A DNA stretch of 64,000 bases. It comes from Anaerolineae bacterium. GTDB lineage: Bacteria; Chloroflexota; Anaerolineae; Aggregatilineales; UBA3940. This document shows positions 1 to 64,000 of this stretch, in pieces. The notes beneath the pieces were generated by a model. The model was not told the DNA's origin and ran no database searches. It saw nothing but the letters and a program-made list of their open reading frames with translations. The stretch covers positions 1,603 through 65,602 of the forward strand of contig JBNKDD010000002.1 of assembly GCA_050288085.1 (NCBI GenBank), written 5' to 3'. Position 1 is the first letter of the stretch. Each line of letters opens with the position of its first letter. The position numbers and the translations under genes are program-made.

Positions 1-638
1 TATTCATAATCGATGAAGTAATTTTCAACATCAATGGTGACACCGCCCGCCGCATCGACTATAGCGACGAAGGCATCGAAGTTTAGCCTCACCGTCCGAT
101 GAATGGGCACATTAAAATTGTTAGCAACGGTCTGAGCGGCTAGCTGCGGTCCGCTCCCCGCTACGTCAGCTTCACCGAGGATGTGGGCAGCATTAATGCG
201 CTGCTGTCCATATCCAGGCACATCGACATACAAATCACGCGGGATGGATAACATCCCGATATAAGAGTGGCGCGGGTCAACTGTGGTCAGGATGACTGTA
301 TCGGTACGGGTAACCACCCCTTCTCCTGGGCGAGCATCAATACCCAGAACCAGGATATTGGTACGCGGTGGCGGCGCAACAATATACAACAGTACCATCA
401 GAACGGTAAATGCCAGAGCGAACACCCCCCCGGCAATAACCAGCCGGAGCAAGCAGCCAAGACAGGAAGAACGGCGGCGGCGTTTCCGCTCTTTTTTTCG
501 AGATGGTGGTTGTGGTTGAGGGGGTGGCGGTATCTGAGGGCCGGGCTGGGTGACCTCAGCCGGGGATCGCCTGACAGTCTGATCCGGATCGAAGGCTCGG
601 CTTCGCCGCGTTAGATTGGGAGGTTCATAATCTGACAT
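1..638 (-). CDS. LytR-CpsA-Psr (LCP) family protein, 3' end runs off the window
   Basis: Manual translation from ATG at 638: Pro-rich and basic N-terminus, one TM helix, then TNILVLGIDARPGEG..TRTDTVIL..MLSIPRDLYV..RINAAH..NFDAFVAIVDAAGGVTIDV, typical LCP motifs. Absent from the ORF track because it has no stop in the window. Confidence 0.92.
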   Translation of the reverse strand, partial: MSDYEPPNLTRRSRAFDPDQTVRRSPAEVTQPGPQIPPPPQPQPPSRKKERKRRRRSSCLGCLLRLVIAGGVFALAFTVLMVLLYIVAPPPRTNILVLGIDARPGEGVVTRTDTVILTTVDPRHSYIGMLSIPRDLYVDVPGYGQQRINAAHILGEADVAGSGPQLAAQTVANNFNVPIHRTVRLNFDAFVAIVDAAGGVTIDVENYFIDYE

Positions 639-688
639 GAGTGTATTTTATCATCTGTGTGGTTAACAATGATAGTGGGTTGGTGGAA

Positions 689-1234
689 TTATTCCTTGAG
701 ATGCGCCAAACCCAGGCCAATAATTGCCACCGATCCCAGGGTAGGAAACTCGCCGGACTGCAATCCTGCACGGAGGCGATCAACGGTATACAGATGCAGG
801 GTTAATTCCTGTAGGTCACCGGGATCGGGTTTCTTCACCTGGACGGCCTGCAAAGCCAGGTAAGCATGACAGATTCCTGAACCCCGGTTGCCATCTGTTA
901 TCAATATCCCCAGTGATTGCCACTCTGGAGCTTCCATACCGGTTTCTTCGAGAAACTCTCGCTTTGCGCTGAGTAATGGTTCCTCACCCGGCTCAATACT
1001 TCCGGCTGGCAAACCCAATACCCGCCGTTTGAGCGCATGTTTATACTGCTCAACAAGGGGGACTCTTCCATCAGCAGTGAGCGCAAAGATGATGACGTAG
1101 GGAGCCGAATCGATCATGTAGAAATCAGGGATGACGGTCTGCCCATCCTCTAACCGGATCGCTTCCTGGTAAACACGGAACCAGGGTGAGCAGTTCAATA
1201 ATTCCTCGCGCTTCAGAGTTTCCCAACCAGCCAT
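689..1234 (-). CDS. NUDIX hydrolase (ADP-ribose pyrophosphatase-like)
   Basis: Nudix box PAGSIEPGEEPLLSAKREFLEETGM, preceded by LVEQYK. Confidence 0.88.
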   Translation of the reverse strand: MAGWETLKREELLNCSPWFRVYQEAIRLEDGQTVIPDFYMIDSAPYVIIFALTADGRVPLVEQYKHALKRRVLGLPAGSIEPGEEPLLSAKREFLEETGMEAPEWQSLGILITDGNRGSGICHAYLALQAVQVKKPDPGDLQELTLHLYTVDRLRAGLQSGEFPTLGSVAIIGLGLAHLKE

Positions 1235-1236
1235 GA

Positions 1237-2625
1237 CTACGACTCTCCATTCGTAGTGAGATCATCCAGCATAATCACCTGTGGATCGTTGGTATCCGCC
1301 GTGCCGACCAGATCGTAAGGCATCGCCCCGGTAATGCGTACCGGAACAATCTCACCGACCGGCAGTTCGCCCTCGACCAACACCATCCCATCAATTTCGG
1401 GAGCATCCCGGTAGGATCGCCCCACGCTGATCCCATCTCCGAAACCCTCAACCAGGACGGGCAGCGTTTTGCCAATAAATGCCTGGTTACGTTGGAGAGA
1501 GATTTCCTGCTGAAGTTCCATCAATTGAGCACGGCGATCCTGCATTACTTCTTCCGCTACTTGATCAGGCAAATCGGCGCTGGGAGTTCCGGCTTCATAG
1601 CTATAGGTGAAAGCGCCTACCCGGTCGAATTGTAAGTCCTGTACGAAGTTCAAGAGACCGTTGAACTCTTCGTCCGTTTCGCCGGGATAACCAACAATGA
1701 ATGTTGTTCGGATGGCGAGGTCAGGCATAGCCTTACGCATGGTGGCAATAGTCTCCTCCACCCATTCGACCTTTGCAGGTCGGCGCATCCGCTTCAATAC
1801 ATCAGGGTGACCATGTTGAAGAGGCATGTCAAGATAGGGCAAAATGCGCTCATGTCCCGCCATCACATTGATCAGGCGAGGGGTGACATAACCGGGATAG
1901 GCATACATTACCCGAATCCAGGGGACGTTGGGTGTTACTTCAACAATCTGCTCCAACAGAGAAGCCAACCCATCTTTGATCCCAATATCGTGCCCATAAT
2001 CGGTCGTATCCTGGGAGATCAGGATGATCTCCTTGATACCTATATCATCTAATTGGGCAGCCTCATCGATAATCGATTGGACGGGGCGGCTGATCTGTGT
2101 CCCCTTAATGGCCGGGATCGCACAAAAAGCACAGGGACGGCGGCAGCCATCGGCAATCTTGAGGTAGGCGCTCGCCCCCTGAATAGATACCCGAAGGACT
2201 CCCTGCTCATCGGTTCCGACCGTCAGAGCTTCGTCCGGTAAGTGATAGAGCGGTTCAGGATGCTGGCGTTTACGCAGCTTTTTGAGCAGATCGAGGATAT
2301 CCATCCAACGCCGGGTGCCGATCACCCCATCCAATCCGGCGACTTCTTGTGAAAGCGCCGAACCATAGCGCTGAGTCAGGCAGCCAGCCGCTATCAACAA
2401 TTGGTCGGGGCGTTTGGAATCCGCTAACTCCTGCAGGGCCTCGATGCTTTCTTCCCTGGCCGGGCCAATAAAGCCACAGGTATTGACGATCAGGACGCTG
2501 GCCTCTTCCGGGTCGGCGGTTGCATGGTAGCCATCACGGTTCAAAAGCTGTGCCATACTTTCCGAGTCAACGGTATTCTTGGCACAACCCAGACTCAATA
2601 GATAATAAGTGTGTCGGTCAGACAT
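1237..2625 (-). CDS. rimO: Ribosomal protein S12 methylthiotransferase RimO
   Basis: SLGCAKNTVDSE, NTCGFI, AAGCL, radical-SAM CRRPCAFC, YLDMPLQH, C-terminal TRAM with GRSYRDAPEIDG. Confidence 0.95.
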   Translation of the reverse strand: MSDRHTYYLLSLGCAKNTVDSESMAQLLNRDGYHATADPEEASVLIVNTCGFIGPAREESIEALQELADSKRPDQLLIAAGCLTQRYGSALSQEVAGLDGVIGTRRWMDILDLLKKLRKRQHPEPLYHLPDEALTVGTDEQGVLRVSIQGASAYLKIADGCRRPCAFCAIPAIKGTQISRPVQSIIDEAAQLDDIGIKEIILISQDTTDYGHDIGIKDGLASLLEQIVEVTPNVPWIRVMYAYPGYVTPRLINVMAGHERILPYLDMPLQHGHPDVLKRMRRPAKVEWVEETIATMRKAMPDLAIRTTFIVGYPGETDEEFNGLLNFVQDLQFDRVGAFTYSYEAGTPSADLPDQVAEEVMQDRRAQLMELQQEISLQRNQAFIGKTLPVLVEGFGDGISVGRSYRDAPEIDGMVLVEGELPVGEIVPVRITGAMPYDLVGTADTNDPQVIMLDDLTTNGES

Positions 2626-2652
2626 ATCGGCATCCTGAATAGACAGGTGTCC

Positions 2653-3753
2653 CTACGAGTTCGGGGTCGAGGTAGGAACAAAGGTGGACGTTGGCGTGAT
2701 GGTGGGGGTAGGTGTAGGGGTGATCTGCCCGCCCACCGTAAAAATGCGTTCGACGATCTCACCGCGCCCCCCCATCGGGCCGATATCCTGCCCATTATAG
2801 GTGACGATCAATCCGGCCCCATTACCCGTCCGAACGAGAATCTGTTCAGCCCCATCAAATTGGAGCAAGGTCCCCGGTTCAGCCTGGCCTTCGTACTGGG
2901 TTTGCCCATCCACTATAATTGTCGTCCAGGCACGCTGCTCGACCGTAATCGTCAACAGCACCCGGTCCAATATCTGCACCCCGGAGTCCGGGAGAGGGGT
3001 ATCGGTTGGGACAAAGGTTGGACTGGCAGTCGCCTCAGTGCGGGCTTCAAAGGTCTGGAAGAAGGCAGGGTTTTCAGAAGTAGGTACGACATCTTCTACC
3101 GAAATTTTACTGATCTGGGTGGTAACCGCCCAGATAATCACAGCAAACCCGATCAGCAGGATGGCTCCGGTCAGCAAGCCTGAACGGAGAATATTCCCTA
3201 AGGATGACTGGCGAGCCGGTGGTTCTAATACTTCGGTTGAGCGAGGTGGTACCAGACCACCTTGAGCACGGGGCATCGGCGGCGAAGTCGACTCTGCGGC
3301 TCCCATAGAACGAGGGCGAGATGGGCCCACCCGTTGATCCGGGGCGATATAAACAGGGCGCGGCAGCGGTTGGGGTGGCGCTTGCGGTACGGACTCGTCC
3401 GGTATAGGTGGCTGAGATGGATATGCAATAGGGGCGGCTGTGCTTGGTGGTGGAGGAGCCTCGAATACACGACCCGCAGTGACGGTGGTTACTGCCCCGC
3501 CGCTGCTGCCCGTCATATCACCAAAATCTGCCACAATACTGTTAGCATCCAGGTGCAAAAACTGGGCGTAGTTACGCAAAAACCCCCTGGCATGGGTAAT
3601 CGACGGCAGCACACTAAAATCTCCAGTCTCAAGAGCCTGGAGATACTTGACACGAATGCGTGTCTGCGCTTCAACCTCTTCCAGGGAAAGTGCTTGCGAC
3701 TCACGCGCCTGGCGCAGCATCGCCCCTAATGTTTGTAGATTGTCTTCGGCCAC
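2653..3753 (-). CDS. RodZ-like protein (HTH_25, TM helix, DUF4115)
   Basis: LGAMLRQARE..TRIRVKYLQALE..ARGFLRNYAQFL; central TM; C-terminal VRTGNGAGLIVTYNG; adjacent to rimO. Confidence 0.85.
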   Translation of the reverse strand: MAEDNLQTLGAMLRQARESQALSLEEVEAQTRIRVKYLQALETGDFSVLPSITHARGFLRNYAQFLHLDANSIVADFGDMTGSSGGAVTTVTAGRVFEAPPPPSTAAPIAYPSQPPIPDESVPQAPPQPLPRPVYIAPDQRVGPSRPRSMGAAESTSPPMPRAQGGLVPPRSTEVLEPPARQSSLGNILRSGLLTGAILLIGFAVIIWAVTTQISKISVEDVVPTSENPAFFQTFEARTEATASPTFVPTDTPLPDSGVQILDRVLLTITVEQRAWTTIIVDGQTQYEGQAEPGTLLQFDGAEQILVRTGNGAGLIVTYNGQDIGPMGGRGEIVERIFTVGGQITPTPTPTITPTSTFVPTSTPNS

Positions 3754-3827
3754 GTAAACCCTATTTCACGGCAAAGAGCCACCGGCAACTTTGTCCACCG
3801 GTAGATTGCGATAAGCAGCGAGGCTGC

Positions 3828-4436
3828 TTACTCCTCTTCCGCAACGGGCTGTTCGGCTTCTGCTTCAGCTTCTGCTTCAGCTTCGACTTCTTTTACGGCT
3901 TCCTCAACAGCGACCGCTTCAGCTTCTTCCAGGACTTCCTCAGCTTCGGCTTCGGCTTCGACCTCTTCTTCCTCAACCAGGCGCGGGTCTTCGCCTTCGC
4001 GGAAGACGACCACCTTGATGGTCGGTGCAAGCCCGGCATCCAGGCGAACCGGCAGATCAAATTCGCCGAGTTCACGCAGGGGACGATCACCGATGCGCCG
4101 CCGGTCGATTTCCAGGCCAATCTGTTCCTGCAACTGCTCGGCGATCTGTGCATTAGTTACAGAGCCATACAATTTACCGGCGTCGCTTGCCTTGACGCTA
4201 AAGTATAGGGTCAGTTCTTGAATCTGCTCGGCGACCTGACCGAATTCTTTATCACGCTGGGCACGGCGAACCTCGGCCTGTTTGCGGAGATTTTCAAGGC
4301 GACGAAGCATACCGGCTGAAGCCTTCACAGCCATTCCTCTGGGGATCAGGTAATTGCGTGCATAACCGGGTGCAACATCAACGACATCCCCGGCAACCCC
4401 CTGTTTATACACGTCCTCTAGCAGGATAATCTTCAT
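3828..4436 (-). CDS. rplI: 50S ribosomal protein L9 with long acidic C-terminal tail
   Basis: MKIILLEDV..VAPGYARNYLIPRG..GKLYGSVT; start placed at ATG 4436 rather than the longer ORF. Confidence 0.95.
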   Translation of the reverse strand: MKIILLEDVYKQGVAGDVVDVAPGYARNYLIPRGMAVKASAGMLRRLENLRKQAEVRRAQRDKEFGQVAEQIQELTLYFSVKASDAGKLYGSVTNAQIAEQLQEQIGLEIDRRRIGDRPLRELGEFDLPVRLDAGLAPTIKVVVFREGEDPRLVEEEEVEAEAEAEEVLEEAEAVAVEEAVKEVEAEAEAEAEAEQPVAEEE

Positions 4437-4519
4437 AATTTTCTTTAACCTCTGTAATGTTTGTCGGGCGGGTATCTTACCCCATTCACCATATATCAAC
4501 AAGCATCAGCCAGACAATC

Positions 4520-4551
4520 AAAAGGCGGAGCCGGAAAATTCCAGCCCCGCC
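4520..4551 (-). terminator. Intrinsic terminator after clpC
   Basis: Minus strand GGCGGGGCTGG-AATTTT-CCGGCTCCGCC followed by TTTT. Confidence 0.6.
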
Positions 4552-4575
4552 AGGTGTTCACAGTGGAAATAATGT

Positions 4576-7080
4576 CTACGATGTCATAGACACTTCGAGT
4601 TCGTCTTCCTTTTCGCTCTGGGTAAAGGTCAGTTCCTTATCGGCATAATCCATGACGATCAGGCGGCCTGGCTCGAAATTGCCTGACAGAATGCGATCAG
4701 ACAGTGCATCTTCGACCTGATTCTGGATAACGCGGCGTAAAGGCCGGGCACCAAACTCTGGGTCGAACCCTTCTTCAGCCAGATATTCTTTGGCCGCTTC
4801 CGTTGCCTTCAGGTGAACATCATGATCACCTAGACGCTCGCGGACTTCGTCCAGCAGAATATCAACGATTTGCTTGATCTCTTCCTTCGTAAGCGCCCGG
4901 AAGACGATGGTCGCATCAACACGATTCAGAAATTCGGGCCGGAAGGCGCGGCGAAGCTGTTCCATGAGTTTCTTGCGCATCTCATCGTAGGCTTCAACTT
5001 CTTCATGCTCCGCCTCACGTGGGACAGCAAAACCGAGTTGAGCCCCGCGCTTAATCGTATCTGCACCGACATTACTGGTCATGATGATGATCGCATTGCG
5101 GAAGTCAACTGTCCGTCCACGAGCATCCGACAGATGCCCTTCTTCCATAATCTGGAGAAGCATATTGAAGGCTTCCGGGTGCGCCTTTTCGATCTCGTCA
5201 AAGACCACAATCGAGTACGGGCGGCGGCGGACTGCTTCGGTGAGCTGGCCTGCATCCTCATAGCCAACATAGCCTGGGGGTGCACCAACTAACCGCGCAA
5301 CTGTGTGACGCTCCATGAACTCGCTCATATCAAGCTGGATCAGGGCATCTTCGCTGCCGAACAGGAATTCGGCCAGGGCCTTGGTCAGTTCGGTTTTTCC
5401 GACACCGGTTGGGCCTAAGAAGATAAAGGAGCCAATTGGGCGGCGCGGGCTCTTCAGACCGGCACGTGCCCGGCGAACCGCTTTACTGATGGCCTCAATC
5501 GCCTCATCCTGCCCAACAATGCGTTCGTGAAGTACATCTTCCATCTCAAGGAGACGGGCGCTTTCTTCGCTGGCAAGTTGAGTTACAGGGATGCCGGTCC
5601 ACATGGCGACCACTTCGGCGATATCTTCCTCGGTCACCTGAGCCTCACCGGATTCATTCCAGTGTTCGCGGATCGATTGAACCAGTTCTTCCAGTTCCTC
5701 TTTGCGACGCTCAAGGATGATTTTTGCATCCTCTGCCTCGAACTCGTCCGCTTCCAGCTTTTGATTGATTTCTTCCAGTTCTTCCTCAGCGCGGCGATAC
5801 CGGATCGCCTCCGGTGACTTGTACATCCGCACACGGGAAGCGCTCTCGTCGATCAGGTCGATGGCCTTATCCGGCAAGAACCGGTCGGTCACGTAGCGGG
5901 TCGAAAGATGAGCCGCTGCTTCGATGGCCTCATCCGTAATCTTAAGAGCGTGATGTTCTTCGTAGGGTAGACGAATACCCTTCAAAATATTAATGGTTTC
6001 TTCTACGCTGGGTTGATCGACGATCACCGGCTGGAAACGGCGCTCTAATGCCGCATCCGACTCGATGTGACGTCGATATTCGTCCAGGGTGGTCGCGCCG
6101 ATGCATTGCAGTTCGCCGCGTGCCAGCGCCGGTTTGAGGATATTCGCAGCATCAACCGAACTCCCCGCCGAACCTGCACCAACCAGCATGTGCACCTCGT
6201 CAATAAACAGGATGCTCTCGGAGGATTTCAGTTCCTCGATCACCCGCTTGAGGCGTTCTTCAAATTGACCCCGGTACATCGTACCGGCAACCAGTGATCC
6301 CACATCAAGCTGAAGCACCCGCTTGCCAAGCAGTGGGCCGGGTGTCTCACCCTCGATAATGCGTTGGGCCAGCCCTTCGACAATGGCCGTTTTGCCCACG
6401 CCCGGTTCACCGATCAGTGCCGGGTTATTTTTGGTACGGCGGCTGAGAATCTGGATAACCCGCTCGATCTCCATCTGCCGACCAATCACCGGGTCAAGTT
6501 TGCCTTCCTCGGCCAGCTTGGTCAGGTCGGTTGCCAGCTGGTCGACCAGCGGCGTTTTCTGACCACCACTCGGCTCACGCTTAGAACGGCTTGAACGGGG
6601 TGGTGGAGCCGGTCGTGGAGAAGCCGGGGATGAAGTCCCGCTTTCCAATTCACGCTCGGTCTGTTTCCGAATCTCTTCGGGTGAGATGCTGAGTGCTTTC
6701 AACACGTCAACGGCAACACCCTCGTTGTGACGGGCCAGAGCGAGCAACAGGTGTTCCGTGCCGATATAATGGTGTCCTAACCGGCGAGCTTCTTCCACTG
6801 CCAGTTCAAGGACCTTCTTAGTACCGGGGGATAGATCAAGTTTTGAGAAAGGCGCGCGTTGTCCGGATCGAGTCTTGCGCTCGACCAGTACTTCGATCTT
6901 CTTCTGATCAAGTCCCAAACGACGCAATACACGCCCTGCAACGCCCCCTTCTTCTCGCAGGAGACCCAACAGAAGATGCTCGGTTCCAATATAACTGTGT
7001 TGTAGACGTTCTGCCTCTTCTTGCGCCAGACTCAAAACACGCCGTGCTCGTTGAGTAAAGCGTTGCATCTTATCGGGCAT
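4576..7080 (-). CDS. clpC: ATP-dependent Clp protease ATP-binding subunit ClpC
   Basis: Two Clp-N repeats (IGTEHLLL twice), Walker A GEPGVGKT and GPTGVGKT, short middle coiled coil, LGF ClpP-docking loop, FGARPLRR; start at ATG 7080 preferred. Confidence 0.95.
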
Positions 7081-7309
7081 AAGTGCAGCCCTCCATATCT
7101 TTCTAACCAATAAACTTATGGGCTGATCGTACCGTATTCAATACAAATCTGCTAGTGTGGCAGTTCTCAAAAGGCAACTGTTATAGATTTCTTATATCAA
7201 TCTTTCTTTCCAAGATTGTGTTGCCCAGATAGACGACCACCCACAACGCAGAACCTATAAATACAGCATATAGGGTACTGGCCCTACATTCAATAAGAAA
7301 AGCGTCCCA

Positions 7310-7858
7310 TCAATTGGAGATAACCTGACAGCCGACTTCGCTTGGATGGTCAAGTACCTGGACAGTGGGAGGTAGGTCACGGATCAACCAGTACACCATC
7401 AGGTCACCGGCGGCGCTGATAAACATGACCGTGCCATAAGCAACCAACCAGCCGCTGTTTACGGCACAACCTATCCACCCCGGTATCAGTCCCAGGGCAA
7501 TGCCCGGAAGCAATACACCAACCCGGTAGGCGGATGCATTGAGTGGCACTTTGCAATGGGCATAAGGGGTCAGGCTTTTGATTCCAAACTCAATGTCCTG
7601 CCACTTGACCCGACCAACGACCATCCATCCGATGGCATGTAGAAGTTCATGAACGACCACACCAACCAGGATAGCGCCCATGAATAGCATCACCTGGAGA
7701 ACTCTAAAAGAGAAGGTGAGCTGTGAAGAGAGCAGAATAAATGGAACGAGGATGATGGCAGCCAGCACCGGCATCAAAATCAATGCATAGAGATTCGCCG
7801 CCAGGAGAGAAACCGTCCGATCTTCGATCGGGGAATCTGATTTTGCGTTCATATCCAA
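7310..7858 (-). CDS. DUF3267 family membrane zincin-like peptidase (paralog 2)
   Basis: HELLHAIGW (HExxH), PYAHC, SAAGDL, C-terminal DHPSEVGC; several TM helices. Confidence 0.82.
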   Translation of the reverse strand: MDMNAKSDSPIEDRTVSLLAANLYALILMPVLAAIILVPFILLSSQLTFSFRVLQVMLFMGAILVGVVVHELLHAIGWMVVGRVKWQDIEFGIKSLTPYAHCKVPLNASAYRVGVLLPGIALGLIPGWIGCAVNSGWLVAYGTVMFISAAGDLMVYWLIRDLPPTVQVLDHPSEVGCQVISN

Positions 7859-7916
7859 TCGTCCTAATCCTCCCGGATTTCACTCCAGCTTGAGCCGGTG
7901 TTTAAAAAATAGCTCA

Positions 7917-8474
7917 TCATCTGTAGATAACCTGGCAGCCCATCTTGCTTGGATGGTCGAGTATCTGGGCGGTTGAAGGCAGGTCCCGAAGCAGCCAGAT
8001 AATCATCAGATCACCGGCGGCACTGGTAAACATTGCTATTCCGAATACAACCCACCAGAAGCTGTTTACCATGCATCCTATCCAGCCGGGGATTAATCCT
8101 AAAACAATGCCAGGAAGTAAGACGGAAAACCGGTATACCGATGCACTAACCGGCACTTTGCAGTGGGTATAGGGAGTCATGCTTTTAACCCCAAACTTGA
8201 TGTCATGCCACTCCACCCGACCGGCGGTCATCCAGCCAATGGCATGCAGAAGTTCATGGAGAATCACACCAACCAGGAAAGCGACCATCAACAATAATAA
8301 TTGTTTAATACTGGGAAGTACCAGAAAGACATCTGGACGCAGCAAACGCAGGATATAGGGAATCAGAATAATGGTTGATAGAAATGGCGTCAAAATCAGT
8401 GCGTAGAGATTTGCTGCCCGGAAGGACATAGTCCGACCCTCGATGCGGGAATCCGCTTCGGTGTCTATAGCCAA
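7917..8474 (-). CDS. DUF3267 family membrane zincin-like peptidase (paralog 1)
   Basis: HELLHAIGW, PYTHC, SAAGDL, DHPSKMGC; clearly similar to the neighbouring ORF. Confidence 0.82.
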   Translation of the reverse strand: MAIDTEADSRIEGRTMSFRAANLYALILTPFLSTIILIPYILRLLRPDVFLVLPSIKQLLLLMVAFLVGVILHELLHAIGWMTAGRVEWHDIKFGVKSMTPYTHCKVPVSASVYRFSVLLPGIVLGLIPGWIGCMVNSFWWVVFGIAMFTSAAGDLMIIWLLRDLPSTAQILDHPSKMGCQVIYR

Positions 8475-8479
8475 TCGTC

Positions 8480-9088
8480 CTAATCCTCCCGCATTTCGCG
8501 CCGACCCTCCAATGCCCCGGTTAAGGTCATGCTGTCGGCGTATTCCAAATCACCACCGACCGGCAAGCCTCGCGCCAGACGGGTCAGGCGCACCCGGCCT
8601 TTTAACTGCCGGTGAAGGTACATCGCCGTAGCATCACCCTCCAACCCAACGTTGGTGGCGATAATCACTTCTTCAACGGGGCCTTGATCGATTCGTGCGA
8701 CCAGTTCCCTGATCTTTAACTGGTCGGGGCCAATGCCTTCGACCGGGTTGATCGCCCCGTGCAGCACATGATAACGTCCCTGGTAGGTTCCAATGCGTTC
8801 GAAGGCTAAAACGTCTAAAGGTTCTTCAACCACACAGATGATCTGTGGGTCGCGTTTTTCATCCGAACAAATCGCGCAGGGTTCTTGCTCGGTGATGTTG
8901 TAGCAGATCGAGCAAAAATGGGTTGACGCCTTCAGATCACGCAGGGCTTCAGCCAGGGCTGCTGCATGTTCTTCCGGCGCACGTAAGAGATAGTATGTCA
9001 GGCGAGCGGCAGTCTTCGGGCCAATCCCCGGCAGGCGGGAAAACTCGTCGATCAGCCGTGTCACCGAAGCCGGGATAGCTTTACTCAT
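8480..9088 (-). CDS. recR: Recombination mediator RecR
   Basis: LPGIGPKTAARL HhH, CSIC..CAIC zinc finger, Toprim CVVE..YHVLHG..EGDATA. Confidence 0.97.
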   Translation of the reverse strand: MSKAIPASVTRLIDEFSRLPGIGPKTAARLTYYLLRAPEEHAAALAEALRDLKASTHFCSICYNITEQEPCAICSDEKRDPQIICVVEEPLDVLAFERIGTYQGRYHVLHGAINPVEGIGPDQLKIRELVARIDQGPVEEVIIATNVGLEGDATAMYLHRQLKGRVRLTRLARGLPVGGDLEYADSMTLTGALEGRREMRED

Positions 9089-9093
9089 CTGGT

Positions 9094-9459
9094 CTACATA
9101 AGGCCGGGGATGTTCAAACCACCGGTCAGTCCTTCAAGCCGTTCAGCGGCCATGGTTTGAGATTGTTCAATAGCCTGGTTGACGGCAGCAACCAATAAAT
9201 CTTGCAGCATTTCCAGGTCTTCTGGATCGACGATCTCCGGTTTGAGTGCAATCGATTTAATGCGCTGGTGACCGGTGATGACAATTGTTACCATGCCGCC
9301 TCCGGCAGTCACTTCGACCGTCTCATCGGCCAGCGCTTCCTGGGCCTTGACCATCTCCTGCTGCATCTGTTGGATTTGCTGGGCTAAACCAGCCCCACCA
9401 CCGGCTGATCGGCTGGGTCCTGGAGTCCGTCGATATTTCTGTCCTTTACCTTTTGCCAT
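9094..9459 (-). CDS. ybaB: YbaB/EbfC nucleoid-associated protein
   Basis: AGGGMVTIVITG..DPEDLEMLQDLLVAAVNQA; canonical dnaX-ybaB-recR order. Confidence 0.93.
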   Translation of the reverse strand: MAKGKGQKYRRTPGPSRSAGGGAGLAQQIQQMQQEMVKAQEALADETVEVTAGGGMVTIVITGHQRIKSIALKPEIVDPEDLEMLQDLLVAAVNQAIEQSQTMAAERLEGLTGGLNIPGLM

Positions 9460-9464
9460 CTGAT

Positions 9465-11084
9465 TTACTCCTCACTTTCATCAATTTGTGTAACTTTGCC
9501 GCCCAGGTCATTGACGGCATAAGCGACTATATTGTCTTCTGCTAACAGGTCATCTAACCGGTCGGAGTCGTCATGCTGCTGTGATCCGACCCCAACCCGG
9601 AATTGAATCTTTAAGGGCAGCCTGAATAGCTGCTGCAAGGTCGATTCAATTGCCAGCCGGTTGTGATCCAATTCGAGTTTCTTCGCCAGGATTTCGCTCG
9701 GCATCTGGACAATCACGTTATACCCATCGATGCCATATAAATCACCTGAGCGCAGCAGGGCTTCCGCTTCGAAATTCCCACTTTGCTTGATCGCGGCCAG
9801 TATGTTTCCCCACTGTTTTTGTAAGGCTTCCCTTGTGGGGGCATCGGCGGCAGGCTGAACCGGAATCTCCGGTTCTTCAGTTACCGGCTGTTCCGATGCG
9901 GCAACTGGCGCGGCGGCCTGTGTATCAGGTGGAGCAGGGCGAGCGACCACTTGAGTTTGTGGTTGTTGAGCAACTACTACCGGCTGCGGCTCGGCCAGAG
10001 CTTCGACGGTTTTCAGCAATGCTAGCTCAAGCGGCAGTTGGGGCTGCCAGCCGCCGCGCAGATCATTAGCCGCCTCGTTGAAAGCCTGGAGTGCTTCGAT
10101 CAGCATCCGGCGGGGAAATTGGCTGGCTTGCTGGGCAATAACCTCAAGCTCTTCGGCGGAGACTTGAGTCTCAATAAGCTCCGTTCCAGCAGTCTGTACC
10201 AGCATTACCCGCCGTAGATGTTCAACCATTTGACGGGCAAACTGCCTGGCATCTGCACCCTGATCGAGTGCATAATTAATAATATCCAATCCCGCCGCCG
10301 TATCGCCGCCAATCAGCGCATAAGTCAGGTCACGGATCGAATCGCTGGTGGTTGCACCGAGGATCGCCTGAGCCAATGCCAATGTTAAGATCTCACCCGG
10401 TTCACCCATCAGTTGATCGAGCAGGCTGATCGAGTCGCGGAGTGATCCGGTTCCCTGCCGGGCAACTAATTCCAGGGCTGCTTCTTCTGCCTGTAAGCCC
10501 TCCTCTTCGACCATCTGCCAAAGGCGGGCGACGATCTCCGGCAGGGCGATCCGGCGAAAATCGAAGCGCTGGCAGCGTGACAGGATAGTCTGCGGGACCT
10601 TGTGAATCTCGGTAGTCGCCAGCACAAAGATCGCGTGGGCGGGCGGTTCTTCGATGGTTTTCAGCAAAGCGTCAAATGCTGCGCCGGAAAACCGGTGAAC
10701 CTCGTCAATAATATAGACTTTATACTGGCCTTCATTGGGAGCAAATGCGATCCGATCCCGCAGTTCACGCACATCATCAACGCTGGTGTGGGAAGCGGCA
10801 TCGATTTCGATCATATCGAGAAAGCGGCTATCGTTGACGGCCACACAATGAGGACATTGATTACAGGGACGATTGAGCGGGTCTTCATCCAGGCAGTTAA
10901 CTGCCTTCGCCAACAGTCGGGCTGTTGTTGTTTTTCCCGTACCCCGCGGACCGGAAAACAGATAAGCATGACCGATCCGGTTACTCGCCAGAGCATGCCG
11001 CAGGGTAGTGGTCACGTGCTCTTGCCCGACGACTTCTTCGAATGTCATCGGACGCCACTTGAGATATAGGGCCTTGACGGCCAT
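9465..11084 (-). CDS. dnaX: DNA polymerase III subunit gamma/tau
   Basis: LYLKWRP, GPRGTGKTT, EIDAAS, IIDEVH, SRC, GSLRD. Confidence 0.96.
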   Translation of the reverse strand: MAVKALYLKWRPMTFEEVVGQEHVTTTLRHALASNRIGHAYLFSGPRGTGKTTTARLLAKAVNCLDEDPLNRPCNQCPHCVAVNDSRFLDMIEIDAASHTSVDDVRELRDRIAFAPNEGQYKVYIIDEVHRFSGAAFDALLKTIEEPPAHAIFVLATTEIHKVPQTILSRCQRFDFRRIALPEIVARLWQMVEEEGLQAEEAALELVARQGTGSLRDSISLLDQLMGEPGEILTLALAQAILGATTSDSIRDLTYALIGGDTAAGLDIINYALDQGADARQFARQMVEHLRRVMLVQTAGTELIETQVSAEELEVIAQQASQFPRRMLIEALQAFNEAANDLRGGWQPQLPLELALLKTVEALAEPQPVVVAQQPQTQVVARPAPPDTQAAAPVAASEQPVTEEPEIPVQPAADAPTREALQKQWGNILAAIKQSGNFEAEALLRSGDLYGIDGYNVIVQMPSEILAKKLELDHNRLAIESTLQQLFRLPLKIQFRVGVGSQQHDDSDRLDDLLAEDNIVAYAVNDLGGKVTQIDESEE

Positions 11085-11128
11085 CAGGATTTTGACTCCT
11101 CAAACAACTGCGATCTGATCATGGTGCG

Positions 11129-11157
11129 AGTGTATCACTGAGCAGGCATCCGTGCAA
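11129..11157 (-). promoter_or_regulatory. Sigma-70-type promoter of dnaX-ybaB-recR
   Basis: Minus strand TTGCAC-17 nt-TACACT with TG extended -10. Confidence 0.55.
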
Positions 11158-11198
11158 GATAAATAGCACAAACGTTCACCTTATAAGGGGACAGGCAA

Positions 11199-11615
11199 TT
11201 ACTTGCTTTCTCGTTCTGCTATCACATCTTTGACGATCCCGATCAGTCGATCCATCGGGGGGAGCGGCTTGAAGATAATCCGATCCGCGCCGGAAATATC
11301 CTTGAGCTGCCTTTCATCTTTACCGGGCAATTCATAGGCCGTCATAATAATGATGGCAATATCACTCAGCATTGGATGATTACGAATACGCGCACTGATC
11401 TCATGTCCCCACAGCCCGGGATTGCGGATATCGAGTAAGGCCACATTGGGTAAAGGTTCGGGCGGGTTATCCATCTCGAGATACTCGGCTGCACGATTCC
11501 CATCCTTGAATGCGACAACCGGGAATTCCCATAGTTCGCACATGGTTTCGATCACGTCCCGCGTTGCTTCGTCATCCTCAAGGATCATCCATGTCATTAC
11601 TTGGTTATCGGACAT
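11199..11615 (-). CDS. Single-domain response regulator (receiver only)
   Basis: ILEDD, LLDIRNPG (phospho-Asp), MTA, KP; no output domain. Confidence 0.88.
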   Translation of the reverse strand: MSDNQVMTWMILEDDEATRDVIETMCELWEFPVVAFKDGNRAAEYLEMDNPPEPLPNVALLDIRNPGLWGHEISARIRNHPMLSDIAIIIMTAYELPGKDERQLKDISGADRIIFKPLPPMDRLIGIVKDVIAERESK

Positions 11616-11880
11616 CTCGCATACCTCACTTTGCCCAAGACCCGAATACCCTCACTATCTTAACATGATCCGCCCGGTAGGAGTAGCCATCCGACCAGCA
11701 AAAAGACATCTTCAGACCAACTTTCAATACCATTTTGTGCTTATTCAAACATAGCTCGTCTGGATTCCCACAATTCACACATTCTCTGGGCGATCATGTA
11801 CCTCCTCTATCTTATCAGAAAACATTTCATAGGGGGAGAAATTACCTTATACTATTCAACACAGGAAGTGAGAAGACACT

Positions 11881-13044
11881 TTGACTATCAATATTGACGA
11901 ATCAGCCGCCATTAAGTTACTGGCTGACCTGGTACAAATCAACTCGATCAACCCATCTCTTCAGCCCGGCGCACCCGGCGAGGCGGAGATCGCGGCCTAC
12001 ATTGCCGATTTTCTAAACGATCTAAGGCTGGCTGTTACCACCCACGAGGTTGAAGCCGGGCGGATTAACGTTGTCGGTCGGCTCAAAGGAAAAGGCAAAG
12101 GACGCTCCCTGATCCTCAATGGGCATACCGACACAGTCGGCGTGGATGGCATGACGATTGATCCCTTCTCGGCTGATATCCGTGATGGGAAGCTGTATGG
12201 TCGGGGTGCATATGACATGAAGGGCAGCCTGGCCTCAATGCTATCTGCGGCCAAAACGCTGGCCGATTCAGGGATAGAATTGGCCGGTGACCTGCTGTTG
12301 ACCCTGGTTGTGGATGAGGAATTCAGCAGTATCGGCACGGCTGACATTGTCAAACATTATCATGCCGATGGAGCGATTGTCACCGAACCAACCGATATGG
12401 CAATCTGCCGTGCCCATCGTGGCTATATCTGGTACGAAGTCGAGACGATTGGCCGGGCCGCACACGGCAGCCGGTACGATCTGGGCATTGATGCCAATAT
12501 GCGGATGGGCCGTTTTCTCTACGAACTTGACCGGCTGGAAAAAGACTTACGTTCCCGCCCGCCGCACCCATTGGCCGGGCCGCCGTCGCTGCATGCAGCG
12601 ATGCTCAACGGCGGCACCGAACCAAGCATCTATGCTGCAAGTTGTAAACTCCAGGTCGAGCGGCGCACCATCGCCGGGGAAACTGAGGCAGCAATCACCC
12701 AGGAACTTCAGGCGATCATTGACGGGTTGGCAGCGGAAGATTCCACCTTCAAAGCGACGGTCAAACCGGTCTACCAGCGTGAGCCGTTTGATATTGCTGC
12801 CGATGCTCCGATTGTCGCTGTGCTGGAAGATGCGGTAACCCACCGTCTGGGCCAAAAGCCGGATCATATCGGGCAGCCCTTCTGGACAGATGCAGCTTTC
12901 TTATCGGCAGCGGGCATGGAAACCGTCTTGATCGGCCCAACCGGTCAGGGATTACATGCTGCGGAAGAATGGGTCGATATACAATCGGTGGTTGATCTGG
13001 CGCATATTCTGGCGGAAACAGCGATAGCCTATTGTTCGGGGTAA
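11881..13044 (+). CDS. M20 family ArgE/DapE-like deacylase
   Basis: LNGHTDTV, GRGAYDMKG, VDEE, TEPT, GLHAAEE metal-ligand motifs. Confidence 0.9.
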   Translation: MTINIDESAAIKLLADLVQINSINPSLQPGAPGEAEIAAYIADFLNDLRLAVTTHEVEAGRINVVGRLKGKGKGRSLILNGHTDTVGVDGMTIDPFSADIRDGKLYGRGAYDMKGSLASMLSAAKTLADSGIELAGDLLLTLVVDEEFSSIGTADIVKHYHADGAIVTEPTDMAICRAHRGYIWYEVETIGRAAHGSRYDLGIDANMRMGRFLYELDRLEKDLRSRPPHPLAGPPSLHAAMLNGGTEPSIYAASCKLQVERRTIAGETEAAITQELQAIIDGLAAEDSTFKATVKPVYQREPFDIAADAPIVAVLEDAVTHRLGQKPDHIGQPFWTDAAFLSAAGMETVLIGPTGQGLHAAEEWVDIQSVVDLAHILAETAIAYCSG

Positions 13045-13050
13045 CGAAAA

Positions 13051-13090
13051 GGGCGAGGGCAAACCAAAAGTTAGTCTGCCTCGCCCCTAC
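13051..13090. repeat. GTAG-type REP-like palindrome / probable terminator between convergent genes
   Basis: GGGCGAGGGCAAAC..GTCTGCCTCGCCCCTAC; minus strand reads GTAGGGGCGAGG..CCTCGCCC-TTTT. Confidence 0.6.
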
Positions 13091-13104
13091 GGATTTAAAA
13101 TGCC

Positions 13105-14481
13105 TTAATATTGAGGCGGTTGGGGAGGGTAATAGGACGGTGGCGGTGGTGGGGGCGGCGGCTCATCGCCAGGGAGTTTGATCCCCAGCCAATCGCGCAG
13201 CACGTCATCCACCACATTGAAGTAAAACCACAACCCACCGGTCACCCCAACCAATGCCAGCAGCATGAACCAGGCAAAGCGAACATTCGAGTGGAAGAAA
13301 GAGTCGAGGAATCCGCTTTCGGGGTTGAGCAGAGCATGATTAAACAGGAAAGCCACCGGGACAAATAAAACGGCCCAGGCAAATTTGTTCCATTTAAAAA
13401 TGGTCTGGCCGGTTCCATAAGCAACCGGAAGCATCTCGAAGAACAGCGTTTCCAGCGCCACCAGGAAAACTGCCAGGCTTAACCCCTCAGCGACGGTCAA
13501 TCCGGTGGCAACAGCATTGACAATCCGTTCAGGGAATACACTGCCGACCACGGTTTGAATATACCCGCTCACCGCCCAGGCAATCCCGCCGACGACGGCC
13601 CACAAAACGAGGGTAACAAAGGATAAGGCGACCTCACGCTGTTCGCGCTTATCTTCGGGCAGATCAACATCTGCACCACCGGGCGTTCCAACGATAATAC
13701 CTGGTGTCAAAACGAAAATACGTGATGCAATGACGGTAAGGATTGCCACTGCCAGGTTAACCGGATAGAGATTATATTGGGACTTGGTATGCCAGACGCG
13801 CCCCATAATCCGGCGAGCGAAGTCTGCGGCAAAAGCAACAATGCCAACCGTAAAAGCCAGGGTAATGATGAGTAATGCGCCATCCCCACTGAAGATGGGT
13901 GTGCCTGGATCGGCCTCAAGGAAAGCATAGATGATCCCGTACAAGGCAAAAATTGCCAGGACCAGCGGCATCGTCAGGCAGCCTTTTTTAATAGCTCCCC
14001 CCAGTGTCCATTGGAAGGCTTTACCGAGCCATTCCGTCAGACGCTTGATTCCAAAAGCTTGCAGCCAGGCTTGAATGCGTACTTCTTCATCCCGCATCAT
14101 ATTGCCTAAAACGGTTGTGGTGATCCCAAATAGCAGGGCCATCAGAATGGCAAGGAAAACGTTGGTTCCAATCACTTCGCCCTCAAGAGATAACTGCTGC
14201 GGTGCAGGAACACGGGCGAAAAGCGGCTGGCGTTTGACCTGGTCACGGGTGAGGATGGCCTCACCGGGTTGGAGTTGTTCAGGGATTTTGACATCGGGAA
14301 GCGGCAAAGGTGGCAGGCCGCTTGTATCAATCTGGGGTGGCTCCGGGAGGCTCATACCGGTCGCATTTTCCAGGACGGTACGACCACGTTCTGTGCTGGC
14401 AAAAACCACGCCTCCGGCAATACAGGCAAACAAACACGCGAACACTACAAATCCAATCAGTTTCCCAATGATTTTTGTCAC
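13105..14481 (-). CDS. Multi-pass membrane protein, FGLLP-motif-like / degenerate M50-like C-terminal domain
   Basis: Many TM helices; LFFEMLPVAYGTGQTIFKWNK resembles the FGLLP..DG..IFxW motif; poly-Pro tail. Confidence 0.65.
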   Translation of the reverse strand: MTKIIGKLIGFVVFACLFACIAGGVVFASTERGRTVLENATGMSLPEPPQIDTSGLPPLPLPDVKIPEQLQPGEAILTRDQVKRQPLFARVPAPQQLSLEGEVIGTNVFLAILMALLFGITTTVLGNMMRDEEVRIQAWLQAFGIKRLTEWLGKAFQWTLGGAIKKGCLTMPLVLAIFALYGIIYAFLEADPGTPIFSGDGALLIITLAFTVGIVAFAADFARRIMGRVWHTKSQYNLYPVNLAVAILTVIASRIFVLTPGIIVGTPGGADVDLPEDKREQREVALSFVTLVLWAVVGGIAWAVSGYIQTVVGSVFPERIVNAVATGLTVAEGLSLAVFLVALETLFFEMLPVAYGTGQTIFKWNKFAWAVLFVPVAFLFNHALLNPESGFLDSFFHSNVRFAWFMLLALVGVTGGLWFYFNVVDDVLRDWLGIKLPGDEPPPPPPPPSYYPPQPPQY

Positions 14482-14557
14482 GGGGATGCCCTCCCTACCT
14501 CACTAAATATAAAACTACCTATACTCAGGGGCAAAATCTTCTTTGCCCACACAATAT

Positions 14558-15280
14558 TTAAGTTATTGTCAGGTCAATGGGTTGGCCTTGCAACTGCCAA
14601 TCACCGGCCCCACCGGTGCATTCATCCACACTGGACAGGCAAATACTCAGTTGAAGCTGATACAAACCGGGCGTACCGATGGCGAGTTTATCCTGCCAGG
14701 AATCGGTCTTCCCTGGCTGCAAGGTCCAGCCAACCCAACTCTGGTGGAAGTGAGCGTTTACGCCATCCTTCCAGACCACTACACCGACGATCCCCAATTG
14801 AACTTCCTCGTTGGTGGCATTCGTGATCGAGAAGTTAAAGACGACACTCTCGTTGGCAACGACGGTCTGGCTCTGCAATGAAAACTGGACATCTTTGATG
14901 GTTTGATTTTCCGGGGTGGCCGTCGGCTCCGGTGTATTGGTGGGTGCGGGGGTATTGGTGGGTTGGGGTATAGCGGTAGGTTGAGCCTCCTGGGCAGTCG
15001 GTGCAGGGGCATCGGTCGGAGATTCTGGCTCAGCCTCCTGGGGCGTCTCCTGTGTTGGTTCAGCCGTCGCTGTAGGCAGATCGGTGGGCATGATGGTCGC
15101 CGTTGGTAATAAGGTGGCTAAAGGGGTAGCTGTTTCAACGGCAGCACTCGACCGTCCACCGCCAGGTTTCAAAAGGGCAAATAAAACAATAGCCAGCAAA
15201 ACACAGCCGACGATGACCACTCCACCGCTGATAACCAGTGGGACTATGGGTAGGGGCTTGTTTGGACTATTCTTAAGCAT
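14558..15280 (-). CDS. Membrane-anchored hypothetical protein with Pro/Thr-rich linker and beta-rich C-terminal domain
   Basis: N-terminal TM, PTAT/PTNT repeats, C-terminal domain of about 110 aa with a Cys pair. Confidence 0.75.
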   Translation of the reverse strand: MLKNSPNKPLPIVPLVISGGVVIVGCVLLAIVLFALLKPGGGRSSAAVETATPLATLLPTATIMPTDLPTATAEPTQETPQEAEPESPTDAPAPTAQEAQPTAIPQPTNTPAPTNTPEPTATPENQTIKDVQFSLQSQTVVANESVVFNFSITNATNEEVQLGIVGVVVWKDGVNAHFHQSWVGWTLQPGKTDSWQDKLAIGTPGLYQLQLSICLSSVDECTGGAGDWQLQGQPIDLTIT

Positions 15281-15414
15281 AATTAATATTCACTCTCAAC
15301 ATGGGTTCGTTGGAATTATAGCGTGGTGACCGGGAAACACAAGCCGGGAGTTTTTGCACATGCATCGTATTAATGGCATAGTTTCACAACAGTCATTTAG
15401 TATATGAGGAAACC

Positions 15415-16062
15415 ATGCTTCTTGCTCTTGATACTGCAACCCGCCAGATCAGCATGGCGCTGTATGATGGTCAACAAATCATTGCTGAGTTTACCTGGCG
15501 GACGGCATCACGCCACACGATTGAACTTACTCCTGCCTGCGACGATATGATGCAGCGGGCCGGGGTTACGCCGACCGATCTATCAGCTATTGCAGTGGCA
15601 CTTGGTCCCGGTTCATATACCGGTCTGCGGATCGGGATGGGGGTTGCCAAAGGATTGGCTTTAGCCGCCGACCCACCACTCCCATTGATCGGTATCCCGA
15701 CTCTGGACATTGTAGCAGCAGCCCAACCTCACCTGGTCGACCGGTTGTGCGTCGTAGCACAGGCCGGGCGTGGACGGATCAGTGCCGGGTTCTACACCTG
15801 GGAGACCGACAACTGGCACAGCACCGATCAACCCGCCATTTTTGGATGGGAAACATTGCTTGAATCGTTAGATGAGAGCACGCAGTTCAGCGGCGAGATT
15901 GATCCGGCTTTGCTTGCCGACCACCCGTATGTTATCCTCGCACAACCAGCCCATATCCTACGGCGGGCCGGTTTTCTGGCTGAGTTGGCCTATCGACGAT
16001 TCGCCAAAGGCGAGGTCGATGGAGCTGCGACATTGGCCCCAATTTACTTGAAGGAACCCTAA
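15415..16062 (+). CDS. tsaB: tRNA t6A biosynthesis protein TsaB
   Basis: MLLALDTAT, GPGSYTGLRIG, C-terminal PIYL. Confidence 0.93.
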   Translation: MLLALDTATRQISMALYDGQQIIAEFTWRTASRHTIELTPACDDMMQRAGVTPTDLSAIAVALGPGSYTGLRIGMGVAKGLALAADPPLPLIGIPTLDIVAAAQPHLVDRLCVVAQAGRGRISAGFYTWETDNWHSTDQPAIFGWETLLESLDESTQFSGEIDPALLADHPYVILAQPAHILRRAGFLAELAYRRFAKGEVDGAATLAPIYLKEP

Positions 16063-16084
16063 GCATTCCGGTTGAAGACAATCA

Positions 16085-16708
16085 ATGATTAACACCCGTA
16101 CTCATGTTGTTTTGCGCCAGATGGCACTGGCTGATATTGATCAGGTTGTTGCCATCGACAAGGTAGCTTTCTCTACACCCTGGCCCCCACGCACGTATCG
16201 CTACGAAATCGCTAACGATCGCTCGGCCATGTTTGTGTTGCAGCACGATAGCCAGGATATCCAAGCGCCACCGGGAGAGAATGGCGTATTCGGGCGGTTG
16301 AAGCAGCTTGTGGTTCCGACAACAGAAGCCGATTCATTGACATCGATAGTTGCCTATTCCGGGTTCTGGCACGTTGCCGACGAAGCGCATGTCAGCACCA
16401 TAGCTGTACATCCAGATTGGCGAGGGAAAAAGCTGGGCGAACTGCTGCTGTGGAACATGATCCGGCAGGCTGTCCGTAACCAGGCTGATCATGTAACTCT
16501 TGAGGTACGTGTATCCAATACCCTGGCGCAAAACCTATACCGGAAATATGGCTTTCAGATTAACCGGCGGCGAAAAGGATATTATCGCGATGACGGTGAA
16601 GATGCTTACGAAATGATCCTGACCCCGCTTGATGGGGCCTATCGTGAGCGTTTACTTGCTTTCGGGCAGGAACTCAGCAAACGTATCAGCGTAGAGGACA
16701 GAATTTAG
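16085..16708 (+). CDS. rimI: Ribosomal protein S18-alanine N-acetyltransferase RimI
   Basis: EAHVSTIAVHPDWRGKKLG, LEVRVSNTLAQNLYRKYGF, RKGYY..EDA; follows tsaB. Confidence 0.9.
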   Translation: MINTRTHVVLRQMALADIDQVVAIDKVAFSTPWPPRTYRYEIANDRSAMFVLQHDSQDIQAPPGENGVFGRLKQLVVPTTEADSLTSIVAYSGFWHVADEAHVSTIAVHPDWRGKKLGELLLWNMIRQAVRNQADHVTLEVRVSNTLAQNLYRKYGFQINRRRKGYYRDDGEDAYEMILTPLDGAYRERLLAFGQELSKRISVEDRI

Positions 16709-16756
16709 AACACCGATTACCTGCCCCACAAAAACGTGAAGTGGAGAATTGCAAAA

Positions 16757-17833
16757 ATGGATCTGGACGATCTTGAATTGTTTCAGCGTTTAGACGCTGA
16801 TGGGATGATCGATTATATCGATGCCCTGCCTGACCAAATTCACGACTCCTGGGTGTACGGCCAATCGCTTAACCTACCCAGCCGTTTCAGCGAGGTACAA
16901 CGAGTTGTCATTTGTGGGATGGGCGGATCGGCAATTTGTGGTGACCTGCTGGCAGCATTGGCTCGTGATACCAGTCAATGCTCTGTTATGGTCAACCGAG
17001 CTTACAATCTACCGGCTCACGTCAGAGGGGACGATACACTCGTCATTGCCATGAGTCATTCTGGCAATACTGAAGAAGTTCTTTCATCGGTCGAGCAGGC
17101 CGTTGATCGCGGGGTACAGTTACTCGCGATCACTTCCGGCGGGAAACTGGCCGATAGGGTTGAGGAAGCCGGAGGTACGATCTGGACTTACGACTACCCA
17201 TCATTATCACGAGCGGCAGTTGGATGGCAGTATGGGTTGGTGCTGGCTGCCTTTTCGCAGGTCGAGATGATCCCTGATCAGGGCAGCGCAGTCCAAGAAA
17301 CTATCCGTTTGATGGAAAAAGCCCGCCGCCAATTTGCAGTTGACACGCCCGCAGCTAAAAACCCAGCCAAGCGTATTGCCGGACAGATGATTGGGCGCAC
17401 AATTGTGGTTTGGGGGTCTGGGCTGCTGGTTCCGGTGGCACGGCGCTGGACAACACAACTAAACGAAAACGCAAAAGCCCACGCTTATTACGATGAGCTG
17501 CCTGAACTGGATTATAACTCGGTGGTCGGGATCGATTACCCGGAGGATCTGCACGACAATCATCGCTATGCGGTTGTTCAATTACTCTCCGAGAAATACG
17601 ATCATCCACGTGTAGTTTTGCGTCACCAGTTGACGGCGGATGTACTGCGCGAACAGGGCTGTGTAACCGATACGATCAGGGCGCGGGGTGAAAGCCGGTT
17701 GGCAAATCAATTTAGCCTGATTCAGTTTGGGGATTATGTCAGCTACTACGTTGCGATGGCTTATGAAGTTGATCCGTCCCCGGTTTATAACATCGAGGCT
17801 CTCAAGGCAAAACTGACACAGGCGGAAATATGA
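16757..17833 (+). CDS. Bifunctional phosphoglucose/phosphomannose isomerase family protein
   Basis: GMGGS, SHSGNTEE, TSGGKL, QLNENAK, D..SYY..VDP..I..LK; two SIS domains. Confidence 0.87.
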   Translation: MDLDDLELFQRLDADGMIDYIDALPDQIHDSWVYGQSLNLPSRFSEVQRVVICGMGGSAICGDLLAALARDTSQCSVMVNRAYNLPAHVRGDDTLVIAMSHSGNTEEVLSSVEQAVDRGVQLLAITSGGKLADRVEEAGGTIWTYDYPSLSRAAVGWQYGLVLAAFSQVEMIPDQGSAVQETIRLMEKARRQFAVDTPAAKNPAKRIAGQMIGRTIVVWGSGLLVPVARRWTTQLNENAKAHAYYDELPELDYNSVVGIDYPEDLHDNHRYAVVQLLSEKYDHPRVVLRHQLTADVLREQGCVTDTIRARGESRLANQFSLIQFGDYVSYYVAMAYEVDPSPVYNIEALKAKLTQAEI

Positions 17834-18561
17834 ACGATACTCAAGACAAGTTCGCCGAACGCGGCGCACCCAGTTTCGTCTGGCGGGCAGGCCAGGATCG
17901 CCGGTTGGCGATGATCCGCCGCTGGGCAGAGACTCGCAACACGGTGATCCTGATCGATGGCTGCGGATTGGGAGCCTATGCGGTGCACTTGCAAGCCGAC
18001 AGCTCTCACGTTTTTGCCTTCGATATCGAGCTGGATCGGGCTGTAAAAACACATGAGCAGGTCCCTCTGACCACCGTCGCGGCTGCTGAATATGTCCCGT
18101 ACCCTGACCAAACCTTTGATGTCATCCTCTCTAACGAGGTGATCGAGCATGTATCTGATGATCAGGCAGCAATTGAAGAGATGGCTCGTGTGCTCAAACC
18201 CGGTGGGCGGATCGTCTTGTTTTGCCCCAACCGATGGTATCCCTTTGAAACACACGGTCACTATTGGCGAGGGCAATATCACTTTGGCAACACACCCCTG
18301 ATCAATTACCTGCCCGACTTTTTGCGGAACCGGCTGGCTCCACACGTCCGAGCTTATACCCGCCGCGATTTACACCGGCTCCTTGACGGCCTGCCACTGC
18401 GGATTGTGCATCATACCCGCATTTTTGGCGGTTATGACAACATCATCGCCCGTTATCCAAAGATCGGGAAGCTACTGCGTTCAGTGCTTTACTTCGCCGA
18501 GAAGACACCATTCCGACTGTTGGGTCTGTCACATTTACTGATTATTGAGAAAACATCATGA
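17830..18561 (+). CDS. Class I SAM-dependent methyltransferase
   Basis: IDGCGLG, FDVILSNEVIEHV, RVLKPGG. Confidence 0.88.
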   Translation: MNDTQDKFAERGAPSFVWRAGQDRRLAMIRRWAETRNTVILIDGCGLGAYAVHLQADSSHVFAFDIELDRAVKTHEQVPLTTVAAAEYVPYPDQTFDVILSNEVIEHVSDDQAAIEEMARVLKPGGRIVLFCPNRWYPFETHGHYWRGQYHFGNTPLINYLPDFLRNRLAPHVRAYTRRDLHRLLDGLPLRIVHHTRIFGGYDNIIARYPKIGKLLRSVLYFAEKTPFRLLGLSHLLIIEKTS

Positions 18562-19370
18562 CCGATTTAAGGTTACTCGAAGAACTTAGACAAACTTGTT
18601 TGATCGCCACCGAGAAAGCCGGTGAGATTATTCGGAATAACTACGACAAACCCCGGACGGTCAAGGTCAAAGGGGTTCGTGACCTGGTAACAGATACCGA
18701 TCAGGCCGTCCAGGATGCCGTGTTTTCCTTGATCCAGAAGCGGCACCCCGACCATGTGCTCCTTTCCGAAGAGGACCCGGACAGCCAACCAGACGCAGAG
18801 GGGCGGTATCCGATACCTGATGGTGTGGTGTGGATTATCGATCCGCTGGATGGTACCTCAAACTTTATCTACCATATCCCGTTCGTCAGTTTCTCGATTG
18901 GGGCATTGATTGACCAGGAACCGGTAGCTGGCGTGGTGTTCGATCCCTTGCGCAAAGACTGCTTTATGGGGATACAAGGCCAGGGAGCCACGCTTAACGA
19001 TCAACTGCTCCCACCGATTGAAGCCCGACCGCTCGATAAGTCAATGGCGGCACTGGATTGGGCACATGATACGGACATCCGGAGACAGGCCGTCGGGGTT
19101 GTTGGGGAACTCCTAACTCGCTGCCATACCGTCCGCGCTATTGGCTCGGCAGCCCTGGCGATGTCATACATCGCTTGCGGGTGGGTACAACTGTACTTCA
19201 ACCTGGGGCTAAAACCCTGGGACACTGCTGCCGCGGCGATTATCATCCGGGAAGCGGGTGGCGAGCTTTACAATTACGATGGCATTAGAGCCCGTGTAGA
19301 CAGCCCTTCGATATTTGCCGGACACCCGGATATCATCAAAGAACTGCAATCCTTCTTGCCAAGCCGGTGA
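18558..19370 (+). CDS. Inositol monophosphatase family protein (SuhB-like)
   Basis: DLVT, SEE, WIIDPLDGTSNF, GSAAL, PWDTAAA. Confidence 0.92.
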   Translation: MTDLRLLEELRQTCLIATEKAGEIIRNNYDKPRTVKVKGVRDLVTDTDQAVQDAVFSLIQKRHPDHVLLSEEDPDSQPDAEGRYPIPDGVVWIIDPLDGTSNFIYHIPFVSFSIGALIDQEPVAGVVFDPLRKDCFMGIQGQGATLNDQLLPPIEARPLDKSMAALDWAHDTDIRRQAVGVVGELLTRCHTVRAIGSAALAMSYIACGWVQLYFNLGLKPWDTAAAAIIIREAGGELYNYDGIRARVDSPSIFAGHPDIIKELQSFLPSR

Positions 19371-19484
19371 TCTTCACTACAATTGTTCTAATAGGCAAAC
19401 CAATGTGGGGAAAGATACATCTCAATCCACATAACACCATTTCGTCCCAGTTGTTCATTAGATAGATAATAGGAAGGTTAACCC

Positions 19485-19940
19485 TTGATTGAAGAACTTA
19501 AACAACGGGTTGCCGAGCAATTGTTAGAAGACAGCAGCCTGACCGGCGATCTTGACGACGCCGAGGGCCGTCGTTTACTCGAATGGGGCCTGCCCATCAC
19601 AAAACAGTTAGCCGAGCAAACCGCCGGTATGACGTTGGAAGAAGCAATAGCATACCTGGAGCTTGCGTTGAAAAACCTGCGTCGTGTAATACGCCGAATT
19701 AACAAATTGATTGGTTCTTTAGCGTCCTCAACGCAAGATGAACTGGTATCACTGCTGGAAAAGATTTTCGAAGCAGCGGGAGAAGTTCCTGTCCTGGAAT
19801 TTACGCCGCCTACTGCGCTAGAATCAGAAGCAGCAAATTTACAGGGTCTCACGCCAGGTGAAGCCCTGTCCAAACTGATCGGCTACTTTACCCCGGAGGA
19901 GACACGTTATGGCCCGCAAGAAGAGTACAAAGAAGAGTAG
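19485..19940 (+). CDS. Hypothetical helical protein
   Basis: TTG start after GGAAGG; acidic helical composition; overlaps the PLD gene start. Confidence 0.7.
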   Translation: MIEELKQRVAEQLLEDSSLTGDLDDAEGRRLLEWGLPITKQLAEQTAGMTLEEAIAYLELALKNLRRVIRRINKLIGSLASSTQDELVSLLEKIFEAAGEVPVLEFTPPTALESEAANLQGLTPGEALSKLIGYFTPEETRYGPQEEYKEE

Positions 19941-21111
19941 TTCATCCTCATCGATCACCCTAGGTGGTCTGGTGGTTGTGATCGCCCTGGTGATCGTGGT
20001 GGGGGTGTTATATGGCCCGGAGCAGGCTTTGAATACGCTGGGAGGCATTCTCGGTATAGATCTCGGCGGATCGGAATCTGCCCCCGCTGCCGAATCATTT
20101 GGAGCAGAAGCCGTCGAATCAACCGGTGGCAGCGGCGATTTTTATACCGTCTATTTCACCAATCCGGTCATTCCCTTTGATGATGTGACCACCGGTGGGA
20201 CGGAAGAACACCTGATCGAACTGATCAACTCGGCCCAGAGCAGCATCGACGCCGCGATGTTTGAGTTTAATCTGCAAAATGTGGCCGACGCCTTGATCGC
20301 CGCCCATAATCGAGGGGTAGCCGTTCGTATTGTCTATGATGACGAGCACACCGAAGAAGACCCGCAAATGGAAGAATTAATCGACGCGGGCATCCCTGCT
20401 ACACCTGATGAACGCAGCGCCTTTATGCATAATAAGTTCTACGTGTTCGACCGGCAAACCGTGTGGACAGGGTCGATGAACATCACAGAGAATGGGGTGT
20501 ATCGCAATAACAACAACGTGATCGTTATCCGATCCACCAAACTGGCAGAGAATTACACGGTTGAATTTGAAGAAATGTTCAACGGTGAGTTTGGGCCAAC
20601 TTCCCCATCGAATACCCCCAACCCGGTCTTTACATTGGATGGCGTGCAGATTGAAAACTACTTTGCCTCTGAGGACGATGTTATATCGGCTCTGATCAAT
20701 AACGTCTCACAGGCACAGAGCTCAATCCACTTTATGGCCTTTTCGTTTACCGAAGACAATCTGGGGCAGGCAATGCGTGAACGAGCCGAACAGGGTGTCG
20801 AGGTAGCCGGTATTTTTGAACAGCGTGGAGCGGCTACCGAATACTCCGAATGCGGAGCGATGTTAAACATGGGGTTGGATGTGCGGCTGGATGGAAATCC
20901 GCGCACTTTCCACCACAAGGTGATTATCATTGACAGTTCAACGGTTGTCATTGGATCATTCAACTTCAGTGACAATGCAACCGAATCCAACGATGAGAAC
21001 GTGGTTATCGTCCATGATCCGGGTGTGGCGGGCCTATATGAACAAGAATTTGCCGCCCGGATGGCCGATGCTCAACTTACCCAGGCAGGTGTGTGCGAGG
21101 CAGCAGATTAG
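19909..21111 (+). CDS. Membrane-anchored phospholipase D-like protein with two HKD motifs
   Basis: Basic N-terminus and TM helix; MHNKFYVFD..GSMN and FHHKVIIID..GSFN. Confidence 0.9.
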   Translation: MARKKSTKKSSSSSSITLGGLVVVIALVIVVGVLYGPEQALNTLGGILGIDLGGSESAPAAESFGAEAVESTGGSGDFYTVYFTNPVIPFDDVTTGGTEEHLIELINSAQSSIDAAMFEFNLQNVADALIAAHNRGVAVRIVYDDEHTEEDPQMEELIDAGIPATPDERSAFMHNKFYVFDRQTVWTGSMNITENGVYRNNNNVIVIRSTKLAENYTVEFEEMFNGEFGPTSPSNTPNPVFTLDGVQIENYFASEDDVISALINNVSQAQSSIHFMAFSFTEDNLGQAMRERAEQGVEVAGIFEQRGAATEYSECGAMLNMGLDVRLDGNPRTFHHKVIIIDSSTVVIGSFNFSDNATESNDENVVIVHDPGVAGLYEQEFAARMADAQLTQAGVCEAAD

Positions 21112-21149
21112 TGCTGCCTGCCAATCTACGATCAACGGAATAGTTATCA

Positions 21150-21178
21150 ACTTGGGCGCACATGAGGTGCGCCCAAGT
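21150..21178. repeat. REP-like palindrome / terminator after the PLD gene
   Basis: ACTTGGGCGCAC-ATGAG-GTGCGCCCAAGT, perfect 12-bp stem. Confidence 0.65.
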
Positions 21179-21293
21179 GTAAATCGTTGCAATCTGTTAA
21201 AATAGAGAAAGCTGCCTGGCTGACAGAAAGTTCCCTGCCCTAGTATTCATTTTATTCGGACTTACTCTGTCGAGTAGGATGTAGAAGAAAACA

Positions 21294-22808
21294 ATGACGA
21301 ATATTGACGGAGCAAACCAAAATCTCCTTGATGAGTTAGGGAGGCTTCGTGACCAGATAACCACATTGAGGGACAGTGAAGAGGGCTTCCGTAATCTAGC
21401 TGAGTCCTCACCTGAGATGATCGCCATCCACCAGGATGGGATCTTGCTTTATATCAATGCAAGGGGGATAAAACTATTAGGGGCCAACAATGCTGAACAG
21501 CTCACTGATAAATCGATATCTCTCTTTCGCTCCCCCGAATATCGTGACGGAAGTACACGCTATCAGCGAGATATCGATTCCGAGCATCCTGTGTTTGTCA
21601 GCGAAGAAGAACTTATTCGTCTAGATGGACAGACCATTGCCGTTGAGATCACCGAGACGCCCATTCAATTCTTCGGGATGACTGCAACCCAGATGATTGT
21701 TCGAGATGTAACCGGGCGAAAACGGGTTGAAGAGGCTTTGCGCCAGAGCGAAGAGCAGTTCCGTTCCTTCATCAGTTCGATGAGCGATCTGATCTTCATG
21801 CTTGATCCTGAACAGTGTTTTACCGGCGTGTTCGGTGTATGGTTAGAAAATTTCGACTTTATGCCGCACACATTTTTAGGACGGACGGCACGCGCCGTAT
21901 TGGGAGAAGAAGCCGCCCGTGTCCACGAGGAAGCCAATGCAAAGGCCCTCGCGGGGGAAAACGTTGTGTACGAGTGGACCTTCTCGACGCCACACCGGGG
22001 ACAGGTTTATCTACAAACGGCTGTATCACCCCTCCGAGATAATAAAGGCAGCATTACGGGCATTGCAGGGGTAGGGCGCGATATTACCGAGCTTAAACGC
22101 GTTGAGGCCGAGCGTGAGAAGTTGATCGCCGAGATGGACGCTTTCGCTCATACGGTTGCGCACGACCTCAAACACCCCTTGAACTTAATTGTCGGATATG
22201 CCAGTCTGCTGGAATCCGATTATGAGACCGTACCGCCGGAGCAAATGCAAGAACTGCTGCAAGGTATTGTCCAGACCGGCCTGAAGATGGGTAACATCAT
22301 TGAGGAACTGCTGCTGCTGGCCGGGGTACGGAAACAAGAAATCCAGATGCGGCCCCTTGCCATGGATATTATTGTAAAGGAAACGATCCGGCGGCTGCAA
22401 TACCTGATCGAAGAGGAACACGCACAGATTAATTTGCCGGATGAATGGCCGGTAGCAATAGGCTATGGTCCCTGGGTAGAAGAAGTGTGGTTTAACTATA
22501 TCAGCAATGCGATCAAATATGGTGGAAGGCCCCCGGTTATCACGCTCGATGCGGCGCCCCAACGCGATGGAACTATCCGCTTCTGGGTGCAGGATAACGG
22601 TAACGGCCTGACCCCGGATGAGCAGGCTCAGGTGTTTGTCCCCTTTGTAAAACTCACCCAAATCCGTGCCGAGGGGCACGGTCTGGGTTTATCCATCGTA
22701 CAACGCATAGTTCTCCGGCTGGGTGGCAAGGTACATGTCGAAAGCATGGTTGGCAAGGGAAGCCGATTTTACTTTAGCCTACCCAGTCCTACTAATGTAA
22801 CTCAGTAA
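21294..22808 (+). CDS. Cytoplasmic PAS-PAS sensor histidine kinase
   Basis: Two PAS/PAC units ending RDVT and RDIT, H-box AHDLKHPL, NAIKY, DNGNG, GHGLGLSIV; no TM. Confidence 0.92.
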   Translation: MTNIDGANQNLLDELGRLRDQITTLRDSEEGFRNLAESSPEMIAIHQDGILLYINARGIKLLGANNAEQLTDKSISLFRSPEYRDGSTRYQRDIDSEHPVFVSEEELIRLDGQTIAVEITETPIQFFGMTATQMIVRDVTGRKRVEEALRQSEEQFRSFISSMSDLIFMLDPEQCFTGVFGVWLENFDFMPHTFLGRTARAVLGEEAARVHEEANAKALAGENVVYEWTFSTPHRGQVYLQTAVSPLRDNKGSITGIAGVGRDITELKRVEAEREKLIAEMDAFAHTVAHDLKHPLNLIVGYASLLESDYETVPPEQMQELLQGIVQTGLKMGNIIEELLLLAGVRKQEIQMRPLAMDIIVKETIRRLQYLIEEEHAQINLPDEWPVAIGYGPWVEEVWFNYISNAIKYGGRPPVITLDAAPQRDGTIRFWVQDNGNGLTPDEQAQVFVPFVKLTQIRAEGHGLGLSIVQRIVLRLGGKVHVESMVGKGSRFYFSLPSPTNVTQ

Positions 22809-22854
22809 TAATCGTTTGTTTTGACTGCTCAGGTTTTATGAGGAGAATGTAAGG

Positions 22855-25530
22855 ATGCAGTTTGTAGAAGCGCCTAATAATTTTTATCTCGGTGCACGTG
22901 TGGACCCGGAATCAGACCAGGTTCTAGAGGATGAGGTCATTTACTATGACTCACGGGATCTGATGACCCATGGCGTTATTCTCGGCATGACCGGCAGTGG
23001 CAAGACAGGATTGGGCATTACGATCCTGGAGGAAGCGGTAATCGACAACATCCCATTGTTGATCATCGATCCAAAGGGAGACATCACCAATATGCTGCTA
23101 GCCTTCCCCGATCTTGAGCCATCGCGGTTCCAGCCCTGGGTTAATCCCGACGATGCTGTTCGTGCAGATGCAACCGTTGAGGAGCATGCACGGGTGACAG
23201 CGGAGCGCTGGAAAGAAGGCCTCGAAAAATGGGGCATTACCAATGATCGCATCCAGGATTATCGGCGTGCATCGCGGTTTAGTATTTACACACCCGGATC
23301 AGAGGCAGGGCTTCCGATCAGCATTTTGCACTCATTCGCTGCCCCTGCCGGGGGCTGGACGGGGAATGAGGAAATCCTCCGCGAGCGGATTTCAGGCACA
23401 GTAACAGCTATGCTGGCCCTGATCGGGATGAATGCCAATCCGGTCGAGGACCGTGAGCATATCCTGATCTCAAATATCTTTGAATACAACTGGCGACACA
23501 ATACCGACCTCTCGTTGGAGCAGTTGATCGTCCAGGTGCAGCGCCCGCCGTTTGGTAAGCTGGGGGTGCTCGACGTGGAGACGGTCTTCCCGGAGAAGGA
23601 TCGCTTCAAACTAGCCCAGCAGTTAAACAACATTATTGCTGCACCGAACTTCCAGAGCTGGCTCCAGGGTGAACCCATCGACATTCCCTCGCTGCTCTAT
23701 ACCCCGGAGGGATACCCCCGGACTTCGATCTTTTATATCGCGCATCTTAATGAGGCAGAACGCCAGTTTATCATCACCCTGCTGCTTGAGAATCTGCTGG
23801 CCTGGATGCGGACACTTTCCGGCTCGACCAGTCTGCGAGCGCTGATCTACATCGACGAAGTGTTCGGCATGATGCCACCATACCCACGTAACCCGGTCAC
23901 CAAAGACCCGATCATGCGGCTGCTCAAACAAGCTCGTGCCTTTGGGGTTGGGGCATTGCTCTCCACACAAAATCCGAAAGACATTGACTACAAGGGTCTG
24001 TCCAACATCGGCACCTGGTTTATCGGGAAATTACAAACGGAGAATGATAAGGAGCGGGTGCTTGAAGGGCTGGACAGCGCCCGTGACGCCTCTTCTGTAC
24101 TCGATCTCAAGACAGTTGATAAGCTAATTGGTAGATTGGGGTCTCGACAGTTTATCTATCACAATGTGCATGAGACGGAAACACCCAAGCTGATGACCAC
24201 CCGGTGGGCAATGTCTTATCTAAGCGGCCCGCTCACCCGTGACCAGATCAGCCTTTTGATGGCAAATCAGCGCCAGATATTAAGCCAGCAGCAAGCAGCA
24301 CAACCACAGCAGTTGGCCCATCACTACGCACCAGTGGCCGGTGTTAGCGTCGGTGCGCCGATTTCACAGGCCCAACCACAAAGTCCATCATTAGGGCAAA
24401 GCAGCACTCCACTGCCACCGACTTATTCTGACACCAGTGGACAGAAGCCGATCAGCCCCAAGAGGGAAGAAAAAGAAGATGTACCAGCGGGCTTTTCTGC
24501 CATTCCCCCGGCACTGCCATCGTCGATCTACCAGTACTATCTCCCAACTGAATATTCGGTTGAGCAGTCGATCCGTAACTGGGAAAGCTGGTGGCAGCAG
24601 CCCGCCATCAATGTCGAAACGCGCCGCCGTCTGCTCTATCGTCCAGCACTGCTGGCGCAGACTACTATTCGAGTCTCCCATAATCCGACCAATTCAATAG
24701 AGATGCTGACTTATGCGTTTGTCGTTCCGACCTTACCCCGTACACCGTTCATTGCCTGGGAAGATTATCTATCTGATCCTTTTGACCCTCACTCACTTGA
24801 TCCGGACCCCTTCGCGGACGCCTTCTATGCGGAAATTCCCAGCACGTTGAGTTCGGGAACGGGCTTCAAGCAGCTCCAGACTAACCTGACCGATTGGTTG
24901 TATCAAAATGTGGCGTTGAGCGTTTACTATAATCCGGTGCTCAAGATGTACAGTGGGTTGGGTGAAAGCAAGCGCGATTTTTACGCCCGGCTGCAAGCAG
25001 TTGCCCGGCAGCAGCGTGACGAGGAAATCGACAAGATCGCGGAACGCTACGACAAGAAGCTGGTTGCGTTAGAAGATCGTGCCCGGCAAAAGGCGATCCG
25101 GTTGGACGCCGAACGCGAGGAACTTACCGCCCGCCAGCGGGAGGAAATGATCTCTGCCGGTGAGTCGTTGATGCAAATGTTCAAGGGGCGGGGCACCTAC
25201 CATGCCCTATCGCGTGCCACGCGGCTGCGTCGCTACACCAGCCAATCGCAGGATCAAATGGGGCTGAAGGAGCAGGATTACCAGACCATCATCAACCAGA
25301 TGGATCAGACCTCATATGAGATGGAGCAAACACTTCAGGCCGTGCAGGAGAAATGGGCGGAGGCCGTTCAGAAGATCGAAGAAGTGACGGTCACCCCCTA
25401 TAAGAAGGACATCCACATGATGCTGTTCGGAATTGGGTGGGTGCCTTACTGGGACTCGGTGATCAACGGTGCCCAGACGATCTTGCCTGCATCATCATCT
25501 GGATTGACACAGGCTCAAACTCAACTGTAA
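22855..25530 (+). CDS. HerA/FtsK-like (DUF87-type) ATPase with C-terminal coiled coil
   Basis: Walker A GMTGSGKT, IIDPKGD, Walker B IYIDE, RAFGVG..STQNP; Q/P-rich linker then coiled coil. Confidence 0.85.
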   Translation: MQFVEAPNNFYLGARVDPESDQVLEDEVIYYDSRDLMTHGVILGMTGSGKTGLGITILEEAVIDNIPLLIIDPKGDITNMLLAFPDLEPSRFQPWVNPDDAVRADATVEEHARVTAERWKEGLEKWGITNDRIQDYRRASRFSIYTPGSEAGLPISILHSFAAPAGGWTGNEEILRERISGTVTAMLALIGMNANPVEDREHILISNIFEYNWRHNTDLSLEQLIVQVQRPPFGKLGVLDVETVFPEKDRFKLAQQLNNIIAAPNFQSWLQGEPIDIPSLLYTPEGYPRTSIFYIAHLNEAERQFIITLLLENLLAWMRTLSGSTSLRALIYIDEVFGMMPPYPRNPVTKDPIMRLLKQARAFGVGALLSTQNPKDIDYKGLSNIGTWFIGKLQTENDKERVLEGLDSARDASSVLDLKTVDKLIGRLGSRQFIYHNVHETETPKLMTTRWAMSYLSGPLTRDQISLLMANQRQILSQQQAAQPQQLAHHYAPVAGVSVGAPISQAQPQSPSLGQSSTPLPPTYSDTSGQKPISPKREEKEDVPAGFSAIPPALPSSIYQYYLPTEYSVEQSIRNWESWWQQPAINVETRRRLLYRPALLAQTTIRVSHNPTNSIEMLTYAFVVPTLPRTPFIAWEDYLSDPFDPHSLDPDPFADAFYAEIPSTLSSGTGFKQLQTNLTDWLYQNVALSVYYNPVLKMYSGLGESKRDFYARLQAVARQQRDEEIDKIAERYDKKLVALEDRARQKAIRLDAEREELTARQREEMISAGESLMQMFKGRGTYHALSRATRLRRYTSQSQDQMGLKEQDYQTIINQMDQTSYEMEQTLQAVQEKWAEAVQKIEEVTVTPYKKDIHMMLFGIGWVPYWDSVINGAQTILPASSSGLTQAQTQL

Positions 25531-25573
25531 GGGATAACTAATGAGCGGTCAGAACAGGCCGCTCATTGTTTTC

Positions 25574-25602
25574 TTGACAGCATCCAATCAGGGTGGCATA
25601 AT
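25574..25602 (+). promoter_or_regulatory. Sigma-70 promoter of the pheST leader
   Basis: TTGACA (25574-79), 17 nt, CATAAT (25597-602), with TG extension. Confidence 0.7.
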
Positions 25603-25627
25603 TTCGCCCGATTGAGCATATTGACAA

Positions 25628-25938
25628 CAGGCTGTGATGAAGAAGAATCTGTGAAGCATGGAATCACCAGGGAAATCAGGTCATAGACTGGAAGCCTGAT
25701 TTGATGACCTATCACAGATGTTCGCTTCGGAGCCGGTGGGCCAACGATCTTCAAGAAGATTCAGTAGCCTATTCCGGATCGCCCGCCGTTATCCGGGCAG
25801 CTAATCGCATTGATGGGAAAATAAGCTCCTGCCAATGCCGTTGGTGGAACGAGGAGGCTGGTCATCAGATCGGCAAACAGGGTGGTACCGCGTGAGTATA
25901 TAAGCTCTCGTCCCTGAACAGGGATGAGGGCTATTTTG
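25628..25938 (+). ncRNA. T-box riboswitch (Phe specifier) upstream of pheST
   Basis: Stem I with GA motif and AG box, specifier TTC at 25721-23, AGTA and CCGTTA boxes, T-box AAACAGGGTGGTACCGCG at 25875-92, terminator GCTCTCGTCCCTG..CAGGGATGAGGGC-TATTTT. Confidence 0.92.
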
Positions 25939-25960
25939 ATCTTGTTGTGAAGGAGACGTT

Positions 25961-26986
25961 ATGCTAGAACGGCTGCAAGAACTTGAAGAGAAAACCTTAG
26001 CACAGCTTGAGACTATCCAGGATATGGAGGCGCTCAAGCAGCTCCACAATGCTGCTATTGGTAAGAAGGGTGAAGTTACCCAGATTCTACGCTCGGTTGG
26101 GCAGTTACCCCCCGAAGAACGGCGGGATGTTGGCCGCCGGGCCAATGAGGTCAAACAAGCATTAGAAGCTGCATTTGAGCAGCGGGAAGAACTGGTTCGC
26201 ACTCATGAGTTGGCTCAAAGCCTTGAAGAGGGCGCTGTCGACGTGACGCTGCCGGGCCGACAGGAACCTATCGGCAGGCTGCATCCAACCACCCAGAGCT
26301 TACGCCAGATCTATGATATCTGGGCGGATATGGGCTTCCAGGTTTACCGCAGCTACGATGTTGAGGACGACGACACCAACTTCACCCAGCTTAACATTCC
26401 ACCGCATCACCCGGCCCGCGATATGTGGGACACCTTCTATACAACCGATGAGGGTGTGCTGCTGCGGACACATACTTCCCCCGGCCAGATTCGGGCAATG
26501 CGCGACTTTGCCCCTGAGCCGATCCGGGTGATTTTGCCGGGTATGTGCTATCGCTACGAGCAGATCAGCGCCCGGAGTGAGATACAGTTCAACCAGGTTG
26601 AAGGGCTAGCGGTAGGTCACAACATCCGCATGACCGATCTAAAAGGGACGCTGGCGGCTTTTGCACGGCGCTTCTTTGGTGCGAACCGGGCGGTGCGCTT
26701 CCGCTGCTCTCACTTCCCCTTTACCGAGCCCAGCATGGAAGTGGATGTCGAGTGCATCCTGTGCGATGGTAAGGGCTGCAATGTATGTAAATACACCGGC
26801 TGGCTGGAGATTTGCGGCTGTGGGATGGTTCACCCGGTGGTGTTGAAAAATGGCGGCTACGATCCGAGGGTTTACTCCGGGTTCGCGTTCGGCATGGGGC
26901 CGGAACGCAGCACCATGCTCAAGCACGGAATCGAAGATATCCGGTACTTCTGGGGGAATGATCAACGTTTCTTGAGCCAGTTCTAG
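25961..26986 (+). CDS. pheS: Phenylalanine--tRNA ligase alpha subunit
   Basis: HPARDMWDTFY, LRTHTSPGQ, FPFTEPS, CILC..GCNVCK, GFAFGMGPER. Confidence 0.97.
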   Translation: MLERLQELEEKTLAQLETIQDMEALKQLHNAAIGKKGEVTQILRSVGQLPPEERRDVGRRANEVKQALEAAFEQREELVRTHELAQSLEEGAVDVTLPGRQEPIGRLHPTTQSLRQIYDIWADMGFQVYRSYDVEDDDTNFTQLNIPPHHPARDMWDTFYTTDEGVLLRTHTSPGQIRAMRDFAPEPIRVILPGMCYRYEQISARSEIQFNQVEGLAVGHNIRMTDLKGTLAAFARRFFGANRAVRFRCSHFPFTEPSMEVDVECILCDGKGCNVCKYTGWLEICGCGMVHPVVLKNGGYDPRVYSGFAFGMGPERSTMLKHGIEDIRYFWGNDQRFLSQF

Positions 26987-27015
26987 ATTGCGATTTCATA
27001 TCAGGGACCTCCATC

Positions 27016-27042
27016 GTAGGGCGAGATATATCTCGCCCCTAC
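27016..27042. repeat. GTAG-type REP-like palindrome between pheS and pheT
   Basis: GTAGGGCGAGATATATCTCGCCCCTAC. Confidence 0.7.
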
Positions 27043-27087
27043 AGACAACGAGGCACCTATAACACAACGAGGAAGAAGAGAATCACC

Positions 27088-29694
27088 ATGCAAGTACCGT
27101 TATCATGGTTAAAAGAATATGTAGATATCACTATCCCGGTTGAAGAGCTGGCGGCGCGGCTCACGTTAGCCGGGTTGGAAGTCGGAAACATTGAATACAT
27201 CGGCATCCCGGCAGGGCAAGTGGAAGACGTGCAGTTGGCCGTACCCATCTCAACCGATCACCTGGTCTGGGATCGGGACAAGATCGTGATCGGCCACATC
27301 CTTGAAGTAAAGAGCCACCCGGATGCCGATAAGCTGGTTCTGGCAATGGTCGATCACGGCACGGGCGAAGTAGAAACGGTCGTGACCGGCGCTCCGAATC
27401 TGTATTCTTACAAAGACCAGGGGCCGCTTGATAAGCCGTTGGTATCGCCTTATGCTCGTGAAGGAGCCGAGGTGATCGACGGACACAAGGAAGACGGCTC
27501 ACGGATGATCATCAAGCCGCGTAAGCTGCGCGGGATCGATAACCGGAGTATGGTCTGCTCGGAGAAAGAACTTGGTATCTCCGACGAGCATGAGGGGATC
27601 ATGCTGCTGGCAAGTGATGCCGCCCCCGGTACGCCGGTACAGGATGTACTGGGTGATGTGATCCTCCACCTTGACTTAACACCAAACCTGGCCCGCTGCT
27701 TCTCGATTCTGGGGGTAGCGCGCGAGGTTGCCGCATTGACCGGGCAGCAGGTCAAATACCCCTCAACCGAAGTGGAAGCTACCGGCCCGTCAATTGAAGG
27801 ACAGGTGGCTATTGAGATTCGTGAGCCGGAATTGAATCCCCGTTTCACCGCCGCACTGATCAAGGGGATCACCATCAAACCCTCACCGGAATGGATGCAG
27901 CGGCGGCTCAAAGCGGCGGGGATGCGCCCGATCAGCAATATCGTAGATGTCACCAACTACGTCATGCTGGAAACCGGTCAGCCGCTCCACGCCTTCGACT
28001 ATGACATCCTGGTCGAACGGGCGGGAGGCACACCGACCGTTATCACCCGGCTGCCGGAAGAAGGCGAGCGGCTGACCACCCTGGACGGTGTTGATCATGC
28101 CCTGGATGAGTTTACGATCCTGGTGGCCGACACTGCCGGGGGATTGAGCATCGGCGGTGTCATGGGTGGCCTGGAATCGGAAATCCATGACGGGTCAGTT
28201 AATGTGCTGCTTGAGGCGGCAAACTGGAATTTTATCAACATCCGGCAAACACTCAGTGCCCAACGCGAAAGAGGGCAGGAAATGAGCTCTGAAGCTGGGG
28301 CACGCTTCAGCCGGGGTGTGCATCCAGCAGTATCGGAATTCGGATTGCTGCGGGCCATTGAACTGATGCGACAACTTGCCGGCGGGGAGATCGCCGAGGG
28401 GATCATTGACGAGTATCCGCTCCCGGCCCCGGTCATGATAGTTGATCTGTACATGAGCGAGGTTGAGCGTATCCTGGGAATTGCTCTCGACCAGAACGAA
28501 GTGAAGGCGATCCTTGAAAGCCTGGAATTCACGGTTGAGGTTAAAGACCAGGGAATTCTCAAGGTGACGGCACCTGATCACCGGATGGATATTGGCTACC
28601 TGAACGATCCGGCCCATAAAGATATTCAGGATATGATAGGTCAGGCAGACTTAATCGAAGAGATTGCACGCATCTATGGCTATGACCGGATTCCCAACAC
28701 CATTATGCCCGATGAGCTTCCTCCGCAGCGCAACAACGATTCGCTGATACAGGAGGAACGTGTGCGGGATATCCTGGTCAACTGCGGGTTACAGGAAATC
28801 GTCACCTACCGGCTGACCACGCCAGAGAGTGAGGCCCGTTTAACTCCCGCTGGTTCAGCTTCAAGCTGGCCGGGTGAGGGTTATGTCACCCTCGCTAACC
28901 CGATCAGCCAGGATAAGACCGTCATGCGGCATACGATCCTATCCGGGGCATTGGATATCCTCGCGGCTAATGCTCGCTGGCAGAGTCGCCAGGCCATCTT
29001 TGAGATCGGCAAGGTTTATCTACCGGTTGAGGGACAGAAATTGCCGGAAGAAGTCAGCCGAGTGTGTATCGCAATGACAGGTGAACGCCGCACCCACAAC
29101 TGGCAGGACGGCACACAATTCGATCCGGAGCTGATGGATTTCTTCGATCTGAAGGGCCTGGTCGAGATGCTGGTCAAGGCGCTGCACCTGGAAGGGGTAA
29201 GCTATAAAGCATCAGAGCACAGCAGCTTTTTCCCTGGCCGGACAGCCAACCTGATGATAAAGGGTGTCGAAGCCGGTACACTGGGTGAACTACACCCGCT
29301 GGTCGCACAGACTTACGAACTGCCAGAGCAGCCGATCCTGGTAGCAGAGATTGATCTGGGAGTGCTGCTGGATGGGATTTATGGTATGCACGAGGTACGG
29401 GGAATATCCGCTTACCCGGCGATCTACCAGGATATCGCGGTAGTGGTTGATGATAGTATCCCCGCCGCCGAGGTCGAAGCGGTGATTCGGGAAGCGGGCG
29501 GTTATCTACTGCGGGATGTTCGGCTGTTCGACGTGTATCACGGTGAACAGATCGGACAAGGCAAGAAGAGCCTGGCCTATGCGCTGACCTTCCAATCGGA
29601 TGATAAAAGCCTGCGCGATAAGGACGCTGCTAAAACTCAAGACCGGATTGTAAAGACTCTCAAGAACAACCTTGATGCGACGCTGAGATCATAG
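27088..29694 (+). CDS. pheT: Phenylalanine--tRNA ligase beta subunit
   Basis: MQVPLSWLKEYV, HPDADKL, VDVTNYVMLETGQPLHAFD, DLIEEIARIYGYD, C-terminal FDX-ACB LFDVYHG..KKSLAY. Confidence 0.97.
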   Translation: MQVPLSWLKEYVDITIPVEELAARLTLAGLEVGNIEYIGIPAGQVEDVQLAVPISTDHLVWDRDKIVIGHILEVKSHPDADKLVLAMVDHGTGEVETVVTGAPNLYSYKDQGPLDKPLVSPYAREGAEVIDGHKEDGSRMIIKPRKLRGIDNRSMVCSEKELGISDEHEGIMLLASDAAPGTPVQDVLGDVILHLDLTPNLARCFSILGVAREVAALTGQQVKYPSTEVEATGPSIEGQVAIEIREPELNPRFTAALIKGITIKPSPEWMQRRLKAAGMRPISNIVDVTNYVMLETGQPLHAFDYDILVERAGGTPTVITRLPEEGERLTTLDGVDHALDEFTILVADTAGGLSIGGVMGGLESEIHDGSVNVLLEAANWNFINIRQTLSAQRERGQEMSSEAGARFSRGVHPAVSEFGLLRAIELMRQLAGGEIAEGIIDEYPLPAPVMIVDLYMSEVERILGIALDQNEVKAILESLEFTVEVKDQGILKVTAPDHRMDIGYLNDPAHKDIQDMIGQADLIEEIARIYGYDRIPNTIMPDELPPQRNNDSLIQEERVRDILVNCGLQEIVTYRLTTPESEARLTPAGSASSWPGEGYVTLANPISQDKTVMRHTILSGALDILAANARWQSRQAIFEIGKVYLPVEGQKLPEEVSRVCIAMTGERRTHNWQDGTQFDPELMDFFDLKGLVEMLVKALHLEGVSYKASEHSSFFPGRTANLMIKGVEAGTLGELHPLVAQTYELPEQPILVAEIDLGVLLDGIYGMHEVRGISAYPAIYQDIAVVVDDSIPAAEVEAVIREAGGYLLRDVRLFDVYHGEQIGQGKKSLAYALTFQSDDKSLRDKDAAKTQDRIVKTLKNNLDATLRS

Positions 29695-29710
29695 TCAAGT
29701 CTAAACTACT

Positions 29711-29744
29711 AAATGGACGCAAGCGGATTGGCTTGCGTCCATTT
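29711..29744. terminator. Bidirectional hairpin terminator between convergent pheT and transglutaminase gene
   Basis: AAATGGACGCAAGC-GGATTG-GCTTGCGTCCATTT, perfect 14-bp stem. Confidence 0.78.
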
Positions 29745-29748
29745 CTTG

Positions 29749-32025
29749 TTAATGGCGCGGGGTGAATCGGGCGGCAATCCGCTTTAAAAATATCTGCCGG
29801 GCGGTTTGCCATGCCAGCCTCGCGCGGGCATCTCTATTATCCGGGTCGGCAGGCTGACCATACTGCTCCTCGTTATAAAGCCGCGTGATGCGGAAGATCA
29901 CCGACTCACCCTCCGGGATTTTTTCAGCCAATGTACTCGCCCGTTCATAGGGGGTGGCGCTGTCATGCAGTTTGATTCCCATATAGGATGCATAGATGTT
30001 CAGACGCGCATAACATCGGGCGGTCTCGCTTAACTTCAATAAACCTCGCTGCTCGACCCAGAACCAGGCGATCACGCCAACCAGGGCAAGGCCAACAGCT
30101 CCAGCTAGTATTGACAGGATCAGTTTAGGGATACCCGATCTACGGGAGCGGCTGGCTTCTGTCTCCTGTCCCTGAGACTCCCCGATTACATCCGGTTGAT
30201 TCTCAGCCGGTGCGTTAGCAGCCTCATCGACAGCAGTTTCAATGGTCGGGGTTTCTTCCGCAAGAGGCATCTCAGTGGCAAATTGTTCAGGCAAGACGGC
30301 TGTTTCAGCACGGATAATGGGTATTTCGGCAGCTGTTGGTTCAAACTCTACCCAGCCATAACCGGGAAAATAGACCTCGACCCAGGTATGTGCATCGGAT
30401 TCCAGCACCCGGTAGGCGTTGGAAATTGGGTCGTAGGTTCCCAGGGCGAAACCTGCTGCCACCCGTGCCGGGATACCTTGCGCCCGGAGCAGGATCATCA
30501 TGGTGGTGGCATAGTAGGTGCAATACCCTTCCTGGCTCTCAAACAACACATAATCGACCGGTTCCGCGCCATCGGGTGGAGATGAAACGCGTTCGTTGTA
30601 GGTGATATTGCGGCGCAGATAATCTTCAACGGCCCGTGCAATATCGTATGGATTATTGTGCGGAGCAGCAATTGTTCCCGCCAACCGGTATGTCCGGTCG
30701 GTGATCGAGTCAGGAATTTGCAAATAGGTTTCTTCTATCCAGGCCGGGTAATTCGCCCCGGCGAACCGCAGGCTGGGCGCATCCGCAATGCTTATTGACG
30801 AGGTTGCGCCATAGCTATCTCCTTCGGTAAGCACCTCATTGGATCGCACCGACACGACCGTTGCGTATTCCTCTCCCGGCTGGGTCTGAATCGCATCGTA
30901 GGTCAGGGGCAGCGAAGCAAACGAGGTAACCTGCGGGGCCGCATACATCAATTGGGTGGCCGGGATCAGAATTTCAAACCGCTGCTGGACATTCTGCCGC
31001 AGTAGATAGACCGCCTCTTCTTCCTGGCGCAGCTTGCCAAAATCCGACCGGACACGAATATCTACCGTACTGGTCAGGCGACCCTCGCTGTATTGATCAA
31101 ATACCCGTGAGCGCCAATAGTAGTGATAGCCCTGCGGAGCGTAGACATCCATAACCGGCTGGTCGCCCAGGTTGACCGGCCCACCCAGCGTAATCGACCG
31201 CCCACCATAATACTCGGCGGTGGTCGAAGTAGAGGCTTCTACCCCGTTGAACAGCCGATCCATATTGCCCCGGAAACGCTGCCAGGGTTCACTGGCCTGT
31301 TCCCAGACGGTCGCCAGGTTGGTGTTAGCCGACGCGGTCGGGATCAAAAAGGCGGCCAGCAAGATCACCATCCCACCGACGATCCCGGCCCGTACCAGCC
31401 CAGCCCGTGCATCCGGTGTAAACCCGATCCGGTTTTGCATCCAGAGCTGTTCGCGGGAAAGCGCATGAGTGCGCACTGCCAGGACAAAGACAATGAACAA
31501 ATAGGCAATTAGAAGCCAGTTTAACCGGGCGGGGCCGAAATAGTAATAGTTATTGAGCAGCAGAGCTAACCCCGGCGGGATAGTCGCATACCACAGACGG
31601 TCCGCCCGAAACAGGTTCCAGATCGCGTAAAATGATAGATACCAGAACAGCAAACCCAGCAGCAGCACAAAGATCAGATTGTCCTGGCTGATCCCACCTT
31701 CAACCACAGCCTCGATCCAGACTCCCAGCCGGAAGCCGATCTCATAAAAGCGTTCGCGCCAGGTGGGGGACTGCGACATAAAACGCCAGCCCGCCAACAC
31801 CCAGACCAGGGATACACCGTAGACGGTTGTTGCCAACAATGCAGACAGATCCGAAAAGCGGGAGATCGCCATCAGGTAGCTGATCGCCAGGCCGGTGATC
31901 ACGATCGGCAGCAGGATTTCCAACCCGTCTGTCCAATCGGCCAGCCGGATCGCAGCCGCAGGGATTACGACCAATGCACTCAGCAGTATCAAATTGGGGA
32001 ACTCGTCGCGGAGGAAACGTTGCAT
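29749..32025 (-). CDS. Transglutaminase-like (TgpA-type) membrane protein with DUF4129-like C-terminus
   Basis: N-terminal TM bundle; GYCTYYAT, GIPARVAAGF, DAHTWVEVYFPGYGWVEFEPT; C-terminal TM then TPYE..YG. Confidence 0.88.
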   Translation of the reverse strand: MQRFLRDEFPNLILLSALVVIPAAAIRLADWTDGLEILLPIVITGLAISYLMAISRFSDLSALLATTVYGVSLVWVLAGWRFMSQSPTWRERFYEIGFRLGVWIEAVVEGGISQDNLIFVLLLGLLFWYLSFYAIWNLFRADRLWYATIPPGLALLLNNYYYFGPARLNWLLIAYLFIVFVLAVRTHALSREQLWMQNRIGFTPDARAGLVRAGIVGGMVILLAAFLIPTASANTNLATVWEQASEPWQRFRGNMDRLFNGVEASTSTTAEYYGGRSITLGGPVNLGDQPVMDVYAPQGYHYYWRSRVFDQYSEGRLTSTVDIRVRSDFGKLRQEEEAVYLLRQNVQQRFEILIPATQLMYAAPQVTSFASLPLTYDAIQTQPGEEYATVVSVRSNEVLTEGDSYGATSSISIADAPSLRFAGANYPAWIEETYLQIPDSITDRTYRLAGTIAAPHNNPYDIARAVEDYLRRNITYNERVSSPPDGAEPVDYVLFESQEGYCTYYATTMMILLRAQGIPARVAAGFALGTYDPISNAYRVLESDAHTWVEVYFPGYGWVEFEPTAAEIPIIRAETAVLPEQFATEMPLAEETPTIETAVDEAANAPAENQPDVIGESQGQETEASRSRRSGIPKLILSILAGAVGLALVGVIAWFWVEQRGLLKLSETARCYARLNIYASYMGIKLHDSATPYERASTLAEKIPEGESVIFRITRLYNEEQYGQPADPDNRDARARLAWQTARQIFLKRIAARFTPRH

Positions 32026-32057
32026 TCGGAATAGACCTATATCAGAAGATAAGCTTT

Positions 32058-32146
32058 ACCCCCCAATCCTTGCGCGACCTACGGTCGTCGCTTCGGATTT
32101 GCCCCCCTTGCAAGGGGGGCAGACGCTGTCAACAGCGGCAGGGGGT
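32058..32146. repeat. Multi-hairpin intergenic element
   Basis: Three hairpins, including the perfect palindrome GCCCCCCTTGCAAGGGGGGC (32101-120), closed by ACCCCC/GGGGGT. Confidence 0.6.
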
Positions 32147-32157
32147 GACTTTCCTTC

Positions 32158-34611
32158 TTATTCGCCAGATGGAACCCAGATGTTCTTGACCTGGGTAGCT
32201 TCGTGTAGGAAGTCCTCACCTTCACTTTGCTCCGGGTCAGTCCAATCACGGGCAATGCCATAGCCAACCCAGGTACGCTTCATGTTGACTGCCGAACGGT
32301 ACTCAACCTCATAGCTACCCTCAGCCGAGCCGAAATACCACATCGCGTCTATATCTTCATGCTCAACCAGGGTTTTGGTCAGGTGGTCGCGATCACCGGT
32401 CACGATGTTAACCACCCCACCGGGAACATCGGAGGTATCCAATATCTGATAAAAATCGGTGGCGCTGAGCGGGTACTTCTCGCTGGGGATGACAACAACC
32501 GTGTTGCCGCGTGCAATGGCCGGAGCCATCAAGGAGATGAATCCCAGCAGCGGATAGTCATCCGGGCAAGCGATGCCGATCACACCAACCGGTTCGTTGG
32601 CAGCGACCGTCACTCCTCGCAGACCGGTTTCCTGCACCGTCCCGCCGAACTTATCCGCCCAGGCTGCGTATGAAAACAGCCGCGAGATGGACAGTTCAAC
32701 TTCCTCACAGGCCGATTCTTCGGAACGCCCCGTCATCGCAGCGATCCGTTTAGCGAATTCCTCCGTGCGCGGGGCGAGATTCTCGGCCAGATAATAGAGA
32801 ATCTGTGCCCGGTTATAGGGTGAGCGATCTGCCCAGCGATCCGATGCCCACATTCCAGCTTTGGTGTGCGCCGCTTCAACCGCGTTGCGGATGTCCTTGC
32901 GGTTGCCATCACCCACCTGACCGACCAGTTGACCATCAGGCCCTAAAACGGAGCGGGTATAACGCCCATCGGGGCGTGCCTGCTTCCCGCCGATAAACAT
33001 TTTGGCTGTGCGGTCAACGCCAAATGATCCGCCATTGACAGTCGCGCCGTTGACCGGGGCGGGGCGTGCCGGAACGGCGTCTCCCCATTTGGAAGACTTC
33101 TTGTCCTCGTCAGTCGGTGGCTTGAACTTGGGTTTGGGTCGCTCCTGCCACTTGGGGCGCAGATACTCGAATAACCCTTCGCGGCCACCTTCACGGCCAA
33201 AGCCGCTTTCCCGGTAGCCGCCAAAGCCTGATGCGGCATCAAACAAATTGGTGCTGTTGATCCAGATACTCCCGGCTTTAATGTAATGGGCTACATCAAT
33301 TGCCAGGTTGATATTTTCGCTCCAGATGCTTGCAGCCAGACCGTAGCGGGTATTATTTGCCAGGGCGATGGCTTCGGAGGGTGTGCGGAATTGAATCCCG
33401 ACCAACACCGGCCCGAAGATTTCTTCCTGTACTACGCTGGCTGCCGGGTCAACATCGGTAAGCAGGGTGGGTGGATAGAAACATCCCTTACCCGGCAGAG
33501 GCGATTCGGGCTGGTAGACAGTTGCGCCTTCGGATACACCGGTCTTCACCCACTTATCAATCGTATCCCACTGGGCCTGATCGACGATAGCACCGATATC
33601 AATCACCTTGTCCAGCGATTCGCCGACGCGGAGCGTATCCATCCGACGGCGCAGCTTGGCGAGGAAATCCTCGGCGATGCTCTCCTGTACCAGCAGCCGC
33701 GATCCGGCGCAGCATACCTGCCCCTGGTTAAACCAGATAGCATCGATCACGCCTTCGATAGCGGCGTCCTGGTCTGCATCTTCAAACACAATAAACGGCG
33801 ATTTGCCGCCTAATTCGAGGGAGAGTTTTTTTCCGGAGCCTGCCGTCTGGCGGCGGAGAATGCGCCCAACGTCGGTCGAACCCGTAAAGGCGATCTTATC
33901 CACATCCGGGTGCTCGACGATCATCCCACCGGCTTTGCTGCTGCCGGTGATCACGTTGACAACACCCGGTGGCAGTCCAGCTTCCGCGACGATCTGCGCG
34001 AATAATAAAGCGGTCAGACGGGTGTTGGATGCAGGCTTCAGGACAACGGTATTGCCCATCGCGATGGCTGGGGCGATCTTCCAGGCCAGCATCAGGAGCG
34101 GGAAATTCCAGGGGATGATCTGCCCAACCACACCAACCGGCTGATAGTCTCGAAGTTCACGGCCCATCAATTGGGCCCACCCGGCGTGATAATAAAAATG
34201 GCGGGCCAGCAGCGGCACGTCGATATCACGAGATTCGCGGATCGGCTTGCCGTTGTCCATTGATTCCAGGACGGCCAACAGCCGGTGATGCTTCTGAATA
34301 TTGCGGGCAATGGCGTACAGATGACGTGCCCGGATGTGATCCGGAGTCTTGCTCCACGATTTGAAAGCCTCTCGCGCTGCCGCCACCGCCAGGTCGATGT
34401 CCTCTTTTTCGGCCTGAGTGGTCTTCGCCATCACCTCGTTGGTTGAGGGATTGAGGCTGTCATAGTTTTTTCGCCCTTTGGGATAGACCCATTCGTTGTT
34501 AATGAACAGGCCGAATTTGCGCTTGTATTCGTCCAGCCAGGCGTTAGCCGCGGCAGGAGATTCAGGCGCAGGGCCATATTCCATCGTTTCAAATATCTCT
34601 GTTACAGACAT
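32158..34611 (-). CDS. ALDH16-type two-domain aldehyde dehydrogenase
   Basis: MSVTEIFETMEYGPAPES; IIPWNFP, FTGST, LELGGKS, NQGQVCCAGSR, EEIFGP; second truncated ALDH-like domain. Confidence 0.9.
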   Translation of the reverse strand: MSVTEIFETMEYGPAPESPAAANAWLDEYKRKFGLFINNEWVYPKGRKNYDSLNPSTNEVMAKTTQAEKEDIDLAVAAAREAFKSWSKTPDHIRARHLYAIARNIQKHHRLLAVLESMDNGKPIRESRDIDVPLLARHFYYHAGWAQLMGRELRDYQPVGVVGQIIPWNFPLLMLAWKIAPAIAMGNTVVLKPASNTRLTALLFAQIVAEAGLPPGVVNVITGSSKAGGMIVEHPDVDKIAFTGSTDVGRILRRQTAGSGKKLSLELGGKSPFIVFEDADQDAAIEGVIDAIWFNQGQVCCAGSRLLVQESIAEDFLAKLRRRMDTLRVGESLDKVIDIGAIVDQAQWDTIDKWVKTGVSEGATVYQPESPLPGKGCFYPPTLLTDVDPAASVVQEEIFGPVLVGIQFRTPSEAIALANNTRYGLAASIWSENINLAIDVAHYIKAGSIWINSTNLFDAASGFGGYRESGFGREGGREGLFEYLRPKWQERPKPKFKPPTDEDKKSSKWGDAVPARPAPVNGATVNGGSFGVDRTAKMFIGGKQARPDGRYTRSVLGPDGQLVGQVGDGNRKDIRNAVEAAHTKAGMWASDRWADRSPYNRAQILYYLAENLAPRTEEFAKRIAAMTGRSEESACEEVELSISRLFSYAAWADKFGGTVQETGLRGVTVAANEPVGVIGIACPDDYPLLGFISLMAPAIARGNTVVVIPSEKYPLSATDFYQILDTSDVPGGVVNIVTGDRDHLTKTLVEHEDIDAMWYFGSAEGSYEVEYRSAVNMKRTWVGYGIARDWTDPEQSEGEDFLHEATQVKNIWVPSGE

Positions 34612-34639
34612 AAGCTGCTCCTGTGGGAAACCCACTTTT

Positions 34640-34673
34640 TGTAGGGACACAAACAACATACTGTGTCCCTACA
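34640..34673. repeat. GTAG-type REP-like palindrome upstream of the ALDH gene
   Basis: TGTAGGGACACA-10 nt-TGTGTCCCTACA. Confidence 0.7.
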
Positions 34674-34769
34674 GGTGACACTCATTAGAAGAATTATCGC
34701 AGTGGAAAAGGGAAGTGTCAACGATGCCGTTTGCTTACCCGGGTGTGCAAACGGCCTGTCACGTCGTGC

Positions 34770-36521
34770 TTACCCCACCGAGGGTGCAGCCTGCTTGATC
34801 TGGCGGACGTATTGCAAGATTTCCTCGGCATTCTGGCGGGAGGCTCCTGATTCCGCACCCAGCATAGCGGCCAGTTCTTCAACCCGGCCACCCTCATCAA
34901 GCAAACTGATCTGTGTTTCGGTGCGTTGATCGGCGACCTGTTTTTCCACCTTAAAGTGCGAATCGCCAAAACCGGCCAACTGCGGCAGGTGGGTGACCAC
35001 CAAGACCTGGTGATCGTGCGAAAGTGACCACAACTTCTGCCCGACAATTGCCCCAATCCGCCCGCCAATTCCGGCATCGATCTCGTCGAAGATCAACGAA
35101 GGGGTTTGATCGGCACGAGATAGGACAGTCTTCAGTGCCAGCATGATACGGGCCGTCTCACCGCCGGAGGCAATCCGGGCGATAGGTTTCAGCGGTTCAC
35201 CGATGTTAGGGGCGATCAGGAACTCTACCTGGTCGATCCCGGTGCGGTCAAAGGCCAGACGGTAATCGCCAACCACCGCGCCTTCGGGATCGTCTACCTG
35301 TTCGATAGAAACCCCGAAGCGGGCGCTTTCCATTTTAAGGTCGGTCAGTTCAGCTTCGACAGCTCGCGAGATGGTATCAGCCGCCGCGATCCGTGCCCGT
35401 GAGAGGGTTGCGCCCATCTCGCCGATTTCGAGCAGCAGCCGCGCCTCGCGCTCCTGGAGTTCTTCCAGACGCTCGTCGCTGTGCTCGATAGTTTCAAGTT
35501 CTTTCTGGGCTTCCTCGGTAAGTGCCAACAGTTCCTCAATCGATTCGGCGTTGTACTTACGCTTGAGCATGGTGATCATATCCAGGCGCATTTCGGTTTC
35601 TTGCAGGAGAACAGGATCGAATTCCAGTCCTTCCTGGTAATCGGCCAGTCCCCGGCCTAATTCCTCGACCTGGATGGACAACTCTTCAGCAAGGTCCGCC
35701 AGTTCTTTAGCCGTCTCATCAATCCGAACCAGCCGTGCTAAGGCATTGGCAGCCTGGGTCAGGGCATCGTTGGCGGCAATAGTCTCTTCGCCCCCACCAT
35801 ACACGGCCTGATAGGCTTCTCCGATCAAGGAAGCAAGCTGCTCGGCATTGGCAAGCCGCCGGGCACTGTCGCGGAGTTCTTCGTCCTCGCCCGGTTTGAG
35901 TTTAGCCGCCGTGACTTCTTCGATCTGGAAAGCGAGTATTTCGGCCCGCTGCTTGATGCTCTGTTCGTTGTGGCGCAAGTGATTGAGTTCGCCGCGGACG
36001 GTTTCAATCTCCTTGACCAGTTTGGCATAATCGGCACGCTGTTCCATCAGACCGCCGTAGCGATCCAGCAGATCAAGGTGTGAAGCAGGCCTGAGCAGCG
36101 TCAGGTGCTCGCTCTGCCCATGAATATCGACCAGCCCTTCGCCAACCTCTTTGAGGATGGCAACTGTCGTGGTATGCCCATTCACCCGACAAATACTGCG
36201 CCCATTCTTGCGCATCTCGCGGGTAAGCACCAATGAATCGCCACCGTCCGGGTCTTCGAGTTCTTCACGCTCAAGGATTTTGTTGATCCGGCTGAGGAGA
36301 TCGCCTTTTGGTATTTCAAATATACCCTCAATGATAGCAGCTTTGGCCCCGGTGCGGACCGCGTCGCTGTCTGCACGACCGCCCAGCAGCAATGATACCG
36401 CATCGAGGACAATGGATTTGCCTGCGCCGGTTTCACCGGTTAATACGTCAAAGCCACCAGAAAAACGAAGCGATAAATTGTTGATAATGGCAAAGTTCTG
36501 AATGTTAATTTCACTAAGCAT
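34770..36521 (-). CDS. recN: DNA repair protein RecN
   Basis: TGETGAGKS, DIHGQSEH, ASGGETARIMLALK, IFDEIDAG, VTHLPQ. Confidence 0.97.
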   Translation of the reverse strand: MLSEINIQNFAIINNLSLRFSGGFDVLTGETGAGKSIVLDAVSLLLGGRADSDAVRTGAKAAIIEGIFEIPKGDLLSRINKILEREELEDPDGGDSLVLTREMRKNGRSICRVNGHTTTVAILKEVGEGLVDIHGQSEHLTLLRPASHLDLLDRYGGLMEQRADYAKLVKEIETVRGELNHLRHNEQSIKQRAEILAFQIEEVTAAKLKPGEDEELRDSARRLANAEQLASLIGEAYQAVYGGGEETIAANDALTQAANALARLVRIDETAKELADLAEELSIQVEELGRGLADYQEGLEFDPVLLQETEMRLDMITMLKRKYNAESIEELLALTEEAQKELETIEHSDERLEELQEREARLLLEIGEMGATLSRARIAAADTISRAVEAELTDLKMESARFGVSIEQVDDPEGAVVGDYRLAFDRTGIDQVEFLIAPNIGEPLKPIARIASGGETARIMLALKTVLSRADQTPSLIFDEIDAGIGGRIGAIVGQKLWSLSHDHQVLVVTHLPQLAGFGDSHFKVEKQVADQRTETQISLLDEGGRVEELAAMLGAESGASRQNAEEILQYVRQIKQAAPSVG

Positions 36522-36557
36522 AGGTTCCCCATTTTGCCAATTGATTGCAAACCATCT

Positions 36558-37142
36558 CTAAAAACGAACACGTCCACCTAAACGCAGGGCACTGATCGCC
36601 GCACCGGTAGCAACCACCACGTAAATCCACCAACCAATGTTGGTGAAACCGGCGGCTCCGGCCCATAAACCGGCCTGCGGAGCCATCAGCATCATAGTCA
36701 ATGCCGGTAAACCCGGTATTGCCAGTGCGCCGATGACCATCCCGGCGGCGACCGCCAACCACGAATAACGCCCACGCCGCTTGCCAACCGCCCGGTGTGC
36801 CAATGACGCAATACCTGCGCCTACTGCCGAACTGGCACCAAAGGCGATCATCCAGCCGATCCAGAAAAAGGAGCCGCCAATAAAACTGACAATCATTGCC
36901 GCAATGGCGCTCAATGGCACGGTGATCACAAACTGGATGATGGGATCAAACTTACTGGAATTATAGAATGTAGCTTGCTGCCCCTTAACACATTCCCGGC
37001 AGCGATAGCCAACCGGAGTTCGCACAGCGCATTTAGTACACATCAGGCGGCCACATTTATTGCAGCGCAGGTTGGTTTCAACTGTCGTATGAACAGTACA
37101 ATATTGGATTTCGCCTTCGGCAGCAGGGGTATGGTCGGTCAT
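36558..37142 (-). CDS. B-box-like zinc finger plus membrane domain protein
   Basis: CTVH..CNKC..CTKC..VGYRCREC followed by about 4 TM helices; start at ATG 37142 after GAGG. Confidence 0.8.
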   Translation of the reverse strand: MTDHTPAAEGEIQYCTVHTTVETNLRCNKCGRLMCTKCAVRTPVGYRCRECVKGQQATFYNSSKFDPIIQFVITVPLSAIAAMIVSFIGGSFFWIGWMIAFGASSAVGAGIASLAHRAVGKRRGRYSWLAVAAGMVIGALAIPGLPALTMMLMAPQAGLWAGAAGFTNIGWWIYVVVATGAAISALRLGGRVRF

Positions 37143-37222
37143 TACCTCTTCCAATCTCAAAACATTAAATCAATTGATGGGCGACTGAAACGAGTCATTC
37201 GTGTAGGTCACCCCCATAAATT

Positions 37223-38101
37223 CTACGAGTCATTTCTTAGGACCTGTTTAGGTTCCAGGCGTTTCAAAAGGGTTTCGTAAAAATACGTTTTCTTACCCAG
37301 GCGAATGAAATGTGAAACGGATTCACTGGTCTTGACATCCACGTAATCACCACCCTGAAGCTCGATTTCAAACTGACCGTCAACCGTCAATACCGCATGG
37401 TGGCGTTCTCCGACACGTATCCGGATGGTCGATCCTTCCGATAGAATGATCGCTCGATCCAGGGCCAGGTGCGGCGCAACCGGAATGATCAGAATATTGC
37501 GCAGCTCTGGCGGGAGGATCGGCCCACCAACGGCTAATGCATAAGCGGTTGATCCGGTCGGTGTGGCGACTATCAGGCCATCACAGACATAGTTGGTCAG
37601 GTAATCGCCGTCGACTTCCGTGTCAAGGTGAATCACCCGCGCCAACGATCCCCGGCTGATAACAACATCGTTCAGAGCAACCTGCCTGTCCATTAACTGG
37701 CCTTGATGCCAAGCTTCCGCATTGATCATCATGCGTCGTTCGATCCAATAATCACCGGATAACACGTGAGGCATCAGGTCAGGCCAGTTATCCGGGTTCA
37801 TTTCGGATAGGAAACCCACCCGCCCCATGTTAACCCCAACGATGGGGATATTATATCCGGCAGCCATATGCGCAGCCCTGAGCAATGATCCATCTCCACC
37901 TACAACAACGATCAGATCGATGTCTTCAATCTGCGGCTCGATCTTTGCCTTGTGATCGCGGGATGAACCGGGCCGGGCTTCAACCCCATGGTCGGTCAGC
38001 CATTTGCAAATTTCCCGTGTGATATTTTGTGTTGCCGGGTAATTGGGATGATGCAACACAACAGCCTGCTTAAATGATTCTTTGCTGGATAAGTCGTTCA
38101 T
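37223..38101 (-). CDS. nadK: NAD kinase
   Basis: GGDGS, GRVGFL, ALND, DGLIVATPTGSTAYALAVGGP. Confidence 0.95.
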   Translation of the reverse strand: MNDLSSKESFKQAVVLHHPNYPATQNITREICKWLTDHGVEARPGSSRDHKAKIEPQIEDIDLIVVVGGDGSLLRAAHMAAGYNIPIVGVNMGRVGFLSEMNPDNWPDLMPHVLSGDYWIERRMMINAEAWHQGQLMDRQVALNDVVISRGSLARVIHLDTEVDGDYLTNYVCDGLIVATPTGSTAYALAVGGPILPPELRNILIIPVAPHLALDRAIILSEGSTIRIRVGERHHAVLTVDGQFEIELQGGDYVDVKTSESVSHFIRLGKKTYFYETLLKRLEPKQVLRNDS

Positions 38102-38324
38102 GTCGCTTCCTGGGTGACGGGATAGCCCGAGGCATTATACCCTAACCCACATCTGCCTGTCCCATTAAAACGGCTGACAGCACGGCTTCTTTATCCTTTC
38201 AACAAACAGATTATCTCGTAATGAGAAATCGAATTCGAGTCTGGCTTATGATAGCACAGAGCGAACACCTGTGCTAGGTCTTTGTGCGCTTTCACCCTAA
38301 AAGAATGTAAGTTATCATTGGCTT

Positions 38325-38903
38325 ATGGACACGCTGCTTGATTTCATTGAAGAGATCGGTGTACTGAAGAATATCCCCCGGATTGGCTGGCAGTTCAGAG
38401 GGATCAAGGACTGTGAAAGTGTAGCCGATCACTGCTACCGGGTGTCGTTGCTGGCGATGCTGCTGGCGGATATACTGGTTGAGCAGGGTGTCGAACTCGA
38501 CACCGAAAAAGTTATGCGGATTGCGCTGCTGCATGAGATCGCCGAGGCGCGGGTTACCGATATTCCGGCGGTATCACTGGGTTATATTCCGGCTGAGATC
38601 AAACACCAGGCTGAACAAAAAGCCGCCGAAGCGATGTTAAATCCCTTCGGCGCACTTGGTGAGCGTTACCTGGCTCTATGGGAAGAATTCGAGCAGCGCA
38701 GCACCTTAGAAGCCCGCGTGGTGCGGGCAGCAGATAAGCTCGAAATGTTGATCCAGGCTTACCAGTATGAGAAAACCGGCTACCAATCCCTCGGCGATTT
38801 CTGGGTTCGGGAAGATACCCGCCGGGTGTTTGAGGCCTTTCCACAATTTGAACAAATTCTGGAGATGTTAGAAACTCGGCGCGATGCGCTGAATAATTCC
38901 TAA
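38325..38903 (+). CDS. HD-domain phosphohydrolase (HDDC2/YfbR-like)
   Basis: LKNIPRIGW, ESVADH, LLHEIAEA, ADKLEM. Confidence 0.88.
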   Translation: MDTLLDFIEEIGVLKNIPRIGWQFRGIKDCESVADHCYRVSLLAMLLADILVEQGVELDTEKVMRIALLHEIAEARVTDIPAVSLGYIPAEIKHQAEQKAAEAMLNPFGALGERYLALWEEFEQRSTLEARVVRAADKLEMLIQAYQYEKTGYQSLGDFWVREDTRRVFEAFPQFEQILEMLETRRDALNNS

Positions 38904-38968
38904 ATCATCGTTACCGATGGGGCGCAGCATACCGTGCCCCGGACAACCAATTTTACAAGGAGTACTCC

Positions 38969-39217
38969 ATGTTACTAAAAGTTTCCATCACCTATTGTGT
39001 ACCTTGAAACTACCTCCCACGCGCCGTCAGTATGACGGAAACACTGCTCGATGAGTTCAGGCACCAGGTTGAAAGCTGGACACTGATCCCTGCGGATGGG
39101 GGACGTTATGAGGTCGTCATTAATGGTGATCTGATCTATAGCAAACTTAGAACAGGTCGTCACACTGACAACAACGAAATCAGGAAGCTTATTCAGGAGT
39201 ACATAGATACGCACTAG
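38969..39217 (+). CDS. Rdx/SelW-family selenoprotein (CxxU); TGA at 39005-07 read as Sec
   Basis: AAGGAG RBS, MLLKVSITYCVP-TGA-NYLPRAVS continues in frame into the annotated 61-aa ORF (LIPADGGRYEV..LIYSKLRTGRH); hairpin CCGTCA-GTA-TGACGG at 39024-38. Confidence 0.88.
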
Positions 39218-39229
39218 CAGCGAGGGCTA

Positions 39230-41335
39230 ATGAATCCTAAATCACTTGCTATAACAGGCTGCCTGCTGGCCCTGACAGCGTGCAGCAGTGGGTTAAATGT
39301 TGAGAGTGTCCCAACGCCTACTGCCATTGATGTCGAGGCACAGGGAATTGAAGAGGCCGAAGAAGTCACTGCTGAGGAGTTACAGCCAACTCCAGAACAG
39401 GCGATTCCAACCGAGGCGCCCGCATTGGCAATCTGGCCGTTAGATGCCGACCTGTACCTGCTCGATGAAACCGGGCAAATCTGGCGGCAACCTCTGTATG
39501 GCAATGAGGACGTGGCTGCTACCATCGCGCCATCAGAGCAGGTTGTATTGGATTTTGACATTGCACCGGGTGGCGGCTGGGTGCTGTACCGTACTGCCGA
39601 ATTCGTGGGGATCACCTCATTGGATGGACGCAGCGGGCAGGTGATTGCCTTTGAGGAATCCGCATCAATTCCTGATGAAGCCGGACAAACCGTTGCCTGG
39701 GCATCCGATGCCAGTAAGATGGCTTTTGCGACGGCTGCCGGGTTCCAGGTCTATATCCCCGGCAAGGGCGCGGAGTTCGGCCCACTGGTGTTTGATACAC
39801 CAGAAGCCCAGGTTGCCGATTTTGGCTGGTCACATAATTCGGATTGGCTGTTAGTCTGGCGGGCGGATCGCGGTGCGGCCCTCTACGAGATTGGGTTAAA
39901 TGTGTCGTTATATGCAGAATTAGGCCAGATCGCCGGTTACACCTGGTTATCCGATGGGCGGCTGGCTTTTGCCCCGGCAGAAGGCGGGCTGGCCCTGCTT
40001 GATCCGACAGACCTGACCTCACGCGTTTTTATGGTTCCGCAAGATCGGTTGGTGACGCTGCCCGGCGAAAGCCTGAATGGGGCACTGGCCTTCTTCATTC
40101 ACAGTGACGGATATGAGGGACCGGGCTTCCTACATGTTGGAAACCCCCAGGATATGAGCTTTAGCCCGGTGAGTGCGGTCCCTGTGCAGACTGCCAACCT
40201 GCAATGGAATCCTTCCACCACCCGGCTAATCGGACGTGATCCCAACAGCCCATTCACGACGACCGTACTGGTACTCGACCCAGGAACCGGATCGCAAGCC
40301 ACGTTTGAGGCTGCGGTCGGCATCGATTCTGTGGTATGGGGCGACCGTCCACCCGAAAGCGTTTCCGGGGTGAATCTGCCCGTTGACCTGTACTTCCTCG
40401 CGTCGCAGGCCGGGATCATCCAGGTGTGGAGGCTGCCTGCCAGCGGCGACGCGCCACAGGCAATCACCAGCATGTCAGATGATGTGGTTGATTACGACAT
40501 CTCACCGGATGGAACACAGCTTGTTTATACCAGTGGCGGTATTGTCTACCGGGCGGTGATCAACACCAACGATATCACGCAGATTGCCGCATTGGATGAC
40601 GAGGTCATCAACGGCACACCTTCCTTTTCACCGAATGGTCGGCAGATTGCTTATAGCAACAAAGGCATCTGGATTTACGATCTGGATACTCTCGAAGAGC
40701 GCCAGATTGTCGTCAGCAACATACCGGAAAATGACACCGATTTCCGGTTGGTGCAGATTTATCGAGAACCGAAGTGGTCACCGGATGGGCAGTGGTTAGT
40801 AGCAGAGGTTGGTTTCTACGAAGGTTCAGATCATGCCCTGCTTGTGACCAATCCCGAAATCGACGCCGATCCGATTCCGCTTGAGTTGTTCGCAACTAAT
40901 GTCAAATGGCTGCCGAATGGTCGGCTGCTGGCCTACAGCGAAGGCGGTTCGTATTCACAACCGATGCTCAGCCTGGTCATACCAACTGCTCCTAATGAGC
41001 AGCCGGGGATCACCCGGTTGTTGGACGTACCGGTCAAGGATGTACAATCGTTAAGCGATGGCATGCTGGCAATGCTGCGGGTAACCGGGCCGTTCAGCCT
41101 GGGGCCGACTTCGGCGCAAGTCTACACCGCCTTGCCTGACGGAACCGACCTAAAACCGATATCCGGCGCTTTTGTGCTGGAAGATGCCATCCTTGCCCCG
41201 GACGCCAGTGTAGCTGCCGGGGTGCTTCAGGCCCGGATTACCGATTTCAACCTGGCAATCGTCAATCCGACGAGCGGTCAGGCACAGGTCATTGAGGGAA
41301 TCTCGAACCCAAGCAATTTGCAGTGGGGACCATAA
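39230..41335 (+). CDS. Lipoprotein with TolB/PD40-like beta-propeller repeats
   Basis: Lipobox LTAC (Cys18); repeats ISPDG, FSPNG, WSPDG, WLPNG; two propeller-like halves. Confidence 0.82.
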   Translation: MNPKSLAITGCLLALTACSSGLNVESVPTPTAIDVEAQGIEEAEEVTAEELQPTPEQAIPTEAPALAIWPLDADLYLLDETGQIWRQPLYGNEDVAATIAPSEQVVLDFDIAPGGGWVLYRTAEFVGITSLDGRSGQVIAFEESASIPDEAGQTVAWASDASKMAFATAAGFQVYIPGKGAEFGPLVFDTPEAQVADFGWSHNSDWLLVWRADRGAALYEIGLNVSLYAELGQIAGYTWLSDGRLAFAPAEGGLALLDPTDLTSRVFMVPQDRLVTLPGESLNGALAFFIHSDGYEGPGFLHVGNPQDMSFSPVSAVPVQTANLQWNPSTTRLIGRDPNSPFTTTVLVLDPGTGSQATFEAAVGIDSVVWGDRPPESVSGVNLPVDLYFLASQAGIIQVWRLPASGDAPQAITSMSDDVVDYDISPDGTQLVYTSGGIVYRAVINTNDITQIAALDDEVINGTPSFSPNGRQIAYSNKGIWIYDLDTLEERQIVVSNIPENDTDFRLVQIYREPKWSPDGQWLVAEVGFYEGSDHALLVTNPEIDADPIPLELFATNVKWLPNGRLLAYSEGGSYSQPMLSLVIPTAPNEQPGITRLLDVPVKDVQSLSDGMLAMLRVTGPFSLGPTSAQVYTALPDGTDLKPISGAFVLEDAILAPDASVAAGVLQARITDFNLAIVNPTSGQAQVIEGISNPSNLQWGP

Positions 41336-41371
41336 GTCAACCAACTTTTATAACTGTGAGAGGTCGCCAGT

Positions 41372-42667
41372 ATGATCAGTTCAGAAAACCGGATGGTGGT
41401 GCGCGAGAGCACCGTATTTGAAAAAGGTGTTTACTTCCTGCCAGGTGGGATCAGTGTTGAGGCAGATAACGTAACCATTGAGGGCAATGGAGCAACGCTG
41501 ATCGGCCTGGATCGGAAGGGAACCGGGATCGAAATGGAAGGCCGCAAAAACATCACCATCCGAAATCTGAATCTACGAGACTATTATCACGGCATCAATG
41601 CTCATGCCTGCAAGCATTTGATGATCACGGGCTGCACGATCACCTCAACAGCGGAAGTAGTCGCCAATACGATCTTCCTTAACATCTGGCTGCCTCCCCG
41701 CAAAGCCTATGGTGCGGCTATCCTGTTATGGCAGGTAGAAGACAGCCAGGTGATCTATAACAATCTCCAGCACCAGATGAACGGTCTGCTGACCTATCGC
41801 TGCCGGAATCTCTCCGTCCGGCGAAACAACGCCAGTTACAACAGCGGGTTTGGGTTCCACCTGTACGAGACGGTAGACAGCCTGTATGAAGGGAATCATG
41901 CCGATTACTGCTGCCGCTACCAACCCCGTACCGAGGGGCCGGGCCACATGGGAGCCGACTCGACCGGGTTCCTATTGGTCGCCGGAGCCTCGCGAAACGT
42001 CTTCCGGGGGAATTTTGCCCGGATGAGCGGCGACGGTTTCTACCTGTCGGGGTTAGACCCGCGCTACCGGTTCATGCCCTGCGATAATAACGTGTTTGAA
42101 CGGAACGATGCTTCGTATAGCCCGAACATTGGATTTGAAGCCACCTTCAGCAAGGGGAATACCTTCCGAGGAAACAATGCTAATTATTGCACTTACGGCT
42201 TCTGGCTGGGTTTTTCCAATGAGTATGTGTTGGAAGAAAACCGGATGTACTACAATCGGGAAGCAGGCCTTGCGGTGGAAAACGGTTTTGAATTCAAGGT
42301 GCAGGGGAACACCTTCCACCACAACCGGCATGGGATGCTGCTGTGGTCAAAGCGGGTGCCGGAATTCGAGTCGGTCGTCCCGCAGAATAACACCCTCTAC
42401 AACTGGGAAATTGAGGACAACACCTTTACCAGTAATTTCAGGGGTATCCGAATTGTCCCCAACCAGGATCAGGGGGTTAGACCATACCTTCCGCCGGAGG
42501 GTGAGACACCTACACCGCACCGTTTGAATATTCGCAATAATACTTTCCGCGATAACCGGGTCGGGATTATGATCGTCGGGGTAGGTCAAAGCGAATTAAG
42601 AGGCAATGACTTCAAAGACAGTATTGAGGATGACGTACGCCGCAGTTATGACGAGTTGATGCTCTAG
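41372..42667 (+). CDS. Right-handed parallel beta-helix (NosD-like) protein
   Basis: Repeated N-x-(F/A)-x-x-N..G(F/I) Asn-ladder units throughout; no signal peptide. Confidence 0.82.
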   Translation: MISSENRMVVRESTVFEKGVYFLPGGISVEADNVTIEGNGATLIGLDRKGTGIEMEGRKNITIRNLNLRDYYHGINAHACKHLMITGCTITSTAEVVANTIFLNIWLPPRKAYGAAILLWQVEDSQVIYNNLQHQMNGLLTYRCRNLSVRRNNASYNSGFGFHLYETVDSLYEGNHADYCCRYQPRTEGPGHMGADSTGFLLVAGASRNVFRGNFARMSGDGFYLSGLDPRYRFMPCDNNVFERNDASYSPNIGFEATFSKGNTFRGNNANYCTYGFWLGFSNEYVLEENRMYYNREAGLAVENGFEFKVQGNTFHHNRHGMLLWSKRVPEFESVVPQNNTLYNWEIEDNTFTSNFRGIRIVPNQDQGVRPYLPPEGETPTPHRLNIRNNTFRDNRVGIMIVGVGQSELRGNDFKDSIEDDVRRSYDELML

Positions 42668-42674
42668 GGCAGCT

Positions 42675-43322
42675 ATGTCCCAACACAACGGCCCCATTGC
42701 ACTTGACCAGGTTCGTGATGCACTAAGTCTGACCGATTTTGACGTGATGTCTGCCTGGAAACGGATGGTTCCCCAGTCACGACAGATGACCCCTCCAACC
42801 GGTAAAAAGAATACGGTAAAACCCGCGTCTGTTCTGATACTGTTATACCCGCTCAATGGTGAGTTAACCTTCGTCCTGACTCGCCGCTCGGATACGCTGC
42901 CCCATCATACCGGGCAAATCTCACTGCCGGGAGGAGCCAGGGAACCCGGCGAAACAAACCACCAAACCGCCCTGCGTGAGACGGCTGAAGAACTCCAGAT
43001 CAATGTGGATGCGGTCGAGCTGATCGGCCACCTGACACCGATCTATGTTTCGGTCAGCAATTACCAGATTCACCCCTTCGTGGGTTATGTCTCCCGGCCA
43101 CCACAGTTTGAGCCCGACCCGGTCGAAGTGGCCGAAGTGCTGGAAATGCCGCTCTCTATGCTGCTGGATGAAACGATCAAAGTAACGGAAACCTGGACAC
43201 TACATGGAGCAGAGGTCGCAGTGCCATTCTACCGGGTTAATGAGCAGACGGTCTGGGGGGCAACAGCCATAATGCTAAGCGAGCTCGAAGGGCGGCTGCG
43301 AGCAGTTCTTAACGGCGGCTAA
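42675..43322 (+). CDS. CoA pyrophosphatase (NudL-type NUDIX)
   Basis: ASVLILL, LTRRS..HHTGQISLPGG..ALRETAEE, EVAEV, VWGATA. Confidence 0.9.
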   Translation: MSQHNGPIALDQVRDALSLTDFDVMSAWKRMVPQSRQMTPPTGKKNTVKPASVLILLYPLNGELTFVLTRRSDTLPHHTGQISLPGGAREPGETNHQTALRETAEELQINVDAVELIGHLTPIYVSVSNYQIHPFVGYVSRPPQFEPDPVEVAEVLEMPLSMLLDETIKVTETWTLHGAEVAVPFYRVNEQTVWGATAIMLSELEGRLRAVLNGG

Positions 43323-43382
43323 TGCGTCCACCACCAAGCATTATTTGATTATCAGCCAGATTGTCAGTTAATATTCTGGTTT

Positions 43383-44837
43383 ATGTCAGAAAAACCTAAT
43401 CAACTAAACGCAGTACTCCAAACCGGCCAGTTGCTTTTCTTGCTTCTGTTTGTTTTCACCGACCCTCTTACCTTTGATCTGGTTCTATGGTCTATTCAAG
43501 TTCCACTGAATATTCTGCCCGAACATCATGGGATTGTCATCTTTGCGCCGGATATCGCCCTCATGGGATTAGTAGGCATTACCGGCCTGAGATTGGCTGT
43601 CGATTGGACTTATCAGGCCAACATGAAGATTGCCTTACAAAAGTCCAGTTTTCGATGGCTGCTGCTGGCCGGGTGGATGGGCTTCGGTATTTTATACGCC
43701 CAATACCGGCGGCTGGCAGCTTATAACTTATCCCACCTGCTGTTGGGCATCGCCTTGATGGTGATTGTCGCACAGTTGATAGCCAATGAAGACGGCTGGA
43801 AACTGCTGGTGGGATTGGCGCTCGCGGCAGGATTTCATGGGTTCTTTGCCGTTGCCCAATCGATCAAGGGTGGGGCGCTCGGATTATGGTTGTTTGGCGA
43901 AATACAGAATTATTATGTCGGCGTCCCAATTTTTCGGGGGTATGGGCTGGCATCCAATCCAAATAACCTGGGCGGCTTTCTGATAACCGGGCTTTACGGC
44001 GGCCTTTTATTTCTTAACAGGCGGCGGCAGCATGAACTCTGGCTGGTGCTCCTGGTGGCGATGGGAGGATTATTTGCCGGGTTAGGTCTGCTGGCAACCA
44101 TGTCACGATCTGCTATCGGCGCGTTAGTCATCACCCTGGGGATGATAATTGCAGCATTCCCTCCTTTTGCAGCCCGCCACAACCTGCTATCAAATACATC
44201 TGACCAACCCACCGCCGATCAGATAAGCCGATCTTCATCTGTACTGCCACCGACCGTCCCCGCCGGGGTGCAGCGTGCCGGGACAAATACGCTGGTTGCC
44301 GAACTAACATTCTCATTTGTGTTACCGGCATTGATTGTAGCTATTCCCGCACTGCTGGCGCTGACAACAGGCATGATCATTTTTGGACCATCGCTGGCAG
44401 CCCGGTTTACCGAACTCATCGATCCGCAGATCATCTCAGAGCGCATCTTCGGCACTTATTCACACACAATGGCGGTCATCCGGCAGCATCCTTTACTGGG
44501 AGTGGGAGCAAATAACCTGCTGCTTGCCATCAGTAAACTGCCGGTTGAATTCGTAACACGCCCGCTCCCCGTCCATAATGTTTATCTCGCCATGTGGGCG
44601 GAGCTTGGTATCCCCGGCCCGCCGCTGTTTATCCTGGCGGTTGGACAAATTGTGGCACAGATCCGGCGGCGTGACGGTATCCGCTTATTTCTTGCCGGGG
44701 TCGGGGTATTGGCCTGGTGTCTGATCATGCTGATTGATTACTATCCCTGGGGCGATCCGCGCTCGCGGTTGATGTTATTCCTGACAATGGGCTTGTGGTG
44801 GGGATATTGGCTTCAGAACAAACAGCAGCAAGTATAA
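43383..44837 (+). CDS. O-antigen ligase (Wzy_C) family membrane protein
   Basis: NPNNLG, TMSRSA, HPLLGVGANN, VHNVYL..AELG; multi-TM. Confidence 0.82.
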   Translation: MSEKPNQLNAVLQTGQLLFLLLFVFTDPLTFDLVLWSIQVPLNILPEHHGIVIFAPDIALMGLVGITGLRLAVDWTYQANMKIALQKSSFRWLLLAGWMGFGILYAQYRRLAAYNLSHLLLGIALMVIVAQLIANEDGWKLLVGLALAAGFHGFFAVAQSIKGGALGLWLFGEIQNYYVGVPIFRGYGLASNPNNLGGFLITGLYGGLLFLNRRRQHELWLVLLVAMGGLFAGLGLLATMSRSAIGALVITLGMIIAAFPPFAARHNLLSNTSDQPTADQISRSSSVLPPTVPAGVQRAGTNTLVAELTFSFVLPALIVAIPALLALTTGMIIFGPSLAARFTELIDPQIISERIFGTYSHTMAVIRQHPLLGVGANNLLLAISKLPVEFVTRPLPVHNVYLAMWAELGIPGPPLFILAVGQIVAQIRRRDGIRLFLAGVGVLAWCLIMLIDYYPWGDPRSRLMLFLTMGLWWGYWLQNKQQQV

Positions 44838-46375
44838 AATTTGTGCCATTGGTACTTGTATTTGTGGTCAGCCTTGCCCTGTACCACGCAACCCTCTCGC
44901 CTACTATCAATTCATTTGATAGTGCGGAGTTGGTCACAGCCGCTCATTGCCTGGGGATCGTCCATGCAACCGGCTACCCGCTTTACCTGCTGCTGGGCCA
45001 CGCTGCTGCCCTGATCCCCTGGGGAAGCATTCCCCGCAATGTCAACCTGCTGTCGGCGATCTTCGGCTCGTTGGCTTGCTGCTTCACCTATCTGACCTGC
45101 CAACGGTTGAACCTCAAAACCTGGATTTCGGTCAGTGCCGCCTTGTTGCTGGCTGTTTCTGGAACGTTCTGGTTCCATGCGGTGATCGCCGAAGTCTACA
45201 CCCTGACGGGTTTCCTGGTAAGTGTTCTGATCTATGTCTGCCTGATCTGGCTGCAAACAGACAGCCGATACGCGATGTGGGCGACGTTCTTTATATTTGG
45301 CCTGAGCCTCACCAACCACATGAGCAGTGTATTGTTGGGGCCGGGCTTGATGGTGCTGGCGATCCGTTCGTTTGTAAAAGAAAAGAAGGTATGGCCCTGG
45401 TTAGCCGCCGGGTTGTTTACAATCTTGCCGTTAAGCCTATACGCCTATCTCCCGATCCGATACCTGGCTGATCCACCGCTTAACTATGTAGGCCAATACT
45501 TCGACGTTTCCCTGGCAACCCCCGCCGGAGTCATGTGGATGGTCAGCGGTCGGATGTTTGGACGAGAGATGTTCGGCGCGACATTGGCTGATGGGTTTAT
45601 CAACGTTCTGCGGCTGTGTTTCAGGCTGTGGCTGGACTTGCTGGGAGTAGGGGGTATCCTTGCGCTGCTCGGTATCTGGAGACTGTGGAAACGGGAGCAG
45701 TGGTTTAGCCTGTTCGCCCTGTCAGGGATTGTCTGTGTGCTGATTTTCTTTGGTTTTTACGATGTGGTCGATACAGAAACCATGACTGTTCCGGCGCTGG
45801 TATTCCTGATGCCCTTTGTCGGGGTGGGCTGGTCAACCATTCATGATGCGATACAGAAATATGGGAACGGGCTGACTCCGGCGGTCAAGCAGTATGCGGT
45901 TCCCACGTCTGGGATTTTATTGGTGCTGATCGGCGGGATCGTGAACTGGCCGTATGCCGACCATCACACGGATTATTCAAGCGCCGTCTACGCCAACAGC
46001 TTGCTGGATACTGTTGAACCCGATGCCCTGATTCTAACGCAGTGGACATCGGCCACACCGCTGCTGTACATGCAGATAGTCGAAGAACAGCGGCCCGATG
46101 TAGAAATCCTGGACCGGGGATTCTATATGCTGGGGCTGCGTGACCGGTTGATACGCGCCGGACAGGGTGATTCCTTTCGCGAGGTTGGCCGTCGCGAGAT
46201 GGCTCAGATCATACGGGAAGCCCTGGTAGAAAGGCCGGTCTACCTGACCGAATATGACGAAAGATTGGGCGAGACATTTTGCCTGATCCCTCTACCCCTG
46301 CCTGAAGCCCCTGATACCTATCAAGTCTTTGGGGCACCCCCGGCTGGTCAGATATGCACCTCACCACCTGAATAG
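44795..46375 (+). CDS. DUF2723/TMEM260-like GT-C glycosyltransferase (start uncertain)
   Basis: DSAELVTAA..LGIVHATGYPLY, AEVYTL, LTNH, YAYLPIR; multi-TM. Confidence 0.82.
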   Translation: MVGILASEQTAASIKFVPLVLVFVVSLALYHATLSPTINSFDSAELVTAAHCLGIVHATGYPLYLLLGHAAALIPWGSIPRNVNLLSAIFGSLACCFTYLTCQRLNLKTWISVSAALLLAVSGTFWFHAVIAEVYTLTGFLVSVLIYVCLIWLQTDSRYAMWATFFIFGLSLTNHMSSVLLGPGLMVLAIRSFVKEKKVWPWLAAGLFTILPLSLYAYLPIRYLADPPLNYVGQYFDVSLATPAGVMWMVSGRMFGREMFGATLADGFINVLRLCFRLWLDLLGVGGILALLGIWRLWKREQWFSLFALSGIVCVLIFFGFYDVVDTETMTVPALVFLMPFVGVGWSTIHDAIQKYGNGLTPAVKQYAVPTSGILLVLIGGIVNWPYADHHTDYSSAVYANSLLDTVEPDALILTQWTSATPLLYMQIVEEQRPDVEILDRGFYMLGLRDRLIRAGQGDSFREVGRREMAQIIREALVERPVYLTEYDERLGETFCLIPLPLPEAPDTYQVFGAPPAGQICTSPPE

Positions 46376-46483
46376 CAAAACAGAACACAGATCATTGCCG
46401 CAAAGTGAGGGTTGTGATATGGTGGATTTGCCGGGAGAGATGTATGATCAGCACCCTACTTGATACGAGGGCAGGAGATCACT

Positions 46484-47374
46484 ATGACCAACAAATCATC
46501 ACGTATCGCACTGGTAACCGATAGTACGGCTGACCTTCCGTCCGCGCTACGGGATCGGTTTAATATTCATATCATCCCCCAGTTGATTACCTGGGGTGAG
46601 GAAACATTTATCGACGGGGTTAACCTGAGCACCGAGGAGTTCTACCAACGACTGCGCACCGACTCAGTCTATCCCCAAACAGCGCAACCGTCAGCGCAGG
46701 GAGTCGTCGAATTATTTGATAAGCTGGCAGTCGATCACGATGTCATCATCGCGCCGGTTGTTTCATCCGATGTGAGCGGTACGGTCAACGCAATCAACAC
46801 GGCTTTAAAGCTCAAAGACCCCGGTATCCCCGTTCACCTGATCGATACGCGCTGCATCTCATTGGGCCTGGCCTATATTGTCTTACGGGCAGCGGAAGTC
46901 CGTGAACAGGGCGGCGATGTAGAAGCGATATTGGACGCCGTCAAAGACATGATGGGGCGAATGCAGATCGTGTTCACAGTTGACAATCTGGACGCCCTGC
47001 ATCGCGGTGGACGAATCGGTGGGGCTACCAAGCTGCTGGGAACAGCCCTTCAGATCAAGCCAACCCTGACCTGGGAAGAGGGGCATGTCGAGCCGTTGGG
47101 CCGGGTACGCACGCGGAAAAAGGCGCTGCTCGGCCTGGAGCAAGAAGTACAAAACCGGCTGGATAGCAGCCAACCTATCGTTATCGGGGTGGCCCATGCA
47201 GACTGCCCGGACGAGGCCCAACTTGTTGCCGATTGGTTTCAGGAAGCGCTGTCGCCACGTATGCTGTTGGTATCGCCGGTTACGCCATCTATTGGCGTTC
47301 ATGCAGGGACAGGCGTCATCGCCGTTTCTTTTGGGAATATCAGCGACGACGCATTAACCATACCGATTAGCTAA
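46484..47374 (+). CDS. DegV family fatty-acid-binding protein
   Basis: VTDSTADLP, PQTAQPS, SGT, GGRIG, IKP, IGVHAG. Confidence 0.92.
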   Translation: MTNKSSRIALVTDSTADLPSALRDRFNIHIIPQLITWGEETFIDGVNLSTEEFYQRLRTDSVYPQTAQPSAQGVVELFDKLAVDHDVIIAPVVSSDVSGTVNAINTALKLKDPGIPVHLIDTRCISLGLAYIVLRAAEVREQGGDVEAILDAVKDMMGRMQIVFTVDNLDALHRGGRIGGATKLLGTALQIKPTLTWEEGHVEPLGRVRTRKKALLGLEQEVQNRLDSSQPIVIGVAHADCPDEAQLVADWFQEALSPRMLLVSPVTPSIGVHAGTGVIAVSFGNISDDALTIPIS

Positions 47375-48155
47375 ATACCTTTTCCATCATCCCTGTAATG
47401 GCCTGATAGACTGGCGACGAGTCGCCTAATTCGACCAGTGGACGCCCACTAAATTCGAACTCAAGCAGTTCATTATCACTGGGTATTGTTCCTAAAAAGT
47501 TCACGTCCATCTGGTCGATGCGTGCCTTGAGTGGGGCAGGCATCTCACCGGAAAGCCGGTTTAAAATCAGGTAGGCGTTTTCGACCCGAATATCCAACTC
47601 ATGTCGCAGTGAGGCGATCCGCTCGGCGGCAACCAATCCACGCTGAGTCGGGTCACTGACAATCAACAGGTGTTGGACATCACGGGTTGTCCGGCGGCTG
47701 AGATGTTCCATCCCGGCTTCATTGTCGATGATCACATAGCGGTAATTTTTGCTGATCTGGTCGATCACTTCCCGCAGGTTATGGTTCACTGCACAGTAGC
47801 AGCCGGGGCCTTCTGACCGGCCCATCGCAATCAGGTCGAACCGGTCGCCCTCGGCCAATGATGAGCGGATTTCGTAATCCAGGTAATCGCGCTTTGACAC
47901 CCCACCGTTGAGAGTCCCCATTGCTGCACCACCGGTCGTCAGCGATTGTTGAACCTGGGTCAGCAAATCCTCGCGGATGTCACCAACCGTCCATTCCAGG
48001 TCAAGGCCGAGCACCATGTTCAGGTTGCTGCTCGGATCGGCATCAATCGCCAGGATCGCACCGGATTGATTCTCCATCAAATATTTGACCACCATACCGG
48101 CAACCGTTGTCTTTCCAACCCCACCCTTACCGGCCAGTGCAATTGTTGTTGTCAT
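47367..48155 (-). CDS. acsF: Nickel-insertion ATPase AcsF/CooC2 for ACS
   Basis: GKGGVGKTT, IDADP, GPGCYC, DNEAGMEHLSRRTT. Confidence 0.85.
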   Translation of the reverse strand: MTTTIALAGKGGVGKTTVAGMVVKYLMENQSGAILAIDADPSSNLNMVLGLDLEWTVGDIREDLLTQVQQSLTTGGAAMGTLNGGVSKRDYLDYEIRSSLAEGDRFDLIAMGRSEGPGCYCAVNHNLREVIDQISKNYRYVIIDNEAGMEHLSRRTTRDVQHLLIVSDPTQRGLVAAERIASLRHELDIRVENAYLILNRLSGEMPAPLKARIDQMDVNFLGTIPSDNELLEFEFSGRPLVELGDSSPVYQAITGMMEKVFS

Positions 48156-48201
48156 ACTTCACTCCTGCCATCATTATGTGAAATAAAATCACCTGTAGGT
48201 T

Positions 48202-48990
48202 CTATGTTTCTTTTGTGGGCAGCTGCTTGACCAGAGTCTCGGCCATCTCTTCAGCCGCATCCCGCAAAGCCGGAACATGATCGTACACCGGAATGCCGAG
48301 ACGGTCGGCTTCCTGCACTTTCAAATCAGCGGGAAGGAAACCCAGCACCGGAATGCCGGGGGTTTCCGCTTTGAGGAACTCGGACTCCTCGTCGTTGCGC
48401 ACTTTGTTACCCACCAGCCACAGGCGGTCTAAGCCTATATCGCTCGCCAGTTGTTTGATCTGGGCTGCTGTGCCCAGGCTGCGGCGGGTTGGCTCGACAA
48501 CGATGATCATGGCATCTACAAAGTCAACGGTTGCCCTGCCTAAATGCTCAACTCCGGCATACATATCCAGGATCAATACATCATCCTTGCGGAAAAGCAG
48601 GTGGGTGAACAGCGTCTTGAGCATGGCGCTCTCAGGGCAAATACAACCCGATCCACCCAGGTCAACCGATCCCATTTCCAACAGGCGAACACCACGATGT
48701 ACCACACTAAACCGCTCCGGGATATCATCAACACGGGGGTTAAGCGTAAAAAAGCCGCCAACCGTGCCGGGTTTTGCGCCGGTGCGTTCCTCGATCAGAG
48801 CATCCATTTCCGCGATGGGTTTTAACTGTGCCTGTACATCATCCGGGAAGCCCAACGCCCCGGCCAGGCAGGGCGATGGATCGGCATCGGCGGCCAGCAC
48901 CTCGCGGCCCGCATCGGCATAAGCCTGGGCCAACAATGCTGCCAACGTTGTCTTGCCAACGCCACCTTTTCCGCTAATCGCGAGTTTCAT
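48202..48990 (-). CDS. cooC: CODH nickel-insertion ATPase CooC
   Basis: SGKGGVGKTT, FTLNPRVDDIPE, GSGCICPE, AGVEHLGRAT. Confidence 0.9.
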   Translation of the reverse strand: MKLAISGKGGVGKTTLAALLAQAYADAGREVLAADADPSPCLAGALGFPDDVQAQLKPIAEMDALIEERTGAKPGTVGGFFTLNPRVDDIPERFSVVHRGVRLLEMGSVDLGGSGCICPESAMLKTLFTHLLFRKDDVLILDMYAGVEHLGRATVDFVDAMIIVVEPTRRSLGTAAQIKQLASDIGLDRLWLVGNKVRNDEESEFLKAETPGIPVLGFLPADLKVQEADRLGIPVYDHVPALRDAAEEMAETLVKQLPTKET

Positions 48991-49007
48991 TTAAACACTC
49001 TCCCCCG

Positions 49008-49059
49008 AAAAAATAGCGAACTGACCAGAAGATACACCTGATCAGCTCGCCTTATTTTT
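49008..49059 (-). terminator. Intrinsic terminator-like hairpin between metVF and cooC
   Basis: Minus strand GCGAGCTGATCAG..CTGGTCAGTTCGC followed by TATTTTTT. Confidence 0.6.
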
Positions 49060-49110
49060 GATTATATCGCCGTTGATTCTGGAAACAAGTAAGTTGTTTC
49101 CATTTAACGT

Positions 49111-50580
49111 CTACTCAGCAACGGCTTTTTCCTCAACCGGCACAAAATCTGGTGGCAGAAGATCAGCTTCGGTGACAATGCGCGGTACGATCTCTTCCCA
49201 ACCGACCGCCATCAGGTGGATACCGTTGACTCCTTCGAGCTTCTTGACACCTTCAATTAGTTCGAGGGCAATGGCAACACCTTCTTCTTCAGCGCCATCA
49301 CCGGCGGATTCCATGCGCTTCATCAGCGGTTCAGGGATAAAGACCCCCGGTACCTCGTTGTTCATGTATTCGGCTACACGGTAATTCTTGATCGGGGTGA
49401 TACCGATCAGGATGTAAACCTTATCCATGATGTTGCGCTTCGCCAGCTGGTTAAGCCAGATTTCCAGTCCATCGAGATCGTAGACCAGGTTGGTTTGGAA
49501 GAACTGCGCCCCGGCATTGACCTTCTTATGCTCACGGATCGCCTGGAATTCAGGCCGAGAGGCATACGGTGCAGCTGCTGCGCCCAGGAAAATATTGGGG
49601 CGGGATTTAATATTGCGCCCATCCAGGTAGTGACCCTCGTCGCGCATCCGGCGTAGAATCCAGAGCATCTGGATCGAGTCGATATCAACGACATCAAGGC
49701 GGCCCATTGGGGCCGGACCCATCCGCCCATGGTCGCCGGATAAGCATAGGATGTTGGTTACACCCATTGCACTTGCACCGATGACTTCCGCCTGAAGGCC
49801 GGTGCGGGTGCGATCACGGGCAGCAATCTGCATTACCGGCTCAGCACCCAGTTCAAGAGCAATTTTACTGCAAGCCCAGCTCGACATACGCGGGGTAGCG
49901 GATGGGCTGTCGGTGAAGTTTACGGCAGTAACATAGGGCTTGATCATCTCAATATTACGTGTGAGCTTGCCCGTTGCGGTGCTCATCGGCGGTGCAACTT
50001 CCGACGTAACCACAAATTCACCAGCACGGAGGTGGCGTTCTAGTTCAGATATGGGTTCTTCGTAGGCTGGAGCATGATACTCGGAGTCGCCTTGCCACCA
50101 ATCGGGCTGGCGAACCGGTTTGAAGATCGATTCGTGGGTTTCGGCACGCTTTTCTTTCGAGAGATAGCCGCTTATGACATTACCAAAGCCAATTTCTTTG
50201 GCCTGGTGTACCACATCGCCCCAGGTTTCACCACCAACTTTATCCCAATCAAGCGGAGGAAGCACTTCCAGCAGCATCTCCTCTCGCCCCATTTTGAAGG
50301 CACGATCATAGATCTCGTACCAGATGCAGGGGCGCGTTTCATCGACGTAGCAGTGTTCTTCAGTAGAACCACCGCAAGGGCCATTCCGCGCACCTTTGGG
50401 GCATTCCATTGGGCAAATGAAGGCTGTTTCCTGAAGCAAGCAGTTGCCACACATTCGGCAGCCGAACATCGGTCCTTTTGTCATTTTTTCAACAGTGATC
50501 AGGAGTCGGTTGCCCGCCGTTTCCTTTTTGAAGGGACGGTATGGAGGCTGCCAACGGCGTCCGGGGGTGAAAATAGGCAT
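49111..50580 (-). CDS. metF: Methylenetetrahydrofolate reductase, MetV-like Cys-rich domain fused to MetF
   Basis: N-terminal CRMCGNC..CPMECPKGARNGPCGG..C..PCIW; C-terminal EVAPP, TDSP, RDRTR..LSGD, KKVNAGAQFFQTN, GIHLM. Confidence 0.9.
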   Translation of the reverse strand: MPIFTPGRRWQPPYRPFKKETAGNRLLITVEKMTKGPMFGCRMCGNCLLQETAFICPMECPKGARNGPCGGSTEEHCYVDETRPCIWYEIYDRAFKMGREEMLLEVLPPLDWDKVGGETWGDVVHQAKEIGFGNVISGYLSKEKRAETHESIFKPVRQPDWWQGDSEYHAPAYEEPISELERHLRAGEFVVTSEVAPPMSTATGKLTRNIEMIKPYVTAVNFTDSPSATPRMSSWACSKIALELGAEPVMQIAARDRTRTGLQAEVIGASAMGVTNILCLSGDHGRMGPAPMGRLDVVDIDSIQMLWILRRMRDEGHYLDGRNIKSRPNIFLGAAAAPYASRPEFQAIREHKKVNAGAQFFQTNLVYDLDGLEIWLNQLAKRNIMDKVYILIGITPIKNYRVAEYMNNEVPGVFIPEPLMKRMESAGDGAEEEGVAIALELIEGVKKLEGVNGIHLMAVGWEEIVPRIVTEADLLPPDFVPVEEKAVAE

Positions 50581-50721
50581 GTCATCCTCTCTTGCAATCT
50601 ATGCGCGAAGCCAACAGGTATATATTATTTTTAAAAAAGACGATTAGTATTTAGTTTACCGTCGTTGATATATCAGAATCCAGTGATATTTGTATGATTC
50701 ATGGGGTGACATTTGCCAGAC

Positions 50722-50754
50722 AAAACGAGGCGAACCCAGTGAGTCCGCCTCGTT
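50722..50754 (-). terminator. Intrinsic terminator after acsE
   Basis: Minus strand AACGAGGCGGACTC-ACT-GGGTTCGCCTCGTT-TT. Confidence 0.65.
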
Positions 50755-50779
50755 GGTATATGTCACATTCAATTACGAC

Positions 50780-51703
50780 CTACTGCTCCAGGTATGAGTC
50801 GGCGTAGATCACCTTATTGAGCAGGATTTGCACCGTCTTCCAGATGGCAGCCTGCTCCGGGTCACTCATATCCACATCATCAATGGAGGGTTCTTCCATC
50901 GCAGCTACCCGGTCGGACAGCTTCAGATAGAGACGACCGAGGGCCGTACTTTCATCCCGTTCCTCAACAACGCGAATTACCTCTTTGAGGTCTTCGTCAA
51001 GTGGGTCGGCGATCATCATTTGCAGACCAGACCCCATCAGCATAGCACAGTAAACCCGGTTCATGAGCGGACGGTTCTTGTGGGGAACCGCATTTGAAAC
51101 GTTCGACAGGCCAACAGAAATGGCAGGCGGCGGATCCCAAACAACCTGCAAAGTACGCACTGCTTCGATCAGTTCAGGGCAATATTCCTGGCAGCCAGAA
51201 ACGGTCAGCACCAGCGGGTCGATGATCAGGTCTTCGATGGGATAATCGATTTCCAACATGCGCGGGATCAGCTTCTCAATCGCGATGTTGATCCGCTCAT
51301 CAGCCGCCACCGGGATGCTGCCCCGGCCCATCGTCAGCGCGATCAGTTTGGCGTTATATTCCTTAGCAACCAGCGGAACTTTCTCCAGCCGTTCTTCTTC
51401 GGCAGAGGTAGAGTTGATGATCGGCTGGGCTTTGGTGACCTTCTTCAACCCGGCTTCAATACCCTGGAGATTGGTGCTGTCAAAGCTAAGTGGAACATCA
51501 ACCACCGCCTCAACCGTCTCAACCATCCAGGGGAAAATCTCTTCCCAGTCCTTCTTGCGCGGCCCCATGTTCAGGTCAAGTGCCTGTGCACCCGCCTCGA
51601 TCTGTTGAACCGCCAGTTCCTGGAAAAACTTGGCGTCCCGCTCTTTGAGCGCCACCTTAACTTTTTCCGAAATGATGTGAATATTCTCACCGATGATATA
51701 CAT
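50780..51703 (-). CDS. acsE: Methyltetrahydrofolate:corrinoid Fe-S protein methyltransferase AcsE
   Basis: IIGENI, LDLN, SFDS, IINS, IDPL, GLSNVS pterin-binding barrel; cluster context. Confidence 0.9.
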   Translation of the reverse strand: MYIIGENIHIISEKVKVALKERDAKFFQELAVQQIEAGAQALDLNMGPRKKDWEEIFPWMVETVEAVVDVPLSFDSTNLQGIEAGLKKVTKAQPIINSTSAEEERLEKVPLVAKEYNAKLIALTMGRGSIPVAADERINIAIEKLIPRMLEIDYPIEDLIIDPLVLTVSGCQEYCPELIEAVRTLQVVWDPPPAISVGLSNVSNAVPHKNRPLMNRVYCAMLMGSGLQMMIADPLDEDLKEVIRVVEERDESTALGRLYLKLSDRVAAMEEPSIDDVDMSDPEQAAIWKTVQILLNKVIYADSYLEQ

Positions 51704-51708
51704 ATGCG

Positions 51709-53637
51709 TTAATCCTTTTTTGCGACTATTGCCGCCTCCACCGAGGGGAAGCGGGCAAGGTCCGTATGAGGAAGGAACAACGCCGACATGAACGCATCAT
51801 AGAAGGTATTGTCGGCAGATAACTCTATGTAGGTCATACGGGCAGCGATATCTTTGATCTGCGCCCGTCCATTGCGGTCTAGCAAGGCCAGATAAGCGCC
51901 TTTGACCGACGTATTCCCCAGGAATTGGAACTGATCCCAGGGCATATCAGGCAGCAGCCCGATCTCAATTGCTTTTTCAACGTTGATGTATTTACCAAAC
52001 GATCCGCCGATCAGGATTTGCTCGACCATTTCAAGCGGTACACCGACGCTCTCCGCCAGAACGGAGAACCCGGCATAGATTGCAGCCTTGGCCCGCAGCA
52101 GATTGTCGATGTCCACACGGGTAATGACAATATCCGAGCCGGTTTGTGTTTCGTCTGCCCAGGCCACAACGTACTCGCTGCCATGTTCGCCTTCACGGGT
52201 ACGCGGCGTATCCAGATCGACCTTCACATTGCCGCTTTTATCCACCACACCGGTCAGGAACAATTCTGCCAGCAGCGAGATCAAACCGCTTCCGCATAGA
52301 CCACGCGGTTTGACACCGCCAATCACGCGGAAGGATGGTTCGTAGGTTTCGCCATCAACCCAGACTTCTTCGATAGCACCCTGTGTGGCCCGCATGCCGT
52401 GTCTCACACCGGCCCCTTCAAAAGCAGGCCCGGCAGAACAGGCACAGGTCACCAGCCATTCATTTGAACCCAGCACGATCTCGCCATTGGTTCCGACATC
52501 CAGGAACAGGGTGATCTTCTCAGTGTCATCCATACCGGACGACAGCACCCCGGCGCTGATATCTGCACCAACGTAGCTGGCAATACCCGGCAAACAGTCA
52601 ATGACTCCCTCCGGGTGGATGACAATTCCGACTTCCTGTGCGATCAGAGTTGGGATATGGTTGATGGCAGTGACAAAAGGAGATAACCGGATGCTGGCTG
52701 CCGGGATACCCAACAGCAGATGGATCATGGTGCTGTTTCCGGCAACGGTCGCCTTGACGACGTCGGCAGGATCGGCCTGCACACGTTTACAAGCCCTTTC
52801 AAGCAGCTCATTGATCGTCCCCAGCACCAGGTCACGGATTTCAACGTGGCCTTCGTTTTTGCTGGAGTAGATGATCCGGGAGATGACATCCTCGCCACGA
52901 GAGATTTGCCTATTGTATTCGGCAACCTGGGCACGCACCTCGCCGGTTAGCAAATCGACCAACCAGAGCGACACCGTGGTCGTCCCAATGTCAATTGCTG
53001 CGCCCCACAGGGGTTCATCCGCCGGGGTAAGTCCAGGTTTCAGAGCGATCAACCGGGCTGGGCAATCTTCACAATCCCAGGTGGCTGTGTCGAGAACCGC
53101 CGTTACCTGCCACTCACCCTCACGAACCACGCCGCCGACTTGCCGGAGCATCGCCAATGAAGCCTGCACCTGATCAATTCCAGACTGCTGGCGCAGTGCT
53201 GTCTGAAGGCGGCTCCAATCGTCGGTCTGGTCGTCCATGCTGGGTGGATTTAAGGTCAATGCGTAGCGGTGAATGGGCTGGCTGGTGTCCGGATCATAAT
53301 CCGGCGGCACGGTTACTTTCGCCGCGGTCCGGTCGGTGGTAAGCCTTCGCTCGATTTTCTCCTGCGGCGGTACGTGAATAGCAGCATCACCTTCAACCAC
53401 CGTCTGACAGGCCAAAGCGTAACCTGCATCAACGTCCTCTTGCGATAGGCGTAGGGTGCTCCGGCGGCGTACCGTTCCGTCAGTTACCTGAACGGCACAG
53501 CGACCGCAGCGACCCTGCCCTCCGCAAGGCTGCATGATGTCTACCCCGGCCCGGCGAGCGGCCTCTACCAGCAGCGTACCGGTTGGCACACTCACCGGTT
53601 CGGGGACTGTATCGAACTTAACAAGATGTTCAGCCAT
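51709..53637 (-). CDS. acsV: Corrinoid reductive activator RACo/AcsV (2Fe-2S plus ASKHA domain)
   Basis: CGGQGRCGRC..LACQ, IDIGTTT, YVGAD, DVGTNGE, SAGPAFEG, AKAA. Confidence 0.9.
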   Translation of the reverse strand: MAEHLVKFDTVPEPVSVPTGTLLVEAARRAGVDIMQPCGGQGRCGRCAVQVTDGTVRRRSTLRLSQEDVDAGYALACQTVVEGDAAIHVPPQEKIERRLTTDRTAAKVTVPPDYDPDTSQPIHRYALTLNPPSMDDQTDDWSRLQTALRQQSGIDQVQASLAMLRQVGGVVREGEWQVTAVLDTATWDCEDCPARLIALKPGLTPADEPLWGAAIDIGTTTVSLWLVDLLTGEVRAQVAEYNRQISRGEDVISRIIYSSKNEGHVEIRDLVLGTINELLERACKRVQADPADVVKATVAGNSTMIHLLLGIPAASIRLSPFVTAINHIPTLIAQEVGIVIHPEGVIDCLPGIASYVGADISAGVLSSGMDDTEKITLFLDVGTNGEIVLGSNEWLVTCACSAGPAFEGAGVRHGMRATQGAIEEVWVDGETYEPSFRVIGGVKPRGLCGSGLISLLAELFLTGVVDKSGNVKVDLDTPRTREGEHGSEYVVAWADETQTGSDIVITRVDIDNLLRAKAAIYAGFSVLAESVGVPLEMVEQILIGGSFGKYINVEKAIEIGLLPDMPWDQFQFLGNTSVKGAYLALLDRNGRAQIKDIAARMTYIELSADNTFYDAFMSALFLPHTDLARFPSVEAAIVAKKD

Positions 53638-53862
53638 TTATCCATCCAGTGTGTGAAAGATTCTCCATCAAAGTCCGGTTTTTATCGGAAGCTGGATTGC
53701 AGACCGTCCAACTTTCGCCTTCCGGTGTCAGAGACGTGGCTTCTAAGCCGGTTCCCTGTACACGTACCCGGTTTGGTGGGCAGTTCCCACACTGATGCTC
53801 AATGGCTGTCATTCGCATACATACCTGTTGGTTCGATAACATTACATGCCTCAATAGTGTAT

Positions 53863-55206
53863 CTACGCTAAAACCTGTTTCATGTAGGAAGGTAGGTCAA
53901 CGGCCTCACGCGGCCCAACCATCACCTGCCAATCGGGCAGTTCTTCTTCCAGTTCACCGGATAGAACAGCCACATGCCCTGGCAGGACAATTCGCTTATT
54001 GCTGACTTTGTCGGCCAGGCCAAATTCCTTGACCGCTTTGGCGATCCGCTCGGCATCAAACTTACCGGCGGCCCAGGCCGTCAGCACGCTCATGCCCTCG
54101 GCATCAGCAACCAACAGCCAGCCGGGCATTCCAGACCCTTCAACTTCGTTGGCAACACTGAAGTAAGTGATGCTGAAGTTGGTGGTAACCAGCACCGGGT
54201 CTTCGGGTTTTGGATCGTTGATTTCGTATAGACCTGGTTGTACCTGGATGGGCTTCTGCGGGTCGGTGTAGATGTTTTGGCGCAGCACCAACAGCGAGTA
54301 AGCCAGTTCGGGCTTGAACTTATCGAGCACGATGAAGCCTGCATACTTGGCAATCGCCTGGGCAGCCAGCACCGACTCATGGCCCGGATCACCGGCTTCG
54401 CTGGGGAAGGCGATAATCGGGAAGCCCAGCGGGCGGAAATTCTTCTTGAGAGCCAGGCGGCGAATCTGGGTGCTGAGAGTCAGCGACCCGCTCATGTCCC
54501 GCGCAGCCGGATCAAGCACCAGGTCTTCAACACCCTTGCCCTTGATCTTTTCGGTCAGGTCGGCCAATTCATCCAGTGAGCCGCCGATAACGGACAGCGG
54601 CACTGAATGCTTGCTGGCCAGATCGGCCATCGCTTCCCAGTTGTCGGCGTCAGCACCATAGATCAGAGGAGCTTCGCCATCAACTGCCTGAAGTCCGGCC
54701 TCAACAACTGCCGGGTCTTTGCTAATCAAGATCAAAGGGAGGCTGCTCGCTTCGCGTACAGCGCTAACTGCTGCCGCGAATGCTGAAGCATCGCCGCTGC
54801 TCGATTCGACCGCAATCCCGTCCAGCTTCAGGTCAATGCCCACGTAGTTGACGGCATAAGCATCAATTTCCTGGACACTGGCCTTGATATCATCGGCGGA
54901 TTGTCCATCTTTCACACGGATGAACAGACCCGGCATATGATAGAAAGTCTTCTCGTGACGGAACAACACCACTTCGTTGCCCGATTTAACCTCATGCCCA
55001 TTGGCCTTGAGCGTCACCAACCGCACCGGCGGGGCCGCCGATTCGGCTAACTGCTCTTTGGCCTCATCGCTAACGTGGGGGCAGTCGGAGAGTTCGACCT
55101 GCTTGGCGGCCAATTTCATCGCAAAGGCCAGGCAGGTGGGGAAGCCACAGTCCTTACAGTTGGTCTGCGGCAGCATTTTGTAGATTTGGATACCAGATAA
55201 AGCCAT
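53863..55206 (-). CDS. acsC: Corrinoid Fe-S protein large subunit AcsC
   Basis: LPQTNCKDCGFPTCLAFA..CP, RHEKTF, LRQNIYTDPQKP, TTNFSITYF, SVLTAWAAGKF. Confidence 0.96.
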   Translation of the reverse strand: MALSGIQIYKMLPQTNCKDCGFPTCLAFAMKLAAKQVELSDCPHVSDEAKEQLAESAAPPVRLVTLKANGHEVKSGNEVVLFRHEKTFYHMPGLFIRVKDGQSADDIKASVQEIDAYAVNYVGIDLKLDGIAVESSSGDASAFAAAVSAVREASSLPLILISKDPAVVEAGLQAVDGEAPLIYGADADNWEAMADLASKHSVPLSVIGGSLDELADLTEKIKGKGVEDLVLDPAARDMSGSLTLSTQIRRLALKKNFRPLGFPIIAFPSEAGDPGHESVLAAQAIAKYAGFIVLDKFKPELAYSLLVLRQNIYTDPQKPIQVQPGLYEINDPKPEDPVLVTTNFSITYFSVANEVEGSGMPGWLLVADAEGMSVLTAWAAGKFDAERIAKAVKEFGLADKVSNKRIVLPGHVAVLSGELEEELPDWQVMVGPREAVDLPSYMKQVLA

Positions 55207-55233
55207 TCTTTTTCTCCTTGCCGGATGAAATCC

Positions 55234-56208
55234 CTATGCCTCTTCGGGGACGGTCATCAACTCGTCGATGGCGGCCTTAACGCGCTTGACGCTTTCGGGG
55301 TGACGCAGCACGACAATATCAGCACCCGATTCGAGCAGCGGGATAGCGGTTAAGGTTTCCCAACTGATCGCTCGTTCCTGCCAATCGCCCCAGGCTTCAG
55401 GAACACCATCACCAACCTTAGCTTCCTTTGCCTTCCAGGTTTCATAGCCAACCGTGACGATCATCGGTAACTGCGTCATGGCGTCGCCCTGAAGGGCAGC
55501 CAACCGCAGACGCTCCATCACTGAATAGCCATATTCAATCCCATAGCCAAGTGCACCGGTGGTCGGGTCCATGATCACCCGCTCAAGAGGCAGTCCCATG
55601 TCGCTGATCAGGATATTAAGCTGTTTTGCCAGATTAACATCCATAGCGGTGCGGGCAACAACCAGGTGATCGTTTGCCATAGCCGTTGCCACAATGGTGC
55701 GATAGTTCTTATCCTCGCAAAGCCCCAATACCAGCCGCTCACCTTTGGTCGCCTCGGCAACCGGGACCAGCAACTCGTTATCGATGTCGACCTGTCCGGG
55801 GCCAAAGACCATCAAGGGCAGACCGCTGGCTTCGAGCACGGCTTTCACCGCCGCCACTGCCTGATCGGGGGTAGTCGGATTGCCATCCGCATCGGTCAGG
55901 CTCAGGCTGAGTTGGAGCAAATCGGCTCCAGCTTCTTCGGCTGCCTTTGCCCAGGTTCCGGGGTCATTAGCTGCATCGCCCCAGACTTCCAACAACAATT
56001 CCGACCAATCATCCGGCAGGCGGTCTTTGATTTCCACTGCCACCAACGGACGATAGGGCATCTCGTTCTCAAAATGCATAAACGGCAGCGATTTTTCACC
56101 GCCAATTGTAACGGTAGAGCTTCGGGAACCGCCGTCAGCTTCCACCGCACCGATAGTAATCGTGCGGACCTCTCCGGCCCATTTATCTTTTGGCACTTCA
56201 ACAGGCAT
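55234..56208 (-). CDS. acsD: Corrinoid Fe-S protein small subunit AcsD
   Basis: DVNLAKQLN, MDPTTGALGYGIEY, MERLRLAAL.GD..QLP, RHP. Confidence 0.95.
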   Translation of the reverse strand: MPVEVPKDKWAGEVRTITIGAVEADGGSRSSTVTIGGEKSLPFMHFENEMPYRPLVAVEIKDRLPDDWSELLLEVWGDAANDPGTWAKAAEEAGADLLQLSLSLTDADGNPTTPDQAVAAVKAVLEASGLPLMVFGPGQVDIDNELLVPVAEATKGERLVLGLCEDKNYRTIVATAMANDHLVVARTAMDVNLAKQLNILISDMGLPLERVIMDPTTGALGYGIEYGYSVMERLRLAALQGDAMTQLPMIVTVGYETWKAKEAKVGDGVPEAWGDWQERAISWETLTAIPLLESGADIVVLRHPESVKRVKAAIDELMTVPEEA

Positions 56209-56213
56209 ATATA

Positions 56214-56732
56214 TTACTCCTGATTGCGTTTGTGAAGCTCGGCCTGCCGCCGTGCGGCGTCGCGCTTCTCGATAAATATTTCTATAGGCGACCGGCGTTC
56301 TGCTTCGATACCCAGATCACGCAGTTCTGTATCGTTATCTGCTGTCAAGTGGCGTAGAAGGTGTCGGTAAGACAGCATCGCCGCCGGGTAAATGATACCA
56401 TTGGCGTTGTGTGTCAGAAAAACGATGCGAGTGCCCATATCTTGCATAAGCTGGGCGGCTGCTGTTAATGGAATATCTGGCGGAACTTCGTGCATCCCCT
56501 CGGTCATCACATCTTCTGCGACGAGATCATGTACATTGTCGCGTGTATAAGCTTTGACCAACTCATCCTGAGTGACCACCCCGACCGCCTGTCCATCCTG
56601 GTCAAGGACAACCATGCCTTCCAGGTCTTTTTCAAGCAAGAGGCGGGCAATGTCAATAACCGGTGTATCAGGTGGGCAGGTGGAAACTCCGACCGTCATC
56701 AAGTCGCGGACGAGCTTAGGATTATCGCCCAT
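56214..56732 (-). CDS. Stand-alone CBS-pair (Bateman) protein
   Basis: VRDLMT..VVLDQDGQAVGVVTQDEL..AEDVMT; GAGGGG RBS before ATG 56732. Confidence 0.85.
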   Translation of the reverse strand: MGDNPKLVRDLMTVGVSTCPPDTPVIDIARLLLEKDLEGMVVLDQDGQAVGVVTQDELVKAYTRDNVHDLVAEDVMTEGMHEVPPDIPLTAAAQLMQDMGTRIVFLTHNANGIIYPAAMLSYRHLLRHLTADNDTELRDLGIEAERRSPIEIFIEKRDAARRQAELHKRNQE

Positions 56733-56788
56733 GTTACCCCTCAAGACAGAATCAGGGGAGGAACGATGTCCTCCCCTCCCAATTTTAC

Positions 56789-59062
56789 CTAGAAAATTGC
56801 ATCCATGACCAGTGCTGGATGGTTGTGTTCCTCCAGCCAGGCCATCAATTCATCAACGGTGTTAACGTTGCGCTCGTCGGCGATCTTATCGATCAGATCG
56901 GGATCGCCCTCGCGCTCGGCAACCACCTTGAATTCATCGGACATTGTTTCCTTGAGGACGCTGCTCATCCAGACGACGCGCTTGAATCCGCCGTCTGAGG
57001 AGATGAACTTGGGGCTGATCAGGTAGAACTTACCAACACCCATCACGCCCGGCGTTTGCAGACCGCCACCGGCAATACCAGCCAGGGTACTGAATGTCAT
57101 CCCTGCCGGGGTCATGCTGGTGTCCTCGCGGCTGACAACCATCACGCCGTTGACTTCGGGGATCAACATCACGATGCACTCAAAGCAGCCGCAGGCCGTC
57201 ATCGGATTTTCCATGATTGAGTACATGGCAACCTCTTCGACCACACCATGCGAGCCAATCTTGGCGTATTCGTTGGTTCCTTCCCAGTAGCCCTTTTCAA
57301 AGTCAACCAGTTTACCAAGCTTAATGGGTTGATTGGGGCCGGTCGGATTGATGCTAAATGAGGCTTTGCAGTCCAGCCAGTTGTAAGCGCCGCACAGGCC
57401 CAGGCGCTCCGGGCTGACCACGCAAACGTGATTCGGTGCGAAGGATTGGCACAGCGTGCAGGAATAGAACTCATCGACTGCATCATCGGTCAGGTCGGCC
57501 AGCCGCTTGTTGCGATAGTCATAAGCTTCGCGGGCAGTGCCCAACCACTCTTCGAGCTTGTCTGGATCGGTGTAGATCGTGACCTGCACCTTATCGACAA
57601 TCGCGCCGAAATCGGCGTGGAAGCGGGCGTGCAATATCTTGCCAAAGTGCTCCAGATTGAAGCCTTTATCCGCTGCCGCCGTCGAGACACGAATCCAGGT
57701 GATATCACGCTGCCCGATGTGCTGGATACCAGAAGCACCATTAACGAAGTAGTGAACCTGGCGCTCAAGCACCGGTTCAAAGTCTTCCTGCATTTGCCGT
57801 CCGGCCACCTCGATGACAATACCCATGTCCATCGAGCCCTGTACATCAAGCTCGTCAAAGCCTGGGCCAACCACCTCAACTTTGCCATCGGTGACATCAT
57901 CCAGGCCCGCCATCCGCAGGTACTCGAAGCACCGGGAGTGCTTACCGCCAAACTCGACGCGCATGTCTGCCCGGCGGACAACCTCGCCCTCGAAAGCGGA
58001 GCCGTAGGGAACCGGAACTGGCACATCGGCGACTTTAACCTTGACGCCACGCACTTCGATGCACTTCTGCACCAGCCGCTCGGCACGTTCAAGATCATCT
58101 GCCCCGTCGATCTCGTTGAAGGGCATGCTGACCACATGTTCATAGGTCGTCACACCGGTGGGCAGGATTTCGGGGATAACCGTATCGGCGATCACCGGGA
58201 AGCCAAAGTTGATGGCCCCGGCGGCTGCCGCGTATTTCAAATCATCGACCTCACCCAGTGCCAGCACGAAGGCGAACACACGCTCCCGGTTGTACAGCAG
58301 GATTTCGCGGGCCATCGCAGGCTTGAGGCCGCCGAAGGTCAGTGCCGACCGGGTAGCAAACCCCAGTGCATAGATAGCGCTCAGTGTGTCAGTGCCGAAG
58401 GGGACAGTATAGGTGTCATAACCCAGTTCAACGCCCTCTTCTTGCAACTGGTGGATGATACTCCGCCCGTTAACATTGCCCGACAGGAAGGTCAGGATGT
58501 TACGGCGTTGAAGCTCACGCACGATCTGTACGGCCACCTCGTTTGACTTGGCCGCACCGACAATCGCCGCGAAGCCGGGCATACGCCCGTCCACCAACTG
58601 GATACCCCATGAACGGAGTTGGATGTCATCAATTGGGCCGTTCAGGTGACCAGCCGGGCCATCGCCATTACCACCGTATGAGGTTCCACCGGCCAACTCA
58701 AAGCCGGGATAGGGCTCTGGCTGCAAGCCGTACACAAAGCGAACAGCCTCGATGGCTTCCGCAGCAATGAGAGTCGCCATACCGCTGTCGAGTGTCTCGC
58801 CGAGGTAAGGCGTCCAATTGTGGATCGAGGGAATCGGGTGCAGCAGTTCGCGGGCATGAGCCAGCACCGGCTTGAGCTGTTCCAGCGTTTCCACCTCGAT
58901 TCCGGTCATGCCCAGGATCAACGGCAGATAGTAAGCCGTGTTAGGGAATGAAACCGGTGTATCAGGCCCCTTTTCTGCCAGGGCTTTCTCCAGCATGACT
59001 TCTGCTTCCGTGACAAGGGCACTCGCCCCGCGAATGGCCCTCGTAGCAATATATCGTGACAT
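56789..59062 (-). CDS. acsB: Acetyl-CoA synthase (bacterial type) AcsB
   Basis: FPNTAYYLP, A-cluster motifs SCTLCQSFAPNHVC..GLCGA and PMTACGCFE, GGLQTPG. Confidence 0.97.
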   Translation of the reverse strand: MSRYIATRAIRGASALVTEAEVMLEKALAEKGPDTPVSFPNTAYYLPLILGMTGIEVETLEQLKPVLAHARELLHPIPSIHNWTPYLGETLDSGMATLIAAEAIEAVRFVYGLQPEPYPGFELAGGTSYGGNGDGPAGHLNGPIDDIQLRSWGIQLVDGRMPGFAAIVGAAKSNEVAVQIVRELQRRNILTFLSGNVNGRSIIHQLQEEGVELGYDTYTVPFGTDTLSAIYALGFATRSALTFGGLKPAMAREILLYNRERVFAFVLALGEVDDLKYAAAAGAINFGFPVIADTVIPEILPTGVTTYEHVVSMPFNEIDGADDLERAERLVQKCIEVRGVKVKVADVPVPVPYGSAFEGEVVRRADMRVEFGGKHSRCFEYLRMAGLDDVTDGKVEVVGPGFDELDVQGSMDMGIVIEVAGRQMQEDFEPVLERQVHYFVNGASGIQHIGQRDITWIRVSTAAADKGFNLEHFGKILHARFHADFGAIVDKVQVTIYTDPDKLEEWLGTAREAYDYRNKRLADLTDDAVDEFYSCTLCQSFAPNHVCVVSPERLGLCGAYNWLDCKASFSINPTGPNQPIKLGKLVDFEKGYWEGTNEYAKIGSHGVVEEVAMYSIMENPMTACGCFECIVMLIPEVNGVMVVSREDTSMTPAGMTFSTLAGIAGGGLQTPGVMGVGKFYLISPKFISSDGGFKRVVWMSSVLKETMSDEFKVVAEREGDPDLIDKIADERNVNTVDELMAWLEEHNHPALVMDAIF

Positions 59063-59076
59063 GTAATGGTTCCTCC

Positions 59077-61089
59077 CTATTTACCCGGCTCGCCGTACAG
59101 AGCTTCACGCTTGTCGGCCAGGGACATTTCTTCAAGTTCTAACATCCGGGCATCGCCGCTTCGACCGTAGCGATTCGGGTCGTACTCCGGCAGACCCAGC
59201 GCGGCCCGCTTCTTATCGATATGTTCGAGTGTAGCACGGATCACTTCATCGGGATCGTTGATGAACTCTAACTTACCACCGTAGAGTTCTTCCCAACCCT
59301 CGCTAATATACTGTTCAACAAGGGTGCTGTTTGACACCCGATCCGGCATACCGCCAACCGGGTTCGATCCGCTCATGATCACGTAAGCACCGGAGGCCAC
59401 GCAGTAAGTAGCAATCGACAGCGCTTTTTCGCTCATCCACTCAGGAGCCAGACCAACAGCAGGCACCTGATCGATATCATCTCCCAGACCACCCTCTTCG
59501 ACCACCTGAGTCAACACCGTCAGGATACGGGTGTTGTCTACACAAGAGCCCATATGCAGCACCGGCGGGATACCAACCGTCTCACAAATTTCACGCAGAC
59601 CAGGTCCAACCTTATCCAACCCGGCCTCGCCCAACAGGAAGCCCATCTTAGCAGTAGCAATGGCGCTGCAGCCAGTTTCGACTACCAGCACGTCCTGCTT
59701 GAGCAGTTCCTGGGTGATATAGGTGTGATAGGCATCATGCTGGATTCGGGGGTTGGTGCAGCCGACAATCGCCGCCACGCCACGAATACGCCCGGACATC
59801 ACCGCATCATTCAAAGGACGGAATGATGCACGATATGAACCACCCAGCATGTAGTTAATGTATTCATGTGAGAAGCCGGGGATCAAGTCGGTCCGGTAAT
59901 CGGGGATCTGGGTTTCGCCGCGATTCTTGTAGTTGTCGATGGCCTCTTTCAGAATCTCCTTGGCAATGGTCAGGGCCTTGTGCTCATCAAACTCGATGTG
60001 AGTCGCGCCCTTAATTTTGACCTTCGGCGAGGTGGTGATGATCTTCGTGTGGAAGTTCTCGGCCAGGCCAACCAGTGCTTGCATAATGCATTGCACGTCA
60101 ACGACCATCGCGTCAACCGCACCAGTCAAGATAGCGAGTTCTTGCTGTAAGAAGTTTCCAGCAGCCGGGATACCCTGACGCATCAGGATTTCGTTCGCCG
60201 TGCAGCAAATACCGGACAGGTTAACGCCATCTGATCCGGCAGCTCTGGCATACTCGATAATCTCCGGGTCCTGTGAGGCCGCCACGATCATCTGGCTGAG
60301 GGTTGGCTCGTGACCATGCACTACTACGTTGACCATATTGTCTTTCAAAACGCCCAGGTTGGCCTGCCCCAGGATCGGGGCCGGTGTGCCAAACAGGATG
60401 TCTGAAATGTCGGTTGCAATCAGGCTTCCGCCCCACCCATCACTCAGTGATGCGCGAACGGCGTGGTGCAGGATATGCTCGGCTTCCTGGTCATCGCCGA
60501 TATGGGTGCGGTGCAGCGCTTCAACCACTTCACGATCTATCCCACGCGGAATCACACCAAGCTCTTCCCACAGCTTCTGGCGTTTTTCTGGTGCACGGGT
60601 AACCGGGACAAGCGTGCCGCGCTGCTGCCCAAACTGTGCAATGTACAGGTCAGCCAGATCGTTAGCGATCTCCTCAGGAGAGCGTCCTTCAATCGGGATA
60701 TCGTAATAGGATGCAACCGTACGCAGCTTGGCAACATCGCGGATCATGTAGCCCTCGGCCTCGCCGTTAGCAACAGCCTTAAGTGTAAAGGCCATATCAC
60801 GCCCGTGGTCGGAGTGAGCCGACGCACCGGCAGCAATGGAGCGGATCAGGTTACGGGCCTGGATCGTGTCAATCGTTGCCCCGCAGATACCGGTTGAGCC
60901 ATCCTTGGTCAGACGGCAGGGGCCCATCCCACATAACTTACAGCACATACCCGCCGATCCGATATTGCACGGGGCCATATCATCGGCCCGGCTGAATGCG
61001 GTACCAATGCCTAACTCGTCCGCGCGGATCAGCATCTCCTGTGCTGCCGGGTCAACACTTTGCTCTTGTGGTGTTCGTTTCTTTGCCAT
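59077..61089 (-). CDS. cooS: Anaerobic Ni-CO dehydrogenase catalytic subunit CooS/AcsA
   Basis: C-x7-CCKLCGMGPC (D/B clusters), HSDH, HGHEP, ICCTANE, VDVQC, VGC, GSCVDN, EWMSEKA. Confidence 0.97.
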   Translation of the reverse strand: MAKKRTPQEQSVDPAAQEMLIRADELGIGTAFSRADDMAPCNIGSAGMCCKLCGMGPCRLTKDGSTGICGATIDTIQARNLIRSIAAGASAHSDHGRDMAFTLKAVANGEAEGYMIRDVAKLRTVASYYDIPIEGRSPEEIANDLADLYIAQFGQQRGTLVPVTRAPEKRQKLWEELGVIPRGIDREVVEALHRTHIGDDQEAEHILHHAVRASLSDGWGGSLIATDISDILFGTPAPILGQANLGVLKDNMVNVVVHGHEPTLSQMIVAASQDPEIIEYARAAGSDGVNLSGICCTANEILMRQGIPAAGNFLQQELAILTGAVDAMVVDVQCIMQALVGLAENFHTKIITTSPKVKIKGATHIEFDEHKALTIAKEILKEAIDNYKNRGETQIPDYRTDLIPGFSHEYINYMLGGSYRASFRPLNDAVMSGRIRGVAAIVGCTNPRIQHDAYHTYITQELLKQDVLVVETGCSAIATAKMGFLLGEAGLDKVGPGLREICETVGIPPVLHMGSCVDNTRILTVLTQVVEEGGLGDDIDQVPAVGLAPEWMSEKALSIATYCVASGAYVIMSGSNPVGGMPDRVSNSTLVEQYISEGWEELYGGKLEFINDPDEVIRATLEHIDKKRAALGLPEYDPNRYGRSGDARMLELEEMSLADKREALYGEPGK

Positions 61090-61120
61090 AATGATGAATC
61101 TCCTGTGGTCGGAAAAACCC

Positions 61121-61516
61121 CTAATCGTCTATCGTTTGAACAGGTCCCATGCCAGGGCACGGCCACAGCGGACGCCCGGCAAAGGCAACACTATGTGCGA
61201 AACTCACGACGTTGCCGGTGTGCTCATAAGCAGCACTATGGCGGAAGAAGGCCTTCTCGCCATTTAGCTCATTGACAGGTGTCCCGGTTTCAACATCCAT
61301 CAAAAATTCACCGAGATAGCCTGCCTCATCAAGTTTAGCCTTGATCGCATCTTCACTGACCTGAGCCGGATCGTAAGTGATCTCGGCTGCATGAAAGCTG
61401 CTGCTGGCATACACATCCTCAACGCCGGCTATCTCTAATAGAATACGGCGAACTTCAAGTACATGGTGATCGCCATACATAGTTGGGAGGTCTAGACTTA
61501 GAGTCTCCATTTTCAC
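61121..61516 (-). CDS. Heavy-metal-associated (HMA)-fold protein with MYGDHH motif
   Basis: LDLPTMYGDHHVLEVRRIL..GVEDV..ITYDP..I..KLDEAGY matches the HMA pattern; C-terminal WPCPGMG. Confidence 0.8.
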   Translation of the reverse strand: MKMETLSLDLPTMYGDHHVLEVRRILLEIAGVEDVYASSSFHAAEITYDPAQVSEDAIKAKLDEAGYLGEFLMDVETGTPVNELNGEKAFFRHSAAYEHTGNVVSFAHSVAFAGRPLWPCPGMGPVQTIDD

Positions 61517-61791
61517 CTACCTTTTCTAGTTCTATAGGTCAAAAAAAACACAACTCGTGCGAGACTGCCTTGCCATAGGATGCATGGCTACTAGGTTGTA
61601 AAAGGGTGATGTTTGAGGAATTACTGGCTGTCAGCAGAAAACGCACGTTTTTCTTTGTCAAAAACAAAAAGGGTCGTCTAGTAAATAAGTCTAGAGTATT
61701 GTCAGGTGAATTTGCAGTACCGGTCGTCACGACTCGGATGGTAATTTGTCATACAAAGATTGTGAATTCTATAACTATCTTTTACCTCTAC

Positions 61792-61820
61792 TTGCACCTT
61801 GAACCATAGGTTCATATAAT
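61792..61820 (+). promoter_or_regulatory. Promoter of the tetR-ABC operon with a palindromic operator in the spacer
   Basis: TTGCAC-17 nt-TATAAT; TGAACC-ATA-GGTTCA at 61800-61814. Confidence 0.72.
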
Positions 61821-61842
61821 ATATTTAAGAGGTTCACAATAA

Positions 61843-62538
61843 ATGAATTTATCCGATTGGACACAGATACATATCCACATTCTTCAGTTGGAACAAGAAG
61901 GGCGCGTAACCCGCACATTCAGGCGGCTCGATCCAAACCGCCAGCAAGTAATACTCGCGGCAATCCTGGATGAGGCTATTGAAAAAGGGCCAACTGCATT
62001 GAATATCAAGCAGGTTGCCAAACGGGCCGACGTTTCAGTTGGTTCACTTTATACCTACTTTTCAAACCGGGATGGCCTGCTGGAATTTACTATCGAGTTA
62101 TGTACCCGGTACATCGTAGACGAATTTGACCGCTATCGCTCCATGTTGGCAGCCATGCCGCTCCGGGATGCGTTGGAGGCTTATCTAACCGGCGGCGTGG
62201 AATGGAGCCAGACCCAGGTTGGCTTGATACAGTTTTTTATGAAAGCAGCTTACCAGGGTGATCCCGCTTTACAAGAACGCCTGGTTCGCCCGGTGGCCGA
62301 TACCATGCGGGAGATGGTGCACGAGATTCTTGCCCAGGCTGCCGAGCGGGGCGAAATTCGCAGCGACGTTGACCTGGATGCCTCCACCCGGTTAATTCAT
62401 GCCCTGATGATCGCCGTCGGCGACAGCCAACTGCTGCCCTACCTGAACACCTATTTCCAGGTAAGCAGCGATGAGATCGCACCGGAGCGCATGATGGCCG
62501 CACTTCTGGACTTTATTCTGAATGGAATAGGAACGTGA
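61843..62538 (+). CDS. TetR/AcrR family transcriptional regulator
   Basis: IKQVAKRADVSVGSLYTYFSNRDGL HTH; GEIRSDVD. Confidence 0.92.
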   Translation: MNLSDWTQIHIHILQLEQEGRVTRTFRRLDPNRQQVILAAILDEAIEKGPTALNIKQVAKRADVSVGSLYTYFSNRDGLLEFTIELCTRYIVDEFDRYRSMLAAMPLRDALEAYLTGGVEWSQTQVGLIQFFMKAAYQGDPALQERLVRPVADTMREMVHEILAQAAERGEIRSDVDLDASTRLIHALMIAVGDSQLLPYLNTYFQVSSDEIAPERMMAALLDFILNGIGT

Positions 62539-63689
62539 AAATACTAAGCATCGCACGTAAAACACTATTGGAATTGATCAGGGAGCCGCTCTTATTGGGA
62601 TTGCTGATCGGCTTTCCAATCGCCTTGATCGGTTTCTACTACATTGCATTCGGGCAAACCGATCAGGGGTTGGCAACCTATCTGACCGTGCTGGTGATCA
62701 ACGAGGATCAGGGCGCATCACTGGATGGAAGGCAGTGGCAGGCGGGAGATGATCTGGTCGATACAATCCAGGCTGCCGAATTCCAGGGGCAGCCCATATT
62801 TAACGTCAAAGCGGCGGCGGATCGCCGTACCGCCGAGATAACCCTGCGTGAGCACAAAACCGCCCTCCTGATCATCATCCCACCCGATTTCACGGAGCGC
62901 ATTGCAACGGAGGACACGACACTCAAGTTGGTCGGCGATCCCAACTCAGGGGACTTTGTCTTTGCCCGCAGTTTCCTCGACGAGATCGTGCGCCAGTTCG
63001 ACCGCGAGATAACCGGGCAGGACATTAAGCTGTCTATCACTTACGATTTCCTACCCGGCACGGGCACCATGTCGGACTTTGACTTTGGGGTGGGGGGCAT
63101 CATTGTATTTGCCATCATGTTCCTGATCATCGCCACCGCCCAGATCATGGTTCGGGAGAATGTCAGCGGCACGCTCCGCCGCCTGAGATTAACCCGCGCC
63201 GGTTCAGCCGATTTACTGATCGGTGTCACCCTCGCCCTGATGATTGTGGCTGCGGTGGTCATCCCGCTGACCTATGGTTCAGCCGTCGCCCTGGGATTCC
63301 GTAGTAATGGATCATTATTATTAGCAATCGGGATCGGGTTGATGCTAACCCTATCAGCGATTGGAACCGGGCTGATTGTCGCCTGTTTCGCCCGCAACGA
63401 TGGCGATGCCGCTAACCTCGGATCAGGCGCAATGGTTCCCCTGGTCTTTCTTTCCGGGGCTCTGTTCCCTATGCCGAAAGCCGTTCTGACCACCATCGCG
63501 GGGCAGGAGATCGAAATCTACGACTTGCTCCCAACCACCCACGCAACCGAGGCCATGCGGCGTGTCCTGATCTTCGGTGAGGGGATCAGGGATATTAGCT
63601 ATGAATTGGGCGGTATGACCATCCTGTCGATATTGATCCTGGCAGCCGGAGTGATCCTGTACCGGCGTTTGAAGATGCGAAAAGAATAA
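62535..63689 (+). CDS. ABC-2 type exporter permease
   Basis: N-terminal TM, extracellular loop, ENVSGTLRRL, FLSGALFP, LPTTHA. Confidence 0.9.
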   Translation: MKILSIARKTLLELIREPLLLGLLIGFPIALIGFYYIAFGQTDQGLATYLTVLVINEDQGASLDGRQWQAGDDLVDTIQAAEFQGQPIFNVKAAADRRTAEITLREHKTALLIIIPPDFTERIATEDTTLKLVGDPNSGDFVFARSFLDEIVRQFDREITGQDIKLSITYDFLPGTGTMSDFDFGVGGIIVFAIMFLIIATAQIMVRENVSGTLRRLRLTRAGSADLLIGVTLALMIVAAVVIPLTYGSAVALGFRSNGSLLLAIGIGLMLTLSAIGTGLIVACFARNDGDAANLGSGAMVPLVFLSGALFPMPKAVLTTIAGQEIEIYDLLPTTHATEAMRRVLIFGEGIRDISYELGGMTILSILILAAGVILYRRLKMRKE

Positions 63690-63700
63690 CGGAGAGAACG

Positions 63701-64000
63701 ATGCACACTGTGGTGCTTAAAACGGAAGGCCTGACCAAGCGCTATGGCGATCTGGTCGCCGTCAACAACCTGACATTAGAAGTTCACGAAGGCGAGGTAT
63801 TCGGTTTCCTGGGGCCAAACGGGGCAGGTAAAACCACCTCGATCAACATGATGTGCGGTTTGCTCAAACCGGATGCGGGAACGGTCACCGTCCGGGGGGA
63901 GCGGATCGACAACAGTTCCGCCGACGTGCGGGCACGGGTCGGAGTCTGCCCACAGGATATTGTATTGTGGGAAAGGCTGACCTGCCTTGAGCAGTTACAA
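63701..64000 (+). CDS. ABC transporter ATP-binding protein, partial
   Basis: MHTVVLKTEGLTKRYGDLVAV..FGFLGPNGAGKTT (Walker A); runs off the window end. Confidence 0.92.
   Translation, partial: MHTVVLKTEGLTKRYGDLVAVNNLTLEVHEGEVFGFLGPNGAGKTTSINMMCGLLKPDAGTVTVRGERIDNSSADVRARVGVCPQDIVLWERLTCLEQLQ

Follow-up and report, generated by a model that had tools for sequence, protein, structure and literature searches.

The closest described counterparts of the locus analysed here are the acs clusters of acetogens (Moorella thermoacetica, Carboxydothermus hydrogenoformans and Clostridium autoethanogenum; structures 1mjg/1oao, 7zkj and 6ytt), which share with it CooS/AcsA, AcsB, AcsC, AcsD, AcsE, RACo and two CooC/AcsF-type ATPases. 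CooC, CooT and CooJ, the last with a His-rich tail, are operon-encoded small helpers of Ni-CODH maturation. CopZ, Atx1 and MerP are likewise small and soluble, are encoded beside their presumed clients and adopt a beta-alpha-beta-beta-alpha-beta fold. CopZ passes Cu to the repressor CopY, and NikR senses Ni through a ferredoxin-like domain with His/Cys ligands. MetFV-type reductases, such as Clostridium ljungdahlii MetFV and Moorella HdrABC-MvhD-MetVF, combine a MetV domain (PF12225) with a MetF domain (PF02219). Such reductases have been reported for marine Anaerolineae single-cell genomes, and the acetyl-CoA pathway for this lineage, in Sewell 2017 (PMC5736913).

The locus occupies positions 47367-61516 of the window, by which we mean the whole 64,000-nt stretch analysed, and belongs to a 6.4-Mb metagenome-assembled genome (MAG) that is 85.6% complete. 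It is a complete, ordinary-looking CODH/ACS operon of an Anaerolineae (Chloroflexota) genome, with every named gene on the minus strand. In contrast to the acetogen clusters, it has a leading HMA-like gene, a CBS gene between acsB and acsD, and a one-chain MetV-MetF inside the operon, and fhs, folD and fdh are unlinked. We consider it fairly probable that this is a conserved Anaerolineae operon composed of the standard machinery and three lineage-typical additions, among which the HMA-like protein serves as a metal partner of CooS.

Gene identities in the operon

A sequence-only reading of the window had described a co-oriented run of HMA, cooS, acsB, CBS, acsD, acsC, RACo, acsE, metV::metF and two ATPase genes, and our searches confirmed both the positions and the families. 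The product of cooS/acsA (59077..61089; 670 aa), the Ni-CODH catalytic subunit, scored 598 bits against TIGR01702, above the cut-off, with sequence matches to PDB 6t7j (610 bits) and 6ytt_B (591 bits); its C-terminal extension of ~36 aa is kept in 19 sequences. Acetyl-CoA synthase, encoded by acsB (56789..59062; 757 aa), scored 959 bits against NF040764, also above the cut-off, and 677 bits against PDB 7zkj_B. When aligned to the solved enzymes, the Cys/His motifs of CooS and the CxxC...C...C and CGCFE motifs of AcsB were identical, in agreement with the earlier statement that the cluster-ligand motifs are intact; individual motif residues presumably pair with individual metal clusters as in those enzymes. 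The two subunits of the corrinoid iron-sulfur protein are encoded by acsD (55234..56208; small subunit, 385.8 bits against NF003376, above the cut-off) and acsC (53863..55206; large subunit, 572 bits against NF003195, with PF04060 and PF03599), the FeS domain of AcsC being N-terminal. One RNA-library run contained contigs that matched acsC, acsD and the cooS-acsB junction at 99% identity or more, which is weak evidence because such libraries can contain DNA.

RACo/AcsV (51709..53637), the ATP-dependent reductive activator of the corrinoid protein, carries three RACo Pfam domains and Fer2 (PF14574, PF17651, PF17650 and PF00111; a 2Fe-2S plus ASKHA domain) and scored 649 bits against NF040756, below the cut-off of 800. 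The methyl-H4folate:corrinoid protein methyltransferase gene acsE (50780..51703) was identified by PF00809 (Pterin_bind, 61.9 bits) and scored 212 bits against NF005719, below the cut-off of 259; its position is kept among relatives. A 74-aa minus-strand ORF (53630..53854) in the 225-nt spacer between acsC and RACo, which had been listed as a member of the run, had no Pfam or NCBIfam match; tblastn against one set of 20 and another of 80 related loci also gave none, and the ORF is probably spurious.

The cluster ends with two ATPase genes whose products are both 262 aa long, contain PF01656 (CbiA/CooC-type) and are ~32% identical to each other. The first (48202..48990; C-I-C motif), a CooC-type Ni-insertion ATPase, scored 151 bits against the solved CooC1 (3kje), and the second (47367..48155; C-Y-C motif), an AcsF candidate that is also the last cluster gene among relatives, scored 72.9 bits. 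The labels cooC and acsF given to them earlier are plausible, provisional assignments. A minus-strand hairpin with a 15-pair stem and a T-rich tail (49015..49051) lies between metV::metF and the first ATPase gene; because terminator-like sites in the region are no more numerous than in shuffles, it is only a lead to a possible terminator.

Judging from well-studied homologues, CooS would interconvert CO2 and CO, and AcsB would join CO, a methyl group and CoA. AcsC/AcsD would carry the methyl group via cobalamin after AcsE has loaded it from methyl-H4folate, RACo would re-reduce oxidised cobalt with ATP, and the two CooC-type ATPases would insert nickel. The family matches and the Anaerolineae-type nearest loci bear out the view that the window holds the carbonyl branch and methyl-transfer module of a Chloroflexota genome.

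Conserved companions of the acs genes

The order HMA-like, cooS, acsB, CBS, acsD, acsC, RACo, acsE, metVF, cooC, cooC recurs across Anaerolineae MAGs, which answers the earlier suggestion to search for synteny of HMA-cooS-acsB-CBS-acsD. Among 20 loci fetched from 31 AcsB-positive relatives and chosen for long contigs, the HMA-like gene was present in 20, CBS in 17 and metVF in 17; the titles of the closest public loci all name Anaerolineae, Anaerolineales, Caldilineales or a similar group. Sister families encode an AcsB-AcsD fusion, with inteins in some cases and none in others. In a set of 61 related genomes, the HMA-like gene occurred in 31/32 AcsB-positive and 0/29 AcsB-negative genomes, and the CBS orthologue in 27/32 and 0/29, so that every holder of either gene was AcsB-positive. 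The accessory genes therefore do co-occur with acs clusters, although linkage by itself would produce this pattern among kin sharing one operon, so that it does not count as independent evidence. These comparisons support the interpretation that the HMA-like, CBS and fused MetV::MetF genes are conserved acs companions rather than chance neighbours. The proposed lineage-specific module stands insofar as its accessory genes are tied to acs, but it is not special to this genome, since it occurs in hundreds of public MAGs. Overall, the pathway itself is known, and it comes here with a conserved set of accessory genes that are uncharacterised.

The fused MetV::MetF (49111..50580; 489 aa), a single-chain methylene-H4folate reductase, has a Cys-rich N-terminal MetV domain (PF12225, residues 24-112) and a C-terminal MetF barrel (PF02219, residues 180-471). 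Unlike the MetFV-type reductases of acetogens, it is one polypeptide, and its gene sits within the acs operon with no Hdr/Mvh genes there. Its best 120 database relatives all contained both domains, and among these listed matches the fusion is the rule in Anaerolineae databases. As a MetFV-type reductase it would supply methyl-H4folate from within the operon. The stand-alone CBS-pair (Bateman) protein (56214..56744; 176 aa; two PF00571 stretches, 66.7 bits) ends in a conserved helix with the aligned motif DLGI..R..P...F..KRDAARR; the AF2 model of the protein (pLDDT 79.3) places this helix at residues 153-175. Membership of this family suggests that it most likely couples the complex to an adenylate or ligand state. 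The gene is dispensable: 5/32 AcsB-positive relatives lack it, and outside the order it is optional, being present in 25 and missing in 22 of 47 loci.

The HMA-like protein at the head of the operon

The first gene (61121..61516) encodes 131 aa from a GTG start codon in the window; relatives use the ATG two codons in, at 61510. In the AF2 model, residues 1-70 have pLDDT >90 and matched MerP/CopZ/Atx1 domains in Foldseek with TM 0.86-0.90 and rmsd ~1 A, and we are confident of a predicted HMA fold for this part. Helix 16-27 comes after a strand at residues 4-9, and D16-H17-H18 replaces the CxxC metal site at the loop/helix-1 position where HMA domains bind metal. The ~60 additional residues, modelled at low confidence (pLDDT about 50-63), form a tail in which R92-H93, F106 and W118-P-C120-P-G are conserved. 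The D-H-H was invariant in 21/21 aligned sequences, and 120/120 family members had DHH and [WY]xCPG, while 0/120 had CxxC. A literature search found no paper on this protein. Its database label, copper chaperone CopZ, is unsafe, because GMxCxxC is absent, DHH is at the site, the RH/WPCPG tail is extra and the neighbouring gene encodes a Ni enzyme rather than a P-type ATPase. It also has no sequence relation to CooC, CooT or CooJ: the CooT model did not match it, and CooT itself (PF10133) had no match in the source MAG.

HMA-like loci numbered 416 (tblastn-confirmed, in species-representative genomes; 3714 protein clusters). The gene heads the operon in every locus examined, and its coupling to cooS is tight, with the two genes overlapping in some cases. 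The comparison also covered 80 other public Chloroflexota loci, some of which share genomes with the 20 fetched loci; wherever the flank reached 630 nt or more, cooS lay directly downstream (74/74 loci; median gap, 22 nt). A phylum sample of 201 genomes contained 15 with the HMA-like gene, 14 of them AcsB-positive, and 21 AcsB-positive genomes without it; among the latter are all 8 genomes, 1.4-1.9 Mb in size, from one family whose AcsB is only 47-50% identical. In other classes, shorter DHH-bearing relatives were directly upstream of cooS in 4/6 fetched loci. The short DHH relative found in one genus of another class did not adjoin cooS, although those genomes encode AcsB elsewhere, an observation that runs against a CooS partner.

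From the site and its neighbourhood we infer metal binding and CooS as the partner; the metal, most likely Ni(II), is a guess from ligand chemistry. With CxxC lost, the invariant Asp-His-His in its place and a His/Cys tail in addition, the protein is probably a dedicated metal-binding partner of CooS and would, as a metallochaperone, deliver metal for maturation by CooC/CooS. The low-confidence tail and the lack of a His-rich stretch of the CooJ, HypB or UreE kind argue against a chaperone. So do fusions that point to signalling rather than delivery. A MerR/excisionase-type HTH is fused in frame to the HMA-like part in 4/100 loci (L075, L091, L100 and L115) and in 7 database proteins (P0110 and P0241-P0246). 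These ORFs of ~200-275 aa head cooS-acsB clusters and retain DHH and CPG motifs; in P0247, a cNMP-binding domain is joined to the N-terminal half. In the HTH-fused lineages the HMA-like part could be the metal-sensing module of the operon regulator. Because such forms exist, the metal chaperone proposed earlier, while a conserved HMA-fold neighbour of cooS, is only one of two live readings, and the protein may be a sensor rather than, or besides, a chaperone.

That it is mainly a sensor or regulatory module, binding a metal or other signal and controlling transcription or activity of the operon, directly where HTH-fused and through a separately encoded partner where stand-alone, is nevertheless rather unlikely in our estimate. 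The fusions, the first position in the operon and the NikR and CopZ-CopY precedents are in its favour, but in 96/100 loci, as in the window, the protein is just the 130-aa form and has no DNA-binding domain, the sole HTH relative in the source genome matches weakly and lies on another contig (C6, E 1e-8), and such tight coupling to cooS is more usual for subunits and maturation factors. We regard as clearly improbable a degenerate, non-metal-binding HMA domain that acts as a structural or assembly subunit of CODH/ACS, or an unrelated small protein held by linkage. Both canonical Cys are absent, the PF00403 score (23.9 bits) is below the gathering cut-off (24.8), and HMA folds free of a metal site exist, such as the YajR YAM domain among the Foldseek matches; however, D-H-H is invariant exactly at the metal site and is kept even in the distant short relatives of other classes, and the tail contributes further conserved His and Cys. 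The gene for the proposed CooS partner makes a good candidate for a new factor in maturation or control.

Pathway direction and the rest of the genome

As noted earlier, fhs, folD and fdh are absent from the window. For fhs this says little, since in relatives it is unlinked to the acs cluster yet present in 55/61 genomes (G000 included). The genome-wide search proposed for the missing genes was partly successful: folD was found on contigs C330 and C23, a TGA-containing fdhA on C79 and MvhD/FlpD in four genes, while fhs, RnfD and acetate kinase had no match in the 85.6% complete MAG.

We infer only tentatively, at slightly less than an even chance, that the operon works in the oxidative direction here, cleaving acetyl-CoA or oxidising acetate or CO, and not in the reductive direction of CO2 fixation or acetogenesis. 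The missing acetate kinase and RnfD, the reversible ADP-forming acetyl-CoA synthetase-like genes, the large genome and much heterotrophic housekeeping around the cluster are consistent with oxidation. However, such absences are weak evidence in an incomplete MAG, and the NiFe hydrogenases encoded elsewhere in the genome, together with the MvhD/FlpD, FdhA and folD genes, fit a reductive route too. We reach the same verdict as the sequence-only reading, that direction cannot be read from sequence. One mvhD gene adjoins a second fused metVF on C314, an unfused metV/metF pair is on C97, and the MAG also contains fragments of a second acs cluster.

Gene content of the operon

The region at 47367-61516 consists of 12 co-oriented minus-strand open reading frames, 11 of which were identified with Pfam and NCBIfam models. 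In order of transcription, the products are a 131-aa HMA-like protein that carries a DHH motif (61121-61516), CooS (59077-61089; TIGR01702, 598 bits against a cut-off of 478), AcsB (56789-59062; NF040764, 959 bits against a cut-off of 800), a CBS-pair protein (56214-56744; two PF00571 matches, 66.7 bits), AcsD (55234-56208) and AcsC (53863-55206), both above the NCBIfam cut-offs, RACo/AcsV (51709-53637) and AcsE (50780-51703), both above the Pfam and below the NCBIfam exception-model cut-offs, MetV::MetF (49111-50580; PF12225 at residues 24-112, PF02219 at residues 180-471), and two CooC-family P-loop ATPases (48202-48990 and 47367-48155). CooS aligned over its full length with the solved CODH 6t7j (610 bits) with identical metal-cluster Cys/His motifs, and AcsB aligned over its full length with 7zkj_B (677 bits), where the A-cluster motifs CxxC..C..C and CGC were aligned and identical. 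We take the residues in these motifs to be the cluster ligands of CooS (B-, C- and D-clusters) and of AcsB. The family models and the alignments to solved enzymes supported the families of the acs and CODH genes named in the sequence-only reading, each in the place it had been given. The solved CooC1 structure (3kje) was close to the first ATPase (151 bits) and distant from the second (72.9 bits), and both ATPases contain a CxC motif. The labels cooC and acsF for the two genes fit these bit scores, which do not amount to proof.

The intergenic spacers were 5-46 nt long except for those between acsC and RACo (225 nt), acsE and metVF (199 nt), and metVF and cooC (120 nt). A 74-aa ORF in the acsC-RACo spacer was not counted as a gene because it had no family match and no tblastn counterpart in 100 related loci. 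A promoter/terminator scan found a hairpin in the metVF-cooC spacer (49051-49015), which has a stem of 15 pairs and a T-rich tail; the counts of hairpin and promoter-type sites in the region did not exceed those of shuffled sequences. An Rfam gathering-threshold scan of the whole window had no matches, and thus no riboswitch at that threshold, the acsC-RACo and acsE-metVF spacers included.

The operon is flanked by a convergent DegV gene (46460-47374) and by a divergent TetR gene (61843-62538) with an ABC-2 transporter. TetR and DegV were excluded from the module because neither was matched in the 20 loci of relatives or in the 80 public loci described below. The remaining 44 kb of the window holds housekeeping genes (MiaB-like, RodZ, Clp ATPase, DnaX, PheS/PheT, RecN, NAD kinase and others). 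GC content is uniform over the whole window, and nothing points to a mobile island. The window also contains an unusually long 833-aa aldehyde dehydrogenase-family ORF with two Aldedh stretches (32158-34659, minus strand), and ORFs of 458 aa (13105-14481, minus strand) and 240 aa (14558-15280, minus strand) without a Pfam family at E <= 1e-5. Its contig, C2, belongs to a MAG of 6.38 Mb in 696 contigs (85.6% complete, 3.14% contamination) in which no 16S rRNA gene was found.

The C-terminus of CooS (59077-59185) extends about 36 aa past the solved CODH fold. This extension was conserved in 19 of 19 aligned relatives, with conserved positions at Y636, P638, G642, S644-G-D646, R648 and Y665-G666. 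A correspondence between the extension and the tail of the HMA-like protein was rejected, as 2 of 4 loci from other classes broke the pattern.

Gene order and association with AcsB

In a set of 61 genomes from the same family and order, this MAG included, 32 had AcsB, and full-length matches were 75-89% identical. We fetched the neighborhoods of 20 of the 31 AcsB-positive relatives, choosing long contigs, and compared the window proteins with them by tblastn. The order HMA-like, cooS, acsB, CBS, acsD, acsC, RACo, acsE, metVF, cooC, cooC was kept in these loci. The HMA-like gene was present in 20/20. The CBS gene was present in 17/20, being missing from loci L046, L048 and L052 and duplicated and located after acsD in L035, L049 and L050; metVF was also present in 17/20 (missing from L046-L048). 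In one locus, L051 (genome G011, contig C11, 165800-182200), the whole acs cluster looked degraded or badly assembled: acsB contained TGA stops, and cooS, acsD, acsC, RACo and the second cooC matched in pieces only.

The 80 best public loci with an HMA-like gene were all titled Chloroflexota (Anaerolineae, Anaerolineales, Caldilineales, Promineifilaceae or Ardenticatenaceae), in agreement with the earlier description of this genome as Chloroflexota-like; its taxonomic placement relies on these titles. Some of the 80 loci come from genomes that are also among the 20 above. The cooS gene directly followed the HMA-like gene in all 74 loci that had at least 630 nt of downstream sequence, with a median gap of 22 nt; the other six end too early to show cooS. 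Locus L097 appeared to place the HMA-like gene and cooS in a context without acsB and was rejected as such, since the first 38 codons of acsB follow and the cluster is truncated. Among the 47 public loci that hold acsB, acsD and acsC, 25 contained the CBS gene.

Profile searches across the 61 genomes bore on whether the accessory genes occur with acs clusters in relatives, a question that the sequence-only reading had raised. The HMA-like profile (E <= 1e-10) matched 31 genomes and the CBS profile (E <= 1e-25) matched 27, all of them among the 32 AcsB-positive genomes, and neither matched any of the 29 AcsB-negative ones. The only AcsB-positive genome without an HMA-like match, G023, is 75% complete. 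These results show that the acs, HMA-like and CBS genes travel and are lost together; given the kinship of the genomes and the linkage of the genes, independent events are not implied.

Of 201 evenly drawn Chloroflexota genomes, 35 had AcsB (E <= 1e-30) and 15 had the HMA-like protein. Fourteen of these 15 were AcsB-positive, and the contig of the exception ends within cooS. The HMA-like protein was missing from 21 AcsB-positive genomes of the sample, among them all eight members of a family with genomes of 1.4-1.9 Mb, whose AcsB is only 47-50% identical. Relatives of the HMA-like protein in other classes were shorter ORFs (109-119 aa) that keep [WY][AG]DHH and have no conserved tail. In 4 of 6 loci fetched from those classes they lay immediately upstream of cooS-acsB; in one genus they occurred in an unrelated context. 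The HMA-like protein was found at 416 confirmed loci among species-representative genomes and in 3714 protein clusters. The cluster had been read as a lineage-specific module. The HMA-like protein is indeed an accessory typical of one Chloroflexota branch of CODH/ACS, but with 416 loci it is by no means confined to this genome.

The accessible part of PMC5736913 already describes the Wood-Ljungdahl pathway in Anaerolineae. Neither the pathway nor its presence in this lineage is new, and many public MAGs share the gene order. The earlier interpretation, although right in outline, was overrated. A literature search of abstracts and main texts found no HMA-type or CBS-type companion of CODH/ACS. 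In the available portion of its text, PMC13056359, a 2026 survey of Ni-CODH genomic contexts, contains no mention of HMA, CopZ, CBS, Chloroflex, 'heavy metal' or chaperone. The corresponding portion of PMC6344411, a 2019 survey, lists CooC and CooT as the only metallochaperones and lacks the words heavy, copper, CBS and HMA, and the words CBS, heavy and CooC are absent from that of PMC5736913.

A DHH-type HMA-like protein upstream of cooS

In the AlphaFold (AF2) model of the HMA-like protein, confidence was high at residues 1-70 (block means of pLDDT 82-96) and low in the tail (34-63). Foldseek matched the model to MerP, CopZ, Atx1 and the HMA domains of ATPases (TM 0.86-0.90, rmsd ~1 Å), and the predicted ferredoxin-like fold is the one common to HMA/CopZ chaperones (PF00403). 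The GMxCxxC motif of CopZ, in contrast, is absent and MYGDHH stands at the same position. In the model a strand (residues 4-9) is followed by a helix (residues 16-27). D-H-H thus occupies the loop/helix-1 position, the metal site of HMA domains. P11, D16, H17, H18, R92, F106 and P121 were invariant in an alignment of 21 sequences, and H93, W118 and C120 were nearly so. Of the 120 best database relatives, all had both [MLF][YF][GA]DHH and [WY]xCPG, 118 had [FYL]RH[ST] and none had CxxC.

Database entries of this family are named 'copper chaperone CopZ' or 'heavy-metal-associated domain-containing protein', and its ESM Atlas neighbors are Chloroflexota clusters called 'hypothetical protein'. The protein scored 23.9 bits against PF00403, below the cut-off of 24.8, and 24-25 bits against NCBIfam CopZ models with cut-offs of 91-95. 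Because both cysteines are replaced, the copper-chaperone label is unsafe. The protein also differs from the CooT nickel chaperones, whose family model (PF10133) matched neither it nor any other protein in the MAG. A complex prediction for monomeric CooS with the HMA-like protein, run without controls, scored 0.00, which speaks neither for nor against binding.

Longer relatives bear on whether the protein is a sensor or a chaperone. In six proteins of 240-275 aa and one of 201 aa, a MerR/excisionase-type HTH precedes the HMA-like domain, and in one longer relative a cNMP-binding domain precedes its N-terminal half. In 4 of 100 HMA-bearing loci (L075, L091, L100 and L115), the HTH shared one open frame with the HMA-like domain immediately upstream of cooS-acsB, so that at least some members of the family are components of DNA-binding proteins encoded where the operon begins. 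Judged from these domain arrangements, a sensor role is favored in the HTH-fused lineages; the fusions are also compatible with a chaperone that talks to a regulator. A broader proposal would accommodate both roles, with the DHH-type HMA protein as a new Ni(II) handler for anaerobic CODH and with chaperone and NikR-like sensor joined in one Chloroflexota-restricted family. The copper-chaperone fold would have been re-tooled with Asp/His/His, together with His/Cys of the tail, to bind Ni(II); the protein would hand Ni to CooC/CooS, and the HTH-fused variants would report nickel supply to the operon promoter. We offer this proposal tentatively and regard it as rather unlikely to hold as stated.

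Nickel delivery to the CODH C-cluster and the ACS A-cluster is incompletely understood, and the known Ni helpers CooC, CooT, CooJ and AcsF are patchily distributed. The HMA-like protein, which lies immediately upstream of cooS in all examined Anaerolineae loci with enough flank, was not found in the CODH/ACS-free relatives searched and is mislabeled 'CopZ', offers an inexpensive and readily tested candidate for a maturation or control step that is still missing. Such a candidate matters for producing active CODH/ACS in heterologous hosts for CO2 conversion. What merits further work, in our view, is this DHH-type HMA protein, which is conserved, wrongly annotated and linked to cooS, along with its HTH-fused variants and the acs-specific CBS protein.

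CBS protein, gene fusions and the rest of the pathway

As a standard Bateman module, the CBS protein has two beta-alpha-beta-beta-alpha units in its AF2 model; it also has a conserved C-terminal helix. Its profile matched solved CBS proteins, and it shares two tandem CBS motifs in one module with CBS-pair regulatory proteins. MetV::MetF is a single ORF of 489 aa (PF02219, 98.5 bits; PF12225, 95.8 bits) that has both the MetF barrel and the Cys-rich MetV partner of MetFV-type MTHFR. Whereas that enzyme has two separate subunits or an HdrABC-MvhD partnership, here both parts form a single chain and the operon is without hdr or mvh genes. All 120 MetV::MetF relatives listed from Anaerolineae databases contained both domains and were named 'methylenetetrahydrofolate reductase C-terminal domain-containing protein'; as far as these sequences tell, the fusion is the normal form in those databases. 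The MAG has further MTHFR loci: a fused copy adjoining mvhD (contig C314), an unfused metV/metF pair (C97) and a lone metF (C39). An hdrABC-mvhD-metVF cluster is described for marine Anaerolineae single-cell genomes in the accessible part of PMC5736913.

The sequence-only reading had proposed a search for fhs, folD, fdh, Rnf and Hdr-Mvh elsewhere in the genome. The MAG yielded two folD genes, FdhA (708 bits, with one in-frame TGA) and four FlpD/MvhD genes, but not fhs or RnfD. It also contains ADP-forming acetyl-CoA synthetase-like genes and, on four contigs, large subunits of NiFe hydrogenases; acetate kinase was not found in it. Since fhs was present in 55 genomes of the set of 61, including all 31 AcsB-positive relatives, its absence from this 85.6%-complete MAG most likely means that the bin lacks that part of the genome. 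Single in-frame TGA codons in FdhA (contig C79, 17720-19873) and in one MvhD/FlpD gene (C314, 4488-4856) are possibly selenocysteine codons.

Near-identical DNA occurred in sequencing runs of several studies, and contigs from two other studies covered a whole 9.5-kb stretch, HMA-like gene included, at 90-99% likeness. In one metatranscriptome run, acsC, acsD and the cooS/acsB junction were matched by short contigs at 99% identity or more, which hints at expression without proving it. RNA run X20 did not cover the HMA-like gene or most of the CBS gene, which does not show that these genes are silent.

Sediments and digesters are rich in Anaerolineae, and the wiring of the acetyl-CoA pathway in these bacteria, with a single-chain MetVF, a putative CBS switch and AcsB::AcsD fusions, therefore bears on carbon-cycle models. 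In sister families, AcsB and AcsD form one polypeptide (L035, 3543-7274, from genome G031; also G044 and G032) in frames of 1232-1248 aa. In a fusion of 1244 aa, the CdhD domain spans residues 938-1224 and is preceded by a linker of roughly 180 aa that matched no family. The CBS gene of such genomes is moved behind acsD or absent. Locus L049 (3577-10602, genome G024) holds a 2342-aa AcsB::AcsD frame with two insertions, which their Intein_splicing, Hint and LAGLIDADG_3 domains mark as inteins with homing endonucleases inside acetyl-CoA synthase; similar split matches were found in G003, G043 and G054. The MAG itself has a second set of acsB-acsD-acsC fragments on contigs C499 (3133 nt) and C637 (551 nt), 78/71/70% identical to the window genes, with acsB and acsD in one open frame (876 aa) of the fused type. 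They represent either a divergent second copy or a mixture of two related organisms in the 6.4-Mb, 696-contig bin.
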